59,451 nucleotides of DNA, taken from positions 1 to 59,451 of the IMG/VR virus record IMGVR_UViG_3300031281_000002; one strand, written 5' to 3'. A program made the translations under genes and the position numbers. The notes below the pieces were generated by a model. The model was not told the origin of the DNA. It made no database searches and saw only the letters and a list, made by a program, of their open reading frames with translations. The stretch is from a virus. Its lineage: Duplodnaviria; Caudoviricetes. Positions 1 to 59,451 of this stretch are shown here, one piece after another. How positions within the stretch are numbered: position 1 is the stretch's first letter; every line of letters begins with the position of its first letter.

Positions 1-127
1 ATGATATATTTGATACGTTTATGCAAGATGCTCCAGATAATTTAATCTTAATTGAGGACGTTTCATCTTTTAGCATTCCTGAATCAAGTAGCTTGAAAGT
101 TGACTTATATTCAATAAAAATAACAGC
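1..127. repeat. Terminal direct repeat (assembly overlap), identical to 59325-59451
   Basis: ATGATATATTTGATACG...AATAACAGC occurs at both window ends; an ORF reads through the join. Confidence 0.95.
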
Positions 128-350
128 AAGAAATACTAATACATTAAATGCTAAAAATATTATTAAAAATATACATAAAAAGTTTATTGGTTTTGGTGGA
201 GAGTCATTAATAAGTGGTGGTGATATTGTAAGCATGACATCTGTTAGTTCACCGCCATATTGTTTAGGAAAAGATGAAAAGGCACGAACAAAATATACAG
301 TTACTTATGATGTAAGAGTTCAATCGACAGGCGATACATATAGATTATAA
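1..350 (+). CDS. Tail terminator / tail completion protein, 3' part (true start at 59267)
   Basis: Frame continues from ATG 59267 (MISSDFCQWLENNNFGTYGDDIFDTFMQDAPDN...); lies between the HK97 gp10-like gene and the major tail gene. Confidence 0.7.
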   Translation, partial: DIFDTFMQDAPDNLILIEDVSSFSIPESSSLKVDLYSIKITARNTNTLNAKNIIKNIHKKFIGFGGESLISGGDIVSMTSVSSPPYCLGKDEKARTKYTVTYDVRVQSTGDTYRL

Positions 351-364
351 GCGAGGTGTAATGT

Positions 365-880
365 ATGAAAATTAATAAATTAATTAAAAAATGTTTAAAA
401 ACATTATTATTAGGTCCTATTGTTTTAGTGCTCGGAGCTTCTGGAGATAATGTTGAGAATGAAGTTAAATTTGCTGGAACAGTTGTAGAAGTTGATAATG
501 AAGTAGTTGCAAAAATTACTAAATTTAATAGAGCGGTTTCAATATCTGAAGAAAATATTACAGGAAGCGAAGATTATATTCCAGGAACCGATGTTCTACA
601 TGAAAAATTTACAGCTATTGCAGTATCAGAAACAGCTAGTGTTGAAGGGATAACAATAGAAAATGAAACAAATGGCTTAGACGATGGACAAAGTGAACTT
701 AAGGATGCAGCTGAAAGCGGTAAAATAGTAACAATGAAAAGCACTAAAAATAATGGGTATGGATGGTTATTATCAGGATTTTTTACTGCTTATGATGAAG
801 ATGGAGATACTACAAAAGTATTTAGATTTAAAGCATCATTCAGGGTAAATTCTAAAACTGAAATAACACCAGGTAGTTAA
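365..880 (+). CDS. Major tail (tube) protein
   Basis: 171 aa, acidic and beta-rich; synteny before the chaperone and tape measure genes. Confidence 0.7.
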   Translation: MKINKLIKKCLKTLLLGPIVLVLGASGDNVENEVKFAGTVVEVDNEVVAKITKFNRAVSISEENITGSEDYIPGTDVLHEKFTAIAVSETASVEGITIENETNGLDDGQSELKDAAESGKIVTMKSTKNNGYGWLLSGFFTAYDEDGDTTKVFRFKASFRVNSKTEITPGS

Positions 881-891
881 ATAAAAGAAAG

Positions 892-1377
892 TTGGATATT
901 ATGGCAACGAATAATAAAAGATTTAAAAACAATGTTGAAAGGATAGAGTATCTTAATAAGAAACATGAAGAAATTAAGGAAAATCAGGAAAATAATCTTG
1001 TATTGGATTTCGATAAAGCTTTAGAAGAAGAAAAATCTAAATCTAAAAAAATACAAATTAATTTTATGAATGAAGTATTTTTAATTCCTTATAAAATGCC
1101 ATTCAATTTTAGTACTTTTTTTCTAAGACATTGTTATAAAAAAATTAATGGTAAATGGACAATAGTAATGCCAGAGGACAAAGTATTGCTTTACCTTGAA
1201 CTGATGTTTGGGAAAAAATTTATGTCTAAATTAGAAGAAGCAAAAGATCCATTTATTTCTCAGCAATTTGTATTTGAAAATATTGTTCCAAAAATTATGA
1301 AAACATGGGGTTATGATATAGACACCGACCCTGAGAAAATTAAAGAAATACAAAAAAAAATGATGAACCAAGGATAG
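892..1377 (+). CDS. Tail assembly chaperone (lambda gpG analogue)
   Basis: Between major tail and tape measure genes; A9 slippery run near the 3' end. Confidence 0.7.
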   Translation: MDIMATNNKRFKNNVERIEYLNKKHEEIKENQENNLVLDFDKALEEEKSKSKKIQINFMNEVFLIPYKMPFNFSTFFLRHCYKKINGKWTIVMPEDKVLLYLELMFGKKFMSKLEEAKDPFISQQFVFENIVPKIMKTWGYDIDTDPEKIKEIQKKMMNQG

Positions 1378-1607
1378 TTATTTGGGCATGGGGAGCTATC
1401 GAAGCAGATTTTTTAAATTATTATAATCTTGATTTGAATTATATACACAATAATAATCTTATTACTTTTAGAAAATTTTTGTTGTTGGTTAGGGAGCTTC
1501 CTGAAAGTTCAGCATTTCAAAGATGGATAAATAATAAAGATAATAGAAATTTTGTTGAAGGTTCAGATGTAGACATACAAAATTCAATAAAAGGATTGAA
1601 GGTGTAA
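1351..1607 (+). CDS. -1 frameshift extension of the tail chaperone (gpGT analogue)
   Basis: CAAAAAAAAA at 1351-1360; the -1 frame is open to TAA 1605-1607 (NDEPRIVIWAWGAIEADFLNYYNLDL...KGLKV) and has no start codon of its own. Confidence 0.75.
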
Positions 1608-1610
1608 AGA

Positions 1611-4400
1611 ATGTTCGTCGTCGGTGAAGTTGTTGCACCAATCAATGCAGATACAAGGCCTTTTCAACGTGGAATAGCTTCAGCACGAGGAATGGGCTCT
1701 AGTTTTATAAGAGACATTGGTGGCAATATAGAATCATTTGGGAAAAGTATAACTAATCTAGGAGGTCAATTAACAAAAGCAATAACAGTTCCCCTGGCTG
1801 CTGCTGCTATAGGCATTTTTAAGTTTGGCAAAGATTTTGAAACTGAAATGTCAAAAGTGATTGGGTTAGTTGGAGTTTCAAGAGAACAGGTTGAAGAATG
1901 GTCAGATGACATCCTACAACTTGCTCCTACTGTTGGTAAAATGCCTCACGAACTAGCAGACGCAATGTTTTTTGTAACTAGTGCAGGATTAAGAGGAGCA
2001 GCTGCACTAGATGTATTGACCATGTCAGCAAAAGCAAGTGCTGCAGGACTTGGAGAAACTAAAACGATAGCAGACTTGGTTACAAGTGCTATGAATGCAT
2101 ATGGCCAAGAAAATTTATCAGCTGCAAAAGCTACTGATATTATAACTGCTGCTGTTAGAGAAGGAAAGGCAGAAGCTTCTGAATTGGCCGCAACTATGGG
2201 AGCAGTTTTGCCTTTAGCTTCTGAAATGGGTGTAACATTTGACCAGGTTGCCGCTACTCAAGCATCAATGACAAGAACTGGGACAGATGCAGCGGAAGCA
2301 GCTACCCAATTAAAAGGAATATTGGCAGGATTAATAAAACCTAGCAAACAAGCTGAAGAGCAATTAAGAGCAATGGGAACTAGCTCTTCAGAAATGAGGA
2401 AGAAAATTAAGGAAGAAGGTTTGCTTCAAGCTCTTATGGACTTAAGAGAAATGACAAATAAATATGGAGAAGAAGCAATGGCAAGAGTATTTCCTAACAT
2501 TCGGGCATTAATGGGTGTATTGGATTTAATGGGAGGAAATCTTGAGTCAAACAAAGAAACATTCGACAAAGTAACAAATTCAGTTGGAATCCTAGACGAG
2601 GCGTTTAAAGCTGCAAGTGAAACAACTGACTTTAAGTTTAATCAGGCATTGGCACAACTACAAGCAACTGCTATTAAATTTTTTGATGTATTAAAAGCTT
2701 TTTTAGTTCCTATTTTAGAAAAATTTGTAGATGTGCTCGGATTCGTTGGTGATAAATTTGCAGGAATGCCAATGGAACAACAAAAATTAATAGTTGGTTT
2801 TCTTGCTATTGCTGCTGTTGTTGGCCCTGCGATTATGGTAATTGGTACTATAATTGGAACTTTAGGTGCTTTGATTACTGGTATAGGAACAATAGCTGGC
2901 GTTATAGGTTCAATTGGATTAGTTATTCCTGCTGTGATAGCAGGAATAACATTATTGGTTGGTGGATTAGCAGCATTAATGCTGTCAAGTGATGATGTAA
3001 GAAAAGGTTTATCAAATGCATTTAAAAATATTCAAAAATCAATTGGTGGAGCTATTGGTTTTATTAAAACACATATAGATGATATTATAAAAGCTTTTAA
3101 AGGTTTATTTGAAGGAATAGCTACAGGAAACTTTGGCGATTTTATGTCGGCAATGAGTAAACTTGTTCCTCCTGAAATAATGGAAAAAATACATAAAATT
3201 GTTAAGCTATTTGTTAAATTTCAAGATATAATTTTTGCAGTAAGAGATTCAATTATTGACTTTGCTAAAAATATTATTAAATCATTTGGTCCCGTTATAG
3301 ATACATTTAAAGAAACTATATCTAATTTAGATTTCGGAGCTATATTAGGGGGTTTTGACAATTTATTTAACAGTATCCAACCATTAATACCACTTTTTGA
3401 GTTTTTTGCTGGTGTTATAAAAGGTGTTTTTTATGTAGCAATCGGAATTATAGTTGGAGCATTTAATGCTCTTATTTCAATACTACCTAATGTGTATGGA
3501 TTAATTTTAAATTTATATAGTGTAGTTGCGAGTGTTTTTAGTTTAATAGTTGGTATTGTTTCTGGAGATAGCGAAATGATTAAAGAATCTCTGTCAAATT
3601 TATGGGAAAGTATTAAAGGGGTATTTGTTAATGCTATCTTAATTATATTTAATTTTGTAAAAGGTTTTGTTGACGGTATAATTTCATGGTTTCAAGGTCT
3701 TTATGATACATTAGTTGGACATTCTATTATTCCAGATATGATCAATTCTATAATTAAATGGTTTGCTGGATTACCTGGTAAAGTAATAGAAAAAATAAAA
3801 GAACTTGTAAATAATGGTATTTACCATTTTAATAATTTTAAAGATTCGGTCTTAAATAAATTTAAAATTTTAGTAAGTAGAATAAAAGATTTTGTAAATA
3901 AAATTGCAAGTGAAATAAAAACATTAATAAAAAAAGGGTTAGAAGCAGGAAAAGACTTTTTAGGTGGATTGTTTAAAACTGATTTTGTACAGGCTGGAAT
4001 AAATATAGTTAAAGGAATTATAAGAGGTATAAAAAGTATGTTTGGTGAAGTTTCTCGTGTTACTCGCCAATTAGCTGAGAATATAAGAGATTTTTTCCCA
4101 TTTTCGCCAGCAAAGGAAGGACCACTAAAAGATTTAGACAAAATTGATTTTGGAACATCAATAAAAAAATCATTACAAAAAGCATCAAGCATGATTTCTA
4201 TACCAAGTATGCAATTAGGAGCTGAAGTTTTAGCTAATATTAATCAAGGGCAAAATTCAAGTTTTGGAAATAGTTCAAACGGGAATGGATTAAGTGCGAA
4301 TTTTTATGGCGATATAAACCTTGAAGGCATACAGGACATGGAAAGCTTTTTATCAGAAATGAAAAATACAATACAAAAGCATACAGGGAGGAGATTTTAA
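1611..4400 (+). CDS. Tape measure protein (TP901-type core)
   Basis: 929 aa, Ala/Gly-rich helical; FETEMSKV...AATQLKGIL core; repeated W/F-spaced C-terminal helices. Confidence 0.92.
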   Translation: MFVVGEVVAPINADTRPFQRGIASARGMGSSFIRDIGGNIESFGKSITNLGGQLTKAITVPLAAAAIGIFKFGKDFETEMSKVIGLVGVSREQVEEWSDDILQLAPTVGKMPHELADAMFFVTSAGLRGAAALDVLTMSAKASAAGLGETKTIADLVTSAMNAYGQENLSAAKATDIITAAVREGKAEASELAATMGAVLPLASEMGVTFDQVAATQASMTRTGTDAAEAATQLKGILAGLIKPSKQAEEQLRAMGTSSSEMRKKIKEEGLLQALMDLREMTNKYGEEAMARVFPNIRALMGVLDLMGGNLESNKETFDKVTNSVGILDEAFKAASETTDFKFNQALAQLQATAIKFFDVLKAFLVPILEKFVDVLGFVGDKFAGMPMEQQKLIVGFLAIAAVVGPAIMVIGTIIGTLGALITGIGTIAGVIGSIGLVIPAVIAGITLLVGGLAALMLSSDDVRKGLSNAFKNIQKSIGGAIGFIKTHIDDIIKAFKGLFEGIATGNFGDFMSAMSKLVPPEIMEKIHKIVKLFVKFQDIIFAVRDSIIDFAKNIIKSFGPVIDTFKETISNLDFGAILGGFDNLFNSIQPLIPLFEFFAGVIKGVFYVAIGIIVGAFNALISILPNVYGLILNLYSVVASVFSLIVGIVSGDSEMIKESLSNLWESIKGVFVNAILIIFNFVKGFVDGIISWFQGLYDTLVGHSIIPDMINSIIKWFAGLPGKVIEKIKELVNNGIYHFNNFKDSVLNKFKILVSRIKDFVNKIASEIKTLIKKGLEAGKDFLGGLFKTDFVQAGINIVKGIIRGIKSMFGEVSRVTRQLAENIRDFFPFSPAKEGPLKDLDKIDFGTSIKKSLQKASSMISIPSMQLGAEVLANINQGQNSSFGNSSNGNGLSANFYGDINLEGIQDMESFLSEMKNTIQKHTGRRF

Positions 4401-5920
4401 TGTCATTTACTATTAAGTTAGAAGACGAATATCTCCCTATTGATGTTGTTGTAAAAGATAAAAGTCTTAATATATCTGTGAATGAAAACGATAAAAAAGT
4501 ATTGACATTTGATTTAATCGACAGAACTAACGGAAATATAAATTATTTAATTAGCGAATATCAAATTGGAGCAAATATTGAAGTTTATGAAAATGGTAAA
4601 TTAATATTTGGTGGTCAATTGGATGAACCTGTAATTTCAAAAATTGATAGGACCTGTAAAAAAGCAAAAATAACAGCAGTTGATTGGAACTTTATAACTG
4701 AGAAAAGATATATAAATGGAATATATTATAAACAACCTATTTCGGATATAATAAAAAAAATTATAGATGAATATTTTGCAGATGATAATATATGGTATGA
4801 CGATGAAAGTATTGATGAGGTTACAAACCAATTAGCAATAAATTGTAGTTATGCACAAGCTCAAAACGTACTTGATGAAATTTCTGATTTAATTGCGTAC
4901 AAATGGAAAATTGGAGATAATAGATGTTTTTATTTTAAAGAACGCGGAAATATAACAGGACCTGAAATTATTGAAGAAAAAACAGATTATTTATATAAAA
5001 GTCTATCATACAGCCAAAATAGAAATAATTATAGAAATAGACAAATATTAAAAAAAGTAAATGCACTTACATCTTTATTAACTGAAAAAGCTACTCCTAC
5101 ACCAGAGAATGACAATGCATTTACAGTAAGATTACCTTTAGATTCTAAACCTGAAATATATGTTACAAATGATTTAAATATTTTAGTAGGTCAAATTGAC
5201 CCTAAATATGTCGGAATAGGTGGATTGTCAGAAGGGTTAGTCCAGTATTATTGGAATAAAGGAAGCAACATAATAAGTAAAGACCCTGATAATGCAGCAG
5301 AACCAGACCCAGGTTTTTTTATTGCAGTAAGATACATCGGACAGTTTCAATTTGATTTAATTAGAGAAGATTATGACGAAATCACAGAAAGAGCAGAATT
5401 AGAAGATGCATCAGGAATATATGAAAATATAGAAGATGGCTCTAATATAGATGGAGTAAGCGTTGCAGAAAATAAACTAAAAGCTTTATTGCAAAAATAT
5501 TCGAAAATAGCAAAAACAATAAAATTTGATTCTTATACTTTAGATATAGATATGAATTCTATTTGCAGTATGACATTTCCGTCTTTTGATATTGAAAATG
5601 AAAGTTATTTATTAATATCTAAAACAATAAGGAATACAGGTGGACCATTATTATTAAAAAAATATAGGTTTATATCTGGAGATACATTTGATGGATGGGT
5701 AACATTTTTTAAAAAATGGCTTGCTACTGGCAAGGATTTTACATTAAGAGAAAGTGAAGAAGTTATACAACAAGTAAGCAGCAAGGAAACAAATGGATGG
5801 GACGGAACTATAACATTAGTTGTTTATAATTGTATTTATCCTGCTGATGACTTATATCCTGCTGATGATTTGTCTGTTGGAACATTTGAATCTACTGAAA
5901 CATTTGGCGAGGAGGGATAA
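4400..5920 (+). CDS. Minor tail / baseplate hub (Tal-like) protein
   Basis: Directly after the tape measure gene; IFGGQLDE and YRNRQI motifs; C-terminal YPADDLYPADDL. Confidence 0.6.
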   Translation: MSFTIKLEDEYLPIDVVVKDKSLNISVNENDKKVLTFDLIDRTNGNINYLISEYQIGANIEVYENGKLIFGGQLDEPVISKIDRTCKKAKITAVDWNFITEKRYINGIYYKQPISDIIKKIIDEYFADDNIWYDDESIDEVTNQLAINCSYAQAQNVLDEISDLIAYKWKIGDNRCFYFKERGNITGPEIIEEKTDYLYKSLSYSQNRNNYRNRQILKKVNALTSLLTEKATPTPENDNAFTVRLPLDSKPEIYVTNDLNILVGQIDPKYVGIGGLSEGLVQYYWNKGSNIISKDPDNAAEPDPGFFIAVRYIGQFQFDLIREDYDEITERAELEDASGIYENIEDGSNIDGVSVAENKLKALLQKYSKIAKTIKFDSYTLDIDMNSICSMTFPSFDIENESYLLISKTIRNTGGPLLLKKYRFISGDTFDGWVTFFKKWLATGKDFTLRESEEVIQQVSSKETNGWDGTITLVVYNCIYPADDLYPADDLSVGTFESTETFGEEG

Positions 5921-5921
5921 T

Positions 5922-6410
5922 ATGTTTTTTAAAGAAAAAAGAGGTTGGAGTGGGAAAATTATAATATCATCAAATAAAAATGGAATACAAATAATTAAAA
6001 ACAGAATAACAAATGTAGCCTTAAGTGAAATTATAAAAGCTTTATATGATGATACTGATATAGTAATAAAACATTGTGCAATTGGAACAGGTACAAAAAA
6101 ATTAGAAGATGATGATACAACATTACAAACAGAAATATATAGAGTTCCTTTTGTTCAATGGTCGCCTTTAGGCGTAGGTCAAATGCAAGCCAGGGCAATT
6201 ATAGCAGGTGATGAACCAAATTATGCACCATATAATGGAGTTGCATCAATTCGCGAAATTGGTTTTTTTGCTGGAACGAGTTCTCTTGATTGGGGTGGCG
6301 GAGCTGGAAAAGATACTGGACTTATGATTTCGAGAATATTAGTTACAAAAAATAAAGAACTTAGTGAAGAATATCAAATAACAAGATTAGATCAGATAGA
6401 AAGGAGTTGA
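5922..6410 (+). CDS. Minor tail / upper baseplate protein
   Basis: ATG 5922 after GGAGG; NRITNVAL...AIGTG...DTTLQTEIYR...IREIGFF pattern typical of tail/baseplate proteins. Confidence 0.6.
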   Translation: MFFKEKRGWSGKIIISSNKNGIQIIKNRITNVALSEIIKALYDDTDIVIKHCAIGTGTKKLEDDDTTLQTEIYRVPFVQWSPLGVGQMQARAIIAGDEPNYAPYNGVASIREIGFFAGTSSLDWGGGAGKDTGLMISRILVTKNKELSEEYQITRLDQIERS

Positions 6411-6414
6411 TACA

Positions 6415-8142
6415 ATGGCAGCTGGTGATTATATAAGATCGATATGGCAAAATGGGCCAGGTGTTGGACATCCTCCAATCAATGAAGATAATTTAAATAA
6501 TATAGAAGAAAAGCTCGAAGAACTTGACGGATTATTAGCTAACACATTTAATTATAGATTTGAAGATTTGAAGAAATATTTCTGGATGAGAAATTGTAAA
6601 GATATAGCTAATTTTGAAGATGACACAGATTGGACAGGGGTAGGTTGTAATGTAGGTGCTGCAAGTGGTCCTAATGCAGGAAATGCAAGTACTGCATTTG
6701 CAGACTCGGATAATGTCGCCTCTACAATTTACATACATAATACTGTTCCAAGCATAAATTTAACAGAATTCAATGATGAAAAAGCTAGTACAACAGATGA
6801 TATAATTAGTTTTTCGGTTCATTTATTTGATTATACAAAGCTAACTAACATAACTGTAAAGCTAGGCGATGATAACGTAGATAATTATAGTTATACATGG
6901 AATGTAACAGAAGGTAAACAGGTTACATTTCAGGCTAAAAAATCAGATTTCGCAACAAATGGAGTACCTAGCGGCTGGAATGATATAACATATATTCATA
7001 TTCAATCGGATACAAAAGCTAATGCAAGTTTTTCATGGATTACTCCAATGGTTTTAACTATGTATAGAAATGACCCTGTAAGCGACGGAGATGGTCAAGC
7101 ATTCCAAATTTATTCAGGAAGTGCATGGAGTAATTTTTTTACTCAGGAAAACAATGCATGGAATTTACTTTTAGATCCTAAAATAAACGACCTAGGCATT
7201 CAAGCATTGGATGATTATAATGACTCAGAAATTTGGGATGGACTAAATGTAAAATCTGATGTAATAAGTTTTTTCTGGAAATCTATAATGCATAACTATT
7301 GTGCTTCTTATACTAATAATATGACCTGGTTTGTTGATGATGATAATTATGCTACAGCCTGGATTGATAATAATGATTTTACATTGTTAATTAATGAAGC
7401 TGGAGTACCTACGGATTACACTTTCACGCTGAATACATCTTTAGCACAAGGAGAAAGGCTTGAAATAACATTAGAAAAAAATGTAGATACAATTAGGGCA
7501 ACATTAGTAAAAGGTAATGAAAGAATTGCTATATTAGAACACGAAACAACTATAGATAGTGAGACAGAAGGAGATTTATACTTCGGGTTTGATGATTTTG
7601 GATTATGCTTTATCCCTGATTTTATTATAAGCAATGTAAACAATTTAGATTTAGATTCATGGGATAGACCTAAAGTTGTCATAAAACAAGCTGATGAGTC
7701 AACTAGCGCAGACACGACTTTGAATGATGATTCTGAATTATATGTATATTTACCACCAAACAGTATGTTTGAAATATTTATGTCTATAGATTATTATACA
7801 AATGCGAATGTAACTCCGGACATAAAAGTCGCTTGGAATTTAACAAATGTAGAAATGGTTACTTATCGAAAGTGTGTAGGACTTGATATTGGAGCAGCTA
7901 CATATTATGGTGATGTAAAAACTTATACAAGAGGTAGTGCAAACGTTATATCTTATGGGGGTTCTGATACAGCAGACGTATATCTACACGCAAATGAAAC
8001 AGCTATAGTTAAAACAAATACAACAGGTGGAATAGTAACGTTGCAATGGGCACAAAGTGCTTCTAATGCAAATGCAACAACAGTAAAAGCAGGTTCTTAC
8101 ATAAAAGCTACAAAATTAGATTTATTACAACAAAATAATTAA
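6415..8142 (+). CDS. Putative receptor-binding / tail fibre protein
   Basis: Last large tail gene; N-terminal W.NG...PPINEDNLNNIE motif; beta-rich domains; C-terminal LQWAQ...TTVKAGS. Confidence 0.65.
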   Translation: MAAGDYIRSIWQNGPGVGHPPINEDNLNNIEEKLEELDGLLANTFNYRFEDLKKYFWMRNCKDIANFEDDTDWTGVGCNVGAASGPNAGNASTAFADSDNVASTIYIHNTVPSINLTEFNDEKASTTDDIISFSVHLFDYTKLTNITVKLGDDNVDNYSYTWNVTEGKQVTFQAKKSDFATNGVPSGWNDITYIHIQSDTKANASFSWITPMVLTMYRNDPVSDGDGQAFQIYSGSAWSNFFTQENNAWNLLLDPKINDLGIQALDDYNDSEIWDGLNVKSDVISFFWKSIMHNYCASYTNNMTWFVDDDNYATAWIDNNDFTLLINEAGVPTDYTFTLNTSLAQGERLEITLEKNVDTIRATLVKGNERIAILEHETTIDSETEGDLYFGFDDFGLCFIPDFIISNVNNLDLDSWDRPKVVIKQADESTSADTTLNDDSELYVYLPPNSMFEIFMSIDYYTNANVTPDIKVAWNLTNVEMVTYRKCVGLDIGAATYYGDVKTYTRGSANVISYGGSDTADVYLHANETAIVKTNTTGGIVTLQWAQSASNANATTVKAGSYIKATKLDLLQQNN

Positions 8143-8154
8143 AGGAGAAACGGA

Positions 8155-8286
8155 ATGGAAATAGTTACAGGAATTGGAATAGGACTAGTTATGGCTGGAA
8201 GTATAGCCTATGAATTTATAAAAAAGAAAAAAAGAAAAATTAAGGAAAAAGAATTAAAAGAATTAAAAGAAATGAAAGAAATGTAA
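8155..8286 (+). CDS. Small single-TM protein with basic tail (possible lysis accessory)
   Basis: Own translation MEIVTGIGIGLVMAGSIAYEFIKKKKRK...; AAGGAG RBS. Confidence 0.5.
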   Translation: MEIVTGIGIGLVMAGSIAYEFIKKKKRKIKEKELKELKEMKEM

Positions 8287-8299
8287 AGGTTTTGATAAT

Positions 8300-8473
8300 A
8301 TGAATGATAATTTAAAATATATCATACAAGGATTATTACAAGCATTAGTATTAGTATGTATTGTTATCCTTGCATATTTAGGTCTATTTGACCAGGAATC
8401 TATTAAGACTATTTTTTTAATTATTATCGGGTACATTTTCGCAACGGCTAAAAATTCAATAAACAAAGAATAA
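8300..8473 (+). CDS. Putative holin (57 aa, two hydrophobic segments)
   Basis: Own translation MNDNLKYIIQGLLQALVLVCIVILAYLGLFDQESIKTIFLIIIGYIFATAKNSINKE; end of the tail operon. Confidence 0.5.
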   Translation: MNDNLKYIIQGLLQALVLVCIVILAYLGLFDQESIKTIFLIIIGYIFATAKNSINKE

Positions 8474-8503
8474 ATGAGGATTAATATTATTAATCCTCAT
8501 TTA
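8471..8503. terminator. Bidirectional terminator hairpin between convergent units
   Basis: TAAATGAGGATTAAT-att-ATTAATCCTCATTTA, a perfect 15-bp inverted repeat. Confidence 0.75.
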
Positions 8504-8551
8504 TAATGCATAAGGGATCGTAAATATATTTAAAAATAAACACTATATTTA

Positions 8552-9028
8552 TTATACCATATAATCAATTTTCATAATTTCCTTTTCATTTTTTTGATTT
8601 GAAAATATATCATTAAAACAAATTTTAGTTACAAGATATTGGTCATTTGTTTTTATAGAATTTACCCAATGTTTTGATTCTATTCCACTTCTTAAACTGT
8701 ATTGACCATTATCTATATGATAAGCTCTTTCTCTAAATTCTACATTTAATATTTCTTTTATTACTTTGAAATCTTCAGAATTCAATATATCCCAGTCTAA
8801 ATCATTAGCCATTTTATTATATTCTTTGCAAACTATTTCTTTAATCTCATCATTAGATAAATTTTTCATTTTTTCATTACTCCTTGTTTCTTTATAATAT
8901 TTTGTAATTATCATTTCTAAAGTATTGTTTATGCTTCTTTTTTCTTCTGTAGCAATTGTATTTATCATATCAACTACAGATTGTTCAAATCTGTAGCCGA
9001 CTGATACTTTTTTACTTGTATTAGCCAT
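8552..9028 (-). CDS. Ribbon-helix-helix (Arc-like) domain protein
   Basis: KVSVGYRFEQSVVDMINTIATEEKRSINNTLEMII is a typical RHH pattern. Confidence 0.6.
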   Translation of the reverse strand: MANTSKKVSVGYRFEQSVVDMINTIATEEKRSINNTLEMIITKYYKETRSNEKMKNLSNDEIKEIVCKEYNKMANDLDWDILNSEDFKVIKEILNVEFRERAYHIDNGQYSLRSGIESKHWVNSIKTNDQYLVTKICFNDIFSNQKNEKEIMKIDYMV

Positions 9029-9030
9029 TG

Positions 9031-9600
9031 TTATATTTCCTCCATTATCTTATTATAAATCATTTTTGCTAGTCTTCCAGATTCATCTAAAGACCAAACT
9101 TTTTTGTGAATCATTCCTTGTGTTATCTCAATAAAGCTTGTTGCTTCGCCATTTTTAATTTTAGTTAATCTGTTTAATATTCTGTTATAACTTTTTTCTG
9201 ATTCTTTTACTAAACTCATTGCTTCTTCTGTAATTTCAATATCTTTATAATTATTTATAAATTCTGTTAACATATCATATCTCATATCTATTAATGTTTT
9301 TGCTGAATCAATTTTTTTAATATTTTTTATTGTTGTTTCGATATCAGTTCTGTTTAGGTAATTTAGTTTTAAATCTTCATCAGTATTTTTTAATTGATTT
9401 TCTAATCTAGTAATTATTTTTTCTCTTATGTCTTTTGCCCAATCTACTTGTTTTTCGCTACCTTTTAATTCAACCATTTCATCACTATACAATGATTTCA
9501 AATTTAGTCCGAATTGTACTCTGTAATTTATATTAGTGTATATTTTTGCGTCCTCTCTAGTCATTTTATGAGCTTGTCTGAATAAATTTGATTTAGTCAT
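9031..9600 (-). CDS. Hypothetical early protein
   Basis: Promoter and RBS upstream; LKGSEKQVDWAKDIR motif; N-terminus paralogous to the ORF at 18978. Confidence 0.65.
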   Translation of the reverse strand: MTKSNLFRQAHKMTREDAKIYTNINYRVQFGLNLKSLYSDEMVELKGSEKQVDWAKDIREKIITRLENQLKNTDEDLKLNYLNRTDIETTIKNIKKIDSAKTLIDMRYDMLTEFINNYKDIEITEEAMSLVKESEKSYNRILNRLTKIKNGEATSFIEITQGMIHKKVWSLDESGRLAKMIYNKIMEEI

Positions 9601-9651
9601 TGTATTTTCCCCTTTTCGTTATTAGTAGGTTGTCTCTCAACCTCTAATTAT

Positions 9652-9680
9652 ATTATACTATATACGTATAGTAATTGCAA
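9652..9680 (-). promoter_or_regulatory. Sigma-A-like promoter
   Basis: Minus strand TTGCAA-17 bp-TATAAT. Confidence 0.6.
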
Positions 9681-9787
9681 TACATATATAGTAAATGTAA
9701 TATATATGTAATATATATGTAATATTATTATTTCTATTTGACATTTCTATTTTTTCATATTATAATATTATGTAAATAATAACCAAA

Positions 9788-10513
9788 ATGGAGGAAAATA
9801 AAATGGAAAATTTATTTGTTGCTATGTTTATAATGTCTTTAGTAATGTTCTGCATTTCAACTGCTTTTGGTATATATATTATATCAATTGTAAAGCTCTT
9901 AAGGAACGACATCGAGAATCCTGGGTATCAAAATAAAGAAATGAAAGATATTGATAAAGGAATCGTTAAAGATTTCCTTATGAAAACAGCTGTTGAAAAG
10001 TCTAAGGCTAATTATGAATTTACAACAACTTCAGAAGAAGAAATAAAAGTTGATAATGAAAAAAGTATAAGAGAAGCATTAGAAGAAATTGAACCTATAT
10101 CATTTATACATGATGATATAGAACATGAATTTACAATTGAAAGAGAATTAGAATTTGAAAACCTACCTTTTATCGAAGAAAATGAAATAACAACAGATCA
10201 ATTTATAGAAGACACAGAAATAATCTTTCAAAATACTATCCCACGAATTATAAATACTGAAGAATTTTGGACATTAACTGATGAAGAAAGACTCGAATAT
10301 GGAGAAGAATTAATTAGAGCAAAATATAAAAATGTTGAAAATGTTCCTGAAAAATCAAAAGATGCATTAATTCGACTTCGTGAAAGATGTGTAAATAAAA
10401 ATGAATTCATGGGAAGAAATGAACAGGTTAATATTACAAAGGATTCAAACACAGGTAAGTTTAAATTTAATTTTGAACCTGGCATCGAAGGAATATACAT
10501 GAATAGTCAATGA
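9788..10513 (+). CDS. Membrane-anchored acidic hypothetical protein
   Basis: N-terminal hydrophobic helix; likely start is MENLF after GGAGG. Confidence 0.55.
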   Translation: MEENKMENLFVAMFIMSLVMFCISTAFGIYIISIVKLLRNDIENPGYQNKEMKDIDKGIVKDFLMKTAVEKSKANYEFTTTSEEEIKVDNEKSIREALEEIEPISFIHDDIEHEFTIERELEFENLPFIEENEITTDQFIEDTEIIFQNTIPRIINTEEFWTLTDEERLEYGEELIRAKYKNVENVPEKSKDALIRLRERCVNKNEFMGRNEQVNITKDSNTGKFKFNFEPGIEGIYMNSQ

Positions 10514-10944
10514 AATGGAGGTCAGCAGTACATATTATGAAAAAGCTTAATAATCTATTAGAAAATGAAATAGTAATTGTTTTAATTGTATTCGTCGTTG
10601 CTCTTGTTGCCTTTGTAGTATATATAAATGGCAAAGATGAACACTCATTTATACAAATGCAAAATCAGCAATATATAAAACAGCTTAAGATAGATAATAT
10701 TTCAGAAGAAAAAATAAATGAAGGGCATATAAAAATAAATTGTTATATTAAAAATTCACTTGATAAAGATATCAGTTATATAGCTGTAGTCTTATATTTA
10801 AAAGACGAAGAAGGCAATATCATCTATGATGATATGTGTAATGAGTTATATTTAAAAAAAGACCAGTCATGTAAATTTGAGTTTAATATATTCTCATGTA
10901 AATATGCAAGCTATATGCTTGTTATAGACGAGGTGAATGTGTAA
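10510..10944 (+). CDS. Membrane-anchored protein, FxLYD-like domain
   Basis: TM helix, then IKNSLDKDISYIAVVLYLKDEEGNII. Confidence 0.5.
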   Translation: MKWRSAVHIMKKLNNLLENEIVIVLIVFVVALVAFVVYINGKDEHSFIQMQNQQYIKQLKIDNISEEKINEGHIKINCYIKNSLDKDISYIAVVLYLKDEEGNIIYDDMCNELYLKKDQSCKFEFNIFSCKYASYMLVIDEVNV

Positions 10945-11094
10945 ATGGAATTTTTAAATGGTGTCTGGATGAATATATACAATCCTCATGATTTTTTCCA
11001 AACAATAATATTAATGTTAATAATTTTGGTATCATATTTGATTATGGTACCAAGCAATAAAAAAATAAAAAATATGGAAAAGGAAGGTTTATAA
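10945..11094 (+). CDS. Small membrane protein (49 aa)
   Basis: Own translation MEFLNGVWMNIYNPHDFFQTIILMLIILVSYLIMV...; GAGGTG RBS. Confidence 0.45.
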   Translation: MEFLNGVWMNIYNPHDFFQTIILMLIILVSYLIMVPSNKKIKNMEKEGL

Positions 11095-11095
11095 A

Positions 11096-11224
11096 GTCAA
11101 CTACTCACCACCTACGCTAATGCTTAGAGGTGGGAGCTTGTAACTCATTTACACGAAGTACTAACGACATAAGTCTCCTTCCTCAAACAATGGTTACATT
11201 AGGCTAGTTGACCATAGCCCAAGC
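11096..11224 (+). mobile_element. IS200/IS605 (IscB-type) end / truncated omegaRNA-like scaffold
   Basis: GTCAACTACTCACCACCT...AGAGGTGGGAGCTTG hairpin; GTCAACTA (11096) is complementary to TAGTTGAC (11205), followed by CATAGCCCAAG. Confidence 0.6.
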
Positions 11225-11232
11225 TAAAGAGT

Positions 11233-11841
11233 TTATAAACTTTTAAAGTCTTTTATTGTTTGTGGGTTTGGACATATTGAAAAAAGAATATTTTTTAATT
11301 CATCTAAATTTTTATGATTTAAATTTGAATTTATATATTTTTGTACAAAAGAAGATGTGCCCCTCTTTCTTTTAGTATAAAAACATCCTATTCTTTCTTT
11401 GTAAAAATCTAATTCGAATTTATTTGTTTTTGTTGATTGCCAATATAAATATTCTTTATTCCATAAATACTCAGAAGATTCTATGCTATCGTTTAATTTA
11501 GTTGTGTGTTCATATATGTGGCATTTATCACATAAAGTAATGCCATTTGATAATATATTTTTACCACCTTGGTATACTGGAATTTTATGATGAGCTTTAT
11601 TTTTTTTAGAATAATGATTGCATTTTTTACAAATATAATTATCTCTATTTTTCACAGCAATACCCCAGGATAATCTATTTGAAAATTCATGCTCATTGTT
11701 TATATTGCTTGATAAATACTTAAATAATATATCTCTAGTTATTTCAGAAACTGTAGTATTATTTAAATTAGATATATTTTTTAGTTTTTCGATTGTTTCA
11801 TATGGTATCCTAGTTGTTAAACTAAATTCTCTAGTTTTCAT
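11233..11841 (-). CDS. RHH-HNH endonuclease fusion
   Basis: N-terminal RHH-like segment; RDNYICKKC...HHKIP...GGKN...NGITLCDKCH HNH/zinc motif. Confidence 0.8.
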   Translation of the reverse strand: MKTREFSLTTRIPYETIEKLKNISNLNNTTVSEITRDILFKYLSSNINNEHEFSNRLSWGIAVKNRDNYICKKCNHYSKKNKAHHKIPVYQGGKNILSNGITLCDKCHIYEHTTKLNDSIESSEYLWNKEYLYWQSTKTNKFELDFYKERIGCFYTKRKRGTSSFVQKYINSNLNHKNLDELKNILFSICPNPQTIKDFKSL

Positions 11842-11875
11842 TATACACTCCTGTATTACGTTTTATTGTAATACA

Positions 11876-11904
11876 ATTATATGTTATAATTAGTGAAAAG
11901 TCAA
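11876..11904 (-). promoter_or_regulatory. Sigma-A promoter for the HNH gene
   Basis: Minus strand TTGACT-17 bp-TATAAT, followed by palindromic TTGTATTACAA. Confidence 0.65.
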
Positions 11905-11947
11905 GTAAAATAATTAGAAAGGAGTAGCAAGGAGTGGCGTTGTAGTC

Positions 11948-11971
11948 GCAATTCCTCTCACCACCTAAGAG
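11948..11971 (+). mobile_element. Opposite IS200/IS605 end, truncated
   Basis: GCAATTCCTCTCACCACCTAAGAG shares CTCACCACCTA with the ends at 11104 and 16962. Confidence 0.5.
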
Positions 11972-12130
11972 CTAATGAAATTATTGAAAAAGCTTTATAT
12001 GATGGAATGGAAGAAGGAATGAATTACAAAGACATATTCAAGCTTGCTAAAAAAAAGAGTAACTACGTTTTCTGAGTTAAAAGGAAAAAGTATAATTCCA
12101 GAATTATTACAAATAGGAGGTTTAAAATGA
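11971..12130 (+). pseudogene. C-terminal fragment of a Rha/antirepressor-like gene
   Basis: ANEIIEKALYDGMEEGMNYKDIFKLAKK, frameshift in an A8 run, then RVTTFSELKGKSIIPELL; resembles the C-termini of ORFs 12415 and 44088. Confidence 0.55.
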
Positions 12131-12300
12131 AATTCGCTAGAAAAATAAAAAGAAATCAAATTAGAAAAGAAGTAGGAAACAAAAATTTAAGAAAAAAATG
12201 GAGAGATGAAAGAATAAAATTAATAGGTCCTATTAATTTTATGATTGAATATAACAGAACTACTAAAAGCCATCTTTGCATTGATGAAATATATCTATGA
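12127..12300 (+). CDS. Hypothetical basic protein (57 aa)
   Basis: Own translation MKFARKIKRNQIRK...; AGGAGG RBS. Confidence 0.55.
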   Translation: MKFARKIKRNQIRKEVGNKNLRKKWRDERIKLIGPINFMIEYNRTTKSHLCIDEIYL

Positions 12301-12414
12301 GATTAACAGAGAAAAAAAGATAATAAAAAATTTGGGATTAAGTAAGGGATTGTCCATAAGTTATTTACTAAATAAGTTATTATTGTTATAATTATAACCA
12401 TTAAATTAAAAGAG

Positions 12415-13176
12415 GTGTTTTTAATGAAAATGATTGAATTAGTAAATAATACTCCATTAACAAGTACAAAAGTAATTGAATTTTACACAGAAGTTAAACA
12501 TCAAAATATTTTACAGTTATTTAGAAGACACGAAGAAAGTATTAAAAAGTTTGGGGTTATCATGTTTGAAAAATGGAAACCAAAAAAAGGAAGCAGAGGA
12601 GGAAGACCTGAAACTTTTTATTATCTTAATGAAGAACAGTTTACTTTTTTTATAATGTTAATGGCTAATAGTGAAAAAGTTGTTAATTTAAAAATTGAAT
12701 TAAATAAACAATTTCACCAATTGAGAAAAGCATTATTGCAATCTGAGCTTAATAAACAAAATGAAGAATGGTTAGAATCAAGAAAAAATGGTAAACAAGC
12801 TAGAAAAGAATTAGTTGATGCAATTGAAAAATTAAGAAAAATTCACATAACTAACAAACCAGATTCTAATTATGCTAAAAATCCTAGAACAATGTATAGC
12901 AACTTTACAAGAATAATAGATAAATCATTATTTGATATTAAAGTTTCTTCTAAAAATAAAAGAGATCTAATGACCACAAAACAATTAAATAATTTAGGCG
13001 TTGCAGAAATTGCAATAGCTAAAATCATTTATAAAGCTATAGATAATAATAAAGATGCAAAAGAAACATATAAATTAATTCAGAATGAAATTGAACCTTA
13101 TGTAAAATTTTTAGGTGGTAAAACTCCTATAATAGATGTTTTACTTGGTACACAAATATCAATATTAGATAGCTAG
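12415..13176 (+). CDS. Rha family phage regulatory protein
   Basis: TSTKVI...HQNILQL...GGRPETFYYLNEEQFTFFIMLMANSEKVV. Confidence 0.8.
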   Translation: MFLMKMIELVNNTPLTSTKVIEFYTEVKHQNILQLFRRHEESIKKFGVIMFEKWKPKKGSRGGRPETFYYLNEEQFTFFIMLMANSEKVVNLKIELNKQFHQLRKALLQSELNKQNEEWLESRKNGKQARKELVDAIEKLRKIHITNKPDSNYAKNPRTMYSNFTRIIDKSLFDIKVSSKNKRDLMTTKQLNNLGVAEIAIAKIIYKAIDNNKDAKETYKLIQNEIEPYVKFLGGKTPIIDVLLGTQISILDS

Positions 13177-13192
13177 AAGGAAGTTAAATAAT

Positions 13193-13576
13193 ATGAGATT
13201 GACAGAGGAACAATATAAAGAATTTTTGGAGAGGAACAACAAAACCTCTCCAAAAATAAAACCAAAAAAATCAAAGTACAACAACAAAAAAATAACAATT
13301 GATGGGCATGTATTCGATTCAATCAAAGAATCAGAATACTATAGTGAGCTAAAATTGAGACTAAAAGCAAAAGATATTTTTGGCTTCTGCATCCAACCAA
13401 TTTTTATACTCACAGATAGTATATCATACAGACCAGATTTTATTGTTTGGAACATTGACACAAGTGTTGATATTATTGACATTAAACCATCTAAAGGATT
13501 TAAGACAGATGTATATAAAATGAAAAAGAAATTATTTGAAGAAAAATTTAATTTAACAATAAAAGAAATTTATTGA
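13193..13576 (+). CDS. DUF1064-like PD-(D/E)XK nuclease (possible resolvase)
   Basis: SKYNNKK..IDGHVFDSIKE..YY...YRPDF...DIK...TDVYKMKKKLF. Confidence 0.8.
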   Translation: MRLTEEQYKEFLERNNKTSPKIKPKKSKYNNKKITIDGHVFDSIKESEYYSELKLRLKAKDIFGFCIQPIFILTDSISYRPDFIVWNIDTSVDIIDIKPSKGFKTDVYKMKKKLFEEKFNLTIKEIY

Positions 13577-13577
13577 G

Positions 13578-13937
13578 GTGTTTATGAATAATTTTGAAAG
13601 AGTTTCAAATGAAGAATTTAAGAAAATTAAAATTAATTATTCTAATAGTGGATGGTTAGGTGAAATTGATAGAGCATATAGAAATGATAAATATGCTGTT
13701 CTTATAAGAAATGTCAAAAATGAATATGGCTTATGCAAACATGCAGCTATAAGAAATTTAGAATCTACAGAAATTACATGGAAAGAAAAGCAAGAAATAA
13801 AAGATAAAATATTTGGTGTAAATTATGTTGCTATTGAGGTATTTCCTAAAAAATCTGACTTGATAGACGAAGCTAATATGTATCATCTATGGATTTTACC
13901 ACTGCAATATAAATTCCCATTCAATTTAAATGATTAA
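13578..13937 (+). CDS. Conserved phage hypothetical protein
   Basis: ITWKEKQEIKD...AIEVFP...LIDEANMYHLW motif. Confidence 0.65.
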   Translation: MFMNNFERVSNEEFKKIKINYSNSGWLGEIDRAYRNDKYAVLIRNVKNEYGLCKHAAIRNLESTEITWKEKQEIKDKIFGVNYVAIEVFPKKSDLIDEANMYHLWILPLQYKFPFNLND

Positions 13938-13956
13938 AATTAAGGAAGTGATGTAA

Positions 13957-14187
13957 TTGCAAAAACGTTCAGGATATATGAGGCCCGTTAAAAAGAATAT
14001 AGTCGGTAAGTTTAGAAGATGGAAAAATTTAAAACAAAAAGACATTGCAAATTATCTTTATATAAGCATAGGCACATATAGACAATTAGAAAGCAATGAT
14101 AGGAAATTAAAACTTAGTGAACAAGCTAAACTAGCTGAGCTTTTCGGGGTAAGCGAAAGTCAATTATATGAGGAGGATGAAAAATGA
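13957..14187 (+). CDS. Cro/CI-type HTH regulator
   Basis: LKQKDIANYLYISIGTYRQLES...KLAELFGV. Confidence 0.75.
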   Translation: MQKRSGYMRPVKKNIVGKFRRWKNLKQKDIANYLYISIGTYRQLESNDRKLKLSEQAKLAELFGVSESQLYEEDEK

Positions 14188-15026
14188 TTGGTTCAGATGG
14201 AATGATAAATGTAAAAGAAATATATGGAACCGAAGTAATTGTTGATATATTGCCTAAGAAATCGAATTATTCAAAATGGATTAAAAAAGATAATGAATAT
14301 TTGACTAATCACAACACAGGAAACAGTTCTAAAGGTGCAAATGCTTTAATGCATGCAAAATATCTTAAAGGTATTACAGAGTCTAAAAGCTGGCATATAA
14401 CAGTTGATGATAAATATATAATTCAACATTTACCTTTGAATGTTAACGGTTGGCATTGCACAGATGGAGTCGGATCACATTCTGGAAATATGAATTCAAT
14501 TGGAATAGAAGGCTGTATGAATAGCGATGGAGATTGGACAAAAACAAGATTAAACATGATAAAAGCTAATGTCTGGTTAATGGATAATTTAAAAAATTTA
14601 ATAGGTGACAACTGGAAGAAAACAATTGTTCCTCATAAGCACTGGTATAACAAAAATTGTCCTTCTGTAATATTAGCTGAACCTGGTGGATTTGATAAAT
14701 TTGTACAGGATTGCATTAATTATAATAATAATTTAAATAGTATAAATAATAATGCAGAATCAGAAGAATATGCAAAAATATTAAAACTAGTATCTCCAGA
14801 TTATTATAATGTCTGGATAAAATTTGTTAAAGATAATCAAAATTATAATTTAAAAGGATTGATTGAGAATTTATTTAATTATGGTAAAAATGAGATATTT
14901 GAGCAAGAGGAACATATATATAAGTTAAAAGCTGAATTAGAAGACATAAAAAATAGACACAGTAATGCTCATCATATTTTAGGTGAGATACAAAAGATGG
15001 CAGCCGATTATTTTACAGAAGAATAA
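14184..15026 (+). CDS. Endolysin, N-acetylmuramoyl-L-alanine amidase (Amidase_2)
   Basis: HNTGN, SWHITVDD, GWHC.DG, GNMNSIGIE, HKHWYNKNCP zinc-amidase motifs. Confidence 0.88.
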   Translation: MIGSDGMINVKEIYGTEVIVDILPKKSNYSKWIKKDNEYLTNHNTGNSSKGANALMHAKYLKGITESKSWHITVDDKYIIQHLPLNVNGWHCTDGVGSHSGNMNSIGIEGCMNSDGDWTKTRLNMIKANVWLMDNLKNLIGDNWKKTIVPHKHWYNKNCPSVILAEPGGFDKFVQDCINYNNNLNSINNNAESEEYAKILKLVSPDYYNVWIKFVKDNQNYNLKGLIENLFNYGKNEIFEQEEHIYKLKAELEDIKNRHSNAHHILGEIQKMAADYFTEE

Positions 15027-15042
15027 AATATATAAAATCAAT

Positions 15043-15074
15043 GGACTTGGTATTTAATTATACCAGTCCTTTTT
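15043..15074 (+). terminator. Rho-independent terminator
   Basis: GGACTTGGTAT...ATACCAGTCC followed by a T-tract. Confidence 0.65.
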
Positions 15075-15076
15075 GT

Positions 15077-15105
15077 TTGACATTGGACGAAAATAGTTGT
15101 ATAAT
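15077..15105 (+). promoter_or_regulatory. Consensus sigma-A promoter, near-identical to 29450-29478
   Basis: TTGACA-ttggacgaaaatagttg-TATAAT. Confidence 0.8.
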
Positions 15106-15131
15106 ATAAATAAAATTATAGGAGTGATTAT

Positions 15132-15275
15132 ATGGGTATACCATTTTGCTGTGGCAAGCCTATGCAATATGTAGGAACAATTACAGAGACAGTTAGAACA
15201 CTATTTGGAGGAACAAAAAAAGTCACAAAGAAACAATACTGGTGCAGAAAATGTGATTCATATAAAAACGTGTGA
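15132..15275 (+). CDS. Small zinc-ribbon protein (47 aa)
   Basis: Own translation MGIPFCCGKPM...YWCRKCD; GGAGTG RBS. Confidence 0.55.
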   Translation: MGIPFCCGKPMQYVGTITETVRTLFGGTKKVTKKQYWCRKCDSYKNV

Positions 15276-15284
15276 GGTGAAACA

Positions 15285-15578
15285 ATGATTGAATTTTTAA
15301 AAATTTTCTACATAGCATTAGGAATACTGTTTAACATAATAATGCTTATTGTACTTGTATATGCAAGTATATACATACACAGAGCAAATAAAGAGAGAAA
15401 CAAAAATTTTCATGTTATGAAAACAAGAAAAAATTATTATGAGTTCATTAGCGATAGACTATTAGATAAATGTTCAAGATGCAAGCATAACAACGAAGGA
15501 TTTAATACTAAAAATTGTCACTATTGTATAAATATCGAAGGCGAAAAGCCTATATATAAAAATTTTGAGGAAGTTTAA
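15285..15578 (+). CDS. Membrane-anchored Cys-motif hypothetical protein
   Basis: TM helix plus CxxC pairs. Confidence 0.5.
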   Translation: MIEFLKIFYIALGILFNIIMLIVLVYASIYIHRANKERNKNFHVMKTRKNYYEFISDRLLDKCSRCKHNNEGFNTKNCHYCINIEGEKPIYKNFEEV

Positions 15579-15807
15579 TAATAGCTTCCTCTCTGGAGGT
15601 GAAATGATGAATATAGATATAATAAGTTTAATAATAGGATTAATTCTTGGCATAATTATTACAATTATCGGAAGCAAAATATTAACTAAATATATAAGAA
15701 ATAAATTATTAACAGCATTGGGCAAAGATGCTCTTAGCAAACCAGGGCTGATGGATGAAATATTTAAAGACTTTAGAGATATTTACAATGAATCAAAAAA
15801 TCTATAG
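15565..15807 (+). CDS. Small membrane protein (start probably ~15604)
   Basis: Hydrophobic N-terminus after GGAGGTG. Confidence 0.5.
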   Translation: MRKFNNSFLSGGEMMNIDIISLIIGLILGIIITIIGSKILTKYIRNKLLTALGKDALSKPGLMDEIFKDFRDIYNESKNL

Positions 15808-15822
15808 GGAAGAAGGGATATT

Positions 15823-16119
15823 GTGAAACATGCAGATAAAAGATTAATAAAAATAATAGGCAATACTGATGCAAGAAAATTGTCAATCAAAGCCAGAGAT
15901 TTTGGTTTTGATGTTAGTGCATTTACAGGAAGTTTGAGAAGGTATTTAGACCATATCAGAATCAAAAGTCAACATAAATATATAAGAGTGTATAAACACA
16001 AACTTTTTATATTTATGAATGTTGGAGACTACTTTGTCACTGTAATGAACATACCTCAAAAATATATGAGAAGTTTAATTAATCAGGTTAATAGGATTGG
16101 AGGCTATCATGATGTTTAA
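15823..16119 (+). CDS. Hypothetical protein
   Basis: ORF within the operon; KHADKR...VTV pattern. Confidence 0.5.
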   Translation: MKHADKRLIKIIGNTDARKLSIKARDFGFDVSAFTGSLRRYLDHIRIKSQHKYIRVYKHKLFIFMNVGDYFVTVMNIPQKYMRSLINQVNRIGGYHDV

Positions 16120-16286
16120 GAAGTTATTGTCATTTTTATTTGCTGAAAGATGTCCTCAATGTAAATCAAAGAAAGTAGTAAAAACAAGCATAAGGCAAAA
16201 TTTTATAAAAGGACAAGACCAATACAACTACTATTGTTGTAAATGCGGTTTTAACTTTTGTAAGTATAGATAGGAGTGTAAAAAGA

Positions 16287-16514
16287 ATGGATGAATTGTT
16301 AATTAAAGTTTTGATTGCGGTTATGATTATTTGTCTCATAGGATTCGTCATAATTATAGTAATTAGCATAGATTTAGATAAAGATATGTATTGTGTTGAA
16401 TGTGATTGTAAAATGGAAGAGGATGGACATATTCAAATTGTTGGTAAAGGTAGTAATTATGTATTAGATGGGTATACATGTCCTAAATGCGGTAAAAAAG
16501 TAGAGTATAGATAG
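16287..16514 (+). CDS. TM plus zinc-ribbon protein
   Basis: Hydrophobic helix; CVEC...CPKC. Confidence 0.55.
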   Translation: MDELLIKVLIAVMIICLIGFVIIIVISIDLDKDMYCVECDCKMEEDGHIQIVGKGSNYVLDGYTCPKCGKKVEYR

Positions 16515-16524
16515 TGAGGTAAAA

Positions 16525-16752
16525 ATGAAAACAATAAAATTTAATTTAATTGAGCTTGTTGCAAAAATAGAAAATGAAAAAGAAATAAATTTATCAATCA
16601 GAAAGATATCTTTAAAAACAGGAATAAGATATAACACCCTTTGGAATTATTTTTATGGAAGTTTCAAACATATTTCTGTTGAAAATCTGGTTGCACTATT
16701 GCAGTATTTTGATTGTGATTTATGTGATTTGATTAAATATGAGGAGGAATAA
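16525..16752 (+). CDS. Cro/C1-type HTH protein
   Basis: LSIRKISLKTGIRYNTLWNY...LLQYFDCDLCDLI. Confidence 0.75.
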   Translation: MKTIKFNLIELVAKIENEKEINLSIRKISLKTGIRYNTLWNYFYGSFKHISVENLVALLQYFDCDLCDLIKYEEE

Positions 16753-16957
16753 AGAGGTGGATTTAAAAGATATATTAACCTTGATAGATGATATTGAAGA
16801 AATATCAATATTTAAAAGTTATAGATATAATATCGATTGCTCTATACAAAAAACTAAAGATGAATTTATCAAAAGTAAATTATATGAAAAATATAAAGAT
16901 TGCAAAGTAAAAGGAATATATCCAGAAGAAAATATACAATGTATTATAATTTTGTGA
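16739..16957 (+). CDS. Hypothetical protein; its stop codon lies in the IS remnant
   Basis: TGA 16955-16957 is inside GTGAACTAC. Confidence 0.5.
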   Translation: MRRNKEVDLKDILTLIDDIEEISIFKSYRYNIDCSIQKTKDEFIKSKLYEKYKDCKVKGIYPEENIQCIIIL

Positions 16958-17291
16958 ACTACTCACCACCTAAGAGGTAGAACAAGAAGAATCATATACA
17001 AGTAAATCAAGCTTCTTAGACAAAGATAAACTTCCTAAATATAATCCTGAGAGTAAAGAAAAATATAAATTTTCAGGTAGAAGAATATACAGAGGTTTGT
17101 ATAAATCTAAATTAGAAAAAATATTAAATGCGGATGTTAACGGAGCTTGCAACATATTAAGAAAAAGTAAGCAGAATTTCAATTTTGAAAAACTGTGTAG
17201 AGGGCTAGTGGATAGCCCAAAAAGAATAAGGTTAACTTAGATTAGCAAACTTCTTTTGAAGCCCCCACTTCTAAAGTGGTGGGTAGTTCAC
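16954..17291 (+). mobile_element. tnpB: Deleted IS200/IS605 element with a tnpB 3' fragment
   Basis: Encodes EESYTSKSSFLD...SGRRIYRGLY...NADVNGACNILRK (RuvC II/III motifs); right end GAAGCCCCCACTTCTAAAGTGGTGGGTAGTTCAC; left GTGAACTAC. Confidence 0.85.
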
Positions 17292-17313
17292 AATAATAAT
17301 ATTTGCACATTAT

Positions 17314-17595
17314 GTGTTAGATTATCCTTTGCAGGGAGATTTTTTAGCAAGAACAAAGGGTCAATATTGGTATAGTTTATTAGCCCATAGTTGGATTTAT
17401 GGTGCTGGCATGGCTATCTGTTTAAATTACATTGGATGCTTTTCATATTGGAAATTATTTGTTTTAGTTATAAGTCATATCATAATAGATTATAAGAAAG
17501 CTACAGCAAAAAACAAAGATAAAGCGTTGACAACATATTTATACATTGACCAGAGCTTACATATTTTAATTAACTTAATTTTGGCATCTGTGTAA
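17314..17595 (+). CDS. DUF3307-like membrane protein, N-terminus probably cut by the IS
   Basis: AHYVLDYPLQ...LLAHSWIY...SHIIIDY.K...IDQSLH. Confidence 0.7.
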   Translation: MLDYPLQGDFLARTKGQYWYSLLAHSWIYGAGMAICLNYIGCFSYWKLFVLVISHIIIDYKKATAKNKDKALTTYLYIDQSLHILINLILASV

Positions 17596-17681
17596 ACTAA
17601 AAATAATTATTAGTGAAATTATACTAAAGAAAATCAAATGCGAAATAGGTATCAAATTTTGAACGAGAGGATGATTATAAA

Positions 17682-17909
17682 ATGAGATTTACTTTTTATA
17701 TGAAAAGTGGTTTGGTTCATAAAAATTTAAAAGCATTGGAAAATAATGCTGATAAATGTAAAAATTTTGTTGATATAATTAGCAATTTTATGCCTACAGA
17801 AGAAGGCCGTCATAATTGGGTTAGGTTTTTTGATGAAAATAATAACGTGATAACTATATTGATGAATCAAGTAGAATCATGTTTAGAGGAAGCTGAGAAA
17901 GATGTTTAA
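17682..17909 (+). CDS. Hypothetical protein
   Basis: ORF with GAGG RBS, coupled to the next gene. Confidence 0.5.
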   Translation: MRFTFYMKSGLVHKNLKALENNADKCKNFVDIISNFMPTEEGRHNWVRFFDENNNVITILMNQVESCLEEAEKDV

Positions 17910-18135
17910 ATGTTGGATATGCGTTGATACTGGATTTATTGAACATTATCAAAAATTTAAGATACATGGAGAAATTGTTGAATATACTGTAAAATTGCAT
18001 TGTTCATGCGAAAAAGGTTATATGTATGCTGATACCGAGCCTATTGGTAAATATTTTGATATATTCAAGCTGCAGGAAGAAAATAAAAAGAAATTTGGAT
18101 ATTTAACTGAACAAAATAATGATTTTGGAGAATAA
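17902..18135 (+). CDS. Zinc-finger protein, similar to the ORF at 25246
   Basis: CWICVDTG...HCSCEKG. Confidence 0.55.
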   Translation: MFKCWICVDTGFIEHYQKFKIHGEIVEYTVKLHCSCEKGYMYADTEPIGKYFDIFKLQEENKKKFGYLTEQNNDFGE

Positions 18136-18149
18136 GAAAGGATTATTTT

Positions 18150-18797
18150 ATGAACATTAAAAAATTTTATAATATAAAATGTATTTTAAATAAATATAAT
18201 ATAAAAATTTCTAATGATGGAACTATACTAAACTATAAAAATAAAAAAATAATTTCTAAATTTAATTATAACAATGAAATATTTATTAAAAATTTAAATA
18301 TAAGTTATTTTGATAAATATTTAAAAGATGAATGCGAAGAATTTTTTCTAAAAATAGTTGATAAAATTTTAATAAATATAACAAATTTTAGTTATAAATA
18401 TTTTACGGATATATATTTTCTCACGCATGAAGATTTTAATATTATAAAACCTATACTTATGCCGAATGAAAATATGGATTTTGATGGTATAAGATTAGTT
18501 AACCAAAATATAATATTATCTCATACAAATCAAAAAATAATTTCTTTATTTAGATTAATTTTTCATGAAATAGCTCATAGTTTTTTCAAATGCGAAAATT
18601 TGTTTACAGATGAATTCAATGCAATGAACTTTGAAATAAAGGCACTTAATAAACTTATGGAGGCTATTAGCACAAAATATATAAAATATTCAACAAATCA
18701 TGATAATTATTTACCTTATGATTCAATACATTATAAAGCATATGAAAAGGCATTAAAATTTAATTTAACTGAACAAAACAATTATATAAAAAAATAA
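18150..18797 (+). CDS. HEXXH metallopeptidase-like protein
   Basis: IFHEIAH...DEFNA zincin motif. Confidence 0.5.
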   Translation: MNIKKFYNIKCILNKYNIKISNDGTILNYKNKKIISKFNYNNEIFIKNLNISYFDKYLKDECEEFFLKIVDKILINITNFSYKYFTDIYFLTHEDFNIIKPILMPNENMDFDGIRLVNQNIILSHTNQKIISLFRLIFHEIAHSFFKCENLFTDEFNAMNFEIKALNKLMEAISTKYIKYSTNHDNYLPYDSIHYKAYEKALKFNLTEQNNYIKK

Positions 18798-18902
18798 GGC
18801 TATACACCTTATATAATCCGGGAGGCTACCCCCTCTCATTTTTTTATAATTATATCATTATCCAGCTTCCTCAACAAATAATAATTATTTTGAATATATA
18901 TA

Positions 18903-18931
18903 TTGACAATCAAATATAATTATTATATAAT
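18903..18931 (+). promoter_or_regulatory. Consensus sigma-A (early) promoter
   Basis: TTGACA-17 bp-TATAAT. Confidence 0.75.
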
Positions 18932-18977
18932 ATAGTTAGAGGTTGAGAAACCTACTAATTATAAGGGAGATAATACA

Positions 18978-19130
18978 ATGACTAATTCAGAAAGATTTGT
19001 ACAGGCGCACAAAAACACTAGAAAGGCACTTCAAGAAAACACTAACTTAAACTACAGAGTACAATTCGATCTTGAATTAGCAGCAGAAGCAGTTGATTAC
19101 TTATATGAATTATACACAACAAAATTTTAA
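18978..19130 (+). CDS. Small early protein, paralogue of the N-terminus of 9031-9600
   Basis: MTNSERFVQAHKNTR...NLNYRVQF versus MTKSNLFRQAHKMTR...NINYRVQF. Confidence 0.6.
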   Translation: MTNSERFVQAHKNTRKALQENTNLNYRVQFDLELAAEAVDYLYELYTTKF

Positions 19131-19139
19131 TTTGGAGGA

Positions 19140-19355
19140 ATGAAAATGGAAAACAAAAAATATATTTTAAACAAACTTTTTGACAAAATCGAAGAATGTA
19201 TTATATTCGAAGATGGTGGATTCGAATATAGAAAAGAAAATGGAGTTTTATACTCCAGACAGGATAAAAAAGAAGAATGGACAACAGAAGATTGGGAAGG
19301 AACTACATCAGATTATAATATCTGGAAAAAACTTTTTGAAAGTTTTATTGACTAA
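19140..19355 (+). CDS. Hypothetical protein
   Basis: GGAGG RBS; early operon. Confidence 0.55.
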   Translation: MKMENKKYILNKLFDKIEECIIFEDGGFEYRKENGVLYSRQDKKEEWTTEDWEGTTSDYNIWKKLFESFID

Positions 19356-19410
19356 TTAGCTGTTAGCAGCCATCTAACAGGCGGCTGTTATAGAGTTAAT
19401 TACTCTAAAT
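19353..19410 (+). ncRNA. Repeated structured intergenic RNA element, copy 1
   Basis: TAATTAGCTGTTAG...TATAGAGTTAATTACTCTAAATAAAA is shared with 20393-20450, with compensatory changes. Confidence 0.6.
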
Positions 19411-19430
19411 AAAAATTATGGAGGTATAAA

Positions 19431-20054
19431 ATGTTTGTTTTAACAAATAAAAATATTAAAGTTGAGAAGGAAATGACTGGTTATGGAGTGGTGGAAAACT
19501 ATAAGTCGCTAATCGTGTTTGATTGCGAAAGCGATGGATTATATGGAGAATGCTTTGCATTTGGTGCAGTGGCTTTGAAATTATATCCAGACAATAAAGT
19601 ATCAATTATAGAAACAATTTGCTTGACATCAGAGGAAGGAAAGAAAAATATCTCTTCTGATTGGGTAAAAGAAAACGTATTACCACATTTGACAAATTTA
19701 GAAACTGTTCCAAGCAATTTAGAATTAAGACAAAAATTTTGGGATTTTTATTCTAAATATAAAGAAGATGAAAAGTACATTGGTACATATTCAGATGTTA
19801 ACTTCCCGGTCGAAACAAATTTTTTGGCACAAGTTGCTAAAGACGATTTAGAAAAAAGAGCTTTTAGTATGCCGTATCCATTATACGACATATCTAGCAT
19901 ACATAGCGATACAGATACAGATAGAGAAGATTTTTATATAAAAGAAAACGCTTACTTTATAGTGCAGGACGTAGCAATAAGAAAGCCTAAAAAACATAAT
20001 CCATTATGGGATTCGATATGTTCAGCATATTTTCTCTTAAATTATAAGAAATAA
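19431..20054 (+). CDS. DEDDh 3'-5' exonuclease
   Basis: VFDCESDG ... HNPLWDS motifs. Confidence 0.65.
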   Translation: MFVLTNKNIKVEKEMTGYGVVENYKSLIVFDCESDGLYGECFAFGAVALKLYPDNKVSIIETICLTSEEGKKNISSDWVKENVLPHLTNLETVPSNLELRQKFWDFYSKYKEDEKYIGTYSDVNFPVETNFLAQVAKDDLEKRAFSMPYPLYDISSIHSDTDTDREDFYIKENAYFIVQDVAIRKPKKHNPLWDSICSAYFLLNYKK

Positions 20055-20067
20055 TTAACTCTAAGAT

Positions 20068-20128
20068 TCGAAACGGGGTAAAACCCGTCTAGCAGATTAA
20101 CCGCCTGCTACTGATGAGATAGGTTAAT
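20068..20128 (+). ncRNA. Type II hammerhead ribozyme with pseudoknot
   Basis: GAAA, stem III CGGG/CCCG, GTC cleavage triplet, stem I TAGCAG/CTGCTA, CTGATGA; loop ATTAACC pairs with 3' GGTTAAT. Confidence 0.9.
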
Positions 20129-20148
20129 AAATTTAAAGGAGATATGTA

Positions 20149-20391
20149 ATGTATAAAAATTTTAAAAACAAAGAAACAATAAAAAATTATAGTGAATTTT
20201 GTAATTGGTTAAAACAAAATGATTTAGATTGCAAATATGAAACAAGAATAATAAATAACGATAAAATAGTAATATTTAAGAAAAATGGAAATATGATAAA
20301 TAATGACATGCATTCTTATATGTCTGATAATCCACCTAAAAGCTGGAATATTTTAAAGACATCAATAGAAAAAATAATGAATGCAAAATGA
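20149..20391 (+). CDS. Hypothetical protein
   Basis: AAGGAG RBS immediately after the ribozyme. Confidence 0.55.
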   Translation: MYKNFKNKETIKNYSEFCNWLKQNDLDCKYETRIINNDKIVIFKKNGNMINNDMHSYMSDNPPKSWNILKTSIEKIMNAK

Positions 20392-20392
20392 A

Positions 20393-20450
20393 TAATTAGC
20401 TGTTAGTACCTATCTAGCAGGTAGGCACTATAGAGTTAATTACTCTAAAT
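20393..20450 (+). ncRNA. Repeated structured intergenic RNA element, copy 2
   Basis: See 19353-19410. Confidence 0.6.
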
Positions 20451-20471
20451 AAAATTATAAGGGAGATTATT

Positions 20472-21848
20472 ATGAAAAATTTATTTAATGGTTCAAGAAT
20501 CGCAATCGAAGAAGAAAACAGAATATATGTACAAGGTGATTATACACCTTGGCATAATGAAGATGAAGATTGTATAGAAGGCCAAGATTGTCCATTAGTT
20601 TACAAAAATTTAGAATTAATTTTAATTGATGAAAATGGACTTTGGTTAGAGCAAAAAACAGATAAATCTTTATTAGAAGACACAACCTGGTGCTTGTATG
20701 AAACTGATTGCACAGGTGTTAAAGAAAATTATCTTGATGCTGAAGTATTGAAAAAAGAATTATGCATTGAAGAAGAGAAAGTAAAAGAAGAATGGACAAC
20801 ATTAACATGCAGCTTATGTGGACAAAGATTTTTATATCATACATCTAACGAATGTAAATGCTCATGTGGTGCAACTCTTAATCTATTTCCTGATGATGTT
20901 AAGATTTTATTAGCACCAACACTTGAAATTGCAAAAACAATTGATGCTGATATTACAATTGAGGCTGAATATGGTGATGAAACGATTAAAGGAACACTTT
21001 ACACATCAGCTCATCATGGTAAAAATCAAGGAAATCCAGCACCGTGTAATGATGATAATATACCAATTATTTTAGAAGGCACTATATTATTGAGCCATTT
21101 AGATTTAGATTCAATAATTGGTTGCATGAGAGCTTTAGGAATTGTACTAGATGAAAGGTTGTCTATGTTAGTAAATGCAATTGAGTATATAGATGTTAAT
21201 GGACCTCACCATCTATATAAATATGGTTGGCAAACTAAAATGTTTTTAAATGCTTATTGGGCTTGGAATTTTTCAAAAGGAAGACAGGAAAGAATTACAG
21301 AACTTACAGATGTTAGACAACAAGTATTAGAAACTATTAATGTAATTGAAGAAATAATATTACAAATGGCTGGAGTAGGAAAAAATGAAATTGATTATAT
21401 TAATGACGGTAAAAAATGGGCTGAAAATGTACAAAAAGAAACTGAATCAAAGCTTAAAAAAGAAACAAAATATTATAGATTGTTTTCAACAGATAGAGTA
21501 TTTTGTGGTGCTTCCTACTATAGCCCGCAAGAAAATACAATTATACCTGCAATAATCAGTTATAACGAAAAATTCAAAGCTATAACATTAAGCTTTGAAG
21601 ATAGTGGAAAGAAGTTTAAGGCTGATGAAATAATGAAAGAATTATTTGGACCTGGTGCAGGTGGTAAATCTGGTATAGCTGGAACGCCTAGAGGAATTGA
21701 ATTTACATTTGAAGATACTCGAAAAGTTATATCAAAGTTAAATTCTTTATACATGAATTGTCAGTGTCAAAATTGTTTTAATACATTCGACACAGATGTA
21801 AATAGTTGTCCAGTATGTGGTAGTCCAGATATATGGTATGGGAGGTAA
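20472..21848 (+). CDS. Multidomain protein with zinc ribbons and a DHH-like phosphoesterase region
   Basis: SAHHG, SHLDLD, IDVNGPH, AGGKSGIAGTPR; CxxC clusters. Confidence 0.45.
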   Translation: MKNLFNGSRIAIEEENRIYVQGDYTPWHNEDEDCIEGQDCPLVYKNLELILIDENGLWLEQKTDKSLLEDTTWCLYETDCTGVKENYLDAEVLKKELCIEEEKVKEEWTTLTCSLCGQRFLYHTSNECKCSCGATLNLFPDDVKILLAPTLEIAKTIDADITIEAEYGDETIKGTLYTSAHHGKNQGNPAPCNDDNIPIILEGTILLSHLDLDSIIGCMRALGIVLDERLSMLVNAIEYIDVNGPHHLYKYGWQTKMFLNAYWAWNFSKGRQERITELTDVRQQVLETINVIEEIILQMAGVGKNEIDYINDGKKWAENVQKETESKLKKETKYYRLFSTDRVFCGASYYSPQENTIIPAIISYNEKFKAITLSFEDSGKKFKADEIMKELFGPGAGGKSGIAGTPRGIEFTFEDTRKVISKLNSLYMNCQCQNCFNTFDTDVNSCPVCGSPDIWYGR

Positions 21849-21854
21849 ATAGAC

Positions 21855-22265
21855 ATGGAAAATGAAAGAATTTTATTAGAAAAAGAGCTTGAAGGCAGTT
21901 TATATTCAGAAGAAGACATATCAGAAATGGATATAGAAGAATTAAGAAATGTAGTAAATCAATTTAAATCATTTAAAAATGAATTAAGCGAAACATCAAA
22001 ATATTTTGAAAGTTTTTCAAGGAAAATAATAATTGAAAAGCTTAAAAGCTTAAATTTAAAATTTTTAAAAATTCAATGTCATACTAATACAGTATTTATA
22101 GCTGTATATAACAACAATATAATATCACGCGATGATTCATTTTTTGGTAATGTAAATTATTATTTTAATAATACTATACTTATAGAAAATGTAACTAGAG
22201 AAGAAGTAAGATACATAGACGGAAAAAGAGAAGAAGATGTTATTAAAAAATTTATGGATTTATAG
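21855..22265 (+). CDS. Hypothetical protein
   Basis: GGAGG RBS. Confidence 0.55.
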   Translation: MENERILLEKELEGSLYSEEDISEMDIEELRNVVNQFKSFKNELSETSKYFESFSRKIIIEKLKSLNLKFLKIQCHTNTVFIAVYNNNIISRDDSFFGNVNYYFNNTILIENVTREEVRYIDGKREEDVIKKFMDL

Positions 22266-22274
22266 GTGATTATT

Positions 22275-22442
22275 ATGAAACAAGAAAACCGCGGCGGTCG
22301 CAGAAAAGGAGCAGGCCGCCCGCTGATAGGAGATAAAAAAGTATTTAAAGGTTTCTATATTACCGAAAAAGAAAATAAGCTTTTGAAGGAATATTTGAGG
22401 AAGCTGAGAGAGGGGAACAAAAATGAAAATGACATGTCCTGA
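22275..22442 (+). CDS. Small DNA-binding protein with AT-hook-like GGRRKGAGRP motif
   Basis: Own translation MKQENRGGRRKGAGRPLIGDKKVFKGFYITEKENKLLKEYL... Confidence 0.6.
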   Translation: MKQENRGGRRKGAGRPLIGDKKVFKGFYITEKENKLLKEYLRKLREGNKNENDMS

Positions 22443-22644
22443 ATGCAACCATGTAGTATCAAGTTATTCACAAAAATGTATGAATTGTGGACTTCCAACT
22501 AAAATTATTGAAATTTCATATGGAGATTGTTATAACTGTAATGGAACTGGAAAAGTTGGTCCATCTGGATATTCAGGTTCTACTTGCTTTACGTGTGAAG
22601 GAAGTGGAAGAACAAAAAAATTCACGTTAAAGGAGAAAATGTAA
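22423..22644 (+). CDS. Zinc-finger protein (DnaJ-type CxxCxGxG repeats)
   Basis: CPEC, CMNC, CYNCNGTG, CFTCEGSG. Confidence 0.6.
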   Translation: MKMTCPECNHVVSSYSQKCMNCGLPTKIIEISYGDCYNCNGTGKVGPSGYSGSTCFTCEGSGRTKKFTLKEKM

Positions 22645-22888
22645 TGAAAAAAAATATTATGGTGTTTGATGTAGAGTCAAATGGATCATCATGCCATGTC
22701 CATTGATGGATATAGCTAATGTCAACAATATTGACATTGACAGAATAGAATTTTATGAAAAGAAAAATGCTTTTTACATAGCACAGTCACCAGCAACAAG
22801 GAAATTAAGAAAACATAATCCTTTAGATGATGCAATTGCAAGTTTATGTTTAAAGCTTGATAAAATTATTTATTATGATATTAAATAA
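22644..22888 (+). pseudogene. Internally deleted paralogue of the exonuclease at 19431
   Basis: MKKNIMVFDVESNG joined out of frame to MPCPLMDI...RKHNPLDDAIAS. Confidence 0.7.
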
Positions 22889-23005
22889 GATTGTTAGGAA
22901 GCTGAGAGAGGAAAAATAAACCTCTCTCTTTTTCTATAGAATATGATATAATATATTTAGTGTATATAAATGTTTTTTAATTTTCATTAGGATTTCTTTC
23001 TTTCC

Positions 23006-23037
23006 AAAAAGACCTATTCTCCTTGATAGGTCTTTTT
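23006..23037. terminator. Bidirectional terminator
   Basis: AAAAAGACCTAT...ATAGGTCTTTTT. Confidence 0.6.
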
Positions 23038-23391
23038 GTTGTTCTTTTTTATAAATAGAATTAACCCAGTATTGGTAGTACTGGGTTGGTTCAAAAACTT
23101 AATTTATTTTTTTAATCTATATTGTATTATACCACAAATATTTTACATAAAAAAGTCCCCCAGACTGCGACCCAGTTACAAGAGAACTTTTTACAAGATA
23201 AAAGCTCCTAAGCAAATTAACCTTGTTTTACAGAAGCAAAAAAAATAAAAAGCCACAAAACATTTTATTTTTTATAATTATACCACTTTTCTTGTATACA
23301 AATTGAACAAAAAATATATTATTTATTTTTATTGTATTATTAAATGAGTATGATATAATTTACTAGTACTATAAAATTCGAATGGAGGTAT

Positions 23392-23688
23392 ATGCAAATG
23401 GAGTTTTTTGTTTTCCCTAGAAAACTTATAGATAATAAAAAATTTAATAAAATGAATGGAGATTCTAAGATTCTTTATATGTTGATGTTAGATAAATTTT
23501 TTGACAAAAATCAGGTTATATCAATTGATAACGGAAAATATATACTTTTTACAAATGTAGAAATAATGGAAAAGCTTAATTGTGCAAATGAAAAAGCAAC
23601 AAGGATAAAAAAAGAATTAATTGATAATGGATTAATTGATATTAATATGAAAAGTTTTAGAAAATATATTAAAGTCAATGTTTTATGA
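23392..23688 (+). CDS. RepA_N-like winged-helix protein
   Basis: FFVFPRKL...SKILYMLMLD...YILFTNVEIMEKLNC...IKKELIDNGLI. Confidence 0.7.
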   Translation: MQMEFFVFPRKLIDNKKFNKMNGDSKILYMLMLDKFFDKNQVISIDNGKYILFTNVEIMEKLNCANEKATRIKKELIDNGLIDINMKSFRKYIKVNVL

Positions 23689-23715
23689 TAATTATAAAAG
23701 AAAGAAGGCTAAGTC

Positions 23716-24600
23716 ATGAGGTATACTTTATATGGATTTTCTCAACAAATAGCAGTTGAATATGGTTTAGATCATAATGACTTATTAATACTAAGATGGT
23801 TTATTGATTTTAAAGATACAAATGATATGGTACATGAAGTGATAAATGGGGAAATTTATTACTGGATAAAGTATAAAAAGATTTTTGAAGACTTGCCAAT
23901 TTTAAATATAAAATCAAAAGATGTTATAAGAAGAAGATTAAAAAAATTAGTAGATAAAAAAATATTGACTCATTATACAAAAAAGAACATGGGTACATTT
24001 TCTTTTTATGGTGTTGGCCAAAACTATCTAAAATTAATAAGCACAGATTGGGGTACGACTTTAAAGTCGGGGGGTACGACTTTAAAGTCGGAGGGTACGA
24101 CTCAAAAGTCGGAACCGTACGACTCAAAAGTCGGAGGGGGTACGACTCAAAAGTCGGAACAAAATATTAATCTATTAAAAGATGATTCTATTAAAGATAT
24201 AAAAGAAGAGTGTGTAAAAAATAAATTTTTACACGAATCTGATGAAATGAAATTATCTAAGCTTCTTTTTAAAAAGATGAAAGATAATAACGATAAAGCA
24301 AAAGAACCTAATTTCCAAAAGTGGGCCGAAAATATAGATAAGCTTATGAGGCTTGATAAATATTCTGCAGATGAAATAACAAAAATGATTGAATTCTGCC
24401 AGTCTGACCATTTTTGGAAAAGTAATATACTTTCGACTAAAAAACTGAGAGAAAAGGCTGGTACTTTGATAATACAAATGAATAAGGATAAAGAGAAAAA
24501 AGGAAATAATAATCCTGCTCAAACCCAGAATTATGATCAAAGAAAATATGATAATGAATTTTGGGAAGAGTATGAAAAAGATATTCAATATATTAAATAA
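23716..24600 (+). CDS. Phage replication initiator (lambda O analogue)
   Basis: N-terminal winged helix, internal iterons, C-terminal FWKSNILSTKKLREK. Confidence 0.8.
   Translation: MRYTLYGFSQQIAVEYGLDHNDLLILRWFIDFKDTNDMVHEVINGEIYYWIKYKKIFEDLPILNIKSKDVIRRRLKKLVDKKILTHYTKKNMGTFSFYGVGQNYLKLISTDWGTTLKSGGTTLKSEGTTQKSEPYDSKVGGGTTQKSEQNINLLKDDSIKDIKEECVKNKFLHESDEMKLSKLLFKKMKDNNDKAKEPNFQKWAENIDKLMRLDKYSADEITKMIEFCQSDHFWKSNILSTKKLREKAGTLIIQMNKDKEKKGNNNPAQTQNYDQRKYDNEFWEEYEKDIQYIK
24053..24157. repeat. Five iterons, phage replication origin
   Basis: GTACGACT(TT/CA)AAAGTCGG at 24053, 24074, 24095, 24117 and 24140, each with CGACT..AGTCG dyad symmetry. Confidence 0.85.
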
Positions 24601-24611
24601 GGAGTGATAAA

Positions 24612-25256
24612 GTGAGTTACACAGAAATAAAAATAGGTAATAGAGTTTTTAAAATGAAAAGCGGAATACCGCTTCAAGAACCTGAACAAATTCGAGATTA
24701 CAATATTCCAACTGAATATAAAAACAAAACTTTTGATAATTTTATAACAAATAAAGAAAATTATCAAATAGTTGAAAGTCTTAAAAATTTTTCTTTAAAA
24801 TTCAAAGATTATAAGGGTTTAAGCTTTTATATAAGTGGTGCAACTGGAACAGGGAAGACAATGTTGTCATGTTGTATTTATAAAAATGTTTTTGATTCAG
24901 GATATAAATGTTTGTTTATAAACATTAATGATATGTTTGACATGGTAAAACAGTCATATAATCCACGCAACAGTTCAGAAGCTAATTTTGAAAACAAATT
25001 AAATGTAGTTGACTTATTAATTCTTGATGATATTGGGTCAAATCGAATGAATGATTGGACATATCAAATTATTTATAAAGTTATAAATACAAGATACGAA
25101 AATAATAAGTCAATAATATTTACATCAAATTGCAGTATGACAAATCTTTATAAATATATAGATGATGAAAGAATAATATCAAGGATAGCAGGTAAATGTA
25201 AAAATAGAATATATAAGCTTTCTGGATATGATTGGAGGTATAAAAATGGAAATTAA
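24612..25256 (+). CDS. DnaC/IstB-like AAA+ helicase loader
   Basis: Walker A GATGTGKT, Walker B LLILDDIG, FTSN, RIISRI. Confidence 0.88.
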   Translation: MSYTEIKIGNRVFKMKSGIPLQEPEQIRDYNIPTEYKNKTFDNFITNKENYQIVESLKNFSLKFKDYKGLSFYISGATGTGKTMLSCCIYKNVFDSGYKCLFININDMFDMVKQSYNPRNSSEANFENKLNVVDLLILDDIGSNRMNDWTYQIIYKVINTRYENNKSIIFTSNCSMTNLYKYIDDERIISRIAGKCKNRIYKLSGYDWRYKNGN

Positions 25257-25566
25257 ATGCTTTGCTTGCAGGGATAAAGGCGGTTTGATAATGAGAGAAA
25301 TAAAGGTAAATAAAAAAAATAAAGAAAGCTATATGTATGATTATTTTCTACAATGTTCAACTTGTGCGGCTGGAAATAGTAATTATTACAATGGGAAAAA
25401 TAATACTAAACATAAATCAAAATATTATACTCCATCAATCAGCAGTTATATAGACATTAATCAGTTAATTACATATAACAAAATAAATCAGTGGAAAAGT
25501 TGGCTTAAGTATAAAACGGTTGAGGATAATTATGAGATTGAAAGAATATTTATTGAAATGAGATAG
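25246..25566 (+). CDS. Zinc-finger hypothetical protein
   Basis: ATG 25246 after GGAGG; CFAC...CSTC. Confidence 0.55.
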   Translation: MEIKCFACRDKGGLIMREIKVNKKNKESYMYDYFLQCSTCAAGNSNYYNGKNNTKHKSKYYTPSISSYIDINQLITYNKINQWKSWLKYKTVEDNYEIERIFIEMR

Positions 25567-25607
25567 TTTGTATGAGAATACGCAGTATATAAAGTGAGGT
25601 GAGGAAG

Positions 25608-25904
25608 ATGAATATATTTGAAATAGAAATAAAAGAAGGTATGTATACACCTGGACAACTTAATATTATAAAAATATGGGAGAACAAAATTAAATCATTT
25701 AAAAAATGCGGAATAGATACAGGATATGTTTTATTTCAAAAACCTGCTACAAAGACAAAAAATAATAAAAGAAGGCTATGCGGTTTTGAATGTGATTTAG
25801 TAAGTTATACAAATAATGGGATGGAAATGGTTAAAATGAAAAATGATAAATTTATATTATTAATGGCTAAATTGGGAATAGAAATAGATTTAAGTGAGGT
25901 GTGA
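25608..25904 (+). CDS. Hypothetical protein
   Basis: Starts at the ATG of the junction repeat. Confidence 0.5.
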   Translation: MNIFEIEIKEGMYTPGQLNIIKIWENKIKSFKKCGIDTGYVLFQKPATKTKNNKRRLCGFECDLVSYTNNGMEMVKMKNDKFILLMAKLGIEIDLSEV

Positions 25905-26086
25905 ATATGGATATTTTTACTAACATATTTGGTATATGTATGGCAATAGTCTTATCAATTTTAATTTTTATTGCTGGATTAATTTTAATAGGAATTATTG
26001 CACTTATTATTATAAGTATTGTTATTTCAATTTATGACAAGATTAGTGATATATCTATCAAAAGATATATCAAAAAGAAAAAGTGA
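25901..26086 (+). CDS. Small membrane protein
   Basis: Long hydrophobic stretch and basic tail. Confidence 0.5.
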   Translation: MNMDIFTNIFGICMAIVLSILIFIAGLILIGIIALIIISIVISIYDKISDISIKRYIKKKK

Positions 26087-26096
26087 GGCGAGAAAG

Positions 26097-26345
26097 ATGT
26101 TTGCAAATGGATCTGAATATATGATGTTCATTGAGGAAAATTGTTGTAAATGTAAAAAATACATGAAAAATGGTGAGTTTAATTGCAAGATAGAAGAACA
26201 TATTTCTATTGGAGATTTTACAGAGATACCATTTCCGAAAGAAGTAAATGTTGAGAAAATGACATGCAGCAGATTTATTGATGAAAACAAGATTGTAAAG
26301 AGAATAAAAAGACCTATAAAAGGGCAAATAAGTTTATTTAAGTGA
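26097..26345 (+). CDS. Cys-rich hypothetical protein ending GQISLFK
   Basis: MFANGSEY...CCKC; start at the junction repeat. Confidence 0.55.
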   Translation: MFANGSEYMMFIEENCCKCKKYMKNGEFNCKIEEHISIGDFTEIPFPKEVNVEKMTCSRFIDENKIVKRIKRPIKGQISLFK

Positions 26346-26354
26346 GGTGTGAAG

Positions 26355-26573
26355 ATGAAAATAATAGATATAATTGCAAATGAAAAAATGTTTATTAAAA
26401 GAATAGACATAGATGGTTGTTCAACTTCTGTTGATATAGAATATGAAATTCATGGGAGGAAATCAAATTATAGAATATACTTTAAAACTATTGATTTAGC
26501 AGAATATAAAATAGGAGATATATTGAATTTTAATAAAGAAGAATTTCAAAAACTTTGTGAGAAAGTGAGGTGA
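26355..26573 (+). CDS. Hypothetical protein
   Basis: Start at the junction repeat. Confidence 0.5.
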   Translation: MKIIDIIANEKMFIKRIDIDGCSTSVDIEYEIHGRKSNYRIYFKTIDLAEYKIGDILNFNKEEFQKLCEKVR

Positions 26574-26578
26574 GAAAG

Positions 26579-27451
26579 ATGAAAGGACAAATGTTAATTA
26601 ACGAAAATCAAATAATTGAAAATGAACTAGATTACCTTATTAAAAAATCTATATTAAGATTAAAAACATTTGAACCTGAAGATAATTATTGGCTTGCTTT
26701 TTCAGGCGGTAAAGATTCAATTATTATACATGATTTAGCTTTAAAAGCTGGAGTAAAATTTGAAGCAAATTATAATATAACAACTGTAGACCCACCAGAA
26801 CTTATTTATTATATTCGCGAAAAATATAAAAATGTTAAACATAATATGCCTCCTGACAATATGACTATGTGGAAACTTATAATTAAAAAGAAAATGCCTC
26901 CAACACGATTAATGAGATATTGTTGTCAATATTTTAAGGAAGCAGGAGGCGATGGTAGAACTGTTGTAACTGGAGTAAGATGGGATGAATCTAACAAAAG
27001 AAAAAAGAAAAGAGCTGCAATTGAAGCGAATGCAATGAGAAAATACGTTATAAAAACAAATGACAACGAAGAAGGGAGACATATTTTTGAAAATTGTAAT
27101 ATGAGAAGCAAACATATAATAAATCCAATTATAGACTGGAAAGATTATCATATTTGGGAATATATAAAAAAATATAAATTAGATTATTGCAAATTATATG
27201 ACGAAGGATGGAATAGATTAGGATGTGTTGGCTGTCCGATGCAGGGTAAAAAAGCGATTAAGGAATTTAATCGCTGGCCTAAAATAAAAGAACAATACAT
27301 AAGAACATTTGAAAAAATGATTGAAAAAAGAATTGAAGATGGATTAAAAACAACTTGGAAAACTGGTCAAGAAGTTTTTGACTGGTGGATTTGTGAAAAT
27401 GAAAAACAAAAAGAATATATTTGTGATGGTCAAATAAGTTTATTTAAATGA
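26579..27451 (+). CDS. PAPS-reductase (CysH/DndC-like) family protein with Fe-S cysteines
   Basis: AFSGGKDS PP-loop, RYCC..FKE, GVRWDES..R, RLGCVGCP. Confidence 0.85.
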   Translation: MKGQMLINENQIIENELDYLIKKSILRLKTFEPEDNYWLAFSGGKDSIIIHDLALKAGVKFEANYNITTVDPPELIYYIREKYKNVKHNMPPDNMTMWKLIIKKKMPPTRLMRYCCQYFKEAGGDGRTVVTGVRWDESNKRKKKRAAIEANAMRKYVIKTNDNEEGRHIFENCNMRSKHIINPIIDWKDYHIWEYIKKYKLDYCKLYDEGWNRLGCVGCPMQGKKAIKEFNRWPKIKEQYIRTFEKMIEKRIEDGLKTTWKTGQEVFDWWICENEKQKEYICDGQISLFK

Positions 27452-27591
27452 GGTGATAAAGATTAATAAAATTATTTATAATATGATTTTGAAAAAAGAA
27501 AGTATTTTTGAAATATCTGAAATAACAGGATATACAATGTCTAATATTATGAATTTATTAAAACATAAAAGATTTGTATGGAGGAATGTAA

Positions 27592-27774
27592 ATGAAAGGA
27601 ATAACTTACAAGCAGATAATAGGATATTTTTTAGAGCTGAAAAGGAGAGATAAAGATTGTATTTTGTCAAAGGATGAATTAATAAAAGAGTGTGAAAAGA
27701 TGTTCGATTTAAATTCTAATGATTGGGAAGTTATTGGAGGACATTGGATGAGGATGGATTTATATATAAAGTGA
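27592..27774 (+). CDS. Hypothetical protein
   Basis: GGAGG RBS; stop lies in the junction repeat. Confidence 0.45.
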   Translation: MKGITYKQIIGYFLELKRRDKDCILSKDELIKECEKMFDLNSNDWEVIGGHWMRMDLYIK

Positions 27775-27784
27775 GGTAAGAAAG

Positions 27785-28033
27785 ATGAAACCTGTTGAAT
27801 TTACTAAAGTTACGAAAAAATATATCCAGAACAAAGTAAATGAATACGAAAATATAATAGCACCTGAATCAAGAGATATTTTATATAACAAAACTTTAGA
27901 AATTTTAAAAAAAGAAAGGATAAAACTTTCAGATATGAAAGCCATTACATACTGGTTAGGAAAAGGATTTATACAAATAGCTTTTTATACAAAAGATAGG
28001 TATTTTACAAGAGATTTTGAGGTGTATAGATAA
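27785..28033 (+). CDS. Hypothetical protein
   Basis: Start at the junction repeat. Confidence 0.5.
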   Translation: MKPVEFTKVTKKYIQNKVNEYENIIAPESRDILYNKTLEILKKERIKLSDMKAITYWLGKGFIQIAFYTKDRYFTRDFEVYR

Positions 28034-28344
28034 TGGACATTAAAGAAATATTAAATTTAAAACAAGAGCAATTGGACTTATATATTATTAAAATAAAAGA
28101 GATTCAGGAAGATATAAAGTTTTACAAAAGTTTAATTAATAGAAATATTAAAAGTATAAATTATGACAAAATAACAGACCAAGAACTTAAAATTATATTA
28201 TATGTTCAGAAAGGATTGATTAATAAAGAAATTGCGGCAGAAACTAATTTAAGTATAAACACTATAAAAAAACATCTTTCAAACATTTATTTAAAAACTG
28301 GTTTGAATAGATATGAGCTTATTAAATTTAATGAATATAAGTGA
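28033..28344 (+). CDS. LuxR/GerE-type HTH protein
   Basis: ITDQELKIILYVQKGLINKEIAAETNLSINTIKKHLSNIYLKTG. Confidence 0.8.
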   Translation: MDIKEILNLKQEQLDLYIIKIKEIQEDIKFYKSLINRNIKSINYDKITDQELKIILYVQKGLINKEIAAETNLSINTIKKHLSNIYLKTGLNRYELIKFNEYK

Positions 28345-28354
28345 GGTGAGAAAG

Positions 28355-28537
28355 ATGAAAGACTTTAGTCAGGAATTTTATAATTGGCTGTTGGAAGAAA
28401 ATGAAAGCTTGGAAGACAAAGCGAAAAACGACGACATTGGTATAAGAGTAGGTTTTGGTAATCAGTTGATTTTTCTTAATAAAACTATAAAAAATATAAA
28501 GAAATATGTTTTGGGGAGGAAGTTGAGAAATGAATAA
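28355..28537 (+). CDS. Hypothetical protein
   Basis: Start at the junction repeat. Confidence 0.45.
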   Translation: MKDFSQEFYNWLLEENESLEDKAKNDDIGIRVGFGNQLIFLNKTIKNIKKYVLGRKLRNE

Positions 28538-28672
28538 CATGTTTAAAGAGTAAAGGAATTACAGGGAGAAAAAACGCTAGAATTGATTTGAATATGAAAT
28601 TAATAAAAATATACTATAAAAATTTAAATCGACTCTAGGTATATTTTTGGAAGGAATAGAAGGGGTGATTGA

Positions 28673-28915
28673 ATGATATTATTAAATTTACATAAAGCAA
28701 AATCATTTAGCTTTCATAAAAAACTAATGGACGATCCAATGTTTGAACATTATATAAATTTATATGGATATCCATATGTTTTAAGAAATAGCTATAACGA
28801 AGACGGTACTGTTGGAAGAGCATATTTACAATGGAAAAATGGTTTAATATATTCTGTTAGACATTTAGGATGTGATCCAGTTGTAACAATACACAAGGAG
28901 GAAGATGATGAGTAA
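28673..28915 (+). CDS. Hypothetical protein
   Basis: GGGGTG RBS; coupled to the next gene. Confidence 0.5.
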   Translation: MILLNLHKAKSFSFHKKLMDDPMFEHYINLYGYPYVLRNSYNEDGTVGRAYLQWKNGLIYSVRHLGCDPVVTIHKEEDDE

Positions 28916-29144
28916 AAATAATTGGAAATGGACAAATATTGATACAGGTGAAATTATTGAAACTAAAGAAAGAGATATTGAAAAATGCACTAAATGTGGA
29001 GCAGATTATGACAATTTACATAACAATAGATATAAAGACTTGGAAGTTATCGCGAGAAATGATAATTTTGAAGATGTAAGCATTTGTATAAAAATGGTTT
29101 ATTGCAGCATTTGTTGTGAATTGTGGATAAGACAAGATTATTGA
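28905..29144 (+). CDS. Zinc-ribbon hypothetical protein
   Basis: CTKC...CSIC. Confidence 0.5.
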   Translation: MMSKNNWKWTNIDTGEIIETKERDIEKCTKCGADYDNLHNNRYKDLEVIARNDNFEDVSICIKMVYCSICCELWIRQDY

Positions 29145-29161
29145 GGAGGAGTGTGATTTAA

Positions 29162-29443
29162 ATGGCACATATAGATTGTTGTACTGATGAAAACGGAAAT
29201 ATTCATGAAAAAGATATTAAATGCGATAAATGCGGGGATTATTTTTGTAAAGTTTGTATAAATGATAAAGTAGAACATCAATGTGAAAAGAAGATTATGA
29301 ATATTGATATTGTATTTGATAATGATTCTAAGAATTTTATATTTAGAATTAAAACAAAAGATGATTATAACCAATTTTTTGCAGAATTGAAAGATATAAA
29401 AATTATTACTAATGCAGTAACAAAGATGAGTTTTAATAAATAA
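29162..29443 (+). CDS. Cys-rich hypothetical protein
   Basis: CDKC...CKVC...HQC; GAGGAGG RBS. Confidence 0.5.
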   Translation: MAHIDCCTDENGNIHEKDIKCDKCGDYFCKVCINDKVEHQCEKKIMNIDIVFDNDSKNFIFRIKTKDDYNQFFAELKDIKIITNAVTKMSFNK

Positions 29444-29449
29444 TTCTAT

Positions 29450-29478
29450 TTGACATTAGACGAAAATAGTTGTATAAT
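29450..29478 (+). promoter_or_regulatory. Consensus sigma-A promoter
   Basis: TTGACA-ttagacgaaaatagttg-TATAAT. Confidence 0.8.
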
Positions 29479-29510
29479 TATATTAAATATTAAATTTAAA
29501 GGAGATTATT

Positions 29511-29810
29511 ATGAAAATTAAAATTAAGGAAACTGACAAGGCTAAAGTATTATCAACATTATATAATTCATCAAAACAACAAGGTATGGGATTTTTAGAT
29601 AGTAGAGGACAATATCAAATGACTGAAGAAGAAGCACAAAAATTATTATCTAATCAAACTTATTTTGATTATGTTTATGGGAGAGTAATGAAAATTGATT
29701 TATCATTATGCGAGTTTGATACATGGTTATATGATAGAGATAATGGTGAAAAAGCTGCTGCTCTAGCACTTAGTAATAATAATATAATGTATGAAGTAAT
29801 TGAGGGGTAA
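29511..29810 (+). CDS. Conserved phage hypothetical protein
   Basis: LYN.S..QGMGFL...YFDYVYGRVMKIDL...LYDRDNG. Confidence 0.65.
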   Translation: MKIKIKETDKAKVLSTLYNSSKQQGMGFLDSRGQYQMTEEEAQKLLSNQTYFDYVYGRVMKIDLSLCEFDTWLYDRDNGEKAAALALSNNNIMYEVIEG

Positions 29811-30077
29811 CTATATGAAAATATATTGTGAATATGGAGAGCATAATGTTAACGAAGAAGAAATAGATATAGGAACTGGGTATATAGTTTGCAAGAGCTG
29901 TATGAAAAAGGTCGATGAAGAAAGGGTAAAGAAAATAGAAAAATATTTTGGTAACGTGCAGAAGTTATCGGTTGACGGCCGATAACTTCACAAAAAATAA
30001 TTTATAAGGGATTTGATTGTTTAATAGTTTATATGATTATACAATCAATTTCCTTATAAATCAAGGGGGATTTAGCA

Positions 30078-30269
30078 ATGAGAATTATTTATAATTATAG
30101 TACAGCCGATTGTGAAAACATAGAAGGGTATGAAATTTTACCAGAGGAATTTTATACTCCAGTTACAAAAGTAATGGACATAAATAAGATTGAGGCAGCA
30201 GAATACGAGAACTTTTTAGTAAGTTCAGGATATTATAAAACATTTGATTTTGTAAAGGAGGCTATTTGA
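30078..30269 (+). CDS. Hypothetical protein
   Basis: AAGGGGG RBS; preceded by a long inverted repeat at about 30000-30061. Confidence 0.45.
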   Translation: MRIIYNYSTADCENIEGYEILPEEFYTPVTKVMDINKIEAAEYENFLVSSGYYKTFDFVKEAI

Positions 30270-31033
30270 TGGATACCGAAATGAAAGAATTAAATATTTA
30301 TCAAAAAATTTCTGTATTACAGGATATTGTAAAAGTAAATAAAGATAAAGTAAATGAATTTGCTAATTTTAAATATAGAACTATACAAAATATTTTAGAA
30401 GAAGTTAAGCCAACATTAAAAGATTTGGATTTAATAATACATTTTGGATCTGGAAAGTTAGACGGAGAAAAATATATATTAGATATGGTTATAACAGATA
30501 TAAACAAACCAGATAATCAAATAATAGAGACTGGAGAAATATACATTGACCGGACTAAAGCAAAAATGGATTTATCACAGAAATGCTTATCAGCTAAAAC
30601 ATTTTTGAAAAAAACAATGCTAGAGGATTTATTATTGATTAGTGAAGATACAGATCCAGATTCACATGACAATAGAAATAACGAAACTATTGATGGTATG
30701 AAAAAAGCAAATGAAAGAATTAAAAATGATTATGATGATTTAGTTGAAAAATTTAAAATTCTTAAAGAAAAATACAAAGAATTAGAATCACTTAAGCATT
30801 CACTTCCAGAAAATACAGAAGATGAAAACAATATATTAATAAATGATAAACAATTAAAACTACTTTGTACACTTCAAACAAATGCTAAAGTATCAGACGA
30901 AGCTTTAAAAAACTATTTAATAAAAACATTTAAAATAGATTCAAGAAAAAAATTAACTATTATGCAGCTTGAAAATGTTGTTAAAAAGTTAAATGCAACT
31001 ATAAAAGAAAATAAGAAAAAGGAAGTATCTTAA
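30266..31033 (+). CDS. ERF-family single-strand annealing protein
   Basis: NFKYRTIQNILEEVKP ... EDTDPDS. Confidence 0.65.
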   Translation: MMDTEMKELNIYQKISVLQDIVKVNKDKVNEFANFKYRTIQNILEEVKPTLKDLDLIIHFGSGKLDGEKYILDMVITDINKPDNQIIETGEIYIDRTKAKMDLSQKCLSAKTFLKKTMLEDLLLISEDTDPDSHDNRNNETIDGMKKANERIKNDYDDLVEKFKILKEKYKELESLKHSLPENTEDENNILINDKQLKLLCTLQTNAKVSDEALKNYLIKTFKIDSRKKLTIMQLENVVKKLNATIKENKKKEVS

Positions 31034-31055
31034 GATACTTCCTGTGAGGTGAAAA

Positions 31056-31610
31056 ATGAAAAAATACACAGTAATAGACATCGAAACAACTGGATTCAAA
31101 CCAGAAGAAGGAGCAGAAATAACAGAAATAGCAGGTTGCAACTGCGTAGATGGTGAAGTGTTAACAAGTTTTTCAAGTACAGTTAAAATAACTGGTATAG
31201 TAACAGAATTTATAAGAGAATTAACAGGTATAACTAATGACATGGTTAAAAATTCTGAATGCTTAGAAAAGGTATTTATTGATTTTATGGATAGTTTGAG
31301 TATTGATAAAGATACTAATTTAGTAATACATAATGCTGAGTTTGATTTTAATTTTATAATTTATCATATTACAAGAAATTCAATCATTCCTAAAAATTAT
31401 ATTGATAGATTTAAAAGCGTAAATATTATTTGTAGCTTAGAATTATCAAGAAAATTATTATCTGGAAGTCATAAATTAGAAGATTTAAAGAAAAGATTTG
31501 GCATAAATACAAAAAGTCATAGAGCTTTAAATGATGTACTTGTGACTAATAAAATTTATACTAAATTGCTGGAATTGGAGGCTGAAAATGACAATAAAAC
31601 AAATTTGTAA
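31056..31610 (+). CDS. DnaQ-like 3'-5' exonuclease
   Basis: VIDIETTG, HNAEFD, SHRALNDV (DEDDh). Confidence 0.88.
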   Translation: MKKYTVIDIETTGFKPEEGAEITEIAGCNCVDGEVLTSFSSTVKITGIVTEFIRELTGITNDMVKNSECLEKVFIDFMDSLSIDKDTNLVIHNAEFDFNFIIYHITRNSIIPKNYIDRFKSVNIICSLELSRKLLSGSHKLEDLKKRFGINTKSHRALNDVLVTNKIYTKLLELEAENDNKTNL

Positions 31611-31863
31611 AAATGATTTAAATGTATTATATATTAGTATATCTGGAGGCCATTATAATTTTAGTGGAAATATAATTTTAAGTGATAATGAAACTGTAAA
31701 AGATTATGTTATGAAAAAATTTGATATTGATTTAGATGAATTACAAGAAATGCAAATTACAACAATGAAATCTAATCTAGAATCAACTTTTATAAAAGAT
31801 TTGTCTGTTGCTGATTTTATGAAAGTTAATGAGTATATGCTAAGTATTAGAGATAGAAGGTGA
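31588..31863 (+). CDS. Hypothetical protein
   Basis: GGAGG RBS; 29 bp of its 5' end is duplicated at 31870. Confidence 0.5.
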   Translation: MTIKQICKNDLNVLYISISGGHYNFSGNIILSDNETVKDYVMKKFDIDLDELQEMQITTMKSNLESTFIKDLSVADFMKVNEYMLSIRDRR

Positions 31864-32122
31864 GGGCGTTGACAATAAAACAAATTTGTAAAAATGATGA
31901 AAATGGGAATACGAATTTCAGTAAGTATTTTGAAAGAAATTTGAAAAATATGATGAGGGTACTTGCTAAGAGGAGGAAGAAATGAACATAGAAGAAAGAA
32001 TGGTGAACTATTAACTGATAATGGAATGTTTCAAAGGTATTTCGCCCGCTGTGGTTGAAATATCTTTTTACATTTAGTATAATATAAATATTGTTATTAA
32101 TCAGAAATAATAGTTTTCAAAT

Positions 32123-32153
32123 AAAAAGTCTTTGTCGTCGCAGAGGCTTTTTT
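32123..32153. terminator. Terminator
   Basis: AAAAAGTCTTTG...CAGAGGCTTTTT. Confidence 0.65.
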
Positions 32154-32160
32154 ATTTTAT

Positions 32161-32189
32161 TTGACGTTTTATATTATTTGACATATAAT
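32161..32189 (+). promoter_or_regulatory. Sigma-A promoter upstream of the structured RNA and packaging genes
   Basis: TTGACG-17 bp-TATAAT. Confidence 0.65.
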
Positions 32190-32224
32190 ATTGTTAGTCA
32201 ATCATTACATTATGTGAAGTAAGA

Positions 32225-32293
32225 TGTCATATCCTATAGAGTACTTGGAGGCACTGGTTTACTGGGAAGCGGGTTCGAATCCTGCTATGGCAT
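32225..32293 (+). ncRNA. tRNA-like element lacking a normal anticodon arm
   Basis: Acceptor stem TGTCATA/TATGGCA; T-arm GCGGG-TTCGAAT-CCTGC. Confidence 0.5.
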
Positions 32294-32435
32294 TAAAACC
32301 AACGTAGCTGAAGGTTGCGTAATTCAACGACTACGATATCAAGAATTACGGCCGAGCGTAACGGTTTATAGGGATAGCTGGACATTCCAATATTACGCAA
32401 TTCCAGCACTTAATAACAAAATAAAGGATAAAGAA

Positions 32436-32648
32436 ATGATAACAATGTGGACTAGAAAAATTAATAAAAAATACGAAAAGATAAAAAAAGGTTGCGAGAA
32501 AAAGAATATTACACTAAAAGAACTGTGTAAAATACTTGGAATGTCTCGACAGAATTTATATGCAATGGTTCACAGAGGCAGGCTTAAGAATGAGTATGTT
32601 GAAATTATAAATAAGAAATTAGATATAAATTATAATGAACAAAAATAA
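32436..32648 (+). CDS. HTH protein
   Basis: ITLKELCKILGMSRQNLY. Confidence 0.7.
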   Translation: MITMWTRKINKKYEKIKKGCEKKNITLKELCKILGMSRQNLYAMVHRGRLKNEYVEIINKKLDINYNEQK

Positions 32649-32708
32649 AATTTAGTGTAAAATCATACACAGACCAGTTAATGGTCTTTTTTAGAATAAG
32701 GTGGTTTT

Positions 32709-33251
32709 ATGACTAACAATAAAAAAAATAAGCGAGGAAGAAAAAGTAAATATTATACTCATGTAGAACCGAAACTTGACTTGATTGAAGATTGGAGACA
32801 AAAAGGAGATACGGAGGAACAAATATCAAATAAATTAGGAATATCTTATAAATCATTAAATGAATATAAATTAAAATTTCCACAATTTACACAAGTACTA
32901 AGGGCGTCAAAAGAAAGATTGGCAATAAATCTCAAAAAAAGTTTATGGAAAGAAGCTTTAGGATATGAGTATGAAGAGGTAAAAAAAACAGAGGAAAAAA
33001 GTTATTTAGGCAATAAAACAAAAACTGAGAAAACTAAAAAGAAATTTAGAGGACAGCCGAATTTATTAATATTTGCCTTATGTAATTTGTTACCAGATGA
33101 ATTTAAGAGGATTGATAAAGAGATAATTAAAGAATTAGAGGATAAAATTGACGAGAAACTTGAATATAATAATGACATATTCAAAAAAGAGTTTGAAAAG
33201 TTATTTCCAAAAAAGAATATAAAAACAGATAAAGAAACTGGAAAGAAATAA
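32709..33251 (+). CDS. terS: Terminase small subunit
   Basis: GRKSKY, HTH, LWKEALGYEYEE, LIFALCN; directly before terL. Confidence 0.75.
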   Translation: MTNNKKNKRGRKSKYYTHVEPKLDLIEDWRQKGDTEEQISNKLGISYKSLNEYKLKFPQFTQVLRASKERLAINLKKSLWKEALGYEYEEVKKTEEKSYLGNKTKTEKTKKKFRGQPNLLIFALCNLLPDEFKRIDKEIIKELEDKIDEKLEYNNDIFKKEFEKLFPKKNIKTDKETGKK

Positions 33252-33270
33252 AAGGATATAGGTAGCTTTA

Positions 33271-35607
33271 ATGTCACATATAGAATTAAGAGATATTGTA
33301 ACAAATATTACAGATTGGGATCATAAACTTGGTATAGCTCCAAGAACATTTGAACAATTTTATTTTTGGATAAATGAATTTTTTGGATATTACATACCTT
33401 ATTCTAATGAAAAACCGTGTGAAGGACATTCTTATCCTTTATCTGCAATGTGGGAAGCTTATGCCGAAATAACACCGATGGCTATATGGTATGCAAATAG
33501 AGCGGGTGGGAAAACATATGATTTATCTGTTTTATCATTTATGGAATCTATATTTAAAAAAAATTGCGGGATAAATATATTAGGTGGTTCATTAGACCAG
33601 GCACAAAAAGCAATATCGTATTTAACAGAATTTTGGGATTTTCCTAATGCACCAACACATTTATTAGTTGGAAATCAAGTATCTAAAAGAGGATATAAAT
33701 TAACTAATGGGTCATGGGTAAGAGCGTTAGCGGCGAGTTCTAAATCAGTAAGAGGAAGCCATCAACCTAAATTGCGAATTGACGAATGCTTGACAGGTGA
33801 CACATTAATAAAAACAACACATGGATATAAAAAAATAATAGAAATAAATAACAAAGATATAGTATATGGATGGAACGGTGTTAAAATAAAAAAATGTATG
33901 GTACAATATAATTGTTATATGGGTGAGAGAAAAACATATAAAATTTTTTTCTCTAACGGTAAATATATAAATTGTACTGAAAACCATAAAATTTTAACAA
34001 CGAAAGGATATAGAAATTTAAATGAAATCAGAAGGTGGAAATGTAAGGGTGAATCAATCTTTGTTATCGGTGAACGTAAAAAGTTGTTTAATGTGTGGAA
34101 AAAAATTAAATTTAAAAAGAAAATATACAACAGGATATTGCCAAGAATGTTATATAAAATTAAATTCTGTACCAAAAAAATATTGTCAAGATTGCAAAAA
34201 AGAAATAACAAAAAATTCAACGATATGCAGAAGTTGCTATGCAAAAAGAAGAAAAGCAAAGAAACCAAAATGTATAGAATGTGGAAAAGAATTGAGGCAT
34301 ATTGCAAAACGTTGCAAAAAATGCTATTTAAAACACCTTTCGAAAATAGGAATGGATTCAAGAATGGCAAAGGCAAGAGCGACAGCATTGAAGAAAAATC
34401 CAACAAAAGCAGAAATACAAGCATCAGAATTATTAGAATATTTAAAAATATCATATCAATCACAAGTACCATTTGGAAGATACATAGTAGATTTTTTATG
34501 CAAAGATTTAAATTTAATAATAGAGGTACATGGAGAATATTGGCACAACAGAGAAAAGACGATAAAAATAGACGAAAGAAAGAAAATATTTTTAGAAAAA
34601 GAAGGATACAAAGTTCTGGTATTAAAAACAACATTAATGCATTTATGGTTTTCAAAAATTATGAAGTTTATGAAATAGTAAATATAAAAGATGATAAAAT
34701 AAATAAAGTTTATGATTTGAAAATTAAAGGGCTTAAATCATTTTTAGCAAATGGAATAATAGTTCACAATTGCGATGAACTTGATAAAAATATATACTTA
34801 GCGGCTTTGGGGCAGCCAAAAACAATGAATGGAATTCCAGAAAATATAATTATATCATCAACATTGCATCAACCATTTGGTTTAATGAGTGAAATAGTTG
34901 AATCAAAAGATGATATAGGAGCAAAATTATTTAAATGGTGTGTTAAAGAAGTTCAAGAACCACACGGATATTGGAAAGAAGCAGAAATAAAATTAAAAAA
35001 AAGACAGATTACAAAAGCGATGTTCGATGCTGAATATTTATGCCTCCGTCCTAAAATCGGAGATACAATATTCGATTTTGAATCTGTAGATAGGTCCTAT
35101 AGAAGAGGAATTAAAGATAAATATAATAAAAAATTATATACAGAAGCAGGAATCGATTGGGGTTATGCGGTTACAGCAATGAGTATTATACAGGACACTA
35201 AAGAAATATTTACAAATCCTATTACTAAAACTTTTGAGTATATTGAATTGACAGATAGGTGTAGAGAAATAGCTGATTTATGTATAGAATATGATATAAA
35301 GATAATTTATTGTGATAGCAATCCAAAAGACAGTAATATTACATTAAAAAAGATACTTAAAGAAAAAAGATGCCAAACAGAATTGATTACAATAGCATTT
35401 AATAAATGGAAAGATGTTGGAATAAATGTGATAAGATTATTATTAGAAAAAAATAGGCTTAATATAACTGACAAAACAGCACAGGAAAAATGTAAAAAAT
35501 ATCATTATAAGAATCCTGAACAGGGTATTATTGCGAAAGAAGATGATCATATTCCAGATAGTTTAATTGCGTGGGGTAGTTCAAGGCATCATTTATTAGG
35601 AATATAA
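33271..35607 (+). CDS. terL: Terminase large subunit containing an intein
   Basis: Walker A NRAGGKT, VRG, Walker B LRIDE split by the intein, nuclease GIDWG and DDHIPDS. Confidence 0.9.
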   Translation: MSHIELRDIVTNITDWDHKLGIAPRTFEQFYFWINEFFGYYIPYSNEKPCEGHSYPLSAMWEAYAEITPMAIWYANRAGGKTYDLSVLSFMESIFKKNCGINILGGSLDQAQKAISYLTEFWDFPNAPTHLLVGNQVSKRGYKLTNGSWVRALAASSKSVRGSHQPKLRIDECLTGDTLIKTTHGYKKIIEINNKDIVYGWNGVKIKKCMVQYNCYMGERKTYKIFFSNGKYINCTENHKILTTKGYRNLNEIRRWKCKGESIFVIGERKKLFNVWKKIKFKKKIYNRILPRMLYKIKFCTKKILSRLQKRNNKKFNDMQKLLCKKKKSKETKMYRMWKRIEAYCKTLQKMLFKTPFENRNGFKNGKGKSDSIEEKSNKSRNTSIRIIRIFKNIISITSTIWKIHSRFFMQRFKFNNRGTWRILAQQRKDDKNRRKKENIFRKRRIQSSGIKNNINAFMVFKNYEVYEIVNIKDDKINKVYDLKIKGLKSFLANGIIVHNCDELDKNIYLAALGQPKTMNGIPENIIISSTLHQPFGLMSEIVESKDDIGAKLFKWCVKEVQEPHGYWKEAEIKLKKRQITKAMFDAEYLCLRPKIGDTIFDFESVDRSYRRGIKDKYNKKLYTEAGIDWGYAVTAMSIIQDTKEIFTNPITKTFEYIELTDRCREIADLCIEYDIKIIYCDSNPKDSNITLKKILKEKRCQTELITIAFNKWKDVGINVIRLLLEKNRLNITDKTAQEKCKKYHYKNPEQGIIAKEDDHIPDSLIAWGSSRHHLLGI
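33787..34770 (+). mobile_element. Intein (328 aa) inserted at the terminase Walker B motif
   Basis: Block A CLTGDTLI, block B CTENH, blocks F/G VYDLKI...FLANGIIVHN followed by Cys+1. Confidence 0.92.
34022..34678 (+). CDS. Zinc-finger plus Vsr/DUF559-like endonuclease, overprinted in the +1 frame inside the intein
   Basis: CxxC repeats; PTKAE...QVPFGRYIVDF...IIEVHGEYWH...D..K...L...GYKVL. Confidence 0.8.
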   Translation: MKSEGGNVRVNQSLLSVNVKSCLMCGKKLNLKRKYTTGYCQECYIKLNSVPKKYCQDCKKEITKNSTICRSCYAKRRKAKKPKCIECGKELRHIAKRCKKCYLKHLSKIGMDSRMAKARATALKKNPTKAEIQASELLEYLKISYQSQVPFGRYIVDFLCKDLNLIIEVHGEYWHNREKTIKIDERKKIFLEKEGYKVLVLKTTLMHLWFSKIMKFMK

Positions 35608-35619
35608 TTTGGAGGTTTT

Positions 35620-36306
35620 ATGACTAATACTGAAATTATAAGTAAACATTCAAATATAAATTTGAATGTAGATAAATCAAAAATTAAAAATACTATTTGC
35701 AAAATATGTGGAAAAGAAAAAGAATCAATAAAAGAAAAGGAGATCATATCTTCTAATTTTACAAATTATGATTTATGTAAATGTAAAGAAAGTTTATTTA
35801 TATGTGTTGATTGTGCGAAATGTATAAAAGATATTGAGCTAAGAAGAAATAATTTTATTGCTGATAAAAATAATTTATATTTATTCAAAAAGAATGATAT
35901 AGAAAAATATATTTTTAATATTGATAGATATATTAAAAATGATTTTGTTGCTGGAGTTACATATACATTTAAAAAACATAATTCATTTAAATGTAATGTT
36001 AATTCTGATTATAATAAATTTTATATACAGCAAGAGGATGATAAAATATTTTTTGATGTCAAAAAAGCTAAAAAAATATATGATATCTTAAATGATGCCT
36101 ATTTATATTTTACAAAGGATGAATTATTAACTGGTGAATATAAAGCAATTTCAGTAATGCAATATGGATTAACTTCATTTGATTTATTAGAAAATATTCT
36201 AAAAGATATTAGAAAAACAAATTTATTTAAATTTTTAATATATATATTAAATTCTGAAAAAAGAAATGAAATATTACAAGAAAGAAGGAAAGTAAATGGA
36301 AGATGA
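35620..36306 (+). CDS. csf1: Type IV CRISPR large subunit Csf1 (Cas8-like)
   Basis: CKIC...SSNFTNYD...ICVDC zinc finger, KKH motif; first gene of the RAMP operon. Confidence 0.65.
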   Translation: MTNTEIISKHSNINLNVDKSKIKNTICKICGKEKESIKEKEIISSNFTNYDLCKCKESLFICVDCAKCIKDIELRRNNFIADKNNLYLFKKNDIEKYIFNIDRYIKNDFVAGVTYTFKKHNSFKCNVNSDYNKFYIQQEDDKIFFDVKKAKKIYDILNDAYLYFTKDELLTGEYKAISVMQYGLTSFDLLENILKDIRKTNLFKFLIYILNSEKRNEILQERRKVNGR

Positions 36307-36676
36307 AAAAATAAAAGATTTAGCAATTATATCATTGGTTGCTGTTTGGGATAAAATTGACTGGGATAAAATAAAACTTGAAAGAGCGTATAAAATATGG
36401 GATGAATTTTCAAACAAAGTAAGAGCATCAGCATTTACTACAAATAAATTTAATATATTCATAAATAAATTATGTAAAAAACTTGATATAGCTGCATTAT
36501 CAGACAGATGCCTTAATGAAATTATCGAAATGGATGATGATATAAAATATAAAATACTTGATTTGATTAGAAATGATTTACATTCAGTAATTTTAGCTAT
36601 GAGACTAAATATTGAGATTAGAAAACAAGAACGTGAAATAAGAAAAAATAAAGAAAGTGAAGTGAATACCATATGA
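36296..36676 (+). CDS. Cas11-like small subunit
   Basis: 126 aa, predicted all-helical; sits between csf1 and csf2. Confidence 0.55.
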   Translation: MEDEKIKDLAIISLVAVWDKIDWDKIKLERAYKIWDEFSNKVRASAFTTNKFNIFINKLCKKLDIAALSDRCLNEIIEMDDDIKYKILDLIRNDLHSVILAMRLNIEIRKQEREIRKNKESEVNTI

Positions 36677-37518
36677 AAATTGATTTAGAATTAAAATTAA
36701 AAAGTCCATTATGCCATTTCGGAGATGAAAGAATGGGAACTATGCAAGTTTTAAGAACTATGAAATTTTTATATGGAGATAAATATATTGATGTACCTGT
36801 ATATTCTGGAAATGCCATGAGAGGTATATTAAGAAGATATGCAATGAAACATTATATAGATATGTTAGAATTGCCTGATGGAATTTCAACAAAATTATTT
36901 TATATGTTATTTTCTGGTGGTGCAATTACATCAGGGTCAAGATATGAAAAAATAGAAGAAAAAAGAGAAATGAGAAAAAAGTGTCCACCACTTGCATTGT
37001 TTGGGACAGCAATTGGAGACCAGATAACAGAAGGTAAATTAAAATGTGGAATATTAAAACCAATATGCAAAGAATTAAATGATTATAATAATACCAAAAG
37101 CGATATATCTATATATGATATGCTTGAAGATATTTTTTATACAAGAAGAGATGATTTGAAAAGTCAAAGCAAAATAAAAGTAAAAAACAAAGAAATAAAA
37201 GTAAAAAAAGATGGGAAAGAAGATAAAAAGAAAGAAAATCCAGTTCAAATGAAATACGAAATTCAAGCTATATCAACAGGAAGTATTTTGGAAGGTAGAA
37301 TTATTATAGAGAATGAAAACGAAATTGAAAAAGCGTGTTTATTTTCTACATTAAATCAGTTAGATAAAATTCCATATATCGGCGGGAAATCAGCGACAGG
37401 ACACGGAGAAATCGAGCTAAATTATAGCAGAGAAGGATTTGATATCTATAATGAATATATTAAAAACAATAAAAATGATATTCTAGAATGGCTAATTAAA
37501 ACAGAAGGAATTTTATAA
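36673..37518 (+). CDS. csf2: Type IV CRISPR backbone RAMP Csf2 (Cas7)
   Basis: LKSPLCH, VPVYSGNAMRGILRR, LFSGG, LALFG, G-rich loop IGGKSATGHG. Confidence 0.85.
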   Translation: MKIDLELKLKSPLCHFGDERMGTMQVLRTMKFLYGDKYIDVPVYSGNAMRGILRRYAMKHYIDMLELPDGISTKLFYMLFSGGAITSGSRYEKIEEKREMRKKCPPLALFGTAIGDQITEGKLKCGILKPICKELNDYNNTKSDISIYDMLEDIFYTRRDDLKSQSKIKVKNKEIKVKKDGKEDKKKENPVQMKYEIQAISTGSILEGRIIIENENEIEKACLFSTLNQLDKIPYIGGKSATGHGEIELNYSREGFDIYNEYIKNNKNDILEWLIKTEGIL

Positions 37519-37519
37519 A

Positions 37520-38248
37520 ATGAATTTTGTTGAAAGAAAAATAAATAATTTTTATAGAATAATTGATAAAGCAATGAATAAATATAAAAAACATTATATT
37601 AGTTGCAGTTGGGGTAAGGATTCAATTTTAGTAGTACATTTGATAATATCAAGATATCCAGACACAACAATAATTTTTATGAATTCTGGATATGCTTTAT
37701 CAGATATATATAAATTTAGGGATTATTATTTGAAAGAATATAGAGTAAAAAATTATATAGAATTAAAATGTCCTCATGATTATGTTGAATTAAATTTAAA
37801 ATATGGGTTACCTTCGATTGACAGAAGTATTTCAGATCATGAAAAAGTTAAAAATATAATAAAAAAAGATGTAATTGATGAATGGGCAATAAAAAATAAT
37901 TATGATTGTTGTTTTTGGGGAATAAGAGCAGATGAAACAGCAGGTAGAAAAAAATTATTAAGAAAATATGGATTGTTATATAGAACTTCTGAAATAGCAA
38001 AATGTTCACCTATTGGATGGTGGGGAAATAATGATGTATGGAATATTATTGATTGTTTAAACATTCCATATTCTAAAATATATGATAAAGAACTTAAACC
38101 ATTTTTTACAAGAGATACAATAAAAAATGGTGGATATTTAACAACAGATAAAGCTAATAAAGGTAGGATAATTTGGTTAAAAAAATTTTATCCTACTGAT
38201 TATGAAAAATTATTTTCGAAATTTATTGAGGTAAAAAAATATGTTTGA
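37520..38248 (+). CDS. CysH-like (PAPS reductase family) protein of the type IV-B module
   Basis: SCSWGKDS, GIRADE..GR, SPIGWW; lacks the CC/CxxC Fe-S motifs. Confidence 0.8.
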   Translation: MNFVERKINNFYRIIDKAMNKYKKHYISCSWGKDSILVVHLIISRYPDTTIIFMNSGYALSDIYKFRDYYLKEYRVKNYIELKCPHDYVELNLKYGLPSIDRSISDHEKVKNIIKKDVIDEWAIKNNYDCCFWGIRADETAGRKKLLRKYGLLYRTSEIAKCSPIGWWGNNDVWNIIDCLNIPYSKIYDKELKPFFTRDTIKNGGYLTTDKANKGRIIWLKKFYPTDYEKLFSKFIEVKKYV

Positions 38249-38930
38249 AAATTGTAAAATAACGTTTAGAATGAGCACTCCAATTGCAATTATGGGGTAT
38301 ATATTTTTAGATGCTTTAATATCGGCAGCATGTGCAAAGGAAATGCTTGGTGACGATTATTATAATGGGTTAATGAATCAAAAAGATTTAAATGGTGGGC
38401 ATGAATTTAATACTGATGATTTACCAATATATTTTAATAAGACATTAAATATTTATCATGCAAGTACTGGATTTGGTGATAATTTAGAATCTGTATGCAG
38501 TTGGTCGAAGAGATGGGATAATAAAAATGATAATATTGTAAAATTTAAAGGAAATACAAAAGGTAGAGTTGATATTGGTGCTGGATATTATAAAAATTAT
38601 CATATGCCAATTATAATTAAATCATATAAAAATATATATTTTTATGCAAATTGTGAAATCAAAAAAGTTGAATATCTTTTAAATAAATATATACATTTTA
38701 TTGGAAAAAAACCATCACAAGGCTATGGAGAAATAAAAGAAATAATTGTTAAGAAAATGAATAACGATTATAGCATATGGGATAAATCAAATAATAATAA
38801 ACATATATTAAGACGACCAATTATGGTTTCATCACAAAAGAATAAATTATCAAATAGGATAGAAAAAATATCTGTACGGCCACCATATTGGAGAACTGAT
38901 TATTTGGAATATTGTTATATGCCAGAATAA
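38241..38930 (+). CDS. csf3: Type IV CRISPR RAMP Csf3 (Cas5-like)
   Basis: TPIA...FLDALI, HAS, IGKKPSQGYGEI G-loop, RRP, RPPYW. Confidence 0.8.
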   Translation: MFENCKITFRMSTPIAIMGYIFLDALISAACAKEMLGDDYYNGLMNQKDLNGGHEFNTDDLPIYFNKTLNIYHASTGFGDNLESVCSWSKRWDNKNDNIVKFKGNTKGRVDIGAGYYKNYHMPIIIKSYKNIYFYANCEIKKVEYLLNKYIHFIGKKPSQGYGEIKEIIVKKMNNDYSIWDKSNNNKHILRRPIMVSSQKNKLSNRIEKISVRPPYWRTDYLEYCYMPE

Positions 38931-39016
38931 ATAAAATTTTAAAAAAGGGATGGATGAAATAGTTAAAATATTAGCATGTTTAGTTGATGATATATACAAT
39001 AAATAAAAAATAGGAG

Positions 39017-40510
39017 TTGAATAAAATGTTTTTAAGCCAAGGTTCATCATTTCCGCCAAGCGGATTTGGATATTGGTATACAAAATATGACGAGTGGGAA
39101 ACTTGGTATAGTGGTGACCCTGAAAATTTATTGAAATTTTATACTATACTAGCCTTAGGTAATGCTACTGCTCAGGAAAAATTCTGGGCAAGGATGGAAG
39201 AAGAAGACAGAGCAGGTATTATCCATATTCCGGTTGCTGGTGATATTGCAATGACTTCAGCTAATTTATTATTCTCTGAATCACCACGATTTAAATATGA
39301 TGATAAGGCAAAGTCAGGAGAAAGAATCAAAACTTTTTTAGATATAAATGGATTTGAAAATATATTATTAGAAGGTGCCGAACTATCAGCTGCATTATCT
39401 GGCTGTGTATTAAAATTAGATATAGAGCCAAAATTAGAAAAAATTCCTATTGTTTCAATTTTAACACCTAAACAATTTATACCTACATTCTGGCGTGGTA
39501 GATTATGGGAAATATTAATGTTTAGAGTTGTAAAGACAACAGATGCGGGAGCAATATATAGATTGTTTGAAAACAGAAAGAGAGAAAATAATGCATTAAT
39601 TATTGAATACAAGCTACATAAGGGAACTGTTGATAAAGTTGGTAAAGAAATTGGATTTGATGAAATAGAAGAGACTGAAAATTTAAATTTAGAGCCAATT
39701 AGGCATAACAATATAGATGGACTTGGATGTGTCTATATTCCAAATATGAGGCCAAATAAATTAATGCCAGGTTCATATCTGGGAATCAATGATTTTTCAT
39801 CGAGTATAACAATGCTTGATTCGCTTGACTTTGCATGGACTAGCTGGATGAGGGATATCGAACTAGGATTAGCACAATTATTAATTGATGAAGAAATACT
39901 CGAGAAACAAAAAAGCACAACAGGTGGAACTGTTCAATTCTTAAATAAATTCAATAAGTTCAGAAAAGCATTTATAAAATTGAATCTTTCATCCTGGAGA
40001 ATGGGAGGAGAAGGTGGAATAAAACCTATAGAACAGGTCCAGTTTAATATTAGAGTTGATGAACATGCAAAAACATGTGAACAACTATTTTATCAAATTG
40101 TAAATCAATGCGGTTATTCTCCACAAACATTTGGATTAGGAATAGAAGGAAGAGCAGAAAGCGGAACGGCATTGAAACTTAGAGAAGGAAAAAGTCAGGG
40201 TACAAGAAATAAAAAAACGAGATATTGGATTCCAGCTGTAAAACAATTATTATTGCAAATGCAAAGGTTAGATAAGGAATCAGGATTAAATAGTTCGTAT
40301 GATGAGCAAAGTGTATCAATTGAGATTGAGGATTCAATTGCGACAGATGAAAAAGAAGTTTCTGAAACAATCAGAAATCTTGATCAAGCAAGGGCAATAT
40401 CTAATTATACAAAAGTAAAATTACAGCATCAGGATTGGTCAGAAGATGATATTATGGCAGAGGTAAAAAGAATAAATGATGAACAGGGGATTACGGGGGA
40501 AATATTATGA
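39017..40510 (+). CDS. Portal protein (SPP1/A118-like)
   Basis: 497 aa; SANLLFSE, YIPN, LDSLD..W.SWMRD, GYSPQTFG, ESGTAL. Confidence 0.85.
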   Translation: MNKMFLSQGSSFPPSGFGYWYTKYDEWETWYSGDPENLLKFYTILALGNATAQEKFWARMEEEDRAGIIHIPVAGDIAMTSANLLFSESPRFKYDDKAKSGERIKTFLDINGFENILLEGAELSAALSGCVLKLDIEPKLEKIPIVSILTPKQFIPTFWRGRLWEILMFRVVKTTDAGAIYRLFENRKRENNALIIEYKLHKGTVDKVGKEIGFDEIEETENLNLEPIRHNNIDGLGCVYIPNMRPNKLMPGSYLGINDFSSSITMLDSLDFAWTSWMRDIELGLAQLLIDEEILEKQKSTTGGTVQFLNKFNKFRKAFIKLNLSSWRMGGEGGIKPIEQVQFNIRVDEHAKTCEQLFYQIVNQCGYSPQTFGLGIEGRAESGTALKLREGKSQGTRNKKTRYWIPAVKQLLLQMQRLDKESGLNSSYDEQSVSIEIEDSIATDEKEVSETIRNLDQARAISNYTKVKLQHQDWSEDDIMAEVKRINDEQGITGEIL

Positions 40511-40758
40511 ATGAAATAATATTTGTAATTGGAATAATAATTTTTATTATAAGTTTATATTTGATAAAATATTTTATAAATTCAAGAAATAAAAAAGATA
40601 TTCAAAAAAACAAAGGAAAAGAATATCAATGTATTATTTGTAATAAAAAATATGTAACAAGCAATCTTGTATCTATGGATAATGGAAAACATCAGTTGTG
40701 CTCTGATAAATGCATCTATAGATATATGACATCTGGGTTTAAAGAAATAGTGAGGTGA
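40507..40758 (+). CDS. TM plus TRASH-like zinc-finger protein
   Basis: CIIC...CSDKC. Confidence 0.5.
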   Translation: MNEIIFVIGIIIFIISLYLIKYFINSRNKKDIQKNKGKEYQCIICNKKYVTSNLVSMDNGKHQLCSDKCIYRYMTSGFKEIVR

Positions 40759-40863
40759 AATATTATGTGGCAATGTGGAAATTGCGGTGCATGGAATGCA
40801 TTTTGGAGAACTAGATGTTTAGAATGTGGAGCTTGGAAATAAAAAGAGAAAGCGAGAAATATA

Positions 40864-41379
40864 ATGAAAAATGATTTTATAAGGTTTAAATGGGAACATG
40901 ATACTGAATATGAATATAGGCATAGTATTCATGTGATAAGTAAAGAATTACATCAAATATTATCAGAATATGCAAATACAGCTAAAAAGATACCTGATTA
41001 TAAAGATATATTAAAAAGATTAGAAAATATAAATACTATTATATTTGACTTAACTGTACCTGGGATTTATGCGAAATCGGATGGATATTTAAGAAATGCT
41101 ATGGAATATTACATCAGAGCTACAAAGATAATGATTGATGAATCAAGTAAAAAAGAAGATGAACAAAATCGAACAATAATAATTAAAGCCGCAAGGCTTA
41201 TTGAAACAGGGACAGCATTTATTACAATTGTTTCAGCTATGAATTTTGAGACGTTTGAAGAGATGCAAAAGGAAATAGATAAAAATGGATCTAATGATAA
41301 AAAAGCTTTTGAATTAGCTGAACTTTTTCATAAAAAATTATTAGAAATGGATAAAAATGATAAATCAAAGAAGTTATGA
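40864..41379 (+). CDS. Hypothetical helical protein
   Basis: 171 aa ORF overlapping the start of the next gene. Confidence 0.55.
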   Translation: MKNDFIRFKWEHDTEYEYRHSIHVISKELHQILSEYANTAKKIPDYKDILKRLENINTIIFDLTVPGIYAKSDGYLRNAMEYYIRATKIMIDESSKKEDEQNRTIIIKAARLIETGTAFITIVSAMNFETFEEMQKEIDKNGSNDKKAFELAELFHKKLLEMDKNDKSKKL

Positions 41380-42544
41380 AGTATTTGGAGCACCTTTATA
41401 TACATCGGCCGAAAATGTTGTATATGAAATGCTTCGAATAATTACAAAACTAAATAAAAGAATTGCAAAAGACCCAGATAATATTGCTAAATATAAAGCT
41501 GATTATGAAAAAGAAATAAATAAAATAGCTGATGAGTTCGAAACTGAGTGGAAAATTTGGGCTGATGAAGACATTGCAAAAGCTTATTTAGCAGGATTAA
41601 AGCAAACACAGAACCAATTAAAAAATGCTGGCAAGTCAACCAACATAACAAACAGCATTTCAAACGGTTCTTTTATGATAAATAACCCACCTCCAATACC
41701 TCCTATACCTCCAATACCTGGACAGGTTTTAGGATGGTTTGGAGGATGGGAAAGCCATACTCAATTTATGGGTGTATTTCGTAATGCTGCATATTATTCA
41801 TTAGAAGGACAGCATTTGCAAATATTAAGAAAAGCTGATGATATATTCAGGCAAACAGCAATAATGGCAGGCGAAGCAAATTACAAAGAAACTGATATTT
41901 TTACAAGGCGAAAATTAAGCCAAACTATGTTAGATGAGTATGTTAAAAAAGGAATACAAACAATAACTTATAAGGATGGCAGAAAGTTTAGCATTGATAC
42001 TTATTGTGAAATGATAGGTAGGACAATGACAGGAAGGGCAGCGATGCAGGCAAGCTTGAATAGATGCTTTGAATCAGGATATGAACTTGTGACAGTGTCT
42101 GCTCATTTTAGGGCATGTGATTTATGTACACCTTATGAGGGAGTTACATTAAGTATTGAACCACATCCAACTTATGAAAGTGTTGATGATGCAGTGACAC
42201 AAGGCTTATTTCACCCATCGTGCGGTCATTCAATAAGTCCATTCTTTGAAGGAATCACAAAAGAAAGTATGCCACGAGTTCATGAAGGAGAACAAAAGTT
42301 AATTGATGAATATGGTTACAAAGAAGCTCAGAAAATGAGTTATATAGCACAGCAAAAACAAAGATATATAGAAAGAAATATAAGGAAATGGAAAAGGCAA
42401 GAAGTTACCGCACTTGATAAGGCTGAAAAAATAAGAGCTAAAAATAAAATAAATGAATGGCAGAAAAAACAAAGGGAACATTTGGACAATAATAGTTATT
42501 TGAGAAGAAAATATGTAAGAGAACAGATCCGTAAGGCACGTTGA
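41357..42544 (+). CDS. Minor capsid / head morphogenesis protein
   Basis: YKDGRK...Y.EM..RT, VSAH..ACDLC.PYEG, GLFHPSCGH, QRYIERNIRKWK. Confidence 0.85.
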   Translation: MINQRSYEVFGAPLYTSAENVVYEMLRIITKLNKRIAKDPDNIAKYKADYEKEINKIADEFETEWKIWADEDIAKAYLAGLKQTQNQLKNAGKSTNITNSISNGSFMINNPPPIPPIPPIPGQVLGWFGGWESHTQFMGVFRNAAYYSLEGQHLQILRKADDIFRQTAIMAGEANYKETDIFTRRKLSQTMLDEYVKKGIQTITYKDGRKFSIDTYCEMIGRTMTGRAAMQASLNRCFESGYELVTVSAHFRACDLCTPYEGVTLSIEPHPTYESVDDAVTQGLFHPSCGHSISPFFEGITKESMPRVHEGEQKLIDEYGYKEAQKMSYIAQQKQRYIERNIRKWKRQEVTALDKAEKIRAKNKINEWQKKQREHLDNNSYLRRKYVREQIRKAR

Positions 42545-43056
42545 AGAAAGGAAATGTAATGAGAAGTAAAGAAGAATTATTAGAAAAATATAAATATAAA
42601 GTTTGTAATAAATGTGGATTGAAACTACCGATTGATAAATATTCCATAATTTTTTATAAAAGCTGTGGATATCGTATACATCACATATGTAAAAAATGTG
42701 ATGTTGAAAGAATGAAAGAATATTATAAAATCAAGAAAAGTAAAGGGTTGAAAAAGTGTTCTAAATGCAATAAATGGAAAGCAATAGTTATGTTTGGAAA
42801 AGCAAAAATGCCATATAGCAAAGATGGGAAAAGTGTCATATGTAAAGAATGTGACGAAGAAAGAAAATTAAAAATATGTATTATATGTAAAAAAGAAAAA
42901 CAATTAAAAGAATTTTATAAAATAAATAATAATGGTGAAATACATTATAAAAATATATGTAAAGATTGTACTAATGAAGAAATAAGGAAGAAAAGAAATG
43001 ACAGGCATTCGGTATACGATTTATTAAAAAAGGAGGGCATTTATAATGCAAAATGA
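42541..43056 (+). CDS. Repeated C4 zinc-finger protein
   Basis: Three K.C..C...K....F...CK.C units; no nuclease motif seen. Confidence 0.6.
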   Translation: MKKGNVMRSKEELLEKYKYKVCNKCGLKLPIDKYSIIFYKSCGYRIHHICKKCDVERMKEYYKIKKSKGLKKCSKCNKWKAIVMFGKAKMPYSKDGKSVICKECDEERKLKICIICKKEKQLKEFYKINNNGEIHYKNICKDCTNEEIRKKRNDRHSVYDLLKKEGIYNAK

Positions 43057-43846
43057 AGAGTATCAAATATCAAATTTAAAAATAAAAGATTTAGAATTTG
43101 ATATTAAAAATTATCAAAGAGAAACTTCTGAAATAAAAATTAAAAATATAGTAAGAAGTTTTGATTGGAAAGCTTTTGGTTTTATATATGTTAATGAAAG
43201 GAGCGAAAATGAATATTGGGTCGTTGATGGACAACATAGAACAGTTGCAGCAGCGAGAAAAGGATATGAAGAAGTACCTTGCATGATATATAAGAATTTA
43301 ACATTGCAAGAAGAAGCTGAATTATTTATTAATTGTCAAGTTAATAGAAATTCAGTAAGGATGTTTGAAAGATATCAAGCATTATTGACAGCAGGCGATA
43401 AAACAACAATTGAAATTCAGAATATATTAGAAAAATATGATATAAAACCAAGTAAATGTGGTTCAAATGAAAACGGAAGAAAAAAAGGATATTTAAATGG
43501 CATAGCAAGCTTATATAAAATATATAATTCAAAAGGTTCTGTTTGGCTAGAGATTGTAATAAGAATTGTTACTTCAATATGGCAATATAATGATAAAACT
43601 TTTGATCCAGATTCATTAACATCAAATATTTTATTGGGCATGCATACGTTTTTATGTAAAGCTTATAATATTGTTGATGAAAAAAGAATAATAAAGAAAA
43701 TGAAAAATGTATCTGCATCAAAATTAAACGCTATAGCTAGAAGAAATATTGCTACATATGGAGATAACAAAGCCTCTAATACAGCAAGAGCTATATTAGA
43801 GGAATATAATAACAGAAATCAAGATAAACTAAAAGTGACATTTTAA
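43046..43846 (+). CDS. ParB/Srx-like N-terminal domain protein
   Basis: YQR, VVDGQHR, EEAELF. Confidence 0.7.
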   Translation: MQNEEYQISNLKIKDLEFDIKNYQRETSEIKIKNIVRSFDWKAFGFIYVNERSENEYWVVDGQHRTVAAARKGYEEVPCMIYKNLTLQEEAELFINCQVNRNSVRMFERYQALLTAGDKTTIEIQNILEKYDIKPSKCGSNENGRKKGYLNGIASLYKIYNSKGSVWLEIVIRIVTSIWQYNDKTFDPDSLTSNILLGMHTFLCKAYNIVDEKRIIKKMKNVSASKLNAIARRNIATYGDNKASNTARAILEEYNNRNQDKLKVTF

Positions 43847-43976
43847 TTTTAATTGATTTCTATAGGAATGCAATAGTTTGAATATCAAAAAACTATTGCA
43901 TTCCTTTAAAATTGCTTAAAGAAAATTTTAAAATAAGAACGACTATAAAATTAATTTATGATATAATATATTAAAA

Positions 43977-44074
43977 TTATATAGATTGCTTTGAACCCTA
44001 CCCAAAGCAATCTATATAAAATAATAAAAGAATCTTATTAATTTTAGGTAGGGACTTAAATTAATAAGATTCTT
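43977..44074 (+). promoter_or_regulatory. Twin hairpins with complementary loops in the antirepressor leader
   Basis: 17-bp stems; loops contain CCCTACC and GGTAGGG. Confidence 0.7.
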
Positions 44075-44087
44075 ATTTTATATAGAG

Positions 44088-44843
44088 GTGATTTTTATGA
44101 AAGAGATGATAAAAGTTAATATGAATAATATAAATAGACCAACTGTATTAGGAAGAGATTTACATAAATTCTTATCAATAAAAACAAGGTATGATATTTG
44201 GTTTGATAGAATGTTAGAATATGGATTTGAACAAGACAAAGATTACTATATTCATGATCAAAAATGTACGCGAATAGGTAAACAAATAAATGAAAAAAGA
44301 ACCATAATTAACCATCAATTAACTTTAAATATGGCTAAAGAAATCGGAATGGTTCAAAGAAATGATACTGGTAAAAAGATAAGAAATTATTTTATAAAAT
44401 GCGAAGACATGCTAAAAGATATAATAAAAAATAAAGAAATTAATAATAATTCTAATGAATGGAAGAAGCTTAGAGCTGAGTCGAAAAGTATTAGATTTGA
44501 AGAAACAAATGAAATACAAAGAATGGTTAAGTATGCTGAAGAAAGTGGATCTGAAAATGCTAATAATTATTACACTCATTTTAGTAAACTGGTTTGGGAT
44601 AATTTATTCTTAATTGAAAAAGGATTTGAAGATATTAAGAATAAAAAAGATATTTGCAATGATAGGCAATTAGCTACAGTAATTCAGGCTGAAAATATTA
44701 TAAGAAAAAGCATAAATGAAGGGCTTAAAAATGAAACTGAATATCATGAAATTTATTATAATACTAGAGATAAAATTAAATTATTAGCGAGTTTGGTAGA
44801 GATAACTAAGATACCTTATTATAGCCAAATTAGCATGATATAA
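44088..44843 (+). CDS. AntA/AntB-type antirepressor
   Basis: GRDLHKFL.IKTRY..WF.RM.EYGF...HQLTLNMAKEIGM.QR...G..IR.YFI.CE. Confidence 0.85.
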   Translation: MIFMKEMIKVNMNNINRPTVLGRDLHKFLSIKTRYDIWFDRMLEYGFEQDKDYYIHDQKCTRIGKQINEKRTIINHQLTLNMAKEIGMVQRNDTGKKIRNYFIKCEDMLKDIIKNKEINNNSNEWKKLRAESKSIRFEETNEIQRMVKYAEESGSENANNYYTHFSKLVWDNLFLIEKGFEDIKNKKDICNDRQLATVIQAENIIRKSINEGLKNETEYHEIYYNTRDKIKLLASLVEITKIPYYSQISMI

Positions 44844-44863
44844 TAAGTTGAAAGGAAAATAAC

Positions 44864-44983
44864 ATGGAACATTTTGAAAATAAAAAAGTATTAATAACTG
44901 GCGGAACTGGAACATTTGGCAATGCTTTTGTAAATATGTTGTTGGAAACACGGGGTTATAAATGGGTGCAATTGGTTCGATAA
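44864..44983 (+). pseudogene. N-terminal fragment of an NDP-sugar 4,6-dehydratase (PseB/CapD-like)
   Basis: MEHFENKKVLITGGTGTFGNAFV, then a stop after 39 aa; AAAGGA RBS. Confidence 0.7.
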
Positions 44984-45050
44984 TAATTATTATAGTTATG
45001 ATTATTGTTATAATTAAAATAATTAAAGATTAGTAAAATGAGGTATTTTA

Positions 45051-45275
45051 ATGGATAAGATTGAAAAAGATATGATACATAATATAGAAGAACTGGCAGA
45101 GCTTCAAAAGGAATTAACAAAGTTTTTGAGAGGTAAATTAAGAAGAGAAAAGTTAATTGAAGAAATTGCAGATGTAGAAATAGCTTTAAAAAATATAAAA
45201 AAATATTTTGATATTAAAGAATTAGAAATGATTAAAATATGGGGGAAAAAGAAAAATAAAATTCACGAGGAATAA
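45051..45275 (+). CDS. MazG-like nucleotide pyrophosphohydrolase
   Basis: IEELAELQKEL.K...LIEEIADV. Confidence 0.7.
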   Translation: MDKIEKDMIHNIEELAELQKELTKFLRGKLRREKLIEEIADVEIALKNIKKYFDIKELEMIKIWGKKKNKIHEE

Positions 45276-45277
45276 AA

Positions 45278-46369
45278 ATGATATTAAATTTAAAAGATTG
45301 TGTTGGTTGTGGTGCTTGCTATAATGTTTGTGAATTTAATGCAATAAAAATGATATATGATGCTGAAGGTTTTGCATATCCAAAAATAAATATTGAAAAA
45401 TGTGTTAAATGCAATAAATGTTTAACGGTATGTCCTGTTATTAATAAGCCAGATATTAATAAAAAATTTAATACTTATGCTGGTTATGATAAAAATAAAA
45501 ATATAGTAAAAATGAGTTCATCAGGTGGACTTTTCAGAAGATTTTCAAAATATATATTAAACCAGGATGGAATTGTTTTTGGAGCGGGGTTCGATGAATT
45601 AAAATTAAAACATTTAGAAATTAATTCACTTGATAATTTATATAGAATATGTGGTTCTAAATATATTCAATCTGATATAGGAGACTCATATAAAAAAGTT
45701 AAAATCGCATTAAATAAAAATAAGAAAATATTATTTTCTGGTACGCCATGCCAGATATCAGGATTAAAAAGTTATTTAAAATATTTTGGCCTTTCTTATA
45801 ATTCAAATTTATTCACTATAGCAATTGTATGTCATGGTGTCCCGTCAACAAAGATTTTTAATGATTATATAAATTTATTACAAGATAAATACAATTCAAA
45901 AGTTAAAAATATTAATTTTAGGAATAAATTAAAAGGATGGCAAAATTATTATATAACTATTGAGTTTGATGATAGAAAGATAATACAAAAAGTTTCAAAA
46001 AATTCTTATATGATAGGATTTTTAAAAAATTATTACTTAAGAAAAACATGTTATAATTGCAAATTCAAAGAAACTATAAAAGATATAGATATTTTATTAG
46101 GTGATGCATGGGGAGTTAAAAATAATTATCCTGATATTTATAATAAAAATGGGACTTCTATTTTAATTGTAAATTCAAAGCAAGGAGAATATTTATATAA
46201 AAAAAATTTAAAGTATCTTAAATCGAAAAAAATAAATTATAATTTTGTAAAAAAATATAATTCGTGTATTTATAAATCAGTTAAAGGTATAATTAAAAGA
46301 AAAAATTTTTTTGAATCATATTTATCACAAGGATTTAAATATGTATATATAAAATTTATGAGAAGGTGA
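45278..46369 (+). CDS. 4Fe-4S / F420 hydrogenase beta-subunit-like protein (polysaccharide-locus type)
   Basis: Two CxxCxxCxxxC clusters, SSSGG, GSKY.QS, GTPCQ, CHGVPS, GDAWG. Confidence 0.85.
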   Translation: MILNLKDCVGCGACYNVCEFNAIKMIYDAEGFAYPKINIEKCVKCNKCLTVCPVINKPDINKKFNTYAGYDKNKNIVKMSSSGGLFRRFSKYILNQDGIVFGAGFDELKLKHLEINSLDNLYRICGSKYIQSDIGDSYKKVKIALNKNKKILFSGTPCQISGLKSYLKYFGLSYNSNLFTIAIVCHGVPSTKIFNDYINLLQDKYNSKVKNINFRNKLKGWQNYYITIEFDDRKIIQKVSKNSYMIGFLKNYYLRKTCYNCKFKETIKDIDILLGDAWGVKNNYPDIYNKNGTSILIVNSKQGEYLYKKNLKYLKSKKINYNFVKKYNSCIYKSVKGIIKRKNFFESYLSQGFKYVYIKFMRR

Positions 46370-46373
46370 TATT

Positions 46374-47378
46374 TTGAAAGTTGCAATTATTACATTATTC
46401 GGATATTTTAATTACGGGAACAGACTGCAAAATTTAGCTATGCAAGAAATTTTAAAAAGTTTAGATTGCGAAGTTGAAACATTAAAATTCTTTCCAACAA
46501 GTATTCCAAAAAAACTTGATAAGTTATCAATATCAAAACGTAAAAATATAAAAAAATGGTCAATAGAAAATATAAAAGAAAGATATATTCCAATTGAAAA
46601 GAAAAAAACAATAATAAATGAATATGATTATTTTTGTATTGGGAGCGACCAAATTTTTAATCCAAAAGCAAAATTAATATTTAAATTAAATTTTTTGGAT
46701 TTTATACCAGCAAATAAAAAATTTACTTTTGCTGCAAGTTTTGGGAGAACGATAATAAAAAAAGATATTATTAATAAATACAAAAATGGTCTAAAAAGTT
46801 TTGAGTCTAAACGATTATCTATAAGAGAAAATGAAGGCAAAGAATTAATTAAAAAATTAGTTAATAAAAATTGTTATGTACATTTAGATCCTGTTCTGGT
46901 TTTCAATAAATGGAATGATTTTATAGATAAAAAAATCATTGTTGCACCTAAAAAATATTTATTAACATATTTTTTAGGAGAAATACCAGAACAAAAAAGA
47001 TACTTTATTGAAAATATAGCAAAATGGTGTAATTTAGAAATAATTGAATTGAATAATATAAAATTCAGAAGAATGTATACAATAAACCCATCTGAGTTTT
47101 TATTTTTAATTAATAAAGCATCATTGATTTTTACAAATTCATATCACGGTGTTCTATTTTCAATTGTGTTTAAAAAACAATTTGTTTTTATTGAAACAAG
47201 GCCTAAAATGAAATCAAGACTAAATACATTATTTTCTACATTTGACTTAAATGATAGAAAGTTTGAAAATATAGGTATGGATGATTTATTTAATATAAAT
47301 TATTCTAAATTAAAACCAATTTTAGATGATGGTATAAATAATGCTTTAAATTATTTATATTTGAATATAAATAATTAA
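46374..47378 (+). CDS. Polysaccharide pyruvyl transferase family protein
   Basis: NYGNRLQ, GSDQIFN, AASFG, SIRE, DPV, TNSYHG. Confidence 0.85.
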   Translation: MKVAIITLFGYFNYGNRLQNLAMQEILKSLDCEVETLKFFPTSIPKKLDKLSISKRKNIKKWSIENIKERYIPIEKKKTIINEYDYFCIGSDQIFNPKAKLIFKLNFLDFIPANKKFTFAASFGRTIIKKDIINKYKNGLKSFESKRLSIRENEGKELIKKLVNKNCYVHLDPVLVFNKWNDFIDKKIIVAPKKYLLTYFLGEIPEQKRYFIENIAKWCNLEIIELNNIKFRRMYTINPSEFLFLINKASLIFTNSYHGVLFSIVFKKQFVFIETRPKMKSRLNTLFSTFDLNDRKFENIGMDDLFNINYSKLKPILDDGINNALNYLYLNINN

Positions 47379-47389
47379 ATAGAATAAAG

Positions 47390-48100
47390 GTGTGTTTTAT
47401 GGATATTGGTATAGTAACTTCTTTTTATAATAATTATGATAAATTCTTAAATCAGTGGGTAAATTCGATATGTAAATTACAAGAAAAACCGACTATAGTC
47501 ACAATTGTTCAAAGTGGTAAAAAATATAAACAACAAAATTTAGATAATGCAAGAGACATTTTAGAAAAGAATAATTTTAATTTTATAATTGTGAAAATTA
47601 AAAAACATAGATGCATGGGATTTGCTAGAAACTGGGCAGTAAAACATACAGATACAAAATGGATTATGTATCTAGATGTGGATGATACCATAAAGCCTGA
47701 TGCAATAACAAATTTAAAAAAATTTGAAGATAAAGCAGATGTTATTTGTGGAGGGCTTGAAATAAAATTAATAGGAAAGAAAAGAAATTTTGTTAAAAAT
47801 AAATTTTATTTAGGTACAAATAGAAGAAATATTTTAAAAGGGAAGCATATTTGTAGCTCACACTCAGTTTATAAAAGAAAATTATGGGAGAAATATAAAT
47901 ACCCATTAAACGATGAATTTTGTAATGGGATGATATGGCTAGGTTTTGCGAAATTAGGAGCAAGGTTTATTGGAATTAATAAAATATGTACAAGTTATCT
48001 AAGGAGGAAAAATGGACATTATTTTAGATATACTAAAAAAAATAAAAAGAAATGGGAAAAACAAAAAAAACAATTTTTAAGAAGGAAGGTATTAAAATGA
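47390..48100 (+). CDS. Glycosyltransferase family 2
   Basis: FYN...L...VNSI, G.ARN.A, YLDVDD. Confidence 0.8.
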   Translation: MCFMDIGIVTSFYNNYDKFLNQWVNSICKLQEKPTIVTIVQSGKKYKQQNLDNARDILEKNNFNFIIVKIKKHRCMGFARNWAVKHTDTKWIMYLDVDDTIKPDAITNLKKFEDKADVICGGLEIKLIGKKRNFVKNKFYLGTNRRNILKGKHICSSHSVYKRKLWEKYKYPLNDEFCNGMIWLGFAKLGARFIGINKICTSYLRRKNGHYFRYTKKNKKKWEKQKKQFLRRKVLK

Positions 48101-49056
48101 TTGAAAATTATGATAATTTATATTTTGGACAGCAACATATTGGCACAATAGACTTTTTTGGAAAGAATTATCATACTATTAAGGTTGATGATTTCCCACA
48201 TTATAAATATCTACATGGGAATATAGATATTTATAAAAAATATTTACACAATACATGGAAATATACTGAGAAATCTGAAAGAGATATTATGGTAGAAGAT
48301 AAAATAAAAAGTTTTGGAGATTTATTTAATGATATTGATAAAAATGGGATAAAAGAAAAAATAAAAATAGTAAGAAGGTTTGATGGTAAAGATATTATAT
48401 GTGGTGGAAATCATAGGGCAGCTATAGGATGCTTTTTGAATATTCCGATTCCATTTAATAGAATTAATATATTTGACAGAATAAAAGAATTAATTCAAAT
48501 AGAAGGCAAATTCGGGCTTAGAGGAACAACAAAGCCATATCACAGTATTTATAAATATGTTAATAATGAATTTGTTGAAATAATACAGGGCAGGCGGCGC
48601 GATTTATTAGAAAGAATTAATTTAATAGATAAAAAAGATATTGTAAATAAAAATATATTAGATATTGGCTGCAATATTGGTACAAGTAGCTTTTTGGCTG
48701 CATTCTTGGGTGCTAAAAAAGTAGTTGGTATAGATAATAATGTTGATATTTTAAATGCAGCAATAAGATTAAACACATTATTTGCATTACCATGCTATTT
48801 TAAAATTCTTAATTTAAACTTAAATAAGAATTTTAAATTCAATAAATATAACACTGCTTTTATATTTTCAGTTGATAAGCATATCAAAAATCATGATAAT
48901 CTTATTAAAATTATAAAAAATAATATAAAAATTGTTTATTTTGAAACACATGAAAATTCAGACATGCCACTTAAAATAAAAAAATGTTTTAATAAAATTA
49001 AACTAATTGGAACATATTCAAAACGTAAATTATATAAATGTATTGTTGAAAATTAA
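48097..49056 (+). CDS. ParB-like domain plus class I SAM methyltransferase
   Basis: IICGGNHRAA; ILDIGCNIG...VVGID. Confidence 0.7.
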   Translation: MIENYDNLYFGQQHIGTIDFFGKNYHTIKVDDFPHYKYLHGNIDIYKKYLHNTWKYTEKSERDIMVEDKIKSFGDLFNDIDKNGIKEKIKIVRRFDGKDIICGGNHRAAIGCFLNIPIPFNRINIFDRIKELIQIEGKFGLRGTTKPYHSIYKYVNNEFVEIIQGRRRDLLERINLIDKKDIVNKNILDIGCNIGTSSFLAAFLGAKKVVGIDNNVDILNAAIRLNTLFALPCYFKILNLNLNKNFKFNKYNTAFIFSVDKHIKNHDNLIKIIKNNIKIVYFETHENSDMPLKIKKCFNKIKLIGTYSKRKLYKCIVEN

Positions 49057-49073
49057 TTGGAAGGAATTATTAT

Positions 49074-49715
49074 ATGGTTAGAATTCCTAAAATTATTCAT
49101 ATTATATGGATTGGCAAAAGAAAATTTCCATATAAAAATAATTTAAATAGTTATAAAAAAAATAATCCAAAATGGAAGATTATTTTTTGGGATAATAAAA
49201 ATATACCAGATATATTTAATAGAAAAAGCTATCAAAAAATGAATAGTTATGCTGCTAAAGTTGACATTTTAAGACTAGAAATTTTATATAATTATGGTGG
49301 AATATATGTTGATGCTGATAGCAAATGTTTAAAATCTTTAGATATTCTTTTAGATGAATTAACTTGTTTTGGAATGACAGGAAATAATGGGAATATTGCA
49401 AATGGTACATTAGGATGTATACAGAAACATGATGCATTCAAAGAATTAGTTTTTGGATTAGATAGCCATATTGAAAAATTATCAAAATTAAAATTAAATA
49501 AAAAAAAGGGGATTAGAATATTTAATGTTGCTGGAACTGGATATATAACTAGGATACTTAGAAAATATGATGATTTTATACAAATAGACAAAGGATGTAA
49601 AAAGGGGAATAGGCGATATATTGGAACTTTTGAAGATAAAAAAGTATTAAAAAATGGATATATAGTACATTTTAATAAAAAAACATGGAAAAAAAAGAAA
49701 GGAATTATTTTGTGA
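49074..49715 (+). CDS. DXD glycosyltransferase (GT32/OCH1-like)
   Basis: IPKIIHIIWIG, D.LRLEILY.YGGIYVDAD. Confidence 0.85.
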   Translation: MVRIPKIIHIIWIGKRKFPYKNNLNSYKKNNPKWKIIFWDNKNIPDIFNRKSYQKMNSYAAKVDILRLEILYNYGGIYVDADSKCLKSLDILLDELTCFGMTGNNGNIANGTLGCIQKHDAFKELVFGLDSHIEKLSKLKLNKKKGIRIFNVAGTGYITRILRKYDDFIQIDKGCKKGNRRYIGTFEDKKVLKNGYIVHFNKKTWKKKKGIIL

Positions 49716-49727
49716 AAGGAAAATAAT

Positions 49728-50450
49728 ATGATAGATGTAATTTATTTAGCTGGTGGAAAAGGAATAAGAGCTGGACTTGGTTACCCTAAGCAATTCGCAA
49801 GAATTGGAGGAAAGCCAATAATTATATATGGATTGGAAACACTTAATAAGATAAATGAAATAGGTAATATAATTATACCTTGTGAAGCTGATTATGTTAA
49901 ACACATAATAAAATTTGCGAAGACATATAATATAACAAAAAATATTATACCAGTTCCACCAGGAGAGACGAGACAAAAATCTGTATATAATGGACTAAAT
50001 TTTGATGGTTGTGAGTTTAAGTTAACTGAATATGTTTTAATTTGCGAAGCTGTTAGACCTTTTATGTCATATGATTCAGTTAAAACAGTACTTGCATGTA
50101 ATAATGATATTATTACTCCAATTAGTAAATTAGTTTCTACTGTGATAAATTTCAATCAAAAAGATTATATATATTCGCTTGATAGAGATTTTTGCGGAGA
50201 AGTTCAGATGCCACAAAAATACAAAACTGATATTTTATTTGAATGTCATAAAATTGCTATTGATATGGAGCATACTTTTACAGATGATTTAGCTCTTGTA
50301 ATAAATTGTATTATGTTTACAAAATATAAGAAGATTGAAGATATAAATATAATAAAAGGAGAAGAACAAAACATAAAAATAACTACTCCTTTAGATTTGC
50401 ATATTGCCGAGGCTATATTGAAATATAAGGCCGGTGATAAGATTGAATAA
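49728..50450 (+). CDS. IspD/TarI-family cytidylyltransferase
   Basis: LAGGKG.R...PKQF, GETRQ.S, EAVRP, Q.PQ, FTDD, NIKITTP.D. Confidence 0.85.
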   Translation: MIDVIYLAGGKGIRAGLGYPKQFARIGGKPIIIYGLETLNKINEIGNIIIPCEADYVKHIIKFAKTYNITKNIIPVPPGETRQKSVYNGLNFDGCEFKLTEYVLICEAVRPFMSYDSVKTVLACNNDIITPISKLVSTVINFNQKDYIYSLDRDFCGEVQMPQKYKTDILFECHKIAIDMEHTFTDDLALVINCIMFTKYKKIEDINIIKGEEQNIKITTPLDLHIAEAILKYKAGDKIE

Positions 50451-51111
50451 AAAACATATTATAGTTACTGGAACATCAAGAGGAATAGGGCATGAAATAA
50501 CAAAAAAATGGTTTGATTCATCTAAAAATAATGAAACTAGAATATCATTTACTATATCAAGAAATGAAAATAATGATATTACTAATTATGAAAATATGAA
50601 AAGTTTTATTTATGAGTGTTTTAGCGATAAAAATTATAATTATAAAGAAAAACCCATTGCATTAATCAATAATGCTGGGATTATAGAGCTTGGAAATATA
50701 TTAGAATTATCTACAGAATCTTGGAGAAAACAATTTGATGTAAATATAAATGGTATGTTCAATTGTTCAAAAGTATATGCTGAAGCATGTATAAAAAATA
50801 AAGTAAAAGGTAAAATTATAAATATTTGTTCGACTGCTGGATTAGGTGCTAGACCTGGTTATTCTGCTTATGCTGCAAGCAAGGCGGCTGCAATAAATTT
50901 TAGTTTAAGTTTATCTAAAGAATTAAAAGAATATGGAATAAAAGTATATTGTGTTTGTCCTGGTGCTGTTAATACGGACATGAGGCATTATATAAATCCT
51001 GATGATGATTTTGAAAATATGATGAAACCTTATGATGTAGCTAATTTTGTAATTGATTTGATTGAAGATGGAGAGTATTTAGATGGACAAATATTAACAA
51101 TAAAGAAATAA
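50434..51111 (+). CDS. Short-chain dehydrogenase/reductase
   Basis: TGTSRGIG, NNAG, YAASK, PGAVNT. Confidence 0.88.
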   Translation: MIRLNKKHIIVTGTSRGIGHEITKKWFDSSKNNETRISFTISRNENNDITNYENMKSFIYECFSDKNYNYKEKPIALINNAGIIELGNILELSTESWRKQFDVNINGMFNCSKVYAEACIKNKVKGKIINICSTAGLGARPGYSAYAASKAAAINFSLSLSKELKEYGIKVYCVCPGAVNTDMRHYINPDDDFENMMKPYDVANFVIDLIEDGEYLDGQILTIKK

Positions 51112-51132
51112 GTTAAGGAGAATAGTTTTAAA

Positions 51133-52260
51133 ATGATGGTTAAAGTTTTCAATAAAACACATTATATTATTAATGCTGGGGGGTTTAAATTTAATCCTTT
51201 TGAAGAAATCGAAATAAATATAGGTGAATATGATAAGGAATTTATAGAAATAAGAAGCAATAATGGTTTAAGAGTTGGCAAAAACAATAACAAAGAATAC
51301 AAAAGAAGACATGGATTAGTAAAAGGGCATGAAATAAATTTTTGTTATGATGAAATGAGTCAGCATGCTGGAAGTGCTTATAAATATGCAATTCAAGCAT
51401 TAGCAGATCCAATTATTAAGCACTTAAATAAAATTGATACTGGTTATGTCCATAGGCCTTTAACAAATATAAATTGTAGATTCTTTAGTTCAAAAAGAAT
51501 AAATGAGCATGGGAAAAGTCCGGTAGGCCCATATGATGTATTTTTCTCGCATGGAATTGGAGATAAAAATTACTGGATAGGTCCTAATATAAAAGATTAT
51601 AAATATGCTTTTGTTCCTGGACCAGCATGGGAAAAAAGAATGAGAAAAACAGGATATAAAGGAGAAATTTTTGTTTGTGGGTATACAAAACTTGATCCAC
51701 TTTTAAATGGAGAATTAGAATTTAAAAAGCATGATAAGCCTTATATTGTTTGGGCTCCTACGCATGGCTATGCAAGCAAGCACAAAGGAAGGTCATCATA
51801 TCCACAATGTTTAAGTTTAATAAAAGAAATACCAGATTGCTATGAAACAAAGTTAGCATTGCATCCAACATCAAAACTACATAACAAAGAAAAACACAAA
51901 CCAACATTAATAGAATTATTAGAAGCTGATGTAATAATTGCTGATGCTGGAAGTACATTATACGAAGCATGGATATTAGGAAAGCCTGTAATTTTTCCTG
52001 ACTGGATATGTGCTGCTGATACCATGAATCATTTTGAAAAAGATAAAGATAACTTTGAGTATCAAATTTACTCAAAGAAAATAGGCTATCATGCAAAAGA
52101 CATGAAACATATGAATGAGTTAATTGAGATAGCCTTAAGAGATGGAATGAGAGATGAAGAGAAGGAATTTATTGAAAGTATTTATCCGACGGAACTAAGA
52201 GGTAAAGCAGGGGAAACCGCTGCAAAGTATTTGAAACAATTATTGAAAAGATTAGGCTAA
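51133..52260 (+). CDS. CDP-polyol phosphotransferase-like (TagF-type GT-B) protein
   Basis: HGIGDK, GYTKLD, WAPTH, LHP, IADAGSTLYEA..LGKPVIF. Confidence 0.7.
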   Translation: MMVKVFNKTHYIINAGGFKFNPFEEIEINIGEYDKEFIEIRSNNGLRVGKNNNKEYKRRHGLVKGHEINFCYDEMSQHAGSAYKYAIQALADPIIKHLNKIDTGYVHRPLTNINCRFFSSKRINEHGKSPVGPYDVFFSHGIGDKNYWIGPNIKDYKYAFVPGPAWEKRMRKTGYKGEIFVCGYTKLDPLLNGELEFKKHDKPYIVWAPTHGYASKHKGRSSYPQCLSLIKEIPDCYETKLALHPTSKLHNKEKHKPTLIELLEADVIIADAGSTLYEAWILGKPVIFPDWICAADTMNHFEKDKDNFEYQIYSKKIGYHAKDMKHMNELIEIALRDGMRDEEKEFIESIYPTELRGKAGETAAKYLKQLLKRLG

Positions 52261-52952
52261 TTGAATATAAATTTTATATGGGTTAGTTTATTATTTTTTT
52301 TTACAGTTTCAGCTATTATAAATTTAGATGTTTTTTCATTTATTTCATTGATAGCTGTTTTCAAAATATATCTATTTATTTCAGCATTGATATATTTATT
52401 TTCAATCTTGAAAAAATTTCTAAATGTATCAATAGGCATAGTATAATACTTTTGATTATCAAATTTACATGATAATTCATATAACCTTTGACTATATTTG
52501 CTTTTTAGTAAATTGAAATCATTAAGATTCAATTTGCTAAAATTTTGATAAATATTATTAATGTATTTAAAACATTCTTGATTAAATTTAAATATAGCAC
52601 AATCAAATTTCATATACTGAATATAATCGAAGATATATAATTTTACTACATCTATTCCATTTTTATCAATTAAAATAATATGATCAGGAATTGATTCTAT
52701 TAAATCTTGTATATCTAATTCAGTATATCTACTTTGGATAAATATTTTTTGTACCTCAGTATTCTCTAATTCTATTGTGTCTTCTATAATTTCAGAAAAT
52801 TCTAAATTATTTTGAAAGTAATTTATTTCTCTAAATTTATAAAGTAAATGATAAAATAATCTAAGTTGATTTATTGAATATTGTTTTTTTGATGTAATAA
52901 TATAATCATCGCATAAGAATATTTTATTTTTTTCTTTCTCCATAATAATCAC
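52257..52952 (-). CDS. Plasmid-type replication initiator (Rep_3 family)
   Basis: LKSKYSQRLYEL, IDTFRNFF, INRYILKTAINEINEKT; iterons upstream. Confidence 0.8.
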   Translation of the reverse strand: MIIMEKEKNKIFLCDDYIITSKKQYSINQLRLFYHLLYKFREINYFQNNLEFSEIIEDTIELENTEVQKIFIQSRYTELDIQDLIESIPDHIILIDKNGIDVVKLYIFDYIQYMKFDCAIFKFNQECFKYINNIYQNFSKLNLNDFNLLKSKYSQRLYELSCKFDNQKYYTMPIDTFRNFFKIENKYINAEINRYILKTAINEINEKTSKFIIAETVKKNNKLTHIKFIFN

Positions 52953-53114
52953 CTCAATACAATTATAATATATTTACATGTAAAAATAAATAAAAAGAAA
53001 AGGAATGTTGATAATGCATTATCAACGCTTTTCTTTTTTAAGAATTGAAATAGCTTTAAAAAAGCTTTAAGAATCTATATAACTAATGTGTACAGATAAA
53101 TACAAGAATAGAAC

Positions 53115-53183
53115 ATGTAAAGATTTCGGGTAGCAAATGTAAAGATTTCGACTGGTGATTTTATTAACTATGTAAAGATTTCG
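53115..53183. repeat. Three helically phased iterons
   Basis: ATGTAAAGATTTCG at 53115, 53137 and 53170 (spacing 22 and 33 bp). Confidence 0.8.
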
Positions 53184-53236
53184 ACTTGGCAATATATAAA
53201 AATCACCATTTCTTTTTTGAGCAATTCAATCTCTTT

Positions 53237-53440
53237 TTAATCCATCTCATTAAAATTAATTTTAATTTTCTCATTTTTTAAATCTTCTAATGTTTTCCCT
53301 TTTAATTTTTCTTTGCTAAAAGTTATAGTGATTTCATTTTCTAATCCAATTATTGTAATTGCTGTATAAGTACACTTAATATATTTACCTGAAACAAATT
53401 CTATGTTTTTTAATTCATATTCATATTCCATTTTAGTCAT
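53237..53440 (-). CDS. Hypothetical protein
   Basis: Translationally coupled to the upstream minus-strand ORF. Confidence 0.45.
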   Translation of the reverse strand: MTKMEYEYELKNIEFVSGKYIKCTYTAITIIGLENEITITFSKEKLKGKTLEDLKNEKIKINFNEMD

Positions 53441-53586
53441 TCCTTCTTATTATTAATTTTATATTCACAATTATTACATTTTTTCTTAATAAGATAAATA
53501 TAATCTTCACAAGTCCAATTAAAATAAATTTTCTTGCATATTAGAACTGTAATAACTATGCTTGCAAACCATAGTATATAAATCAT
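53437..53586 (-). CDS. Small membrane protein (49 aa)
   Basis: Own translation MIYILWFASIVITVLICKK... Confidence 0.4.
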   Translation of the reverse strand: MIYILWFASIVITVLICKKIYFNWTCEDYIYLIKKKCNNCEYKINNKKE

Positions 53587-53591
53587 TATAA

Positions 53592-53741
53592 TTATTTCCT
53601 TTCATTATCCTTAATATTTTTTGTAATCAACATCTTAATATAAGGCCCAATTTTTAATCCATATATTTCAGATACTTTTTCTATTTTTTCCTTAAACTTT
53701 TTTGATACTTTGATTGTTATATTTTCTGTTTGTTTATCCAT
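53592..53741 (-). CDS. CopG/RHH-like small repressor
   Basis: Own translation MDKQTENITIKVSKKFKEKIEKVSEIYGLKIGPYIKMLI; GGAGGTG RBS. Confidence 0.55.
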   Translation of the reverse strand: MDKQTENITIKVSKKFKEKIEKVSEIYGLKIGPYIKMLITKNIKDNERK

Positions 53742-53944
53742 TTTAATTGACACCTCCAATATCTATAATATCAAAATATAATAATAAAATCAATATAATA
53801 TAACCACATTATATATATAAAATAATGACATAAATTAAATGTTTGTTTTTTTATTTGACATAATGTATAATAAATATTAAGCTGACCAAGCGTAAATGGG
53901 TTTTAAATATAGTCGAAAGACTTAAAATTGTTGAAAGGTATGTT

Positions 53945-54595
53945 ATGAAAAGATTTAAAAAATTATTACTTACATTATTATTAAGTCCTATTTTACCAAT
54001 ATTTTGGGTTGCTGATGATAACTCGAATAATGATGATTCTGGCGATGCTGTAGATGATAATAAAAATGACAGCAATGGCAATGGTGAAAATGACAATAAT
54101 GATAATGAAAAATCAAATGATAAAAAAGTAATTTTTGATAGCCAGGATGCTTTTGATAAAGTGATTTCAAAAAGAATTAATCAGGCTATTAAAAATAAAC
54201 AAACAGAATGGGAAAATGAAAAAAAGAAAGCTGAAATGACAGAAGTTGAAAGATTAAAAACAGAAAAAGCAGAAGCAGAAACGAGAGCAAATACAGCTCT
54301 TGAAAATGCAAATAATATTTTGCTTAAAGCTGAAGTTATTTCAGGATGTTCTAGCTTGAATATCATAGATGCAGATGCAGCACTTGCGTTAATTGATAGA
54401 AGCGGAATAGAAATCGATGGAAGTAATGTTAAAGGTGTAAAACAAGCTTTAAAAGATTTAATTGAAGGAAAACCTTGGTTAGTTAAAAATGATGATAATG
54501 TTAAACCTTCTGGAGATGACCAGAATAGTAATCCTGACAAGAATAAAGGTACAACTAATATGAACGCTATTCTAAAGAGGATGGCAGGATATTAA
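53945..54595 (+). CDS. Capsid scaffolding protein
   Basis: D/N-rich linker, SQDAFDKVISKRI, coiled coil, KPWL; precedes the major capsid gene. Confidence 0.8.
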   Translation: MKRFKKLLLTLLLSPILPIFWVADDNSNNDDSGDAVDDNKNDSNGNGENDNNDNEKSNDKKVIFDSQDAFDKVISKRINQAIKNKQTEWENEKKKAEMTEVERLKTEKAEAETRANTALENANNILLKAEVISGCSSLNIIDADAALALIDRSGIEIDGSNVKGVKQALKDLIEGKPWLVKNDDNVKPSGDDQNSNPDKNKGTTNMNAILKRMAGY

Positions 54596-54658
54596 TTATT
54601 ATTATACTTATCTACCAATCAATTTAAATTTTTTAAAGGAAAAATTTAAAATTGCGAG

Positions 54659-55663
54659 GTGCAAAACATGGCTATTAAAAGAAGTATGGCCGCTCCACTA
54701 ATCCCCGAAGAAGTACAGAAAGAAATCGTACAATCTATGCCTGAATATTCTACAGTAATGAGATTGGGCAAAAGAGCTCCAAATATGTCAAGAAAACAAA
54801 AAAGAATCCCATGTTTATCAGTTTTACCAACTGCTTATTTTTCTAATCCTGGGCCAAAAAACCTTGATGAAACAGCACAATGGAAAAAACAAACTAGAGC
54901 AGAATGGGAAAATAAATGGCTAGATGCAGAAGAATTAAATTGTATTGTAGCAATACCAGAGGCTGTGTTTGAGGATGCGGATTATGATATCTGGGAAGAA
55001 GTTAAACCTAGATTATTAGAAGCATTCGGTATTGCATTTGATGCAGCGGTATTCTATGGAACTAACGCTCCTGTTGTATGGCCTAACGCAATAGTTACAG
55101 CAGCTATAGCAGCAGGAAATTGGGTAACATTAGGAAGTGTAATAAATCCAATTACAAATACAAATGATATATACGATGATATCTTGGGTATTGGTGGTGT
55201 AATATCAAAAGTTGAAGAAGATGGATTTATGGTAAATGGTCATATAGCTGATATGACAATGAGAAGTAGGTTAAGAGGACTAAGGGATTCTGTTAATAAT
55301 CCAATATTTAAAGCATTATACAAAGAAGGCGTACAGGGCAATACTATTTATAGTTTGGATGGTGCTCCTTGTAATTTCCCAAGGAATGGTGTAATGAATC
55401 CAGCAACTAGTTTACTTATTTCTGGAGATTGGACACAATTAATGTATGCAATAAGAAAAGATGTTACTTGGAAAATGCTTGACCAGGCAGTTATACAAGA
55501 TCCAGACACAGAAGAAATTGTATATAATTTAGCTCAACAGGATATGATTGCATTAAGGGGTTGCATGAGACTTGCATGGCAGGTTCCTAATCCTATTAAT
55601 AGAGTCAATGAAGATGAAGACACAAGATATCCATTTGGTGTATTACTTCCAACTGGAAGTTAA
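54659..55663 (+). CDS. Major capsid protein (HK97 fold)
   Basis: LIPEE..EI, FDAAVFYG, GDW, NLAQQDMIALR..MRLAW. Confidence 0.9.
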   Translation: MQNMAIKRSMAAPLIPEEVQKEIVQSMPEYSTVMRLGKRAPNMSRKQKRIPCLSVLPTAYFSNPGPKNLDETAQWKKQTRAEWENKWLDAEELNCIVAIPEAVFEDADYDIWEEVKPRLLEAFGIAFDAAVFYGTNAPVVWPNAIVTAAIAAGNWVTLGSVINPITNTNDIYDDILGIGGVISKVEEDGFMVNGHIADMTMRSRLRGLRDSVNNPIFKALYKEGVQGNTIYSLDGAPCNFPRNGVMNPATSLLISGDWTQLMYAIRKDVTWKMLDQAVIQDPDTEEIVYNLAQQDMIALRGCMRLAWQVPNPINRVNEDEDTRYPFGVLLPTGS

Positions 55664-55687
55664 AAAATATGAAATAAAGGAAATATT

Positions 55688-55978
55688 ATGAGAGTTGAAT
55701 TTTTAAAGCGAGGTTATTATAAAGGCAAAATATATAAAAAAGGCGATATTTGTGACATGACAAATAAAGATGCTGGAATATATGAAGAATTTAGGACAGC
55801 AAAAAAATATTTTGGTACTAAAAAACCTGGCGAAAATGTTAATGAAGAAGTTAAAGAAAATTCTTTTGAATCATATAATTATAAAGACTTACAAAGTCTG
55901 TGCAAGGAAAAAAACATACCTTGTACAGGTAAAAAAGAAGAATTAATTGAATCATTGAAAAATATTGGAGTTAATTAA
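55688..55978 (+). CDS. HeH/SAP-domain protein
   Basis: YKDLQSLCKEKNIPCTGKKEELIESL. Confidence 0.7.
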   Translation: MRVEFLKRGYYKGKIYKKGDICDMTNKDAGIYEEFRTAKKYFGTKKPGENVNEEVKENSFESYNYKDLQSLCKEKNIPCTGKKEELIESLKNIGVN

Positions 55979-56002
55979 ATTCAATATTAGATAGGTGAAA
56001 AA

Positions 56003-56422
56003 ATGTATATAACAGATGTTGAATATAAGTCATTTACAGATAGGCCAAAAAGCGAAGCTACTAAAGTAAGAATAAGAATTGCATCTAAAATGCTTGATAG
56101 TAGAATAGGAAATCATGGAGTCTATGATGATGGATGGAAAATAAATAATAGTGATGACGATGACTGGTATGTTGATAATAACATAGAATTATCACATGAT
56201 CAGGTTATTGCTGTTAAGATGTGGGTAGCTGGAATGATAAGTTGTTTGTATGATAATGACAATAAACCAGTTACAAATAAAAATGTAAAGTTAGGGCGAT
56301 TTTCTGTAGGAAATTCTGGAGGATCTAATATTTTTAATCAAGTTTTACCTGAAGAAATGAAATATCATGATTCAATATTAATTTCCTCAGGATTGATAAA
56401 AAGGGCGATTGATATAAGATGA
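56003..56422 (+). CDS. Head-tail adaptor
   Basis: MYIT..EY...AS..LD; KLGRFSV; L..SGL; synteny. Confidence 0.7.
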   Translation: MYITDVEYKSFTDRPKSEATKVRIRIASKMLDSRIGNHGVYDDGWKINNSDDDDWYVDNNIELSHDQVIAVKMWVAGMISCLYDNDNKPVTNKNVKLGRFSVGNSGGSNIFNQVLPEEMKYHDSILISSGLIKRAIDIR

Positions 56423-56757
56423 GTATGCAGCAGTATAATAATTTAATGACTCATGATATAAAAATTAGAAAAAGGAAAAGAAATAAGTCTGGTGATTTTT
56501 ATGATTTGTCAGATTCAACTGTAAAAGGATTTTGCCAATATGGTGATGTATTTTATACAGATGAAAAAGGTGAAAAAAAATTAGCTGCTGCAATTGTATT
56601 TTTAAAAGATAATTGTGGAATTGATATAAAATACCGTTATTGGATGCTAGACCAGTTAACTCCTTATAATCGTCCTAACTTAGAAGTATTAAAAATAGAT
56701 CCTGTTGATGACCCGCGTACTGGCAAAACTCATCATTATGAATGTTTTTGCAGATAA
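56419..56757 (+). CDS. Head closure protein
   Basis: Synteny; C-terminal HHYE. Confidence 0.6.
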   Translation: MSMQQYNNLMTHDIKIRKRKRNKSGDFYDLSDSTVKGFCQYGDVFYTDEKGEKKLAAAIVFLKDNCGIDIKYRYWMLDQLTPYNRPNLEVLKIDPVDDPRTGKTHHYECFCR

Positions 56758-56781
56758 ATAATAAAATAGAAGGTTGATGTT

Positions 56782-57480
56782 ATGTCTAAAGATTATTTTT
56801 GTAATACATATAGAGGTACTGGAGCCATAAAAATAAATAAATCAAGTCAATATCCACTTAATATTAAGGAAGTAAGGATATTGACTAAAGATGGAAGTGT
56901 TGATGTTAATAAAACGAATATTTATAAAACAAAATTAAAAATTTATATTGATAATGGCAAAGGAAATAAAAGAACAAAACTTAAAGATAAAAGTATGTTT
57001 ATTGATAATTACATATATCATCCTGATGTAGATTTAAACAGCAATCAAAAATTTGTGATAAGAAGTAAAAATATATTTAAAAGACCATGGAGTATTACTG
57101 TATCTGGATATGAAATGTTAGAACCATTATCACAATATGAATATAATGGAGAAACAATTAATGTAAGAGATGTAAATGTAAATGCATCTTTAGGTAATGT
57201 AAATGATTCATTAGAAGAATTAAATTTATTGAATCTTGATATGATTGGAGAAGGTGGTTCTATATTTGTAGACCATACAAATGTAGTGCTTCCTGATGCA
57301 GGAAAGTATATTTTTGCTATAGTACCAAATGAAGAATCTGTTATAAATAATATGGTTGTTGGCGATGAATGTGATGATTACAACGGAGAAACTATACCAA
57401 CTGGCGTACCTATTTATACTTATTGTACGTCTTTTAGACTAACAAGCGGAAGTGTAACATTGTATCAAAGGAGTTTATGA
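56782..57480 (+). CDS. Hypothetical virion-associated protein
   Basis: Inside the head-tail joining module; C-terminal GVPIY...LTSGSV.LY. Confidence 0.5.
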   Translation: MSKDYFCNTYRGTGAIKINKSSQYPLNIKEVRILTKDGSVDVNKTNIYKTKLKIYIDNGKGNKRTKLKDKSMFIDNYIYHPDVDLNSNQKFVIRSKNIFKRPWSITVSGYEMLEPLSQYEYNGETINVRDVNVNASLGNVNDSLEELNLLNLDMIGEGGSIFVDHTNVVLPDAGKYIFAIVPNEESVINNMVVGDECDDYNGETIPTGVPIYTYCTSFRLTSGSVTLYQRSL

Positions 57481-58862
57481 TGCCATCTATTGGATTAGGC
57501 AACAATATAACAAAAATAAATAAAATACAAAATGAATTTGTTTCTATTTGGAAAACTGATAATGCTGGTGGTGTTTCTGCTAATAATCAAATTAAACTTC
57601 CTTTCTATAATGCTGTAGGTGGTTACGATTGTACTATTTATTGGGGGGATGGAACAAACGATCATGTAACGGTTTGGAACGATCCAGCCTTAACTCATAC
57701 TTATCCAGCTACCGGAACTTATACAGTTACAATTGTAGGACAAGTAAATGGTTTTAGATTCAATAATGGTGGGGATAAAACAAAATTAGTTTCTATTGAA
57801 AATGGTGGAATTCATTTTAATTGTGGAAATGATGGAGCAGTATTTTACGGGTGCAGTAATTTAACAAGAATAAGAAATCTAAACACTGAAGGAATCACAA
57901 ATTTTTGGGCCTTTTTTTCAGGATGTTCAAAATTGATTGGAGATATAAGTTATTTAAATACAAGCAGTGCAACAAATATGTCATACATGATGCAAAATTG
58001 CTCTTTATACAATGAATCAGTTGCTTTTAATACAGCATTAGTAACTGACATGTCATACATGTTTAATAATTGTTTAGTATTTAATAATTCTTCTATAAAT
58101 CAATTAAACACTGCAAATGTTACAAATATATCTCATATGTTTGAAGGTTGTGTGGAATTCAATCAAAGTGTTAGCAATTTTGATACTGCTAAAGTTACAG
58201 ATTTTGGATATATGTTCTATGGATGCACACTATTTAATCAAAACCTTAATAATTTTGATACATCAGAAGGTATATATTTTGCAAATATGTTTTATCAGTG
58301 TTCTAATTTCAACGGGCTTGTTCCTTTCGACACAAGCAAAGGGACAACAATGTCAGGAATGTTTTACAAATGTAGTAAGTTCAACCAAGTTGTTAATTTC
58401 AATACAGCAAATTGTACAAATATGTATGCAATGTTCTACCAAAATTTTGTATTTAATAAATCTGTTAGCAGTTTCAACACTGCTAAAGTTACGACATTTG
58501 GATATATGTTTTCGGGATGTTTTGTTTTTAATCAACCAGTAAATACTTTTAATACAGCATTAGTAACTAACATGGCATATATATTTTACAATGCAGGACA
58601 ATTTAACCAAGACATATCTGGATGGGATATATCAAAGGTTACAGATGTTACAGGAATGCTTTCTTTGGCTTCGTCATGGTCGAGAGCGAATTATGATTTA
58701 GCTTTAATTGCTTGGGCAGCTGATGCAGTTAATACATTACTTACATTTACTTGTGCTTCTCAATATACTTTAGGAGGAGCAGCAGAAGCGGCTCACGATT
58801 ATTTAACTGATGTTATACCCGTTGGAAAACAGTGGACTATTAATGATTTAGGTGGAGTATAA
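57477..58862 (+). CDS. PKD-like plus DUF285/BspA-like repeat protein
   Basis: YWGDG...HTY...GTYTVTI; about ten NT..VT.M..MF..C..FNQ repeats. Confidence 0.85.
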   Translation: MMPSIGLGNNITKINKIQNEFVSIWKTDNAGGVSANNQIKLPFYNAVGGYDCTIYWGDGTNDHVTVWNDPALTHTYPATGTYTVTIVGQVNGFRFNNGGDKTKLVSIENGGIHFNCGNDGAVFYGCSNLTRIRNLNTEGITNFWAFFSGCSKLIGDISYLNTSSATNMSYMMQNCSLYNESVAFNTALVTDMSYMFNNCLVFNNSSINQLNTANVTNISHMFEGCVEFNQSVSNFDTAKVTDFGYMFYGCTLFNQNLNNFDTSEGIYFANMFYQCSNFNGLVPFDTSKGTTMSGMFYKCSKFNQVVNFNTANCTNMYAMFYQNFVFNKSVSSFNTAKVTTFGYMFSGCFVFNQPVNTFNTALVTNMAYIFYNAGQFNQDISGWDISKVTDVTGMLSLASSWSRANYDLALIAWAADAVNTLLTFTCASQYTLGGAAEAAHDYLTDVIPVGKQWTINDLGGV

Positions 58863-58889
58863 AAATCTGTGTAAAATCAGATATAGGAA

Positions 58890-59270
58890 GTGATGTATAT
58901 GGCATGGGAAAATTGGAGAGGCGATTTATTAATAAATTTAGTAAATCAAGCTGCAGTAAATGGAGTTAAAAAAACTGGTGAGGTCATATTGGAAGAAGCA
59001 AAAAAAGAAGTTCCGTTGGATGAAGGTATTTTACAACATACAGGCATTGTTATTATGGCATCTGGGAATATACCTGCTTGCGTAGTTTCTTTTGGTGGTG
59101 GTAGTGGAACCGGTTTTCCAATTGTTCCTTATGCTATAAGATGGCACGAAGAGCAAGCTAATTTTCAACATGGAAGAAAAAGATTTTATTTAAGAGATCC
59201 ATTTAATCGGCTTGTTCAATCTACTTTACAAGCTGCATTAATGCAAGAAATGGGAGTGTTTTTAAGATGA
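58890..59270 (+). CDS. HK97 gp10-like tail completion protein
   Basis: AKKEVPLDEG.L, PYAIRWHE, YLRDP. Confidence 0.75.
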   Translation: MMYMAWENWRGDLLINLVNQAAVNGVKKTGEVILEEAKKEVPLDEGILQHTGIVIMASGNIPACVVSFGGGSGTGFPIVPYAIRWHEEQANFQHGRKRFYLRDPFNRLVQSTLQAALMQEMGVFLR

Positions 59271-59451
59271 TATCCTCAGATTTTTGTCAATGGTTAGAAA
59301 ATAATAATTTTGGTACATATGGTGATGATATATTTGATACGTTTATGCAAGATGCTCCAGATAATTTAATCTTAATTGAGGACGTTTCATCTTTTAGCAT
59401 TCCTGAATCAAGTAGCTTGAAAGTTGACTTATATTCAATAAAAATAACAGC
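59267..59451 (+). CDS. Tail terminator, 5' part (continues at the window start)
   Basis: ATG overlaps the upstream stop; open to the window end. Confidence 0.7.
   Translation, partial: MISSDFCQWLENNNFGTYGDDIFDTFMQDAPDNLILIEDVSSFSIPESSSLKVDLYSIKIT

Follow-up and report, generated by a model that had tools for sequence, protein, structure and literature searches.

The window analysed here, meaning the whole stretch of 59,451 bp, is recorded in IMG/VR as a complete virus genome, with 127-bp direct terminal repeats and a G+C content of 27.2%. Nearly all of its genes are carried by the + strand. Matches to PHROGs place a tail module with the tape measure gene at 1611-4400, a lysis module with an amidase gene at 14184-15026, and a replication module with genes for DnaD-like (23392-24600), DnaC-like (24612-25256), Erf (30266-31033), and exonuclease (31056-31610) proteins. 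The terminase (32709-35607), the portal (39017-40510), and the scaffold and major head protein (53945-55663) were assigned in the same way. On this module map, the region of interest lies between the lysis and replication modules, in a block of small genes without assigned function that extends from 15 to 23 kb and contains the hammerhead motif described below.

The motif occupies the gap between two + strand open reading frames. The upstream gene (19431-20054) encodes 207 residues and ends with a TAA codon at 20052-20054, 11 nt before the ribozyme match. The downstream gene (20149-20391) encodes 80 residues, starts with the ATG at 20149-20151, and is preceded by the Shine-Dalgarno sequence AAAGGAG at 20135-20141. 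It is followed on the same strand by a gene for a 458-aa protein (20472-21848), to which no function is assigned. Searches of PHROGs and Pfam returned no credible family for the 207-, 80-, or 458-aa proteins, and the protein atlas likewise returned none. Megablast of positions 19000-22000 against 50,697 phage records gave no match. A search for relatives through the 207-aa protein yielded four weak loci (33-40% identity, partial matches), none of which contains a hammerhead at E ≤ 1, and a search through the 458-aa protein found no relatives.

The minimal hammerhead motif spans 20068-20128 on the + strand. The Rfam model of type II hammerheads, RF02276 (Hammerhead_II), matches it over 20066-20128, and the covariance model R1, built from the family alignment described below, over 20066-20133. 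The initial annotation had described a complete catalytic core at this place, and every element that it listed is found base for base. The 5' strand of stem II (T20068 and C20069, the latter being C11.1) is followed by G12-A13-A14 (20070-20072) and by the stem III hairpin (20073-20088), in which ACGGG (20073-20077) and CCCGT (20084-20088) enclose the loop GTAAAA (20078-20083). Stem III is present with 5 bp, one of which is the A15.1-U16.1 pair (A20073-T20088). C17 is C20089, so the predicted cut falls between 20089 and 20090, at the C17/U1.1 bond (C20089/T20090) that the hammerhead consensus of cleavage after GUC designates in the RF02276 and R1 alignments. The stem I hairpin (20090-20110) pairs TAGCAG (20090-20095) with CTGCTA (20105-20110) across loop I, ATTAACCGC (20096-20104), which confirms the proposed helix as one of 6 bp. 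Next come the core nucleotides C3-U4-G5-A6-U7-G8-A9 (20111-20117) and the 3' strand of stem II (G10.1 at 20118, then A20119). Both base pairs claimed for the 2-bp stem II, G20118-C20069 and A20119-T20068, are seen; the third stem II position is a U.U mismatch (20120/20067), and A20121 is a single-base spacer ahead of the 3' strand of the pseudoknot.

The conserved core of type II hammerheads is accordingly present as CTGATGA (20111-20117), GAA (20070-20072), the A20073-T20088 pair, and C20089. The three-helix topology is also that of type II, stems I and III being closed by loops and stem II being open, and the element aligns end to end with both RF02276 and R1. The minimum free energy (MFE) fold of 20060-20135 consists of exactly the stem III and stem I hairpins. 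As had been noted earlier, the element ends just ahead of the ribosome-binding site of the next gene: the Shine-Dalgarno sequence begins 6 nt after the end of the motif.

In the type II consensus, a pseudoknot links loop I with the tail immediately 3' of stem II, and stem II itself may be as short as two pairs (Perreault et al. 2011; PMC3088659). The pseudoknot has at least 4 bp in most members. In the window, ATTAACC inside loop I (20096-20102) is complementary to GGTTAAT (20122-20128), which follows stem II and the U.U mismatch after the single base A20121. The 7-bp pseudoknot of the initial annotation stands with respect to its seven complementary bases, but probably not with respect to the number of simultaneous pairs. 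Stem I directly abuts the pseudoknot strand, with zero intervening bases, and for this reason general pseudoknot stereochemistry makes it likely that only about 5-6 of the seven pairs are compatible with a full stem I. It may be added that ATTAAC occurs a second time upstream of the motif, at 20053-20058, and could compete for the pseudoknot tail.

Standard annotation does not report this element. Rfam at the gathering threshold found no family in the whole window, and the element was missed, lost to filters, both in an Rfam E-value search of 301 nt and in a search of its own genome with RF02276. In an 86-nt slice searched with laxer filters, model positions 1-66 of 66 of RF02276 align to 20066-20128 with a score of 26.2 bits and an E-value of 6.4e-4 for a search against all 4227 families. 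Thus, the expectation that Infernal would recognize the element with hammerhead models holds for the full-length alignment but not for the score, which is below the gathering score of 37 bits, a curated threshold that is operational and not a biological feature. In the Rfam consensus itself, as in the window's element, stem II has 2 bp and an unpaired tail comes after it. Moreover, sister sequences behave similarly: R1 detects 25 hammerheads in 20 metagenome loci, and Rfam listed 17 of them, 11 at 37 bits or more and 6 at 31.3-36.9 bits. The 8 that Rfam did not list include a near-identical relative of the window's element in contig L247. The low Rfam score of the element is explained by this behaviour. 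The window copy has a G+C content of 41%, compared with a family median of 55%, and it is because of its AU-rich helices that default Rfam annotation misses it. Since the element is invisible to a scan at the gathering threshold and was lost to filters in the 301-nt search, AT-rich phages are probably under-annotated for type II hammerheads.

A family collection was assembled by scanning IMG/VR with two core patterns. The first matched at least 127 stretches; the second, with the tail ...CTGATGAGATAGG, matched 113, so that the layout CUGAUGA-GAU-A-GGnnn recurs in 113 IMG/VR stretches. Nearly all of the pattern matches listed have proper stems. Sequences with a loop III of at most 8 nt, a loop I of 6-14 nt, and a pseudoknot of at least 4 pairs were kept, giving 148 distinct sequences among the matches listed; those dropped belong mainly to another subtype with a 4-bp stem II and a loop I of 3-5 nt. 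Removal of sequences with at least 90% identity at equal length left 130, which form alignment A1. The window was excluded from this set, and the nearest of the 130 listed training sequences is 81% identical to its element.

The family shows extensive compensatory change. The RNAalifold structure of A1 (MAFFT; 130 listed sequences) has all three stems, with compensatory changes in 13 of 14 predicted pairs; all 6 pairs of stem I covary, as do the columns of stem III. When the pseudoknot is added, 89.1% of the cells in A1 are paired, as against 61.9% in shuffled alignments and 33-42% in slid controls. The covariation score is 0.665 compared with 0.182 in shuffles, and 0 of 500 shuffles scored as high. 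C11.1 and GAA are invariant in 130 of the 130 listed sequences, and so is CTGATGAG, in the latter case partly since the search patterns demanded it.

The pseudoknot is included in this pattern of change. Its columns in A1 covary, for example with GC 59, AU 28, GU 10, and UA 7 at 54/83 and GC 72, AU 27, and CG 12 at 56/82, and the A-U pairs of the window's pseudoknot sit in columns that have AU in 27-28 of the 130 listed sequences. In a second alignment, A2, which includes the window and for most of whose rows the search pattern dictated the tail letters but left the loop side free, the five inner pairs are formed in 35-36 of the 36 distinct rows. The window's two additional outer pairs exist in only a minority of the A2 rows. 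Second hammerheads in the same loci, which were not selected by pattern, carry compensating changes in loop and tail.

An unfiltered scan of the whole window with R1 scored the span 20066-20133 at 58.0 bits (E 4e-11), and none of the 18 further matches with E ≤ 10 exceeded 11.7 bits. It should be noted that the R1 score is not fully independent of the motif, because the patterns used to collect the training set prescribed the core letters of the candidate itself; they placed no constraint on stems, spacing, or loops. Metagenome hammerheads outside the R1 training set score 43.8-74.8 bits at full length, a range that includes the 58 bits of the window's element.

By these features the element resembles the hammerheads of a subclass, here designated 'GAU-A-GG', that is found in IMG/VR and in JGI metagenomes (A1 and A2). 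Its members share the layout (A/G/U)UC-GAAA ... CUGAUGA-GAU-A-GGnnn, a stem I of 6-7 bp, a pseudoknot core of T(A/G)ACC with GGT(T/C)A, and a start codon, preceded by a Shine-Dalgarno sequence, 20-39 nt after G10.1. The window's element does not differ from them in kind, although its R1 score is near the low end (rank 33 of 37 matches). Unlike most relatives, it has a loop I that is one base shorter on the 5' side and a pseudoknot complementarity of 7 bases rather than 5. In more distant members the architecture is retained and the stems are fully compensated: the hammerhead of contig L271 shares stem I with the window but not stem III, and that of L266 has a stem I of TATCAG/CTGATA. Among genome contigs, the subclass pattern was observed at three loci, in unrelated metagenome-assembled genomes that offer no clue to the host.

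The sub-threshold Rfam score and the mismatch at the third stem II pair could also be taken to mean that the sequence is hammerhead-like and no longer cleaves, as a relic or as a chance match in an AT-rich intergenic region; hammerhead-like RNAs that are inactive in vitro are among those listed by Perreault et al. (2011; PMC3088659). Against this, every core position matches the consensus, and a U.U or other mismatch at the third stem II position is present in 15 of the 130 listed family members. Chance is also a poor explanation. The pattern CGAAA-N10-30-GTC-N15-35-CTGATGAG is matched once in the window; 100 dinucleotide shuffles yielded no match. In 3000 random windows generated by a Markov-1 model with the length and composition of the real one, a strict-core type II descriptor (stem I of at least 4 bp, stem III of at least 3 bp) found 6 matches, which corresponds to a chance expectation of about 0.002 per window for the bare descriptor. 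One of the six random matches reached a stem I of at least 6 bp and a stem III of at least 5 bp, and it spans 118 nt as against 50 here. A relaxed descriptor (CUGANGA, GAAA, UH, and short stems; types I, II, and III) is unspecific, with at least one match in 49 of 200 random windows; applied to the 59-kb window, it points to no further hammerhead besides this site. Taken with the conservation described in the following paragraph, these observations make an inactive sequence very unlikely.

When contigs of three DNA runs were compared with the window, a 766-nt contig of run X3 was found to match 20062-20131 with 2 differences. Its sequence is unlike that of the window before 20062, and beyond 20131 it continues, after 15 other letters, at 20469, so that the 80-aa gene is skipped. 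The same variant is present in two metagenome contigs, L247 and L267, between which the region shows no difference. This relative has a single change in the 63 nt of 20066-20128, G20103 to A, which affects an unpaired base in the 3' part of loop I; one further change, G20065 to A, lies in its 5' flank. The homologous coding flanks are only 84.4% (18914-19080) and 85.3% (20448-20786) identical. At this divergence of about 15%, one change or none in 63 nt has a binomial probability of about 4e-4 if the sequence is unconstrained, and the element is therefore either under constraint or recently exchanged. Constraint would be at odds with an inactive relic; the high conservation could, however, also reflect recent recombination, one close relative lineage having been found.

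The genes around the ribozyme differ between the two phages. In the relative, a different gene, of 189 aa, precedes it with an abutting stop codon; the product of this gene is 41% identical over 81 residues to that of a - strand gene of the window at 9031-9600. The relative's ribozyme directly precedes a gene whose product is, over its first 106 residues, 81% identical to the 458-aa protein of the window. The window and its relative are thus a natural experiment, in which the same ribozyme has a different gene upstream and a different gene directly downstream. The pair could be used to test the effect of the ribozyme on the gene behind it, a question treated as open in a 2019 review (PMC6765202). 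A ribozyme-less variant was considered as well, on account of a joint in an X3 contig that skips 20066-20154; one side of this joint has 22 letters only, with 80% likeness, and the candidate was rejected as too weak.

The same comparison bears on the idea that the hairpins are a terminator or attenuator, or a site acting at the DNA level such as a recombination junction, and that the RNA is non-catalytic. Homology with the relative starts at 20062, about 4 nt before the 5' edge of the ribozyme, different genes follow on the 3' side from 20149 on, and stem III is a G+C-rich hairpin, all of which would suit such a site. However, neither hairpin precedes a T run, and the terminator scan of the + strand is empty from 18837 to 23005; stem III, considered by itself as an intrinsic terminator, was rejected on these grounds, being absent from the scan output. 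A role at the DNA level would, in addition, leave the perfect hammerhead core and the compensatory helix changes of the family unexplained. We consider this explanation extremely unlikely.

In our opinion, the element is with high probability a genuine type II hammerhead of the pseudoknotted subclass that has an open stem II of 2-3 bp; self-cleavage and operon processing are what we infer from this identity. The assignment is based on the full-length alignment with RF02276, the R1 score of 58 bits, the covarying columns that the element shares with the family, and a relative that conserves the element above its flanks. Judged by its sequence, it is an ordinary member of a hammerhead class already known to be common between phage genes. 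The phage hammerhead class has thousands of members.

The statement of the initial annotation that pseudoknotted type II hammerheads are known between phage genes agrees with the account of Perreault et al. (2011; PMC3088659). The window's element shares with the RF02276 consensus of that report an identical core, a 2-bp stem II, the pairing between tail and loop I, and an intergenic phage setting; it is unlike the RF02276 type in its AU-rich stems and pseudoknot. The same report describes prophage genes flanked by hammerheads. Among these, the tandem hammerheads of Agrobacterium tumefaciens (ardA), Clostridium scindens, and Azorhizobium caulinodans prophages are similar to the present element in being located between the cistrons of a polycistronic RNA; they cleave in vitro, and those of A. 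tumefaciens also in E. coli (PMC3088659). Unlike them, the element was found as the only hammerhead of its 59-kb genome, and its flanking genes are without known function.

The other instructive precedent is HHphage of haloviruses HF1/HF2 (Perreault et al. 2011; PMC3088659). A start codon follows this hammerhead after 13 nt, and the early polycistronic transcript to which it belongs has its mapped 5' end at the position of the cut. The window's element likewise precedes a start codon by a few nucleotides, in what appears to be the early-gene part of the genome and within a predicted polycistronic transcript, and the same role is proposed for it here. HHphage differs in that it belongs to an archaeal virus, is a structural variant with an unusual salt dependence, and precedes the first ORF of its transcript (PMC3088659); the present element would be situated between the third and fourth ORFs of its predicted unit.

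The transcription unit that would contain the ribozyme can be outlined from predicted signals. A predicted sigma-70 promoter, TTGACA-17-TATAAT (18903-18931, + strand), identified by a 12/12 consensus match only, stands at the start of the unit, and the terminator scan places a terminator-like hairpin just before it, at 18820-18837. The -10 box and the TTG that starts the -35 box recur in the relative (L267) and, within the window, in a paralogous region, and the leader is conserved in the relative. Downstream of the promoter, the first predicted + strand terminator is a terminator-like hairpin of 14 pairs with a T run at 23005-23038. The motif shares its strand with every gene in its neighbourhood, and its position between this promoter and this terminator puts it inside a predicted unit of about 4.1 kb, at the boundary of the third and fourth ORFs.

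If so, the ribozyme would be transcribed as part of a polycistronic RNA of about 4.1 kb reaching from the promoter at 18903-18931 to the terminator at 23005-23038. Once the polymerase has passed about 20128, stems III and I would form and the tail GGUUA(AU) would pair with loop I, thereby docking stem I onto the short stem II. The 2'-OH of C17 (C20089) would then attack the adjacent phosphate, with G12 (G20070) as general base and G8 (G20116) as general acid in their usual roles, and the RNA would be cut between 20089 and 20090 following its co-transcriptional folding. The upstream product, with the genes of 18978-20054, should terminate with the stem III hairpin and carry a 2',3'-cyclic phosphate at this end. 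The downstream product, with the genes from 20149 onward, should begin with a 5'-OH base-paired in stem I, its Shine-Dalgarno sequence following the folded remnant after 6 nt. As the likely outcome, the two halves of the operon would become independent of each other in stability and translation. The processing of an early polycistronic mRNA, as put forward in the initial annotation, is thus plausible and has precedent, with transcription, cleavage, early timing, and an effect on expression all being predictions. More generally, the processing of polycistronic RNA into parts of differing stability or translation is treated as a suggestion still needing work in the 2019 review (PMC6765202).

The position of the element relative to the downstream gene is typical of the family. 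An ORF start preceded by a Shine-Dalgarno sequence lies within 45 nt after G10.1 in 171 of 219 listed distinct viral type II hammerheads, compared with 20 of 219 control positions. The distance from G10.1 to the start codon is 31 nt in the window; the usual range in the family is 20-39 nt, with a mode of 20-29 nt. On the other side, an upstream ORF ends within 0-9 nt of 119 of 216 listed hammerheads, the corresponding distance in the window being 12 nt. That the spacing is so narrow throughout the family suggests a function connected with the start of translation downstream. Nevertheless, the start codon may be close simply because intergenic gaps are short in phages, and compact genomes could give the same pattern.

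A more specific link with translation would exist if a real hammerhead were gated by its flanks. In this case, 20016-20043, the 5' arm of a long-range helix, would mask the Shine-Dalgarno sequence and start codon by pairing with 20130-20154 until cleavage separates the arms or ribosomes open the upstream arm, and the tail (20122-20128) could be captured by ATTAAC (20053-20058), which would keep the ribozyme inactive up to that point. Indeed, folding of 20010-20165 gives an MFE structure of -31.9 kcal/mol (z -2.48; matched in stability by 3 of 200 shuffles), in which a 25-pair helix surrounds the ribozyme and covers the Shine-Dalgarno sequence and the ATG. On their own, the two arms form a duplex of -17.0 kcal/mol, which is equalled in stability at 1.1% of 2372 genome positions of the same geometry and in 0.2% of 2000 shuffles. 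The helix was, however, found post hoc in a genome of 27% GC; it is specific to the window, and its significance is uncertain. It is absent from the relative in L267 (z +0.5), which retains the ribozyme, and a 25-bp duplex would stay together after cleavage unless aided. As a general feature of the family, a flank-to-flank helix was rejected: among 247 listed members the mean flank duplex energy is -10.4 kcal/mol, which is no stronger than in shuffled (-10.1) or shifted (-10.9 and -13.8) controls. Gating by the flanks is, in our judgement, quite unlikely, and the ungated type II hammerhead remains the preferred reading.

Finally, the comparison with the relative invites a speculation, unlikely as it stands, that goes beyond RNA processing. 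The near-identity of the 63 nt, the start of homology about 4 nt before the 5' edge, and the extra gene in one of the two phages might mean that the hammerhead is a portable 5'-leader cassette that marks the boundaries of phage gene modules, acting both as an RNA processing site and as a homology patch for exchange at the DNA level. If this were true, the cassette would give any gene behind it a defined, structured 5'-OH leader just before its Shine-Dalgarno sequence, and the ribozyme would at the same time be a short conserved patch of homology for the exchange of gene cassettes. Under such an arrangement, cleavage in the window might also unmask a start site held in the 20016-20043/20130-20154 helix.

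Whether the type II hammerhead at window 20066-20133 (+) is seen or missed depends on Infernal's filters alone. The match to the Rfam Hammerhead_II model RF02276, at 26.2 bits, was listed in an E-value search of 86 nt (window 20055-20140) and was not listed in one of 301 nt (window 19950-20250), where scaling gives it an expected E-value of about 0.002.

The ribozyme is not tied to the 80-aa gene that follows it, since a homologue of this gene in the DNA run X3, on a contig matching window 20148-20448 with 15 differences in 301 nt, lies in a different context. On the 5′ side of the homologue are unlike sequence and a GGAGG of its own, and there is no hammerhead tail. In the window, the start of the 80-aa gene is overlapped by a two-codon mini-ORF (20144-20151; ATG TAA, then ATG: ATGTAATG).

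Two possible pairings involve flanking sequence. The hexamer ATTAAC at 20053-20058, located 5′ of the ribozyme, is a possible alternative partner of the pseudoknot tail GGTTAAT (20122-20128), and this pairing appears in the minimum-free-energy fold, a type of prediction that is unable to draw pseudoknots. It could rival the active ribozyme fold. The second is a long, imperfect helix that may form between the final codons of the preceding gene (20016-20043) and the region containing the next gene's Shine-Dalgarno sequence and ATG (20130-20154), with the ribozyme cut falling between the two arms. Its duplex energy, -17.0 kcal/mol, is in the approximately 1% tail for the window's genome; the helix is missing from the relative L267, a metagenome contig with a near-identical ribozyme, and is not a feature of the ribozyme family.

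A promoter-like region (a -35 element starting with TTG, and TATAAT) is common to window 18860-19080 (+), window 9474-9740 (-) and L267 1-253, as are the conserved leader TTAGAGGTTGAG and the first gene residues, MT.S..F. The 50-aa ORF at 18978-19130 looks like what remains of the N-terminal part of a 189-aa gene, of which window 9031-9600 (-) and L267 have intact versions.

At other loci, from IMG/VR and metagenomes, two to three type II hammerheads per viral contig, 250-400 nt apart and each immediately preceding a start codon, were observed (L202, L022, L074, L128, L277, L248 and L253); L202 carries three near-identical copies spaced by about 350 nt. These tandem sets resemble arrangements reported for prophages. 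On the metagenome contig L257, about 240 nt separate a type II hammerhead from a tmRNA-like match to RF00023 (586-661; 32.2 bits, under the gathering score of 47). Elsewhere in the window, the phage encodes two separate PAPS-reductase-like genes, both assigned to phrog_424 (26570-27451 and 37520-38248), and a small sigma-factor-like ORF (28033-28344).

Follow-up and report, generated by a model that had tools for sequence, protein, structure and literature searches.

A terminase-like phage gene carries an intein with a predicted EDxHD/Vsr-like homing nuclease nested in its +1 reading frame

Inteins that encode a homing nuclease in a reading frame other than their own are already described in print, and two reports come closest to the locus considered here. 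In actinobacteriophages, the parts of the first report on which we draw describe contiguous non-canonical inteins, many of them inserted in the terminase large subunit, in which the homing nuclease lies between the splicing blocks in a frame that differs from that of the intein; a Vsr-like nuclease, linked by HHpred to 3R3P, is among them, and invasion of an intein by a free-standing nuclease gene is the origin proposed by the authors (Gosselin, Arsenault, Gogarten, bioRxiv 10.1101/2025.01.02.630785). In a cyanobacterial dnaX intein, an overlapping LAGLIDADG ORF on the same strand is presented in the portion of the second report used here (Phillips, DeSimone, Gogarten, bioRxiv 10.64898/2026.09.14.751524). 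An earlier note on the present DNA, made from its letters alone, had set the locus against a norm of in-frame endonuclease domains, and it overstated the novelty, since both out-of-frame and antisense intein homing nucleases appear in these parts of the two reports (10.1101/2025.01.02.630785; 10.64898/2026.09.14.751524).

The window, i.e., the whole stretch of DNA analysed, comprises 59,451 nt of a virus of the Caudoviricetes (IMG/VR record IMGVR_UViG_3300031281_000002), and the features relevant here are collected in Table 1. The ORF at 33271-35607 is described as terminase-large-subunit-like on the basis of gene order, Walker motifs and a language-model lead. The order TerS-TerL-portal is respected, with the small subunit gene upstream of the ORF and the portal gene of the window at 39026-40510, and in the relative L001 an SPP1-type portal gene directly follows the terminase-like ORF. 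Besides the Walker B motif KLRIDE, the ORF contains a Walker A motif (RAGGKT, 33499-33516), and its neighbours in a protein atlas built on a language model are Terminase_6N/6C clusters, which we take as a lead only. No terminase match was obtained in Pfam, PHROGs or the PDB for the exteins or an intein-less homologue, and the NCBIfam model termin_lrg_T7 scored 17.1 bits against a cut-off of 150; searches of the annotated phage collection with the whole precursor, and of genome contigs with the C-extein, returned zero matches. Rfam gave no match over 33000-35800, so that nothing points to an intron, and promoter-like sites were not enriched (14 vs 16.6 +/- 3.8 in shuffles).

Table 1. Coordinates of the terminase-like gene, its intein and the nested nuclease ORF in the window.
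Feature	Position	Strand	Basis
Terminase small subunit gene (context)	32709..33251	+	phrog_309 'terminase small subunit', E 2.4e-29
Terminase-large-subunit-like precursor ORF, 778 aa, frame 0 read-through	33271..35607	+	gene order, Walker motifs
N-extein, 172 aa, Walker B KLRIDE at its end (33769-33786)	33271..33786	+	
Class-1 intein, 328 aa, frame 0	33787..34770	+	Pfam and NCBIfam models, catalytic residues
N-terminal splicing lobe; block A CLTGDT, block B TENH at 33976-33987	33787..34074	+	aligned with mini-intein P0007 and other relatives
AAAGGA, possible Shine-Dalgarno for ATG 34022, 13-nt spacing	34003..34008	+	inferred only
Nested +1-frame ORF, 218 aa: predicted zinc-ribbon and EDxHD/Vsr-like (DUF559) nuclease	34022..34678	+	Pfam, 3r3p match, dN/dS
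Frame-0 linker, 192 aa, K+R 32%, pI 11.4, stop-free	34075..34650	+	composition
Six CxxC pairs (C22 to C101), taken as three zinc ribbons, presumed DNA-binding part	34085..34324	+	
Nuclease domain, residues 116-201, D157, E168, H175, D184	34367..34624	+	Pfam DUF559 spans 116-201
C-terminal splicing lobe (FKNYEVYEI...VYDL...IVHN)	34651..34770	+	NCBIfam intein_Cterm on residues 307-328
C-extein, 278 aa and stop, begins CDELD	34771..35607	+	

The insertion in the terminase-like ORF measures 984 nt, or 328 codons, and reads CLTGDT...TENH...IVHN, followed by a cysteine at +1. It scores above cut-off with Pfam Intein_splicing (42.4 bits vs 35.8) and with NCBIfam intein_Nterm (32.4 vs 24.5) and intein_Cterm (19.9 vs 15.6), and an alignment of 11 sequences shows its residues C1, T64, H67, D310, H327 and N328 unchanged throughout. 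These models, the catalytic residues and an in-frame site that is found in intein-less form in relatives identify it as a class-1 intein. Its excision in silico leaves a protein of 450 aa reading KLRIDE-CDELD, which bears out the earlier suggestion of a 328-aa intein that interrupts Walker B and would leave a product of about 450 aa. The stop-free, K/R-rich centre that had also been noticed corresponds to the 192-aa linker of Table 1 (K+R 32%, zero frame-0 stops), a stretch that is absent from the mini-intein P0007.

Read one base later, the same DNA encodes a protein of a quite different kind. Pfam DUF559 matches the +1 ORF with an E-value of 8.9e-13 (48.5 bits vs a cut-off of 20.6), and the DZR_2, DZR and Vsr models fall just under their cut-offs; a profile of the nuclease family matches PDB 3r3p, the structure of I-Bth0305I, at 2.9e-15 and Vsr 1cw0 at 7.1e-5. 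The ORF for a zinc-finger and Vsr/DUF559-like nuclease that the earlier note had recognised at 34022-34678 is confirmed. In an alignment of 19 sequences (A3) D157, E168, H175 and D184 are invariant and the zinc-ribbon Cys columns are invariant or nearly so, with catalytic and Cys residues unchanged down to about 30% identity; furthermore, D157 and H175 align with the positions of D196A and H213A in the 3r3p crystal construct. The +1 protein has no N-terminal NUMOD/helix-turn-helix DNA-binding region, in place of which it has the six CxxC pairs, and that region is a trait of the prototype I-Bth0305I rather than of the catalytic family. By its catalytic domain, the +1 ORF is thus a predicted member of the EDxHD/Vsr-like homing endonucleases. 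The search recovered 2658 relatives at E<=1e-3; the best 150 of them measure 82-425 aa, so that there is no in-frame intein fusion among those 150.

In principle, an ordinary in-frame nuclease domain could be masked by two compensating indels in the assembly, an error that the earlier note had advised checking for. Contigs of a second salt-marsh run cover 33600-34276 and 34368-34900 with 0 differences and 0 gaps, and a contig from marine sediment, with 161 substitutions and again 0 gaps, covers the stretch from end to end. Since the phase is also identical in independent assemblies of distant relatives, such indels are excluded; the artefact, which would in addition leave the avoidance of frame-0 stops unexplained, has a probability close to nil.

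The stop-free state of both frames is not due to chance. Over 33787-34770, frame 0 contains zero stops and frame +2 contains 49, and frame +1 has 11 before 34022, 8 from 34676 on and zero between. The way in which the two frames are kept open together can be followed at the junctions between nuclease codons: none of the 80 codons starting with AA, AG or GA is preceded by a codon ending in T, compared with 44/137 of the other nuclease codons and with 1716/4464 (38.4%) of the AA/AG/GA-start codons in the other genes of the window. When the nuclease was resampled synonymously with the codon usage of the phage, a mean of 22.0 intein-frame stops resulted, with a minimum of 9, and when the codons of the +1 ORF itself were shuffled the mean was 9.4; in both cases 0/20,000 sequences were stop-free. 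The same holds for all 8 nested loci tested, in which T is found at 0 of 45-105 stop-prone junctions and 0 or 1 of 5000 shuffles is stop-free.

Comparison with L001, which is 89% identical, indicates what each frame is maintained for. Over the overlap, the nuclease frame has a dN/dS of 0.124 and the intein frame one of 1.56, values that come from this single close pair and in which the overlapping frames confound the ratio; outside the overlap, frame 0 of the same pair gives 0.054-0.198. Accordingly, the amino-acid sequence of the frame-0 linker is not conserved. The phase of substitution switches between exteins and overlap: 44/70 mismatches in the overlap fall on third positions of the nuclease frame, and in the exteins 46/58 and 79/115 fall on frame-0 third positions. 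Although 38 of the 365 possible single synonymous changes in the nuclease frame would create a frame-0 stop, none of the 38 synonymous codon differences from L001 does so. Both frames are under selection, the +1 frame for its protein and frame 0 for its openness, as follows from the junction statistics, the frame-specific dN/dS, the switch in substitution phase and the same +1 phase in 8 lineages. The claim of the earlier note that two frames are held open by selection and would hardly be so by chance has stood up well, both at the junctions and resamples and in the frame-specific dN/dS that it had proposed as a check. The locus shows the traits of an out-of-frame-nuclease intein, namely a nuclease ORF placed between the splicing lobes in another frame, an intein frame that stays open, and purifying selection on the nuclease frame together with a relaxed intein frame.

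These data also bear on the idea that the +1 ORF is a decaying, untranslated relic, open only through a recent invasion or a recent frameshift of a domain that was once in frame. The existence of mini-inteins at this site shows that nuclease loss is possible, which would suit a relic; the low dN/dS of the nuclease frame, the catalytic and Cys residues that persist to about 30% identity and an ORF intact in 8 lineages with GC contents of 27-62% make it very improbable.

On the minus strand a third frame is open as well (33915-34655, 246 aa); it was considered as coding and rejected, antisense stops being as frequent as expected (MCMC P = 0.67, with the expectation conditioned on the codons of the +1 ORF itself and on an open frame 0). 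They are as expected in 7/8 nested loci, with a nominal value of 0.005 in L029.

The arrangement is common to 8 distinct lineages, with the nuclease in the +1 phase in every one; besides the window these are L001, L012, L027, L028, L029, L030/31 and L049/51, and together they use two to three sites in the terminase and one in the portal. L003 was left out as non-independent because it repeats the L001 sequence (4999/5000 bases), and the nesting count likewise leaves out short antisense frames of 61-182 aa lying over a short match (L054, L055, L058, L085 and L089). At the protein level, a homologue of the frame-0 linker is present in P0004-P0006, and its RFFMQRF and WRILAR are the frame-0 counterparts of IVDF and EYWHD in +1; P0004-P0006 may therefore have the nested frame too. 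Among the related terminase ORFs L004-L010, 6/7 are without intein (L005-L010), and the junction in these reads LRLDE-VDEMD or LLIDE-ADELD. The same terminase site holds a mini-intein of 138 aa in P0007. A split, or fractured, form with this nuclease family is found at locus L095 and in Vibrio phage Va1. L004 looks recombinant, passing from window-like to L006-like sequence about 330 nt past the intein, a mosaic that speaks for homing but could also reflect ordinary phage recombination.

The earlier note had suggested that a free-standing nuclease gene invaded a mini-intein. The mini-intein of P0007 fits this view as far as the existence of such a form at the site is concerned, and the direction of the event is not given by it.

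Taken as a whole, the locus is probably a composite selfish element in a terminase gene, made of a read-through self-splicing intein and of a homing nuclease produced separately from the +1 frame. Ribosomes translating the terminase would keep frame 0 and cross the intein without a break, giving two splicing lobes joined by a K/R-rich linker that would be needed only to remain stop-free. To judge from its intact catalytic residues, the intein would then excise, joining ...KLRIDE to CDELD... and restoring Walker B. The DNA read one base later would yield a separate 218-aa protein, with three DNA-binding zinc ribbons and the EDxHD/Vsr-like domain, which would cut, close to the Walker-B codons, those terminase alleles of co-infecting relatives that lack the intein, and repair would then copy intein and nuclease gene into the cut allele, i.e., homing. 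We propose homing because of the family membership of the nuclease and of the pattern of presence and absence of the intein.

A functional nuclease might also have nothing to do with the mobility of this intein: it could be a selfish or competition enzyme of the free-standing type that cuts some other target, the linker being a harmless landing place. Indeed most loci of the family, 72/80 viral and 14/15 in genomes, are free-standing genes whose contexts vary. However, the nucleases nested in TerL cluster in the tree (7/8 nested rows, SH-aLRT 91), nested nucleases travel with inteins at several sites, alleles with intein, with mini-intein and without intein occur side by side among close relatives, and, according to the part of its description used here, the related I-Bth0305I cleaves DNA next to the point where it is itself inserted (PMC3239194). 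On balance we consider this alternative unlikely and retain homing of the composite element.

In this element the nuclease would most likely be made by internal initiation on the terminase mRNA, at ATG 34022 or GTG 34049. The in-frame GTG is preceded by GAAGGTGG at 34031-34038, 10 nt upstream, and a similarly long spacing separates the same AAAGGATATAG motif from the start of the terminase gene itself. The AAAGGA ahead of the ATG is a weak Shine-Dalgarno sequence that sits in codons conserved anyway by the intein frame (TTKGY). Shine-Dalgarno-like motifs precede the first nuclease-frame start codon in L012 (GGAGG at -11), L027, L030 and L049.

The weakness of that Shine-Dalgarno sequence may instead suggest that the nuclease is made by programmed +1 ribosomal frameshifting early in the overlap and would thus be fused behind the N-extein and the intein's N-lobe. 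The nuclease ORF is constantly +1 to the host frame and overlaps the end of the N-lobe by at least 17 codons, and an A-run, GTAAAAAGT, lies just upstream of the first zinc-ribbon Cys. However, common descent accounts equally well for the constant phase, no recognised slippery site or stimulator was found in the sequence and Rfam was without match, and a start codon with a Shine-Dalgarno-like motif stands ahead of the zinc ribbons in the four relatives just named. Frameshifting is thus an improbable route, and internal initiation remains the preferred one.

A more far-reaching view, possible and held here only tentatively, is that the intein and its +1 zinc-ribbon/EDxHD nuclease form one old two-frame mobile module of single origin. 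The module would have kept its phase from 27% to 62% GC and moved as a unit among at least three sites, namely Walker B and another point of the terminase as well as a Mu-type portal, both of these being head genes, with about 190 intein-frame codons selected only to be stop-free. Terminase ribosomes crossing the nuclease start might then throttle nuclease synthesis, a built-in dosage control.

Whatever its history, the architecture is no oddity of actinophages or cyanobacteria, being spread with a conserved phase over uncultured phages of widely differing base composition, and it offers an unusually clean case of a long reading frame selected only for staying open. Gene callers give one of the two ORFs, and such elements are therefore probably under-counted. 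The zinc-ribbon EDxHD nuclease may furthermore be of interest as a modular site-specific enzyme.

The comparison with known systems, which rests on the parts of the published accounts used here, brings out both kinship and distance. In the 'ShiLan' methylase insertion, too, a nuclease occupies an alternative frame of a read-through insertion; unlike here, that insertion lacks a splicing domain and remains part of the host protein, and its nuclease is of the HNH family (Arsenault et al. 2025, PMC11855218). I-Bth0305I, the EDxHD prototype, shares D, H and further acidic residues with the +1 nuclease, whereas its home is a group I intron and it contacts DNA with an N-terminal NUMOD/helix-turn-helix region, in contrast to three zinc ribbons (Taylor et al. 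2011, PMC3239194; PDB 3r3p). The dnaX intein resembles the present one in its omega values over the overlap, low for the nuclease frame and greater than 1 for the intein frame, and in the coexistence of mini-intein and intein-free alleles; secondary invasion of a mini-intein is proposed by its authors. It differs in the LAGLIDADG nuclease, in the frame (+2), in the host gene and in being cellular and not viral (10.64898/2026.09.14.751524).

Fractured genes, as far as the account of Dassa et al. (2009, PMC2677866) is drawn on here, likewise combine Vsr-like predicted homing enzymes with the same intein site and include phage terminase among their hosts, and the 3' end of the nuclease overlaps the downstream intein part by 6-69 bp, compared with about 27 nt here. 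In those genes a stop and a restart split intein and host gene into two ORFs, whereas the present locus is contiguous, and neither the stop after the N-intein part nor the restart before the C-intein part occurs over 33787-34770, where frame 0 is stop-free. The present locus is a contiguous counterpart of the fractured arrangement and thus supports models in which free-standing nucleases colonise mini-inteins.

Close in design are also the inteins of actinobacteriophages, in which, in the parts of the report cited, the Vsr-like nucleases are antisense and the same-strand out-of-frame case is an endonuclease VII-like enzyme in frame 3. The present nuclease, in contrast, is read from the sense strand at +1 and has three zinc ribbons, and the hosts are uncultured phages of non-actinobacterial type with GC contents of 27-62% (10.1101/2025.01.02.630785). 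A sense-strand Vsr-like/EDxHD nuclease within an intein appears to be the first in the literature that we found, and the supplementary tables of that report may hold another; with it, a third nuclease family is added to the same-strand out-of-frame intein architecture.

The gene interrupted by the intein lies on a viral record that is complete (59,451 bases) and bears direct repeats at its termini. Removal of the intein leaves 450 aa reading KLRIDE-CDELD, and both splicing ends are recognizable: the element starts with CLTGDT, carries TENH as block B, ends in IVHN followed by Cys, and scores above the curated cut-offs of three models, Pfam Intein_splicing and the NCBIfam pair intein_Nterm and intein_Cterm. 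The precursor is called a terminase large subunit on the basis of gene order, of its Walker motifs (Walker A, RAGGKT; Walker B, KLRIDE) and of a language-model lead to Terminase_6N/6C clusters; Pfam, PHROGs and PDB profile searches gave no terminase match. The small-subunit gene upstream matches phrog_309 (E 2.4e-29) and, in L001, a closely related, independent viral contig, an SPP1-type portal gene lies directly 3' of the terminase ORF. Since the portal follows the terminase directly in L001, the approximately 3.4 kb with five ORFs (35620-39025) that precede the SPP1-type portal gene of the window (39026-40510) look like an inserted module; they include a PAPS-reductase domain (ORF 37520-38248, E 5.5e-18) and, in another ORF, a RAMP-like match below threshold.

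Coordinates of the nested coding sequences in the window
Feature	Position	Strand	Description
Precursor ORF	33271-35607	+	778 aa; follows terminase small-subunit gene
Intein	33787-34770	+	328 aa, immediately after KLRIDE
Nuclease ORF	34022-34678	+	218 aa, +1 frame

The zinc-finger and Vsr/DUF559-like nuclease that the earlier note had read in the +1 frame of this intein is also borne out. The six CxxC pairs of the protein are read as three zinc ribbons, and its C-terminal domain matches Pfam DUF559 (E 8.9e-13, above the cut-off); a profile of 19 homologues matches I-Bth0305I (solved catalytic domain, 3r3p; E 2.9e-15) and Vsr (E 7e-5). Residues D157, E168, H175 and D184 are invariant in the 19 homologues, and D157 and H175 align to the two positions at which the 3r3p crystal construct carries mutations. 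The conserved parts fit almost exactly between the splicing lobes: the N-lobe ends at about 34074, shortly before the first zinc-ribbon Cys (34085), while W209, the last invariant residue, ends at 34648 and the C-lobe starts at 34651. Among 1.84 billion representative proteins scanned, 2658 are relatives at E<=1e-3, and no in-frame intein fusion is present among the best 150 of these, since they are only 82-425 aa long.

An out-of-frame gene of this kind could arise from an indel in the assembly, as the earlier note had cautioned. The comparison, made on contigs rather than raw reads, speaks against it: pieces from a second run cover most of the stretch with 0 differences and 0 gaps, and the entire stretch lies on one contig of a third study, with 161 substitutions and 0 gaps. 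Moreover, such an artefact is rejected because it would shut the intein frame, which is open.

The simultaneous openness of the two frames exceeds chance. The intein frame is closed only where T is the last base of a nuclease codon and the next codon starts with AA, AG or GA. The nuclease has 80 codons with these starts, 0 of them after a T; a T stands before 44/137 of its other codons, and before 38.4% of the AA/AG/GA codons in the other genes of the window. Intein-frame stops averaged 22 after synonymous recoding with phage codon usage and 9.4 after shuffling of the nuclease's own codons, with 0/20,000 stop-free sequences in each case. The earlier argument from AT-richness would by itself have been a weak one, as the strand is rich in A (48%) but poor in T (25%); the junction test is unaffected by this composition. 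A minus-strand ORF (33915-34655; 246 aa, Leu/Phe/Ile-rich) is also open across the overlap; simulation traced this openness to the constraints on the two plus-strand frames rather than to coding.

The same 778-aa and 218-aa ORFs are found in L001. Between the window and L001, 46/58 and 79/115 of the extein mismatches fall on third positions of the terminase frame, and 44/70 of those in the overlap on third positions of the nuclease. The frame-specific dN/dS that had been proposed as a check (Nei-Gojobori) is, for the same bases, 0.124 in the nuclease frame vs. 1.56 in the intein frame, and 0.054-0.198 in the terminase frame outside the overlap. The linker translation (192 aa, K+R 32%, pI 11.4) is 74% identical between the two, and the nuclease 89%. 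The observation and main inference of the earlier note, with both frames held open by selection, are correct and well supported.

As to its expression, the nuclease is more likely made by internal initiation than by frameshifting, given the Shine-Dalgarno-like motifs before its start codons and the lack of a frameshift signal or Rfam match. Shine-Dalgarno sites are in use in this phage; AAAGGA lies 13 nt upstream of ATG 34022, a spacing as long as that at the terminase gene's own start, and GAAGGTGG lies 10 nt upstream of GTG 34049. In four other loci with the nested arrangement (L012, L027, L030 and L049), the nuclease frame has GGAGG, GGAG or AAGGA at -10 to -13 of its first start codon.

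Intein-plus, mini-intein and intein-less alleles occur side by side among relatives. The intein is absent from 6/7 related terminase ORFs examined (L005-L010), which read LIDE-ADELD or LDE-VDEMD, and in the protein P0007 this site is occupied by a mini-intein of 138 aa. The terminase locus of the L001 contig (L004) is mosaic: it is window-like across the intein and about 330 nt of the C-extein, and beyond this 88-98% like the intein-less L006, with 94% identity over 2 kb downstream. This pattern fits homing with co-conversion, although it is not proof. In L005 and L007, two of the relatives that lack the intein, the open frame reaches far upstream of the terminase core (692 and 741 aa open); this long N-terminal extension resembles a small-subunit-like region in fusion with the large subunit.

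The nested arrangement is not confined to the window. Among 80 viral loci encoding nuclease relatives, 72 are non-nested and eight (L012/L026, which are one and the same, plus L027-L031, L049 and L051; six distinct sequences) have the nuclease inside an ORF that is far longer (560-1163 aa), in +1 phase in 8/8. Their inteins occupy the Walker-B site of divergent terminases (L012, L027, L029), a position three residues upstream (L028), another terminase site with Walker B intact (L030/31) and a Mu-type portal protein (L049/51). The L028 (1321-2379) and L012 (2508-3503) inteins lie three codons apart in the Walker-B segment, RLR/CDE vs. RLRCDE/CDE (slash, insertion point), and in both the Cys of a CDE triplet would be the +1 nucleophile. 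Across a GC content of 27-62%, every nested locus avoids stop junctions (0 of 45-105; 0 or 1 of 5000 shuffles stop-free). In a quick nuclease-domain tree 7/8 nested rows cluster together (SH-aLRT 91, not starred), L049 being on a long branch of unsettled placement. A homologous linker is present in the frame-0 proteins P0004-P0006, at the protein level only. Among genome contigs 1/15 loci is nested and shares the portal-intein-nuclease element of L049; this locus, L108, comes from a MAG with the label Patescibacteria group bacterium and probably represents either a prophage or a phage contig that was binned with the MAG.

Related topologies are known. Vsr-like nuclease genes standing free between split-intein halves, one terminase included, were described by Dassa et al. 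(2009; PMC2677866), and I-Bth0305I was characterized by Taylor et al. (2011; PMC3239194). The nuclease family of the window occurs in split or fused topology in the cultured Vibrio phage Va1 (L106, MK387337.2, 1122-4539), where a T4-like terminase is divided into two ORFs, the first comprising the N-extein and a short stretch of the intein N-terminus. Locus L095 (42-5483) shows a fractured-gene arrangement, in which a free-standing Vsr-like nuclease (2123-3019) lies between a PHP-domain polymerase ORF bearing the intein N-part and a downstream ORF that begins with the intein C-part (...VHN then Cys) and overlaps the nuclease 3' end. Nucleases out of frame within inteins have been reported in actinophages (antisense LAGLIDADG, antisense Vsr-like and frame-3 EndoVII-like; Gosselin et al., 2025, bioRxiv 10.1101/2025.01.02.630785) and in a dnaX intein with a +2-frame LAGLIDADG (Phillips et al., 2026, bioRxiv 10.64898/2026.09.14.751524), whose frame-dependent omega is of the same kind as that found here. 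Within the literature searched, no intein was found to carry a Vsr-like/DUF559 nuclease on the sense strand in +1, although supplementary tables might list such a case. The out-of-frame nuclease within an intein is a recently described kind of arrangement, and the case of the window adds to that kind rather than founding a new one.

What the first reader, a model, noticed from the sequence alone, without database searches (positions are those of the whole stretch)
35620..38930. Array-less type IV-B CRISPR-Cas-like effector operon embedded between terminase and portal
Seen: five tightly coupled genes. They encode a zinc-finger Csf1-like protein, a small helical protein, a Cas7-type RAMP (VPVYSGNAMRGILRR, G-loop), a PP-loop CysH-like enzyme and a Cas5-type RAMP (IGKKPSQGYG, RPPYW). 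The block starts 12 bp after terL and ends 86 bp before the portal. I see no CRISPR array, cas6, cas1/2 or dinG anywhere in this apparently complete genome. Known: type IV-B modules carry csf1, cas11, csf2, csf3 and cysH, usually lack arrays, and have no established function. Inference: the position implies co-transcription with late packaging genes, so the complex may act late. It could sponge host crRNAs, use a non-CRISPR guide RNA, direct CysH-like chemistry onto DNA/RNA, or be packaged into virions.
Basis: partly seen in the sequence, partly recalled or inferred. Interest (0 to 1): 0.9.

Follow-up and report, generated by a model that had tools for sequence, protein, structure and literature searches.

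The report
Phage type IV-B CRISPR operon
A complete 59-kb phage carries a genuine CRISPR-array-less type IV-B Cas complex plus its CysH-like enzyme wedged between its DNA-packaging genes; this kind of system is already known from plasmids and phages, its job is still unknown, and its relatives hint that it chemically modifies nucleic-acid bases.

Summary
Five tightly coupled + strand genes at 35620-38930 encode Csf1, Cas11, Csf2/Cas7, a CysH-like PP-loop enzyme and Csf3/Cas5 (PADLOC E 3e-27, 5e-20, 1e-63, 7e-42; Pfam PAPS_reduct 5.5e-18). They sit 12 nt after an intein-bearing terL and 86 nt before an SPP1-type portal. The genome is complete (127-bp terminal repeat). It has no CRISPR array, Cas6, Cas1/2 or DinG-type match. 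It also has no integrase but does have a Rep_3 replicon, so it looks like a phage-plasmid.

All five genes are under purifying selection (dN/dS 0.11-0.23 against an 87%-identical relative with the same terL-module-portal order). This is a new member of a known kind: subtype IV-B is already reported on plasmids, prophages and viruses, and this scan has met it on other phage DNA many times.

Two things add value. The module lies within 7 kb of terL in 12 of 18 related records with a detectable terL. In 13 of 56 related loci the CysH slot instead holds a tRNA-guanine-transglycosylase/DpdA-like enzyme, swapped at least 4 times on the Csf2 tree; the scan saw this pairing before (e1-3290835).

Best reading, about 40%: a late-expressed RNA-loaded Csf filament works with the PP-loop enzyme to modify a nucleic-acid base. 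RNA sponging and crRNA scavenging remain rivals.

The parts
32161..32189 (+). Candidate promoter of the packaging/late operon (TTGACG-17-TATAAT, 11 of 12), just after a terminator-like hairpin at 32123-32152
   Evidence: Consensus scan only. Function is not shown.
32709..33251 (+). terS (small terminase subunit)
   Evidence: phrog_309 terminase small subunit, 2.4e-29
33271..35607 (+). terL (large terminase), interrupted by a 328-aa intein (33787-34770)
   Evidence: Intein_splicing PF14890, 5.4e-10. The C-extein resembles Terminase_6C clusters in the ESM Atlas. Pfam, PHROG and PDB sequence searches of the exteins were empty.
35620..36306 (+). csf1 (type IV large-subunit analogue with a Cys4 zinc ribbon)
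   Evidence: PADLOC Csf1_0_IV 3e-27. TIGR03114 4.6e-06, below cut-off. C27 is invariant and C30, C62, C65 nearly invariant in 24 homologues. The profile hits IV-A Csf1 chains 9n3y/7xfz at 2e-4.
36296..36676 (+). cas11 (type IV small subunit)
   Evidence: PADLOC Cas11_1_IV 5.1e-20 and Cas11_0_IV 8.1e-11. There is only a non-significant PDB sequence hit to the IV-C Cas11c chain, E 0.22.
36673..37518 (+). csf2 (Cas7 backbone subunit)
   Evidence: PADLOC Csf2_0_IV 1.1e-63. The profile hits Cas7c 11fs at 3.1e-24 and the type IV-B Csf2 chain 7jhy at 3.7e-19. 203 homologues have E <= 1e-5.
37520..38248 (+). cysH-like gene (Cas-associated PP-loop ATP pyrophosphatase of the PAPS-reductase fold)
   Evidence: PF01507 5.5e-18. 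AF2 model pLDDT 93.9. Foldseek best hits are PAPS reductases 6vpu/1sur, TM 0.62. The PP-loop residues S30, G32, K33, D34, S35 are invariant. No Cys lies in the last 63 residues. The family profile hits the Rhodococcus IV-B plasmid CysH-like protein at 2.7e-45.
38241..38930 (+). csf3 (Cas5 subunit)
   Evidence: PADLOC Csf3_0_IV 7.4e-42. TIGR03116 1e-13, below cut-off. The profile hits Csf3 chains 7xfz at 8.1e-11 and 8rc3 at 1.3e-10.
39017..40510 (+). Portal protein (likely start ATG 39026)
   Evidence: PF05133 SPP1_portal 2e-16. RBS read.

Best explanation
IDENTITY (about 95% sure). The locus is a bona fide, selectively maintained, array-less subtype IV-B CRISPR-Cas effector module. The gene order is csf1-cas11-csf2-cysH-like-csf3. 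It is inserted into the packaging operon (terS - terL[intein] - module - portal) of a complete 59.5-kb tailed phage. The phage has no integrase but has a Rep_3 replicon, so it looks like a phage-plasmid. By its relatives, the host is probably a member of the Clostridia.

MECHANISM (inferred, about 40%). The genes are transcribed with the packaging genes from a promoter upstream of terS. Csf2 and Cas11 polymerise on an RNA that is not a CRISPR transcript, as the solved Mycobacterium IV-B complex does, with Csf3 and Csf1 as caps. The CysH-like protein is a PP-loop ATP alpha-hydrolase that keeps its nucleotide-binding loop but has no catalytic cysteine. It acts on a nucleic acid held or exposed by that filament, adenylating and so modifying a base. 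The biological target is most likely the phage's own DNA or an RNA at the time of packaging.

SHOWN: the gene identities, the coupling, the absence of array/Cas6/DinG/adaptation genes, purifying selection, the PAPS-reductase fold with an intact PP-loop, the recurrent neighbourhood with terL, and the recurrent replacement of the CysH-like gene by a TGT/DpdA-like base-exchange enzyme in relatives.

INFERRED: late expression, complex formation with CysH, the substrate and the biological role.
For: Identity: HMMs; profile hits to solved Csf1/Csf2/Csf3 chains, including the IV-B Csf2 chain 7jhy. In one search, profiles built from the phage loci recognise the annotated IV-B modules of a Rhodococcus plasmid (Csf1 2.5e-11, Csf2 2.6e-31, CysH 2.7e-45, Csf3 6.1e-22) and of a Thermococcus nautili plasmid.

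Selection: dN/dS is 0.11-0.23 for all five genes against L003. The flanking terL C-extein gives 0.155 and the portal 0.091.

Enzyme: the AF2 model has pLDDT 93.9. Its nearest solved folds are PAPS reductases, then tRNA-modifying PP-loop enzymes TtuA, NcsA and TilS. S30, G32, K33, D34, S35, G134, R136, E139, R143, P164 and Y188 are invariant in 22 homologues. No cysteine is invariant and none lies in the C-terminal 63 residues. The C-terminal tail is shared with the Rhodococcus Cas-linked CysH. The Cas-linked family is distinct from the phage's second PAPS reductase at 26570-27451, which scores 4.8e-18 against the family profile where the operon's own enzyme scores 1.9e-92.

Base-modification link: in 13 of 56 related loci the slot between or after csf2 and csf3 holds a protein with no Pfam match in the 4 representatives scanned. 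Its model (pLDDT 95.8) aligns to ArcTGT and TGT at Z 16.1-16.8 over 210-214 of 227 residues, and all 50 entries shown are TGTs. Foldseek also lists the CBASS Cap10 chain 9ntn. In L027 a QueT 7-deazaguanine-precursor transporter (PF06177, 7.2e-29) sits next to it. On a Csf2 tree of 42 rows the TGT label needs at least 4 changes, and CysH and TGT versions are sister rows twice: L014/L017 and L015/L006.

Timing and place: there is no + strand terminator-like site between 32687 and 42100, and the strongest promoter-like sites lie upstream of terS. In L003 the same terL-module-portal order is kept. Of 30 related records searched with three TerL families, 18 had a hit over the cut-off, and in 12 of those 18 terL lies within 7 kb of the module (positions worked out).

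Literature: the IV-B complex binds heterogeneous RNA of regular length (PMC7937560, passages). CasCysH is proposed to AMPylate a bound nucleic acid (PMC8175902, section 7 read in full).
Against: No experiment of any kind exists for this phage, and no RNA run holds the stretch. The window itself has no TGT-like gene, QueC or QueT, so the base-exchange link is by analogy from relatives only.

A PP-loop enzyme and a transglycosylase do different chemistry. Their swapping shows that they fill one slot, not that they do one job.

The terL neighbourhood is not universal. Five of 18 records have terL 10-24 kb away, 12 of 30 had no terL hit, short contigs bias the count towards 'near', and the records are related to each other.

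An internal promoter cannot be ruled out in a 24-29% G+C genome. Sites matching 10 of 12 lie at 35986-36015, 37831-37860 and 38245-38272.

The substrate could be a protein rather than a nucleic acid. The QueC-like Cap9 and TGT-like Cap10 conjugate a nucleobase to a protein (10.1101/2025.04.06.647259, abstract). The CysH profile has a local hit to Cap9 chain 9nto_B (8.8e-06).
Confidence: 0.4

Rival explanations
1. RNA sponge / anti-CRISPR. The Csf2-Cas11 filament soaks up small RNAs, including host crRNAs or other guide RNAs, and so blunts RNA-guided host defences.
For: The solved IV-B complex binds heterogeneous RNA and not the co-expressed crRNAs (PMC7937560, passages). The sponge idea is in print (PMC7038947 and PMC8175902, passages). 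The window has no array, Cas6 or nuclease. Carriage by a phage makes counter-defence plausible.
Against: It gives no role to the conserved enzyme. The CysH PP-loop is invariant, and the slot is always refilled: 51 of 56 loci have CysH-like or TGT-like, and one of the remaining five is cut off right after csf2. The position inside the packaging operon suggests late expression, whereas counter-defence is needed early. The authors of PMC7038947 themselves call it unlikely because of its complexity.
Confidence: 0.15
2. Guide-scavenging interference between mobile elements. In the plasmid-like carrier state the complex loads crRNAs made by a host CRISPR-Cas system and silences competing plasmids or phages, much as type IV-A does by CRISPRi.
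For: Type IV-A works by transcriptional repression of mobile elements (PMC13676074 and PMC12669027, passages). The genome has a Rep_3 replicon with iterons and no integrase or resolvase, the kind of element on which type IV systems live.
Against: There is no Cas6, no helicase of the DinG or RecD type and no array here. The Mycobacterium complex did not load co-expressed I-E crRNAs (PMC7937560). IV-B tends not to co-occur with other CRISPR systems (PMC8175902, section 7). The module lies in the lytic packaging operon, not beside the replicon or repressor cassette at 52-54 kb.
Confidence: 0.15
3. Protein-directed chemistry or signalling. The CysH-like enzyme adenylates or conjugates a nucleobase to a protein (a Csf subunit, or a packaging or host protein), and the RNP serves as sensor or scaffold, by analogy with Cap9/Cap10 of type IV CBASS and QatC.
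For: The CysH profile has a local hit to Cap9 (9nto_B, 8.8e-06). The swapped-in TGT-like protein resembles Cap10 chains (9ntn, TMq 0.63-0.67). QueC-family and TGT-family proteins do carry out protein deazaguanylation (10.1101/2025.04.06.647259, abstract; PMC13279940, abstract in a search listing).
Against: The best fold matches of the TGT-like protein are tRNA enzymes, not Cap10. The CysH-like fold is nearest to PAPS reductases. A QueT next to a TGT-like gene in L027 fits DNA or RNA base exchange just as well. No candidate target protein is evident.
Confidence: 0.1
4. Structural or regulatory helper of packaging. The RNP binds phage DNA or RNA to regulate late genes, or is itself packaged, with no chemistry on nucleic acids.
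For: The module lies between terL and portal, and this is conserved in L003. terL lies within 7 kb in 12 of 18 relatives with a terL hit.
Against: In most relatives the module lies outside the terL-portal pair: 8 upstream of terL, 2 divergent and 5 far away. It is therefore a movable cassette, not a packaging component. This reading also does not explain the enzyme.
Confidence: 0.07
5. Decaying or selfish cargo with no current function.
For: None, beyond the lack of any demonstrated function for subtype IV-B.
Against: dN/dS is 0.11-0.23 in all five genes. The frames are intact and translationally coupled. The module is conserved in 53 viral and 3 genomic loci.
Confidence: 0.03

Closest known systems
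Subtype IV-B CRISPR-Cas of actinobacterial megaplasmids (Mycobacterium sp. JS623 Csf complex, PDB 7JHY; Rhodococcus plasmids)
   Same: The gene set is the same: csf1, cas11, csf2, csf3 and a cysH-like gene, with no array, Cas6, helicase or adaptation genes. The Csf2 profile hits 7jhy at 3.7e-19. Profiles from the phage loci hit all four Rhodococcus plasmid proteins. The CysH-like C-terminal tail is shared.
   Different: Csf2 identity to the Rhodococcus plasmid copies is only about 23-27% (one partial hit 35%). Here cysH sits inside the operon between csf2 and csf3, whereas in Rhodococcus it is divergent upstream of csf1. The carrier is a phage and the site is its packaging operon. Csf2 branches within a Bacillota/viral clade.
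Virus-borne IV-B modules in print: 'Fuxiviridae' of Bathyarchaeia (PMC10848311); IV-B on predicted prophages (10.1101/270033; PMC7038947)
   Same: A virus-encoded Csf module with a Cas-clade CysH-like gene next to csf3 and no adaptation genes.
   Different: Fuxivirus is an archaeal virus and has a two-repeat mini-array. None is found here. No published case that I read places the module between terL and portal.
Skermania phage SPI1 Orf40-44 (KR011061.1), all annotated as hypothetical proteins
   Same: A cultured tailed phage with csf2 (Orf42, 1.4e-33), csf3 (Orf43, 1.7e-26) and a cysH-like gene (Orf44, 1.7e-37), preceded by two ORFs of csf1 and cas11 size.
   Different: The order is csf2-csf3-cysH. 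The host is an actinobacterium. Orf40 and Orf41 did not reach E 0.01 with my Csf1 profile, and no Cas11 profile was run. The module is not next to packaging genes in the stretch shown; it lies near a ribonucleotide reductase and lysis genes.
Type IV-A (Csf + Cas6/Csf5 + CasDinG + array)
   Same: Homologous Csf1, Csf2 and Csf3. The profiles hit 9n3y/7xfz, 8rc2 and 8rc3.
   Different: Type IV-A has an array, a Cas6 and a helicase, lacks Cas11 and CysH, and acts by crRNA-guided repression. None of these parts is present here.
Phage 7-deazaguanine DNA modification (DpdA transglycosylases) and CBASS Cap9/Cap10
   Same: These are works-like comparisons only. A PP-loop enzyme and a TGT-family enzyme are used to alter a base or attach one. 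Relatives of this module carry a TGT-like enzyme and QueT.
   Different: The window has no TGT-like gene, QueC or QueT. The CysH-like protein is of the PAPS-reductase branch, not QueC.

Membership tests
[quoted passage not shown] | Csf2 (type IV Cas7) present | tested here: met
   PADLOC Csf2_0_IV 1.1e-63. The profile hits Csf2 chains 7jhy at 3.7e-19 and 8rc2 at 2.2e-06. NCBIfam TIGR03115 scores 4.6e-13, which is below its curated cut-off.
[quoted passage not shown] | Csf3 (type IV Cas5) present | tested here: met
   PADLOC Csf3_0_IV 7.4e-42. The profile hits 7xfz_B at 8.1e-11.
[quoted passage not shown] | Csf1 (small Cas8-like subunit with a zinc ribbon) present | tested here: met
   PADLOC Csf1_0_IV 3e-27. 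The four Cys are conserved. The profile hits 9n3y_A at 2e-4.
Subtype IV-B | Cas11 small subunit encoded in the operon | tested here: met
   PADLOC Cas11_1_IV 5.1e-20
Subtype IV-B | Associated cysH-like gene of the Cas-linked clade | tested here: met
   PF01507 5.5e-18. The family profile scores the Rhodococcus and T. nautili IV-B-linked proteins at 2.7e-45 and 1e-49. The window's other PAPS reductase scores only 4.8e-18. No full CysH-family tree with bona fide CysH was built.
Subtype IV-B | No DinG/RecD helicase, no Cas6/Csf5, no Cas10-like HD subunit | tested here: met
   A PADLOC scan of 85 other ORFs gave none of these families at E <= 1e-3. ORFs under about 65 aa were not scanned.
Subtype IV-B | No CRISPR array and no adaptation genes | tested here: met
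   Repeat searches found no array. No Cas1 or Cas2 family matched.
Subtype IV-B | Csf proteins assemble on RNA into a Csf2/Cas11 double filament | not testable with these tools
   This is known only for Mycobacterium sp. JS623 (PMC7937560). My one complex prediction gave no verdict (see Tried and rejected).
CasCysH (Cas-linked PP-loop enzyme; features as in PMC8175902, section 7) | PP-motif SGGxDS/T-like loop retained | tested here: met
   The window reads S-W-G-K-D-S at residues 30-35. S30, G32, K33, D34 and S35 are invariant in 22 homologues.
CasCysH (Cas-linked PP-loop enzyme; features as in PMC8175902, section 7) | C-terminal catalytic cysteine of PAPS reductases and DndC absent | tested here: met
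   Cysteines are at 29, 84, 130, 131, 162 and 179 only, and none is invariant. The Rhodococcus Cas-linked homologue has no cysteine at all.
Large terminase (TerL) | ATPase plus RNase-H-like nuclease domains recognised by a terminase model | tested here: inconclusive
   There was no Pfam, PHROG or PDB sequence hit for the exteins. The ESM Atlas links the C-extein to Terminase_6C clusters (0.96; TM 0.62-0.78). terS is upstream and the portal downstream.
Csf1 with a sliding-clamp docking tail (lead from earlier notes e1-5873473 and e1-3670251) | C-terminal QLSLF-type clamp-binding peptide | tested here: not met
   The Csf1 tail reads ...EILQERRKVNGR, and no Q[LI]x[LIVM][FLW] motif occurs anywhere in the protein.

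The most novel reading that the evidence does not exclude
Array-free self-marking. The Csf filament loads fragments of the phage's own abundant late transcripts, which would explain both the lack of an array and the heterogeneous RNA seen in vitro. It pairs them back onto the replicated phage genome. The R-loops expose bases to the CysH-like adenylating enzyme, or in sister modules to a DpdA-like transglycosylase fed by QueT. The element's own DNA is thereby chemically marked just before the neighbouring terminase packages it. This would be a natural RNA-templated 'base editor' used for anti-restriction, and it would give subtype IV-B its long-missing function.
Probability: 0.12. Interest if true: 0.9.

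Novelty: new member of a known kind. Interest (0 to 1): 0.45.

Why it matters
Subtype IV-B is among the CRISPR-Cas subtypes whose biological function is still unknown. A Cell Reports paper of 2026 still states this (PMC13676074, passages).

This instance adds three usable facts:
- A complete phage genome keeps the five genes, under purifying selection, inside its packaging operon.
- Across relatives, the cassette tends to sit at the terminase boundary.
- The enigmatic CysH-like slot is repeatedly exchanged for a tRNA-guanine-transglycosylase/DpdA-like enzyme, sometimes with a 7-deazaguanine-precursor transporter.

Together these point experiments towards nucleic-acid base modification at the time of packaging, rather than towards adaptive immunity. 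They also name a cultured phage, Skermania phage SPI1, in which this could be tested.

The window itself is an uncultivated salt-marsh phage with an unknown host, so it is a pointer rather than an experimental system.

Tried and rejected
1. DNA similarity of 33001-41000 to 50,697 phage records: no match.

2. Close-relative search in viral contigs with the single Csf2 protein: only L003. The alignment-based scan then gave 53 loci.

3. Conserved non-coding RNA. The 86-nt csf3-portal spacer and the 246-nt leader at 32190-32435 gave only short, low-complexity blastn matches in the other loci. The spacer is 6 nt in L003. ARAGORN and Rfam found nothing. I therefore drop the idea of an adjacent dedicated guide RNA for lack of evidence.

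4. Complex prediction of Csf1 + Csf3 + Csf2 with CysH-like as the partner: score 0.17 and 0.13 against a mark of 0.32. The verdict was 'no answer' and the controls were not run. This is not evidence either way.

5. Expression: no RNA holder was listed for 32000-41000.

6. Reads. The two DNA runs are kept as contigs. One (X2, from another study) has short contigs identical to the window over parts of terS, terL, the csf1-cas11 and csf2-cysH junctions and the portal. The three listed joints have sides of only 20-21 letters and I disregard them. Parts without cover mean nothing.

7. TerL by sequence: Pfam, PHROGs and PDB found nothing for the exteins.

8. phmmer of the operon's CysH-like protein against the window proteome did not find the second PAPS reductase. 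Pfam did.

9. The clamp-binding tail on Csf1 is absent.

10. TGT, QueC, QueT and the TGT-like 'x' profile are absent from the window. The A8 search had no positive control.

11. Literature. Searches for 'type IV-B' + 'transglycosylase' (1 irrelevant paper), 'Csf2' + 'deazaguanine' (1 of 3 papers listed, and in the one I read the two terms are unconnected) and 'type IV CRISPR' + 'DpdA' (0 papers) found no printed link. Moya-Beltran et al. 2021 (PMC8658065) is not held. Supplements were closed, so a mention there cannot be excluded.

12. The equivalence of invariant Asp18 of Csf2 with the 'Asp42' of PMC7937560 could not be settled. D18 aligns with the second Asp of an H-R-D-D stretch, by my count residues 32-35 of chain 7jhy_e, and I could not reconcile the numbering.

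Rows left out:
- The script stopped with an error at L053. Only 29 of the 32 loci I had picked as non-redundant were processed; L053, L055 and L058 were not. Alignments A6 and A7 come from those 29.
- Searches used 30 handles, namely those 29 plus L055.
- Loci left out of those 30 handles (26 in all) were L003 (the window's own close relative, reported separately), L053, the three genome loci L056-L058, and 21 viral loci dropped as near-duplicates or short contigs: L010, L011, L013, L015, L017, L020-L023, L026, L028-L030, L032, L033, L038, L039, L044, L046, L052, L054.
- The tree used 38 loci plus the window and three named records, and left out L012, L013, L020-L023, L026, L028-L030, L033, L038, L039, L044, L052-L054 and L056.
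- The Pfam tallies give families per set, not per protein, and terminase families can co-hit one protein. I therefore rely for the counts.

Full report
WHAT IS THERE. The window is a whole virus record of 59,451 bases with a 127-nt direct terminal repeat and a CheckV completeness of 100%. Its G+C content is 22-33% and nearly all genes are on the + strand.

- 35620-36306, 228 aa
- 36296-36676, 126 aa
- 36673-37518, 281 aa
- 37520-38248, 242 aa
- 38241-38930, 229 aa

Neighbouring genes overlap by 11, 4 and 8 nt or are 1 nt apart. Four of the five starts have a clear Shine-Dalgarno sequence.

IDENTITY. PADLOC models give Csf1_0_IV 3e-27, Cas11_1_IV 5.1e-20, Csf2_0_IV 1.1e-63 and Csf3_0_IV 7.4e-42. 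NCBIfam's Csf1, Csf2 and Csf3 equivalogs match below their strict cut-offs.

The fourth protein is a PAPS_reduct domain protein (5.5e-18) and has no PADLOC model.

Profiles built from relatives hit solved chains. Csf2 hits the type IV-C Cas7c (11fs, 3.1e-24), the type IV-B Csf2 of Mycobacterium (7jhy, 3.7e-19) and the IV-A Csf2 (8rc2). Csf3 hits IV-A Csf3 (7xfz, 8.1e-11). Csf1 hits IV-A Csf1 (9n3y, 2e-4).

The same profiles recognise the annotated IV-B neighbourhoods of a Rhodococcus plasmid and a Thermococcus nautili plasmid, including their PAPS-reductase-family genes (2.7e-45 and 1e-49).

The gene content is therefore that of subtype IV-B as defined in the literature: core csf1-3, cas11, a cysH-like gene, and no array, Cas6 or helicase (PMC8175902 section 7; PMC7038947 passages).

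WHAT IS ABSENT. Tandem and dispersed repeat searches show no CRISPR array or two-repeat mini-array.

The only regular short repeats have other explanations. Five 21-23-nt units at 24051-24160 lie inside a DnaD/O-like replication gene and are probably origin iterons. Three ATGTAAAGATTTCG units at 53115-53200 lie beside a Rep_3 gene.

A PADLOC scan of 85 further ORFs gave no Cas6, Cas1, Cas2, DinG or Cas10 family. No tRNA and no Rfam family was found.

SURROUNDINGS. Upstream lie a small terminase gene (phrog_309, 2.4e-29) and a 778-aa ORF. Its middle 328 residues are an intein (PF14890, 5.4e-10).

Standard models miss the exteins of this ORF. The ESM Atlas, however, places the C-extein with Terminase_6C clusters, among them an intein-bearing large-terminase cluster. 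I accept the terL assignment with that caveat.

Downstream is an SPP1-type portal (2e-16) and then a minor capsid protein 2 (1.5e-41).

The best promoter-like sites (11 of 12) are upstream of terS at 32055-32083 and 32161-32189, just after a terminator-like hairpin. No + strand terminator-like site lies between 32687 and 42100. Promoter-like sites inside the operon are no more frequent than in shuffled sequence. Co-transcription with the packaging genes is therefore the simplest reading, but it is not shown, and no RNA run was available.

The genome has no tyrosine or serine recombinase but has a Rep_3 initiator (4.4e-14). Pfam also lists a RepA_N family match, an ERF recombinase, a DnaC-like loader and Cro/CI-type regulators. 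It looks like a phage-plasmid, which fits the usual plasmid association of type IV systems. That last step is an inference.

IS IT MAINTAINED? A 7.8-kb viral contig (L003) has the same terL-csf1-cas11-csf2-cysH-csf3-portal order, with 77-87% protein identity. Nei-Gojobori dN/dS between the two is as follows:

| Gene | dN/dS |
|---|---|
| csf1 | 0.16 |
| cas11 | 0.18 |
| csf2 | 0.11 |
| cysH-like | 0.23 |
| csf3 | 0.14 |
| terL C-extein | 0.155 |
| portal | 0.09 |

A second salt-marsh sample, from another study, holds short contigs identical to the window.

HOW COMMON, AND WHERE? Csf2 has 203 database homologues at E <= 1e-5. The few that carry names come from Clostridia: Terrisporobacter, Clostridioides difficile, Alkalithermobacter and Clostridiales.

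An alignment-based scan found 53 loci in IMG/VR and 3 in species genomes. One cultured phage, Skermania phage SPI1, carries an unannotated copy. Its Orf42-44 are csf2, csf3 and cysH-like.

Phage carriage as such is therefore not new, and it is also in print (10.1101/270033, PMC7038947 and PMC10848311, passages). The scan's own notes list many phage IV-B cassettes: 177 findings in at least 107 genomes hold the search words.

The exact slot between terL and portal is shared only by the window and L003.

A looser association is general. I searched 30 related records with three TerL families, and 18 had a hit above the cut-off. In 12 of those 18 the terL ORF lies within 7 kb of the module:
- 8 downstream on the same strand: L005, L006, L007, L014, L027, L034, L035, L045
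- 2 upstream on the same strand: L037 at 424 nt, and L047
- 2 divergent: L018, L050

L008 has terL at the far end of a linear 43.6-kb record. Five records have it 10-24 kb away: L024, L025, L031, L043 and L051. Twelve records had no hit (with coordinates).

Against a rough expectation of 0.3, 12 of 18 has a binomial tail of 0.0014. This figure needs caution, because short contigs and shared ancestry inflate it.

THE ENZYME. The CysH-like protein folds with high confidence (pLDDT 93.9). Its nearest solved structures are PAPS/APS reductases and CysD. These are followed by FAD synthase and by the tRNA-modifying PP-loop enzymes TtuA, NcsA and TilS.

In 22 homologues the PP-loop (S30, G32, K33, D34, S35) and G134, R136, E139, R143, P164 and Y188 are invariant, while no cysteine is. 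The last 63 residues contain no cysteine. This matches the published description of CasCysH: a PP-motif, no catalytic Cys, and a proposed ATP alpha-hydrolase that AMPylates a substrate (PMC8175902, section 7).

The phage has a second, different PAPS-reductase gene at 26570-27451 in its early region (PF01507 2.3e-22; phrog_424 1.2e-41; it has a Cys-rich C-terminal part). This gene scores only 4.8e-18 against the Cas-linked profile.

A CLUE FROM RELATIVES. Profile searches over all 56 loci gave the following classification:
- 38 have a Cas-type CysH-like gene in or next to the module.
- 13 have instead a 219-250-aa protein in the same slot: L006, L017, L025-L032, L034, L043 and L054.
- 3 have neither.
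- 1 is truncated.
- 1 has only a distant PAPS reductase upstream.

The substitute protein has no Pfam match in the 4 representatives scanned and no PDB sequence match with its family profile. It has 68 homologues, with invariant D-S-G-A, A-P-D and H-x-L-G-x-G motifs.

Its model (pLDDT 95.8) aligns to archaeosine and bacterial tRNA-guanine transglycosylases at Z 16.1-16.8, rmsd 3.0-3.3, over 210-214 of 227 residues, and all 50 entries listed are TGTs. Foldseek also lists the CBASS Cap10. From memory, the D-S-G-A-F motif resembles the TGT/DpdA active-site motif; I did not test that residue by residue.

In L027 a QueT transporter gene (7.2e-29) follows it inside the operon.

On a Csf2 tree of 42 rows the TGT label needs at least 4 changes, even counting only well-supported branches. 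Twice a TGT-type and a CysH-type module are sister rows: L017/L014 and L006/L015.

The scan had already noted this pairing on other DNA (e1-3290835). I reached it independently, and my result agrees with that note. A later check there priced the 'one machine' reading at 25 in 100. The searches I ran found no printed link.

HOW IT MOST LIKELY WORKS. Several things are shown:
- an intact Csf gene set without any guide source;
- a conserved PP-loop enzyme without a redox cysteine;
- a slot that evolution refills with a base-exchange enzyme;
- a cassette that tends to sit at the terminase boundary and here lies inside the packaging operon.

It is established for a relative that the IV-B backbone assembles on heterogeneous RNA of about 55-60 nt (PMC7937560).

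From these I infer that the filament presents or exposes a nucleic acid, and that the accessory enzyme modifies a base in it, late in infection. I put this at about 40%.

The rivals each explain less:
- RNA sponge: 15%
- crRNA scavenging for conflicts between mobile elements: 15%
- protein-directed conjugation as in Cap9/Cap10: 10%
- packaging or regulatory helper: 7%
- relic: 3%

The boldest version, self-templated marking of the phage's own DNA through R-loops, I put at 12%.

COMPARISON AND VERDICT. The module is a member of subtype IV-B, and every defining feature I could test is met. The carrier and the site are unusual. The embedded cysH position is shared by 25 of the 56 related loci.

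It is a new member of a known kind. Its interest is moderate. The mystery of the subtype's function, the packaging-operon context and the accessory-swap clue raise it. Prior reports of IV-B on viruses, the many earlier hits of this scan and the lack of a cultured host lower it.

Noticed in passing
window 33787-34770 (intein) and 34022-34678 (+ strand, other frame): The terL intein stays open for 328 codons. A 218-aa ORF in another frame inside it encodes a double zinc ribbon plus a DUF559/Vsr-like endonuclease (PF04480, 8.9e-13). This looks like a homing endonuclease nested out of frame within the intein. It was also noted earlier as e1-6240646.
   Followed up: partly
window 26570-27451: There is a second PAPS-reductase-family gene of the common phage type (PF01507 2.3e-22; phrog_424 1.2e-41; PADLOC BrxP 7e-14). 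It lies in the early/replication region and is distinct from the Cas-linked enzyme. Homologues lie upstream of the Csf module in L027, L041 and L054.
   Followed up: partly
window 52257-53200 (- strand gene plus intergenic repeats): A Rep_3 initiator (Rep3_N, 4.4e-14) has three ATGTAAAGATTTCG repeats beside it, and the genome has no tyrosine or serine recombinase. This suggests a phage-plasmid lifestyle. It was also noted earlier as e1-6240650.
   Followed up: yes
window 24051-24160: Five tandem 21-23-nt repeats (GGGTACGACTnnAAAGTCGG...) lie inside the DnaD/O-like replication-organiser gene 23716-24600. They look like origin iterons.
   Followed up: no
This is a glycan or teichoic-acid-like gene set in a phage.
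   Followed up: no
window 19349-19414 and 20389-20454: Two 66-nt copies (83% identical) of a hairpin-rich intergenic element flank the genes at 19431-20391. Rfam found nothing at gathering score. Earlier notes e1-6240649 and e1-6240648 propose an RNA motif and a hammerhead here.
   Followed up: no
window 32190-32435: A 246-nt leader lies between the strongest promoter-like site and a small HTH-like ORF upstream of terS. It contains a tRNA-like T-arm (GCGGGTTCGAATCCTGC). ARAGORN and Rfam are negative, and no similar sequence occurs in the related loci. The lead came from e1-6240652.
   Followed up: partly
L006, L017, L025-L032, L034, L043, L054 (for example L027:8818-9501): A TGT/DpdA-like protein replaces the CysH-like gene in 13 of 56 Csf modules. 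L027 also carries QueT (9486-9962). Other cargo inside modules includes a PAPS_reduct+DUF3440 protein (L007:9885-11210, L009:3606-4655) and a sodium:solute symporter fragment (L058:8863-9924).
   Followed up: yes
L001 (Skermania phage SPI1, KR011061.1) 4792-8425, Orf40-44: A cultured phage carries an unannotated type IV-B-like module. Orf42 is csf2, Orf43 is csf3 and Orf44 is cysH-like. All are deposited as hypothetical proteins.
   Followed up: partly
L014:6434-7642 and L016:3004-4161: Csf3 is 385-402 aa in these close relatives, against 229 aa in the window. This is an extra domain that I did not identify.
   Followed up: no
window 57477-58862: A 461-aa protein has three DUF285 repeats (1e-67) and a PKD domain, with internal 138-nt DNA repeats at 58082-58588. 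It may be a receptor-binding or surface protein.
   Followed up: no
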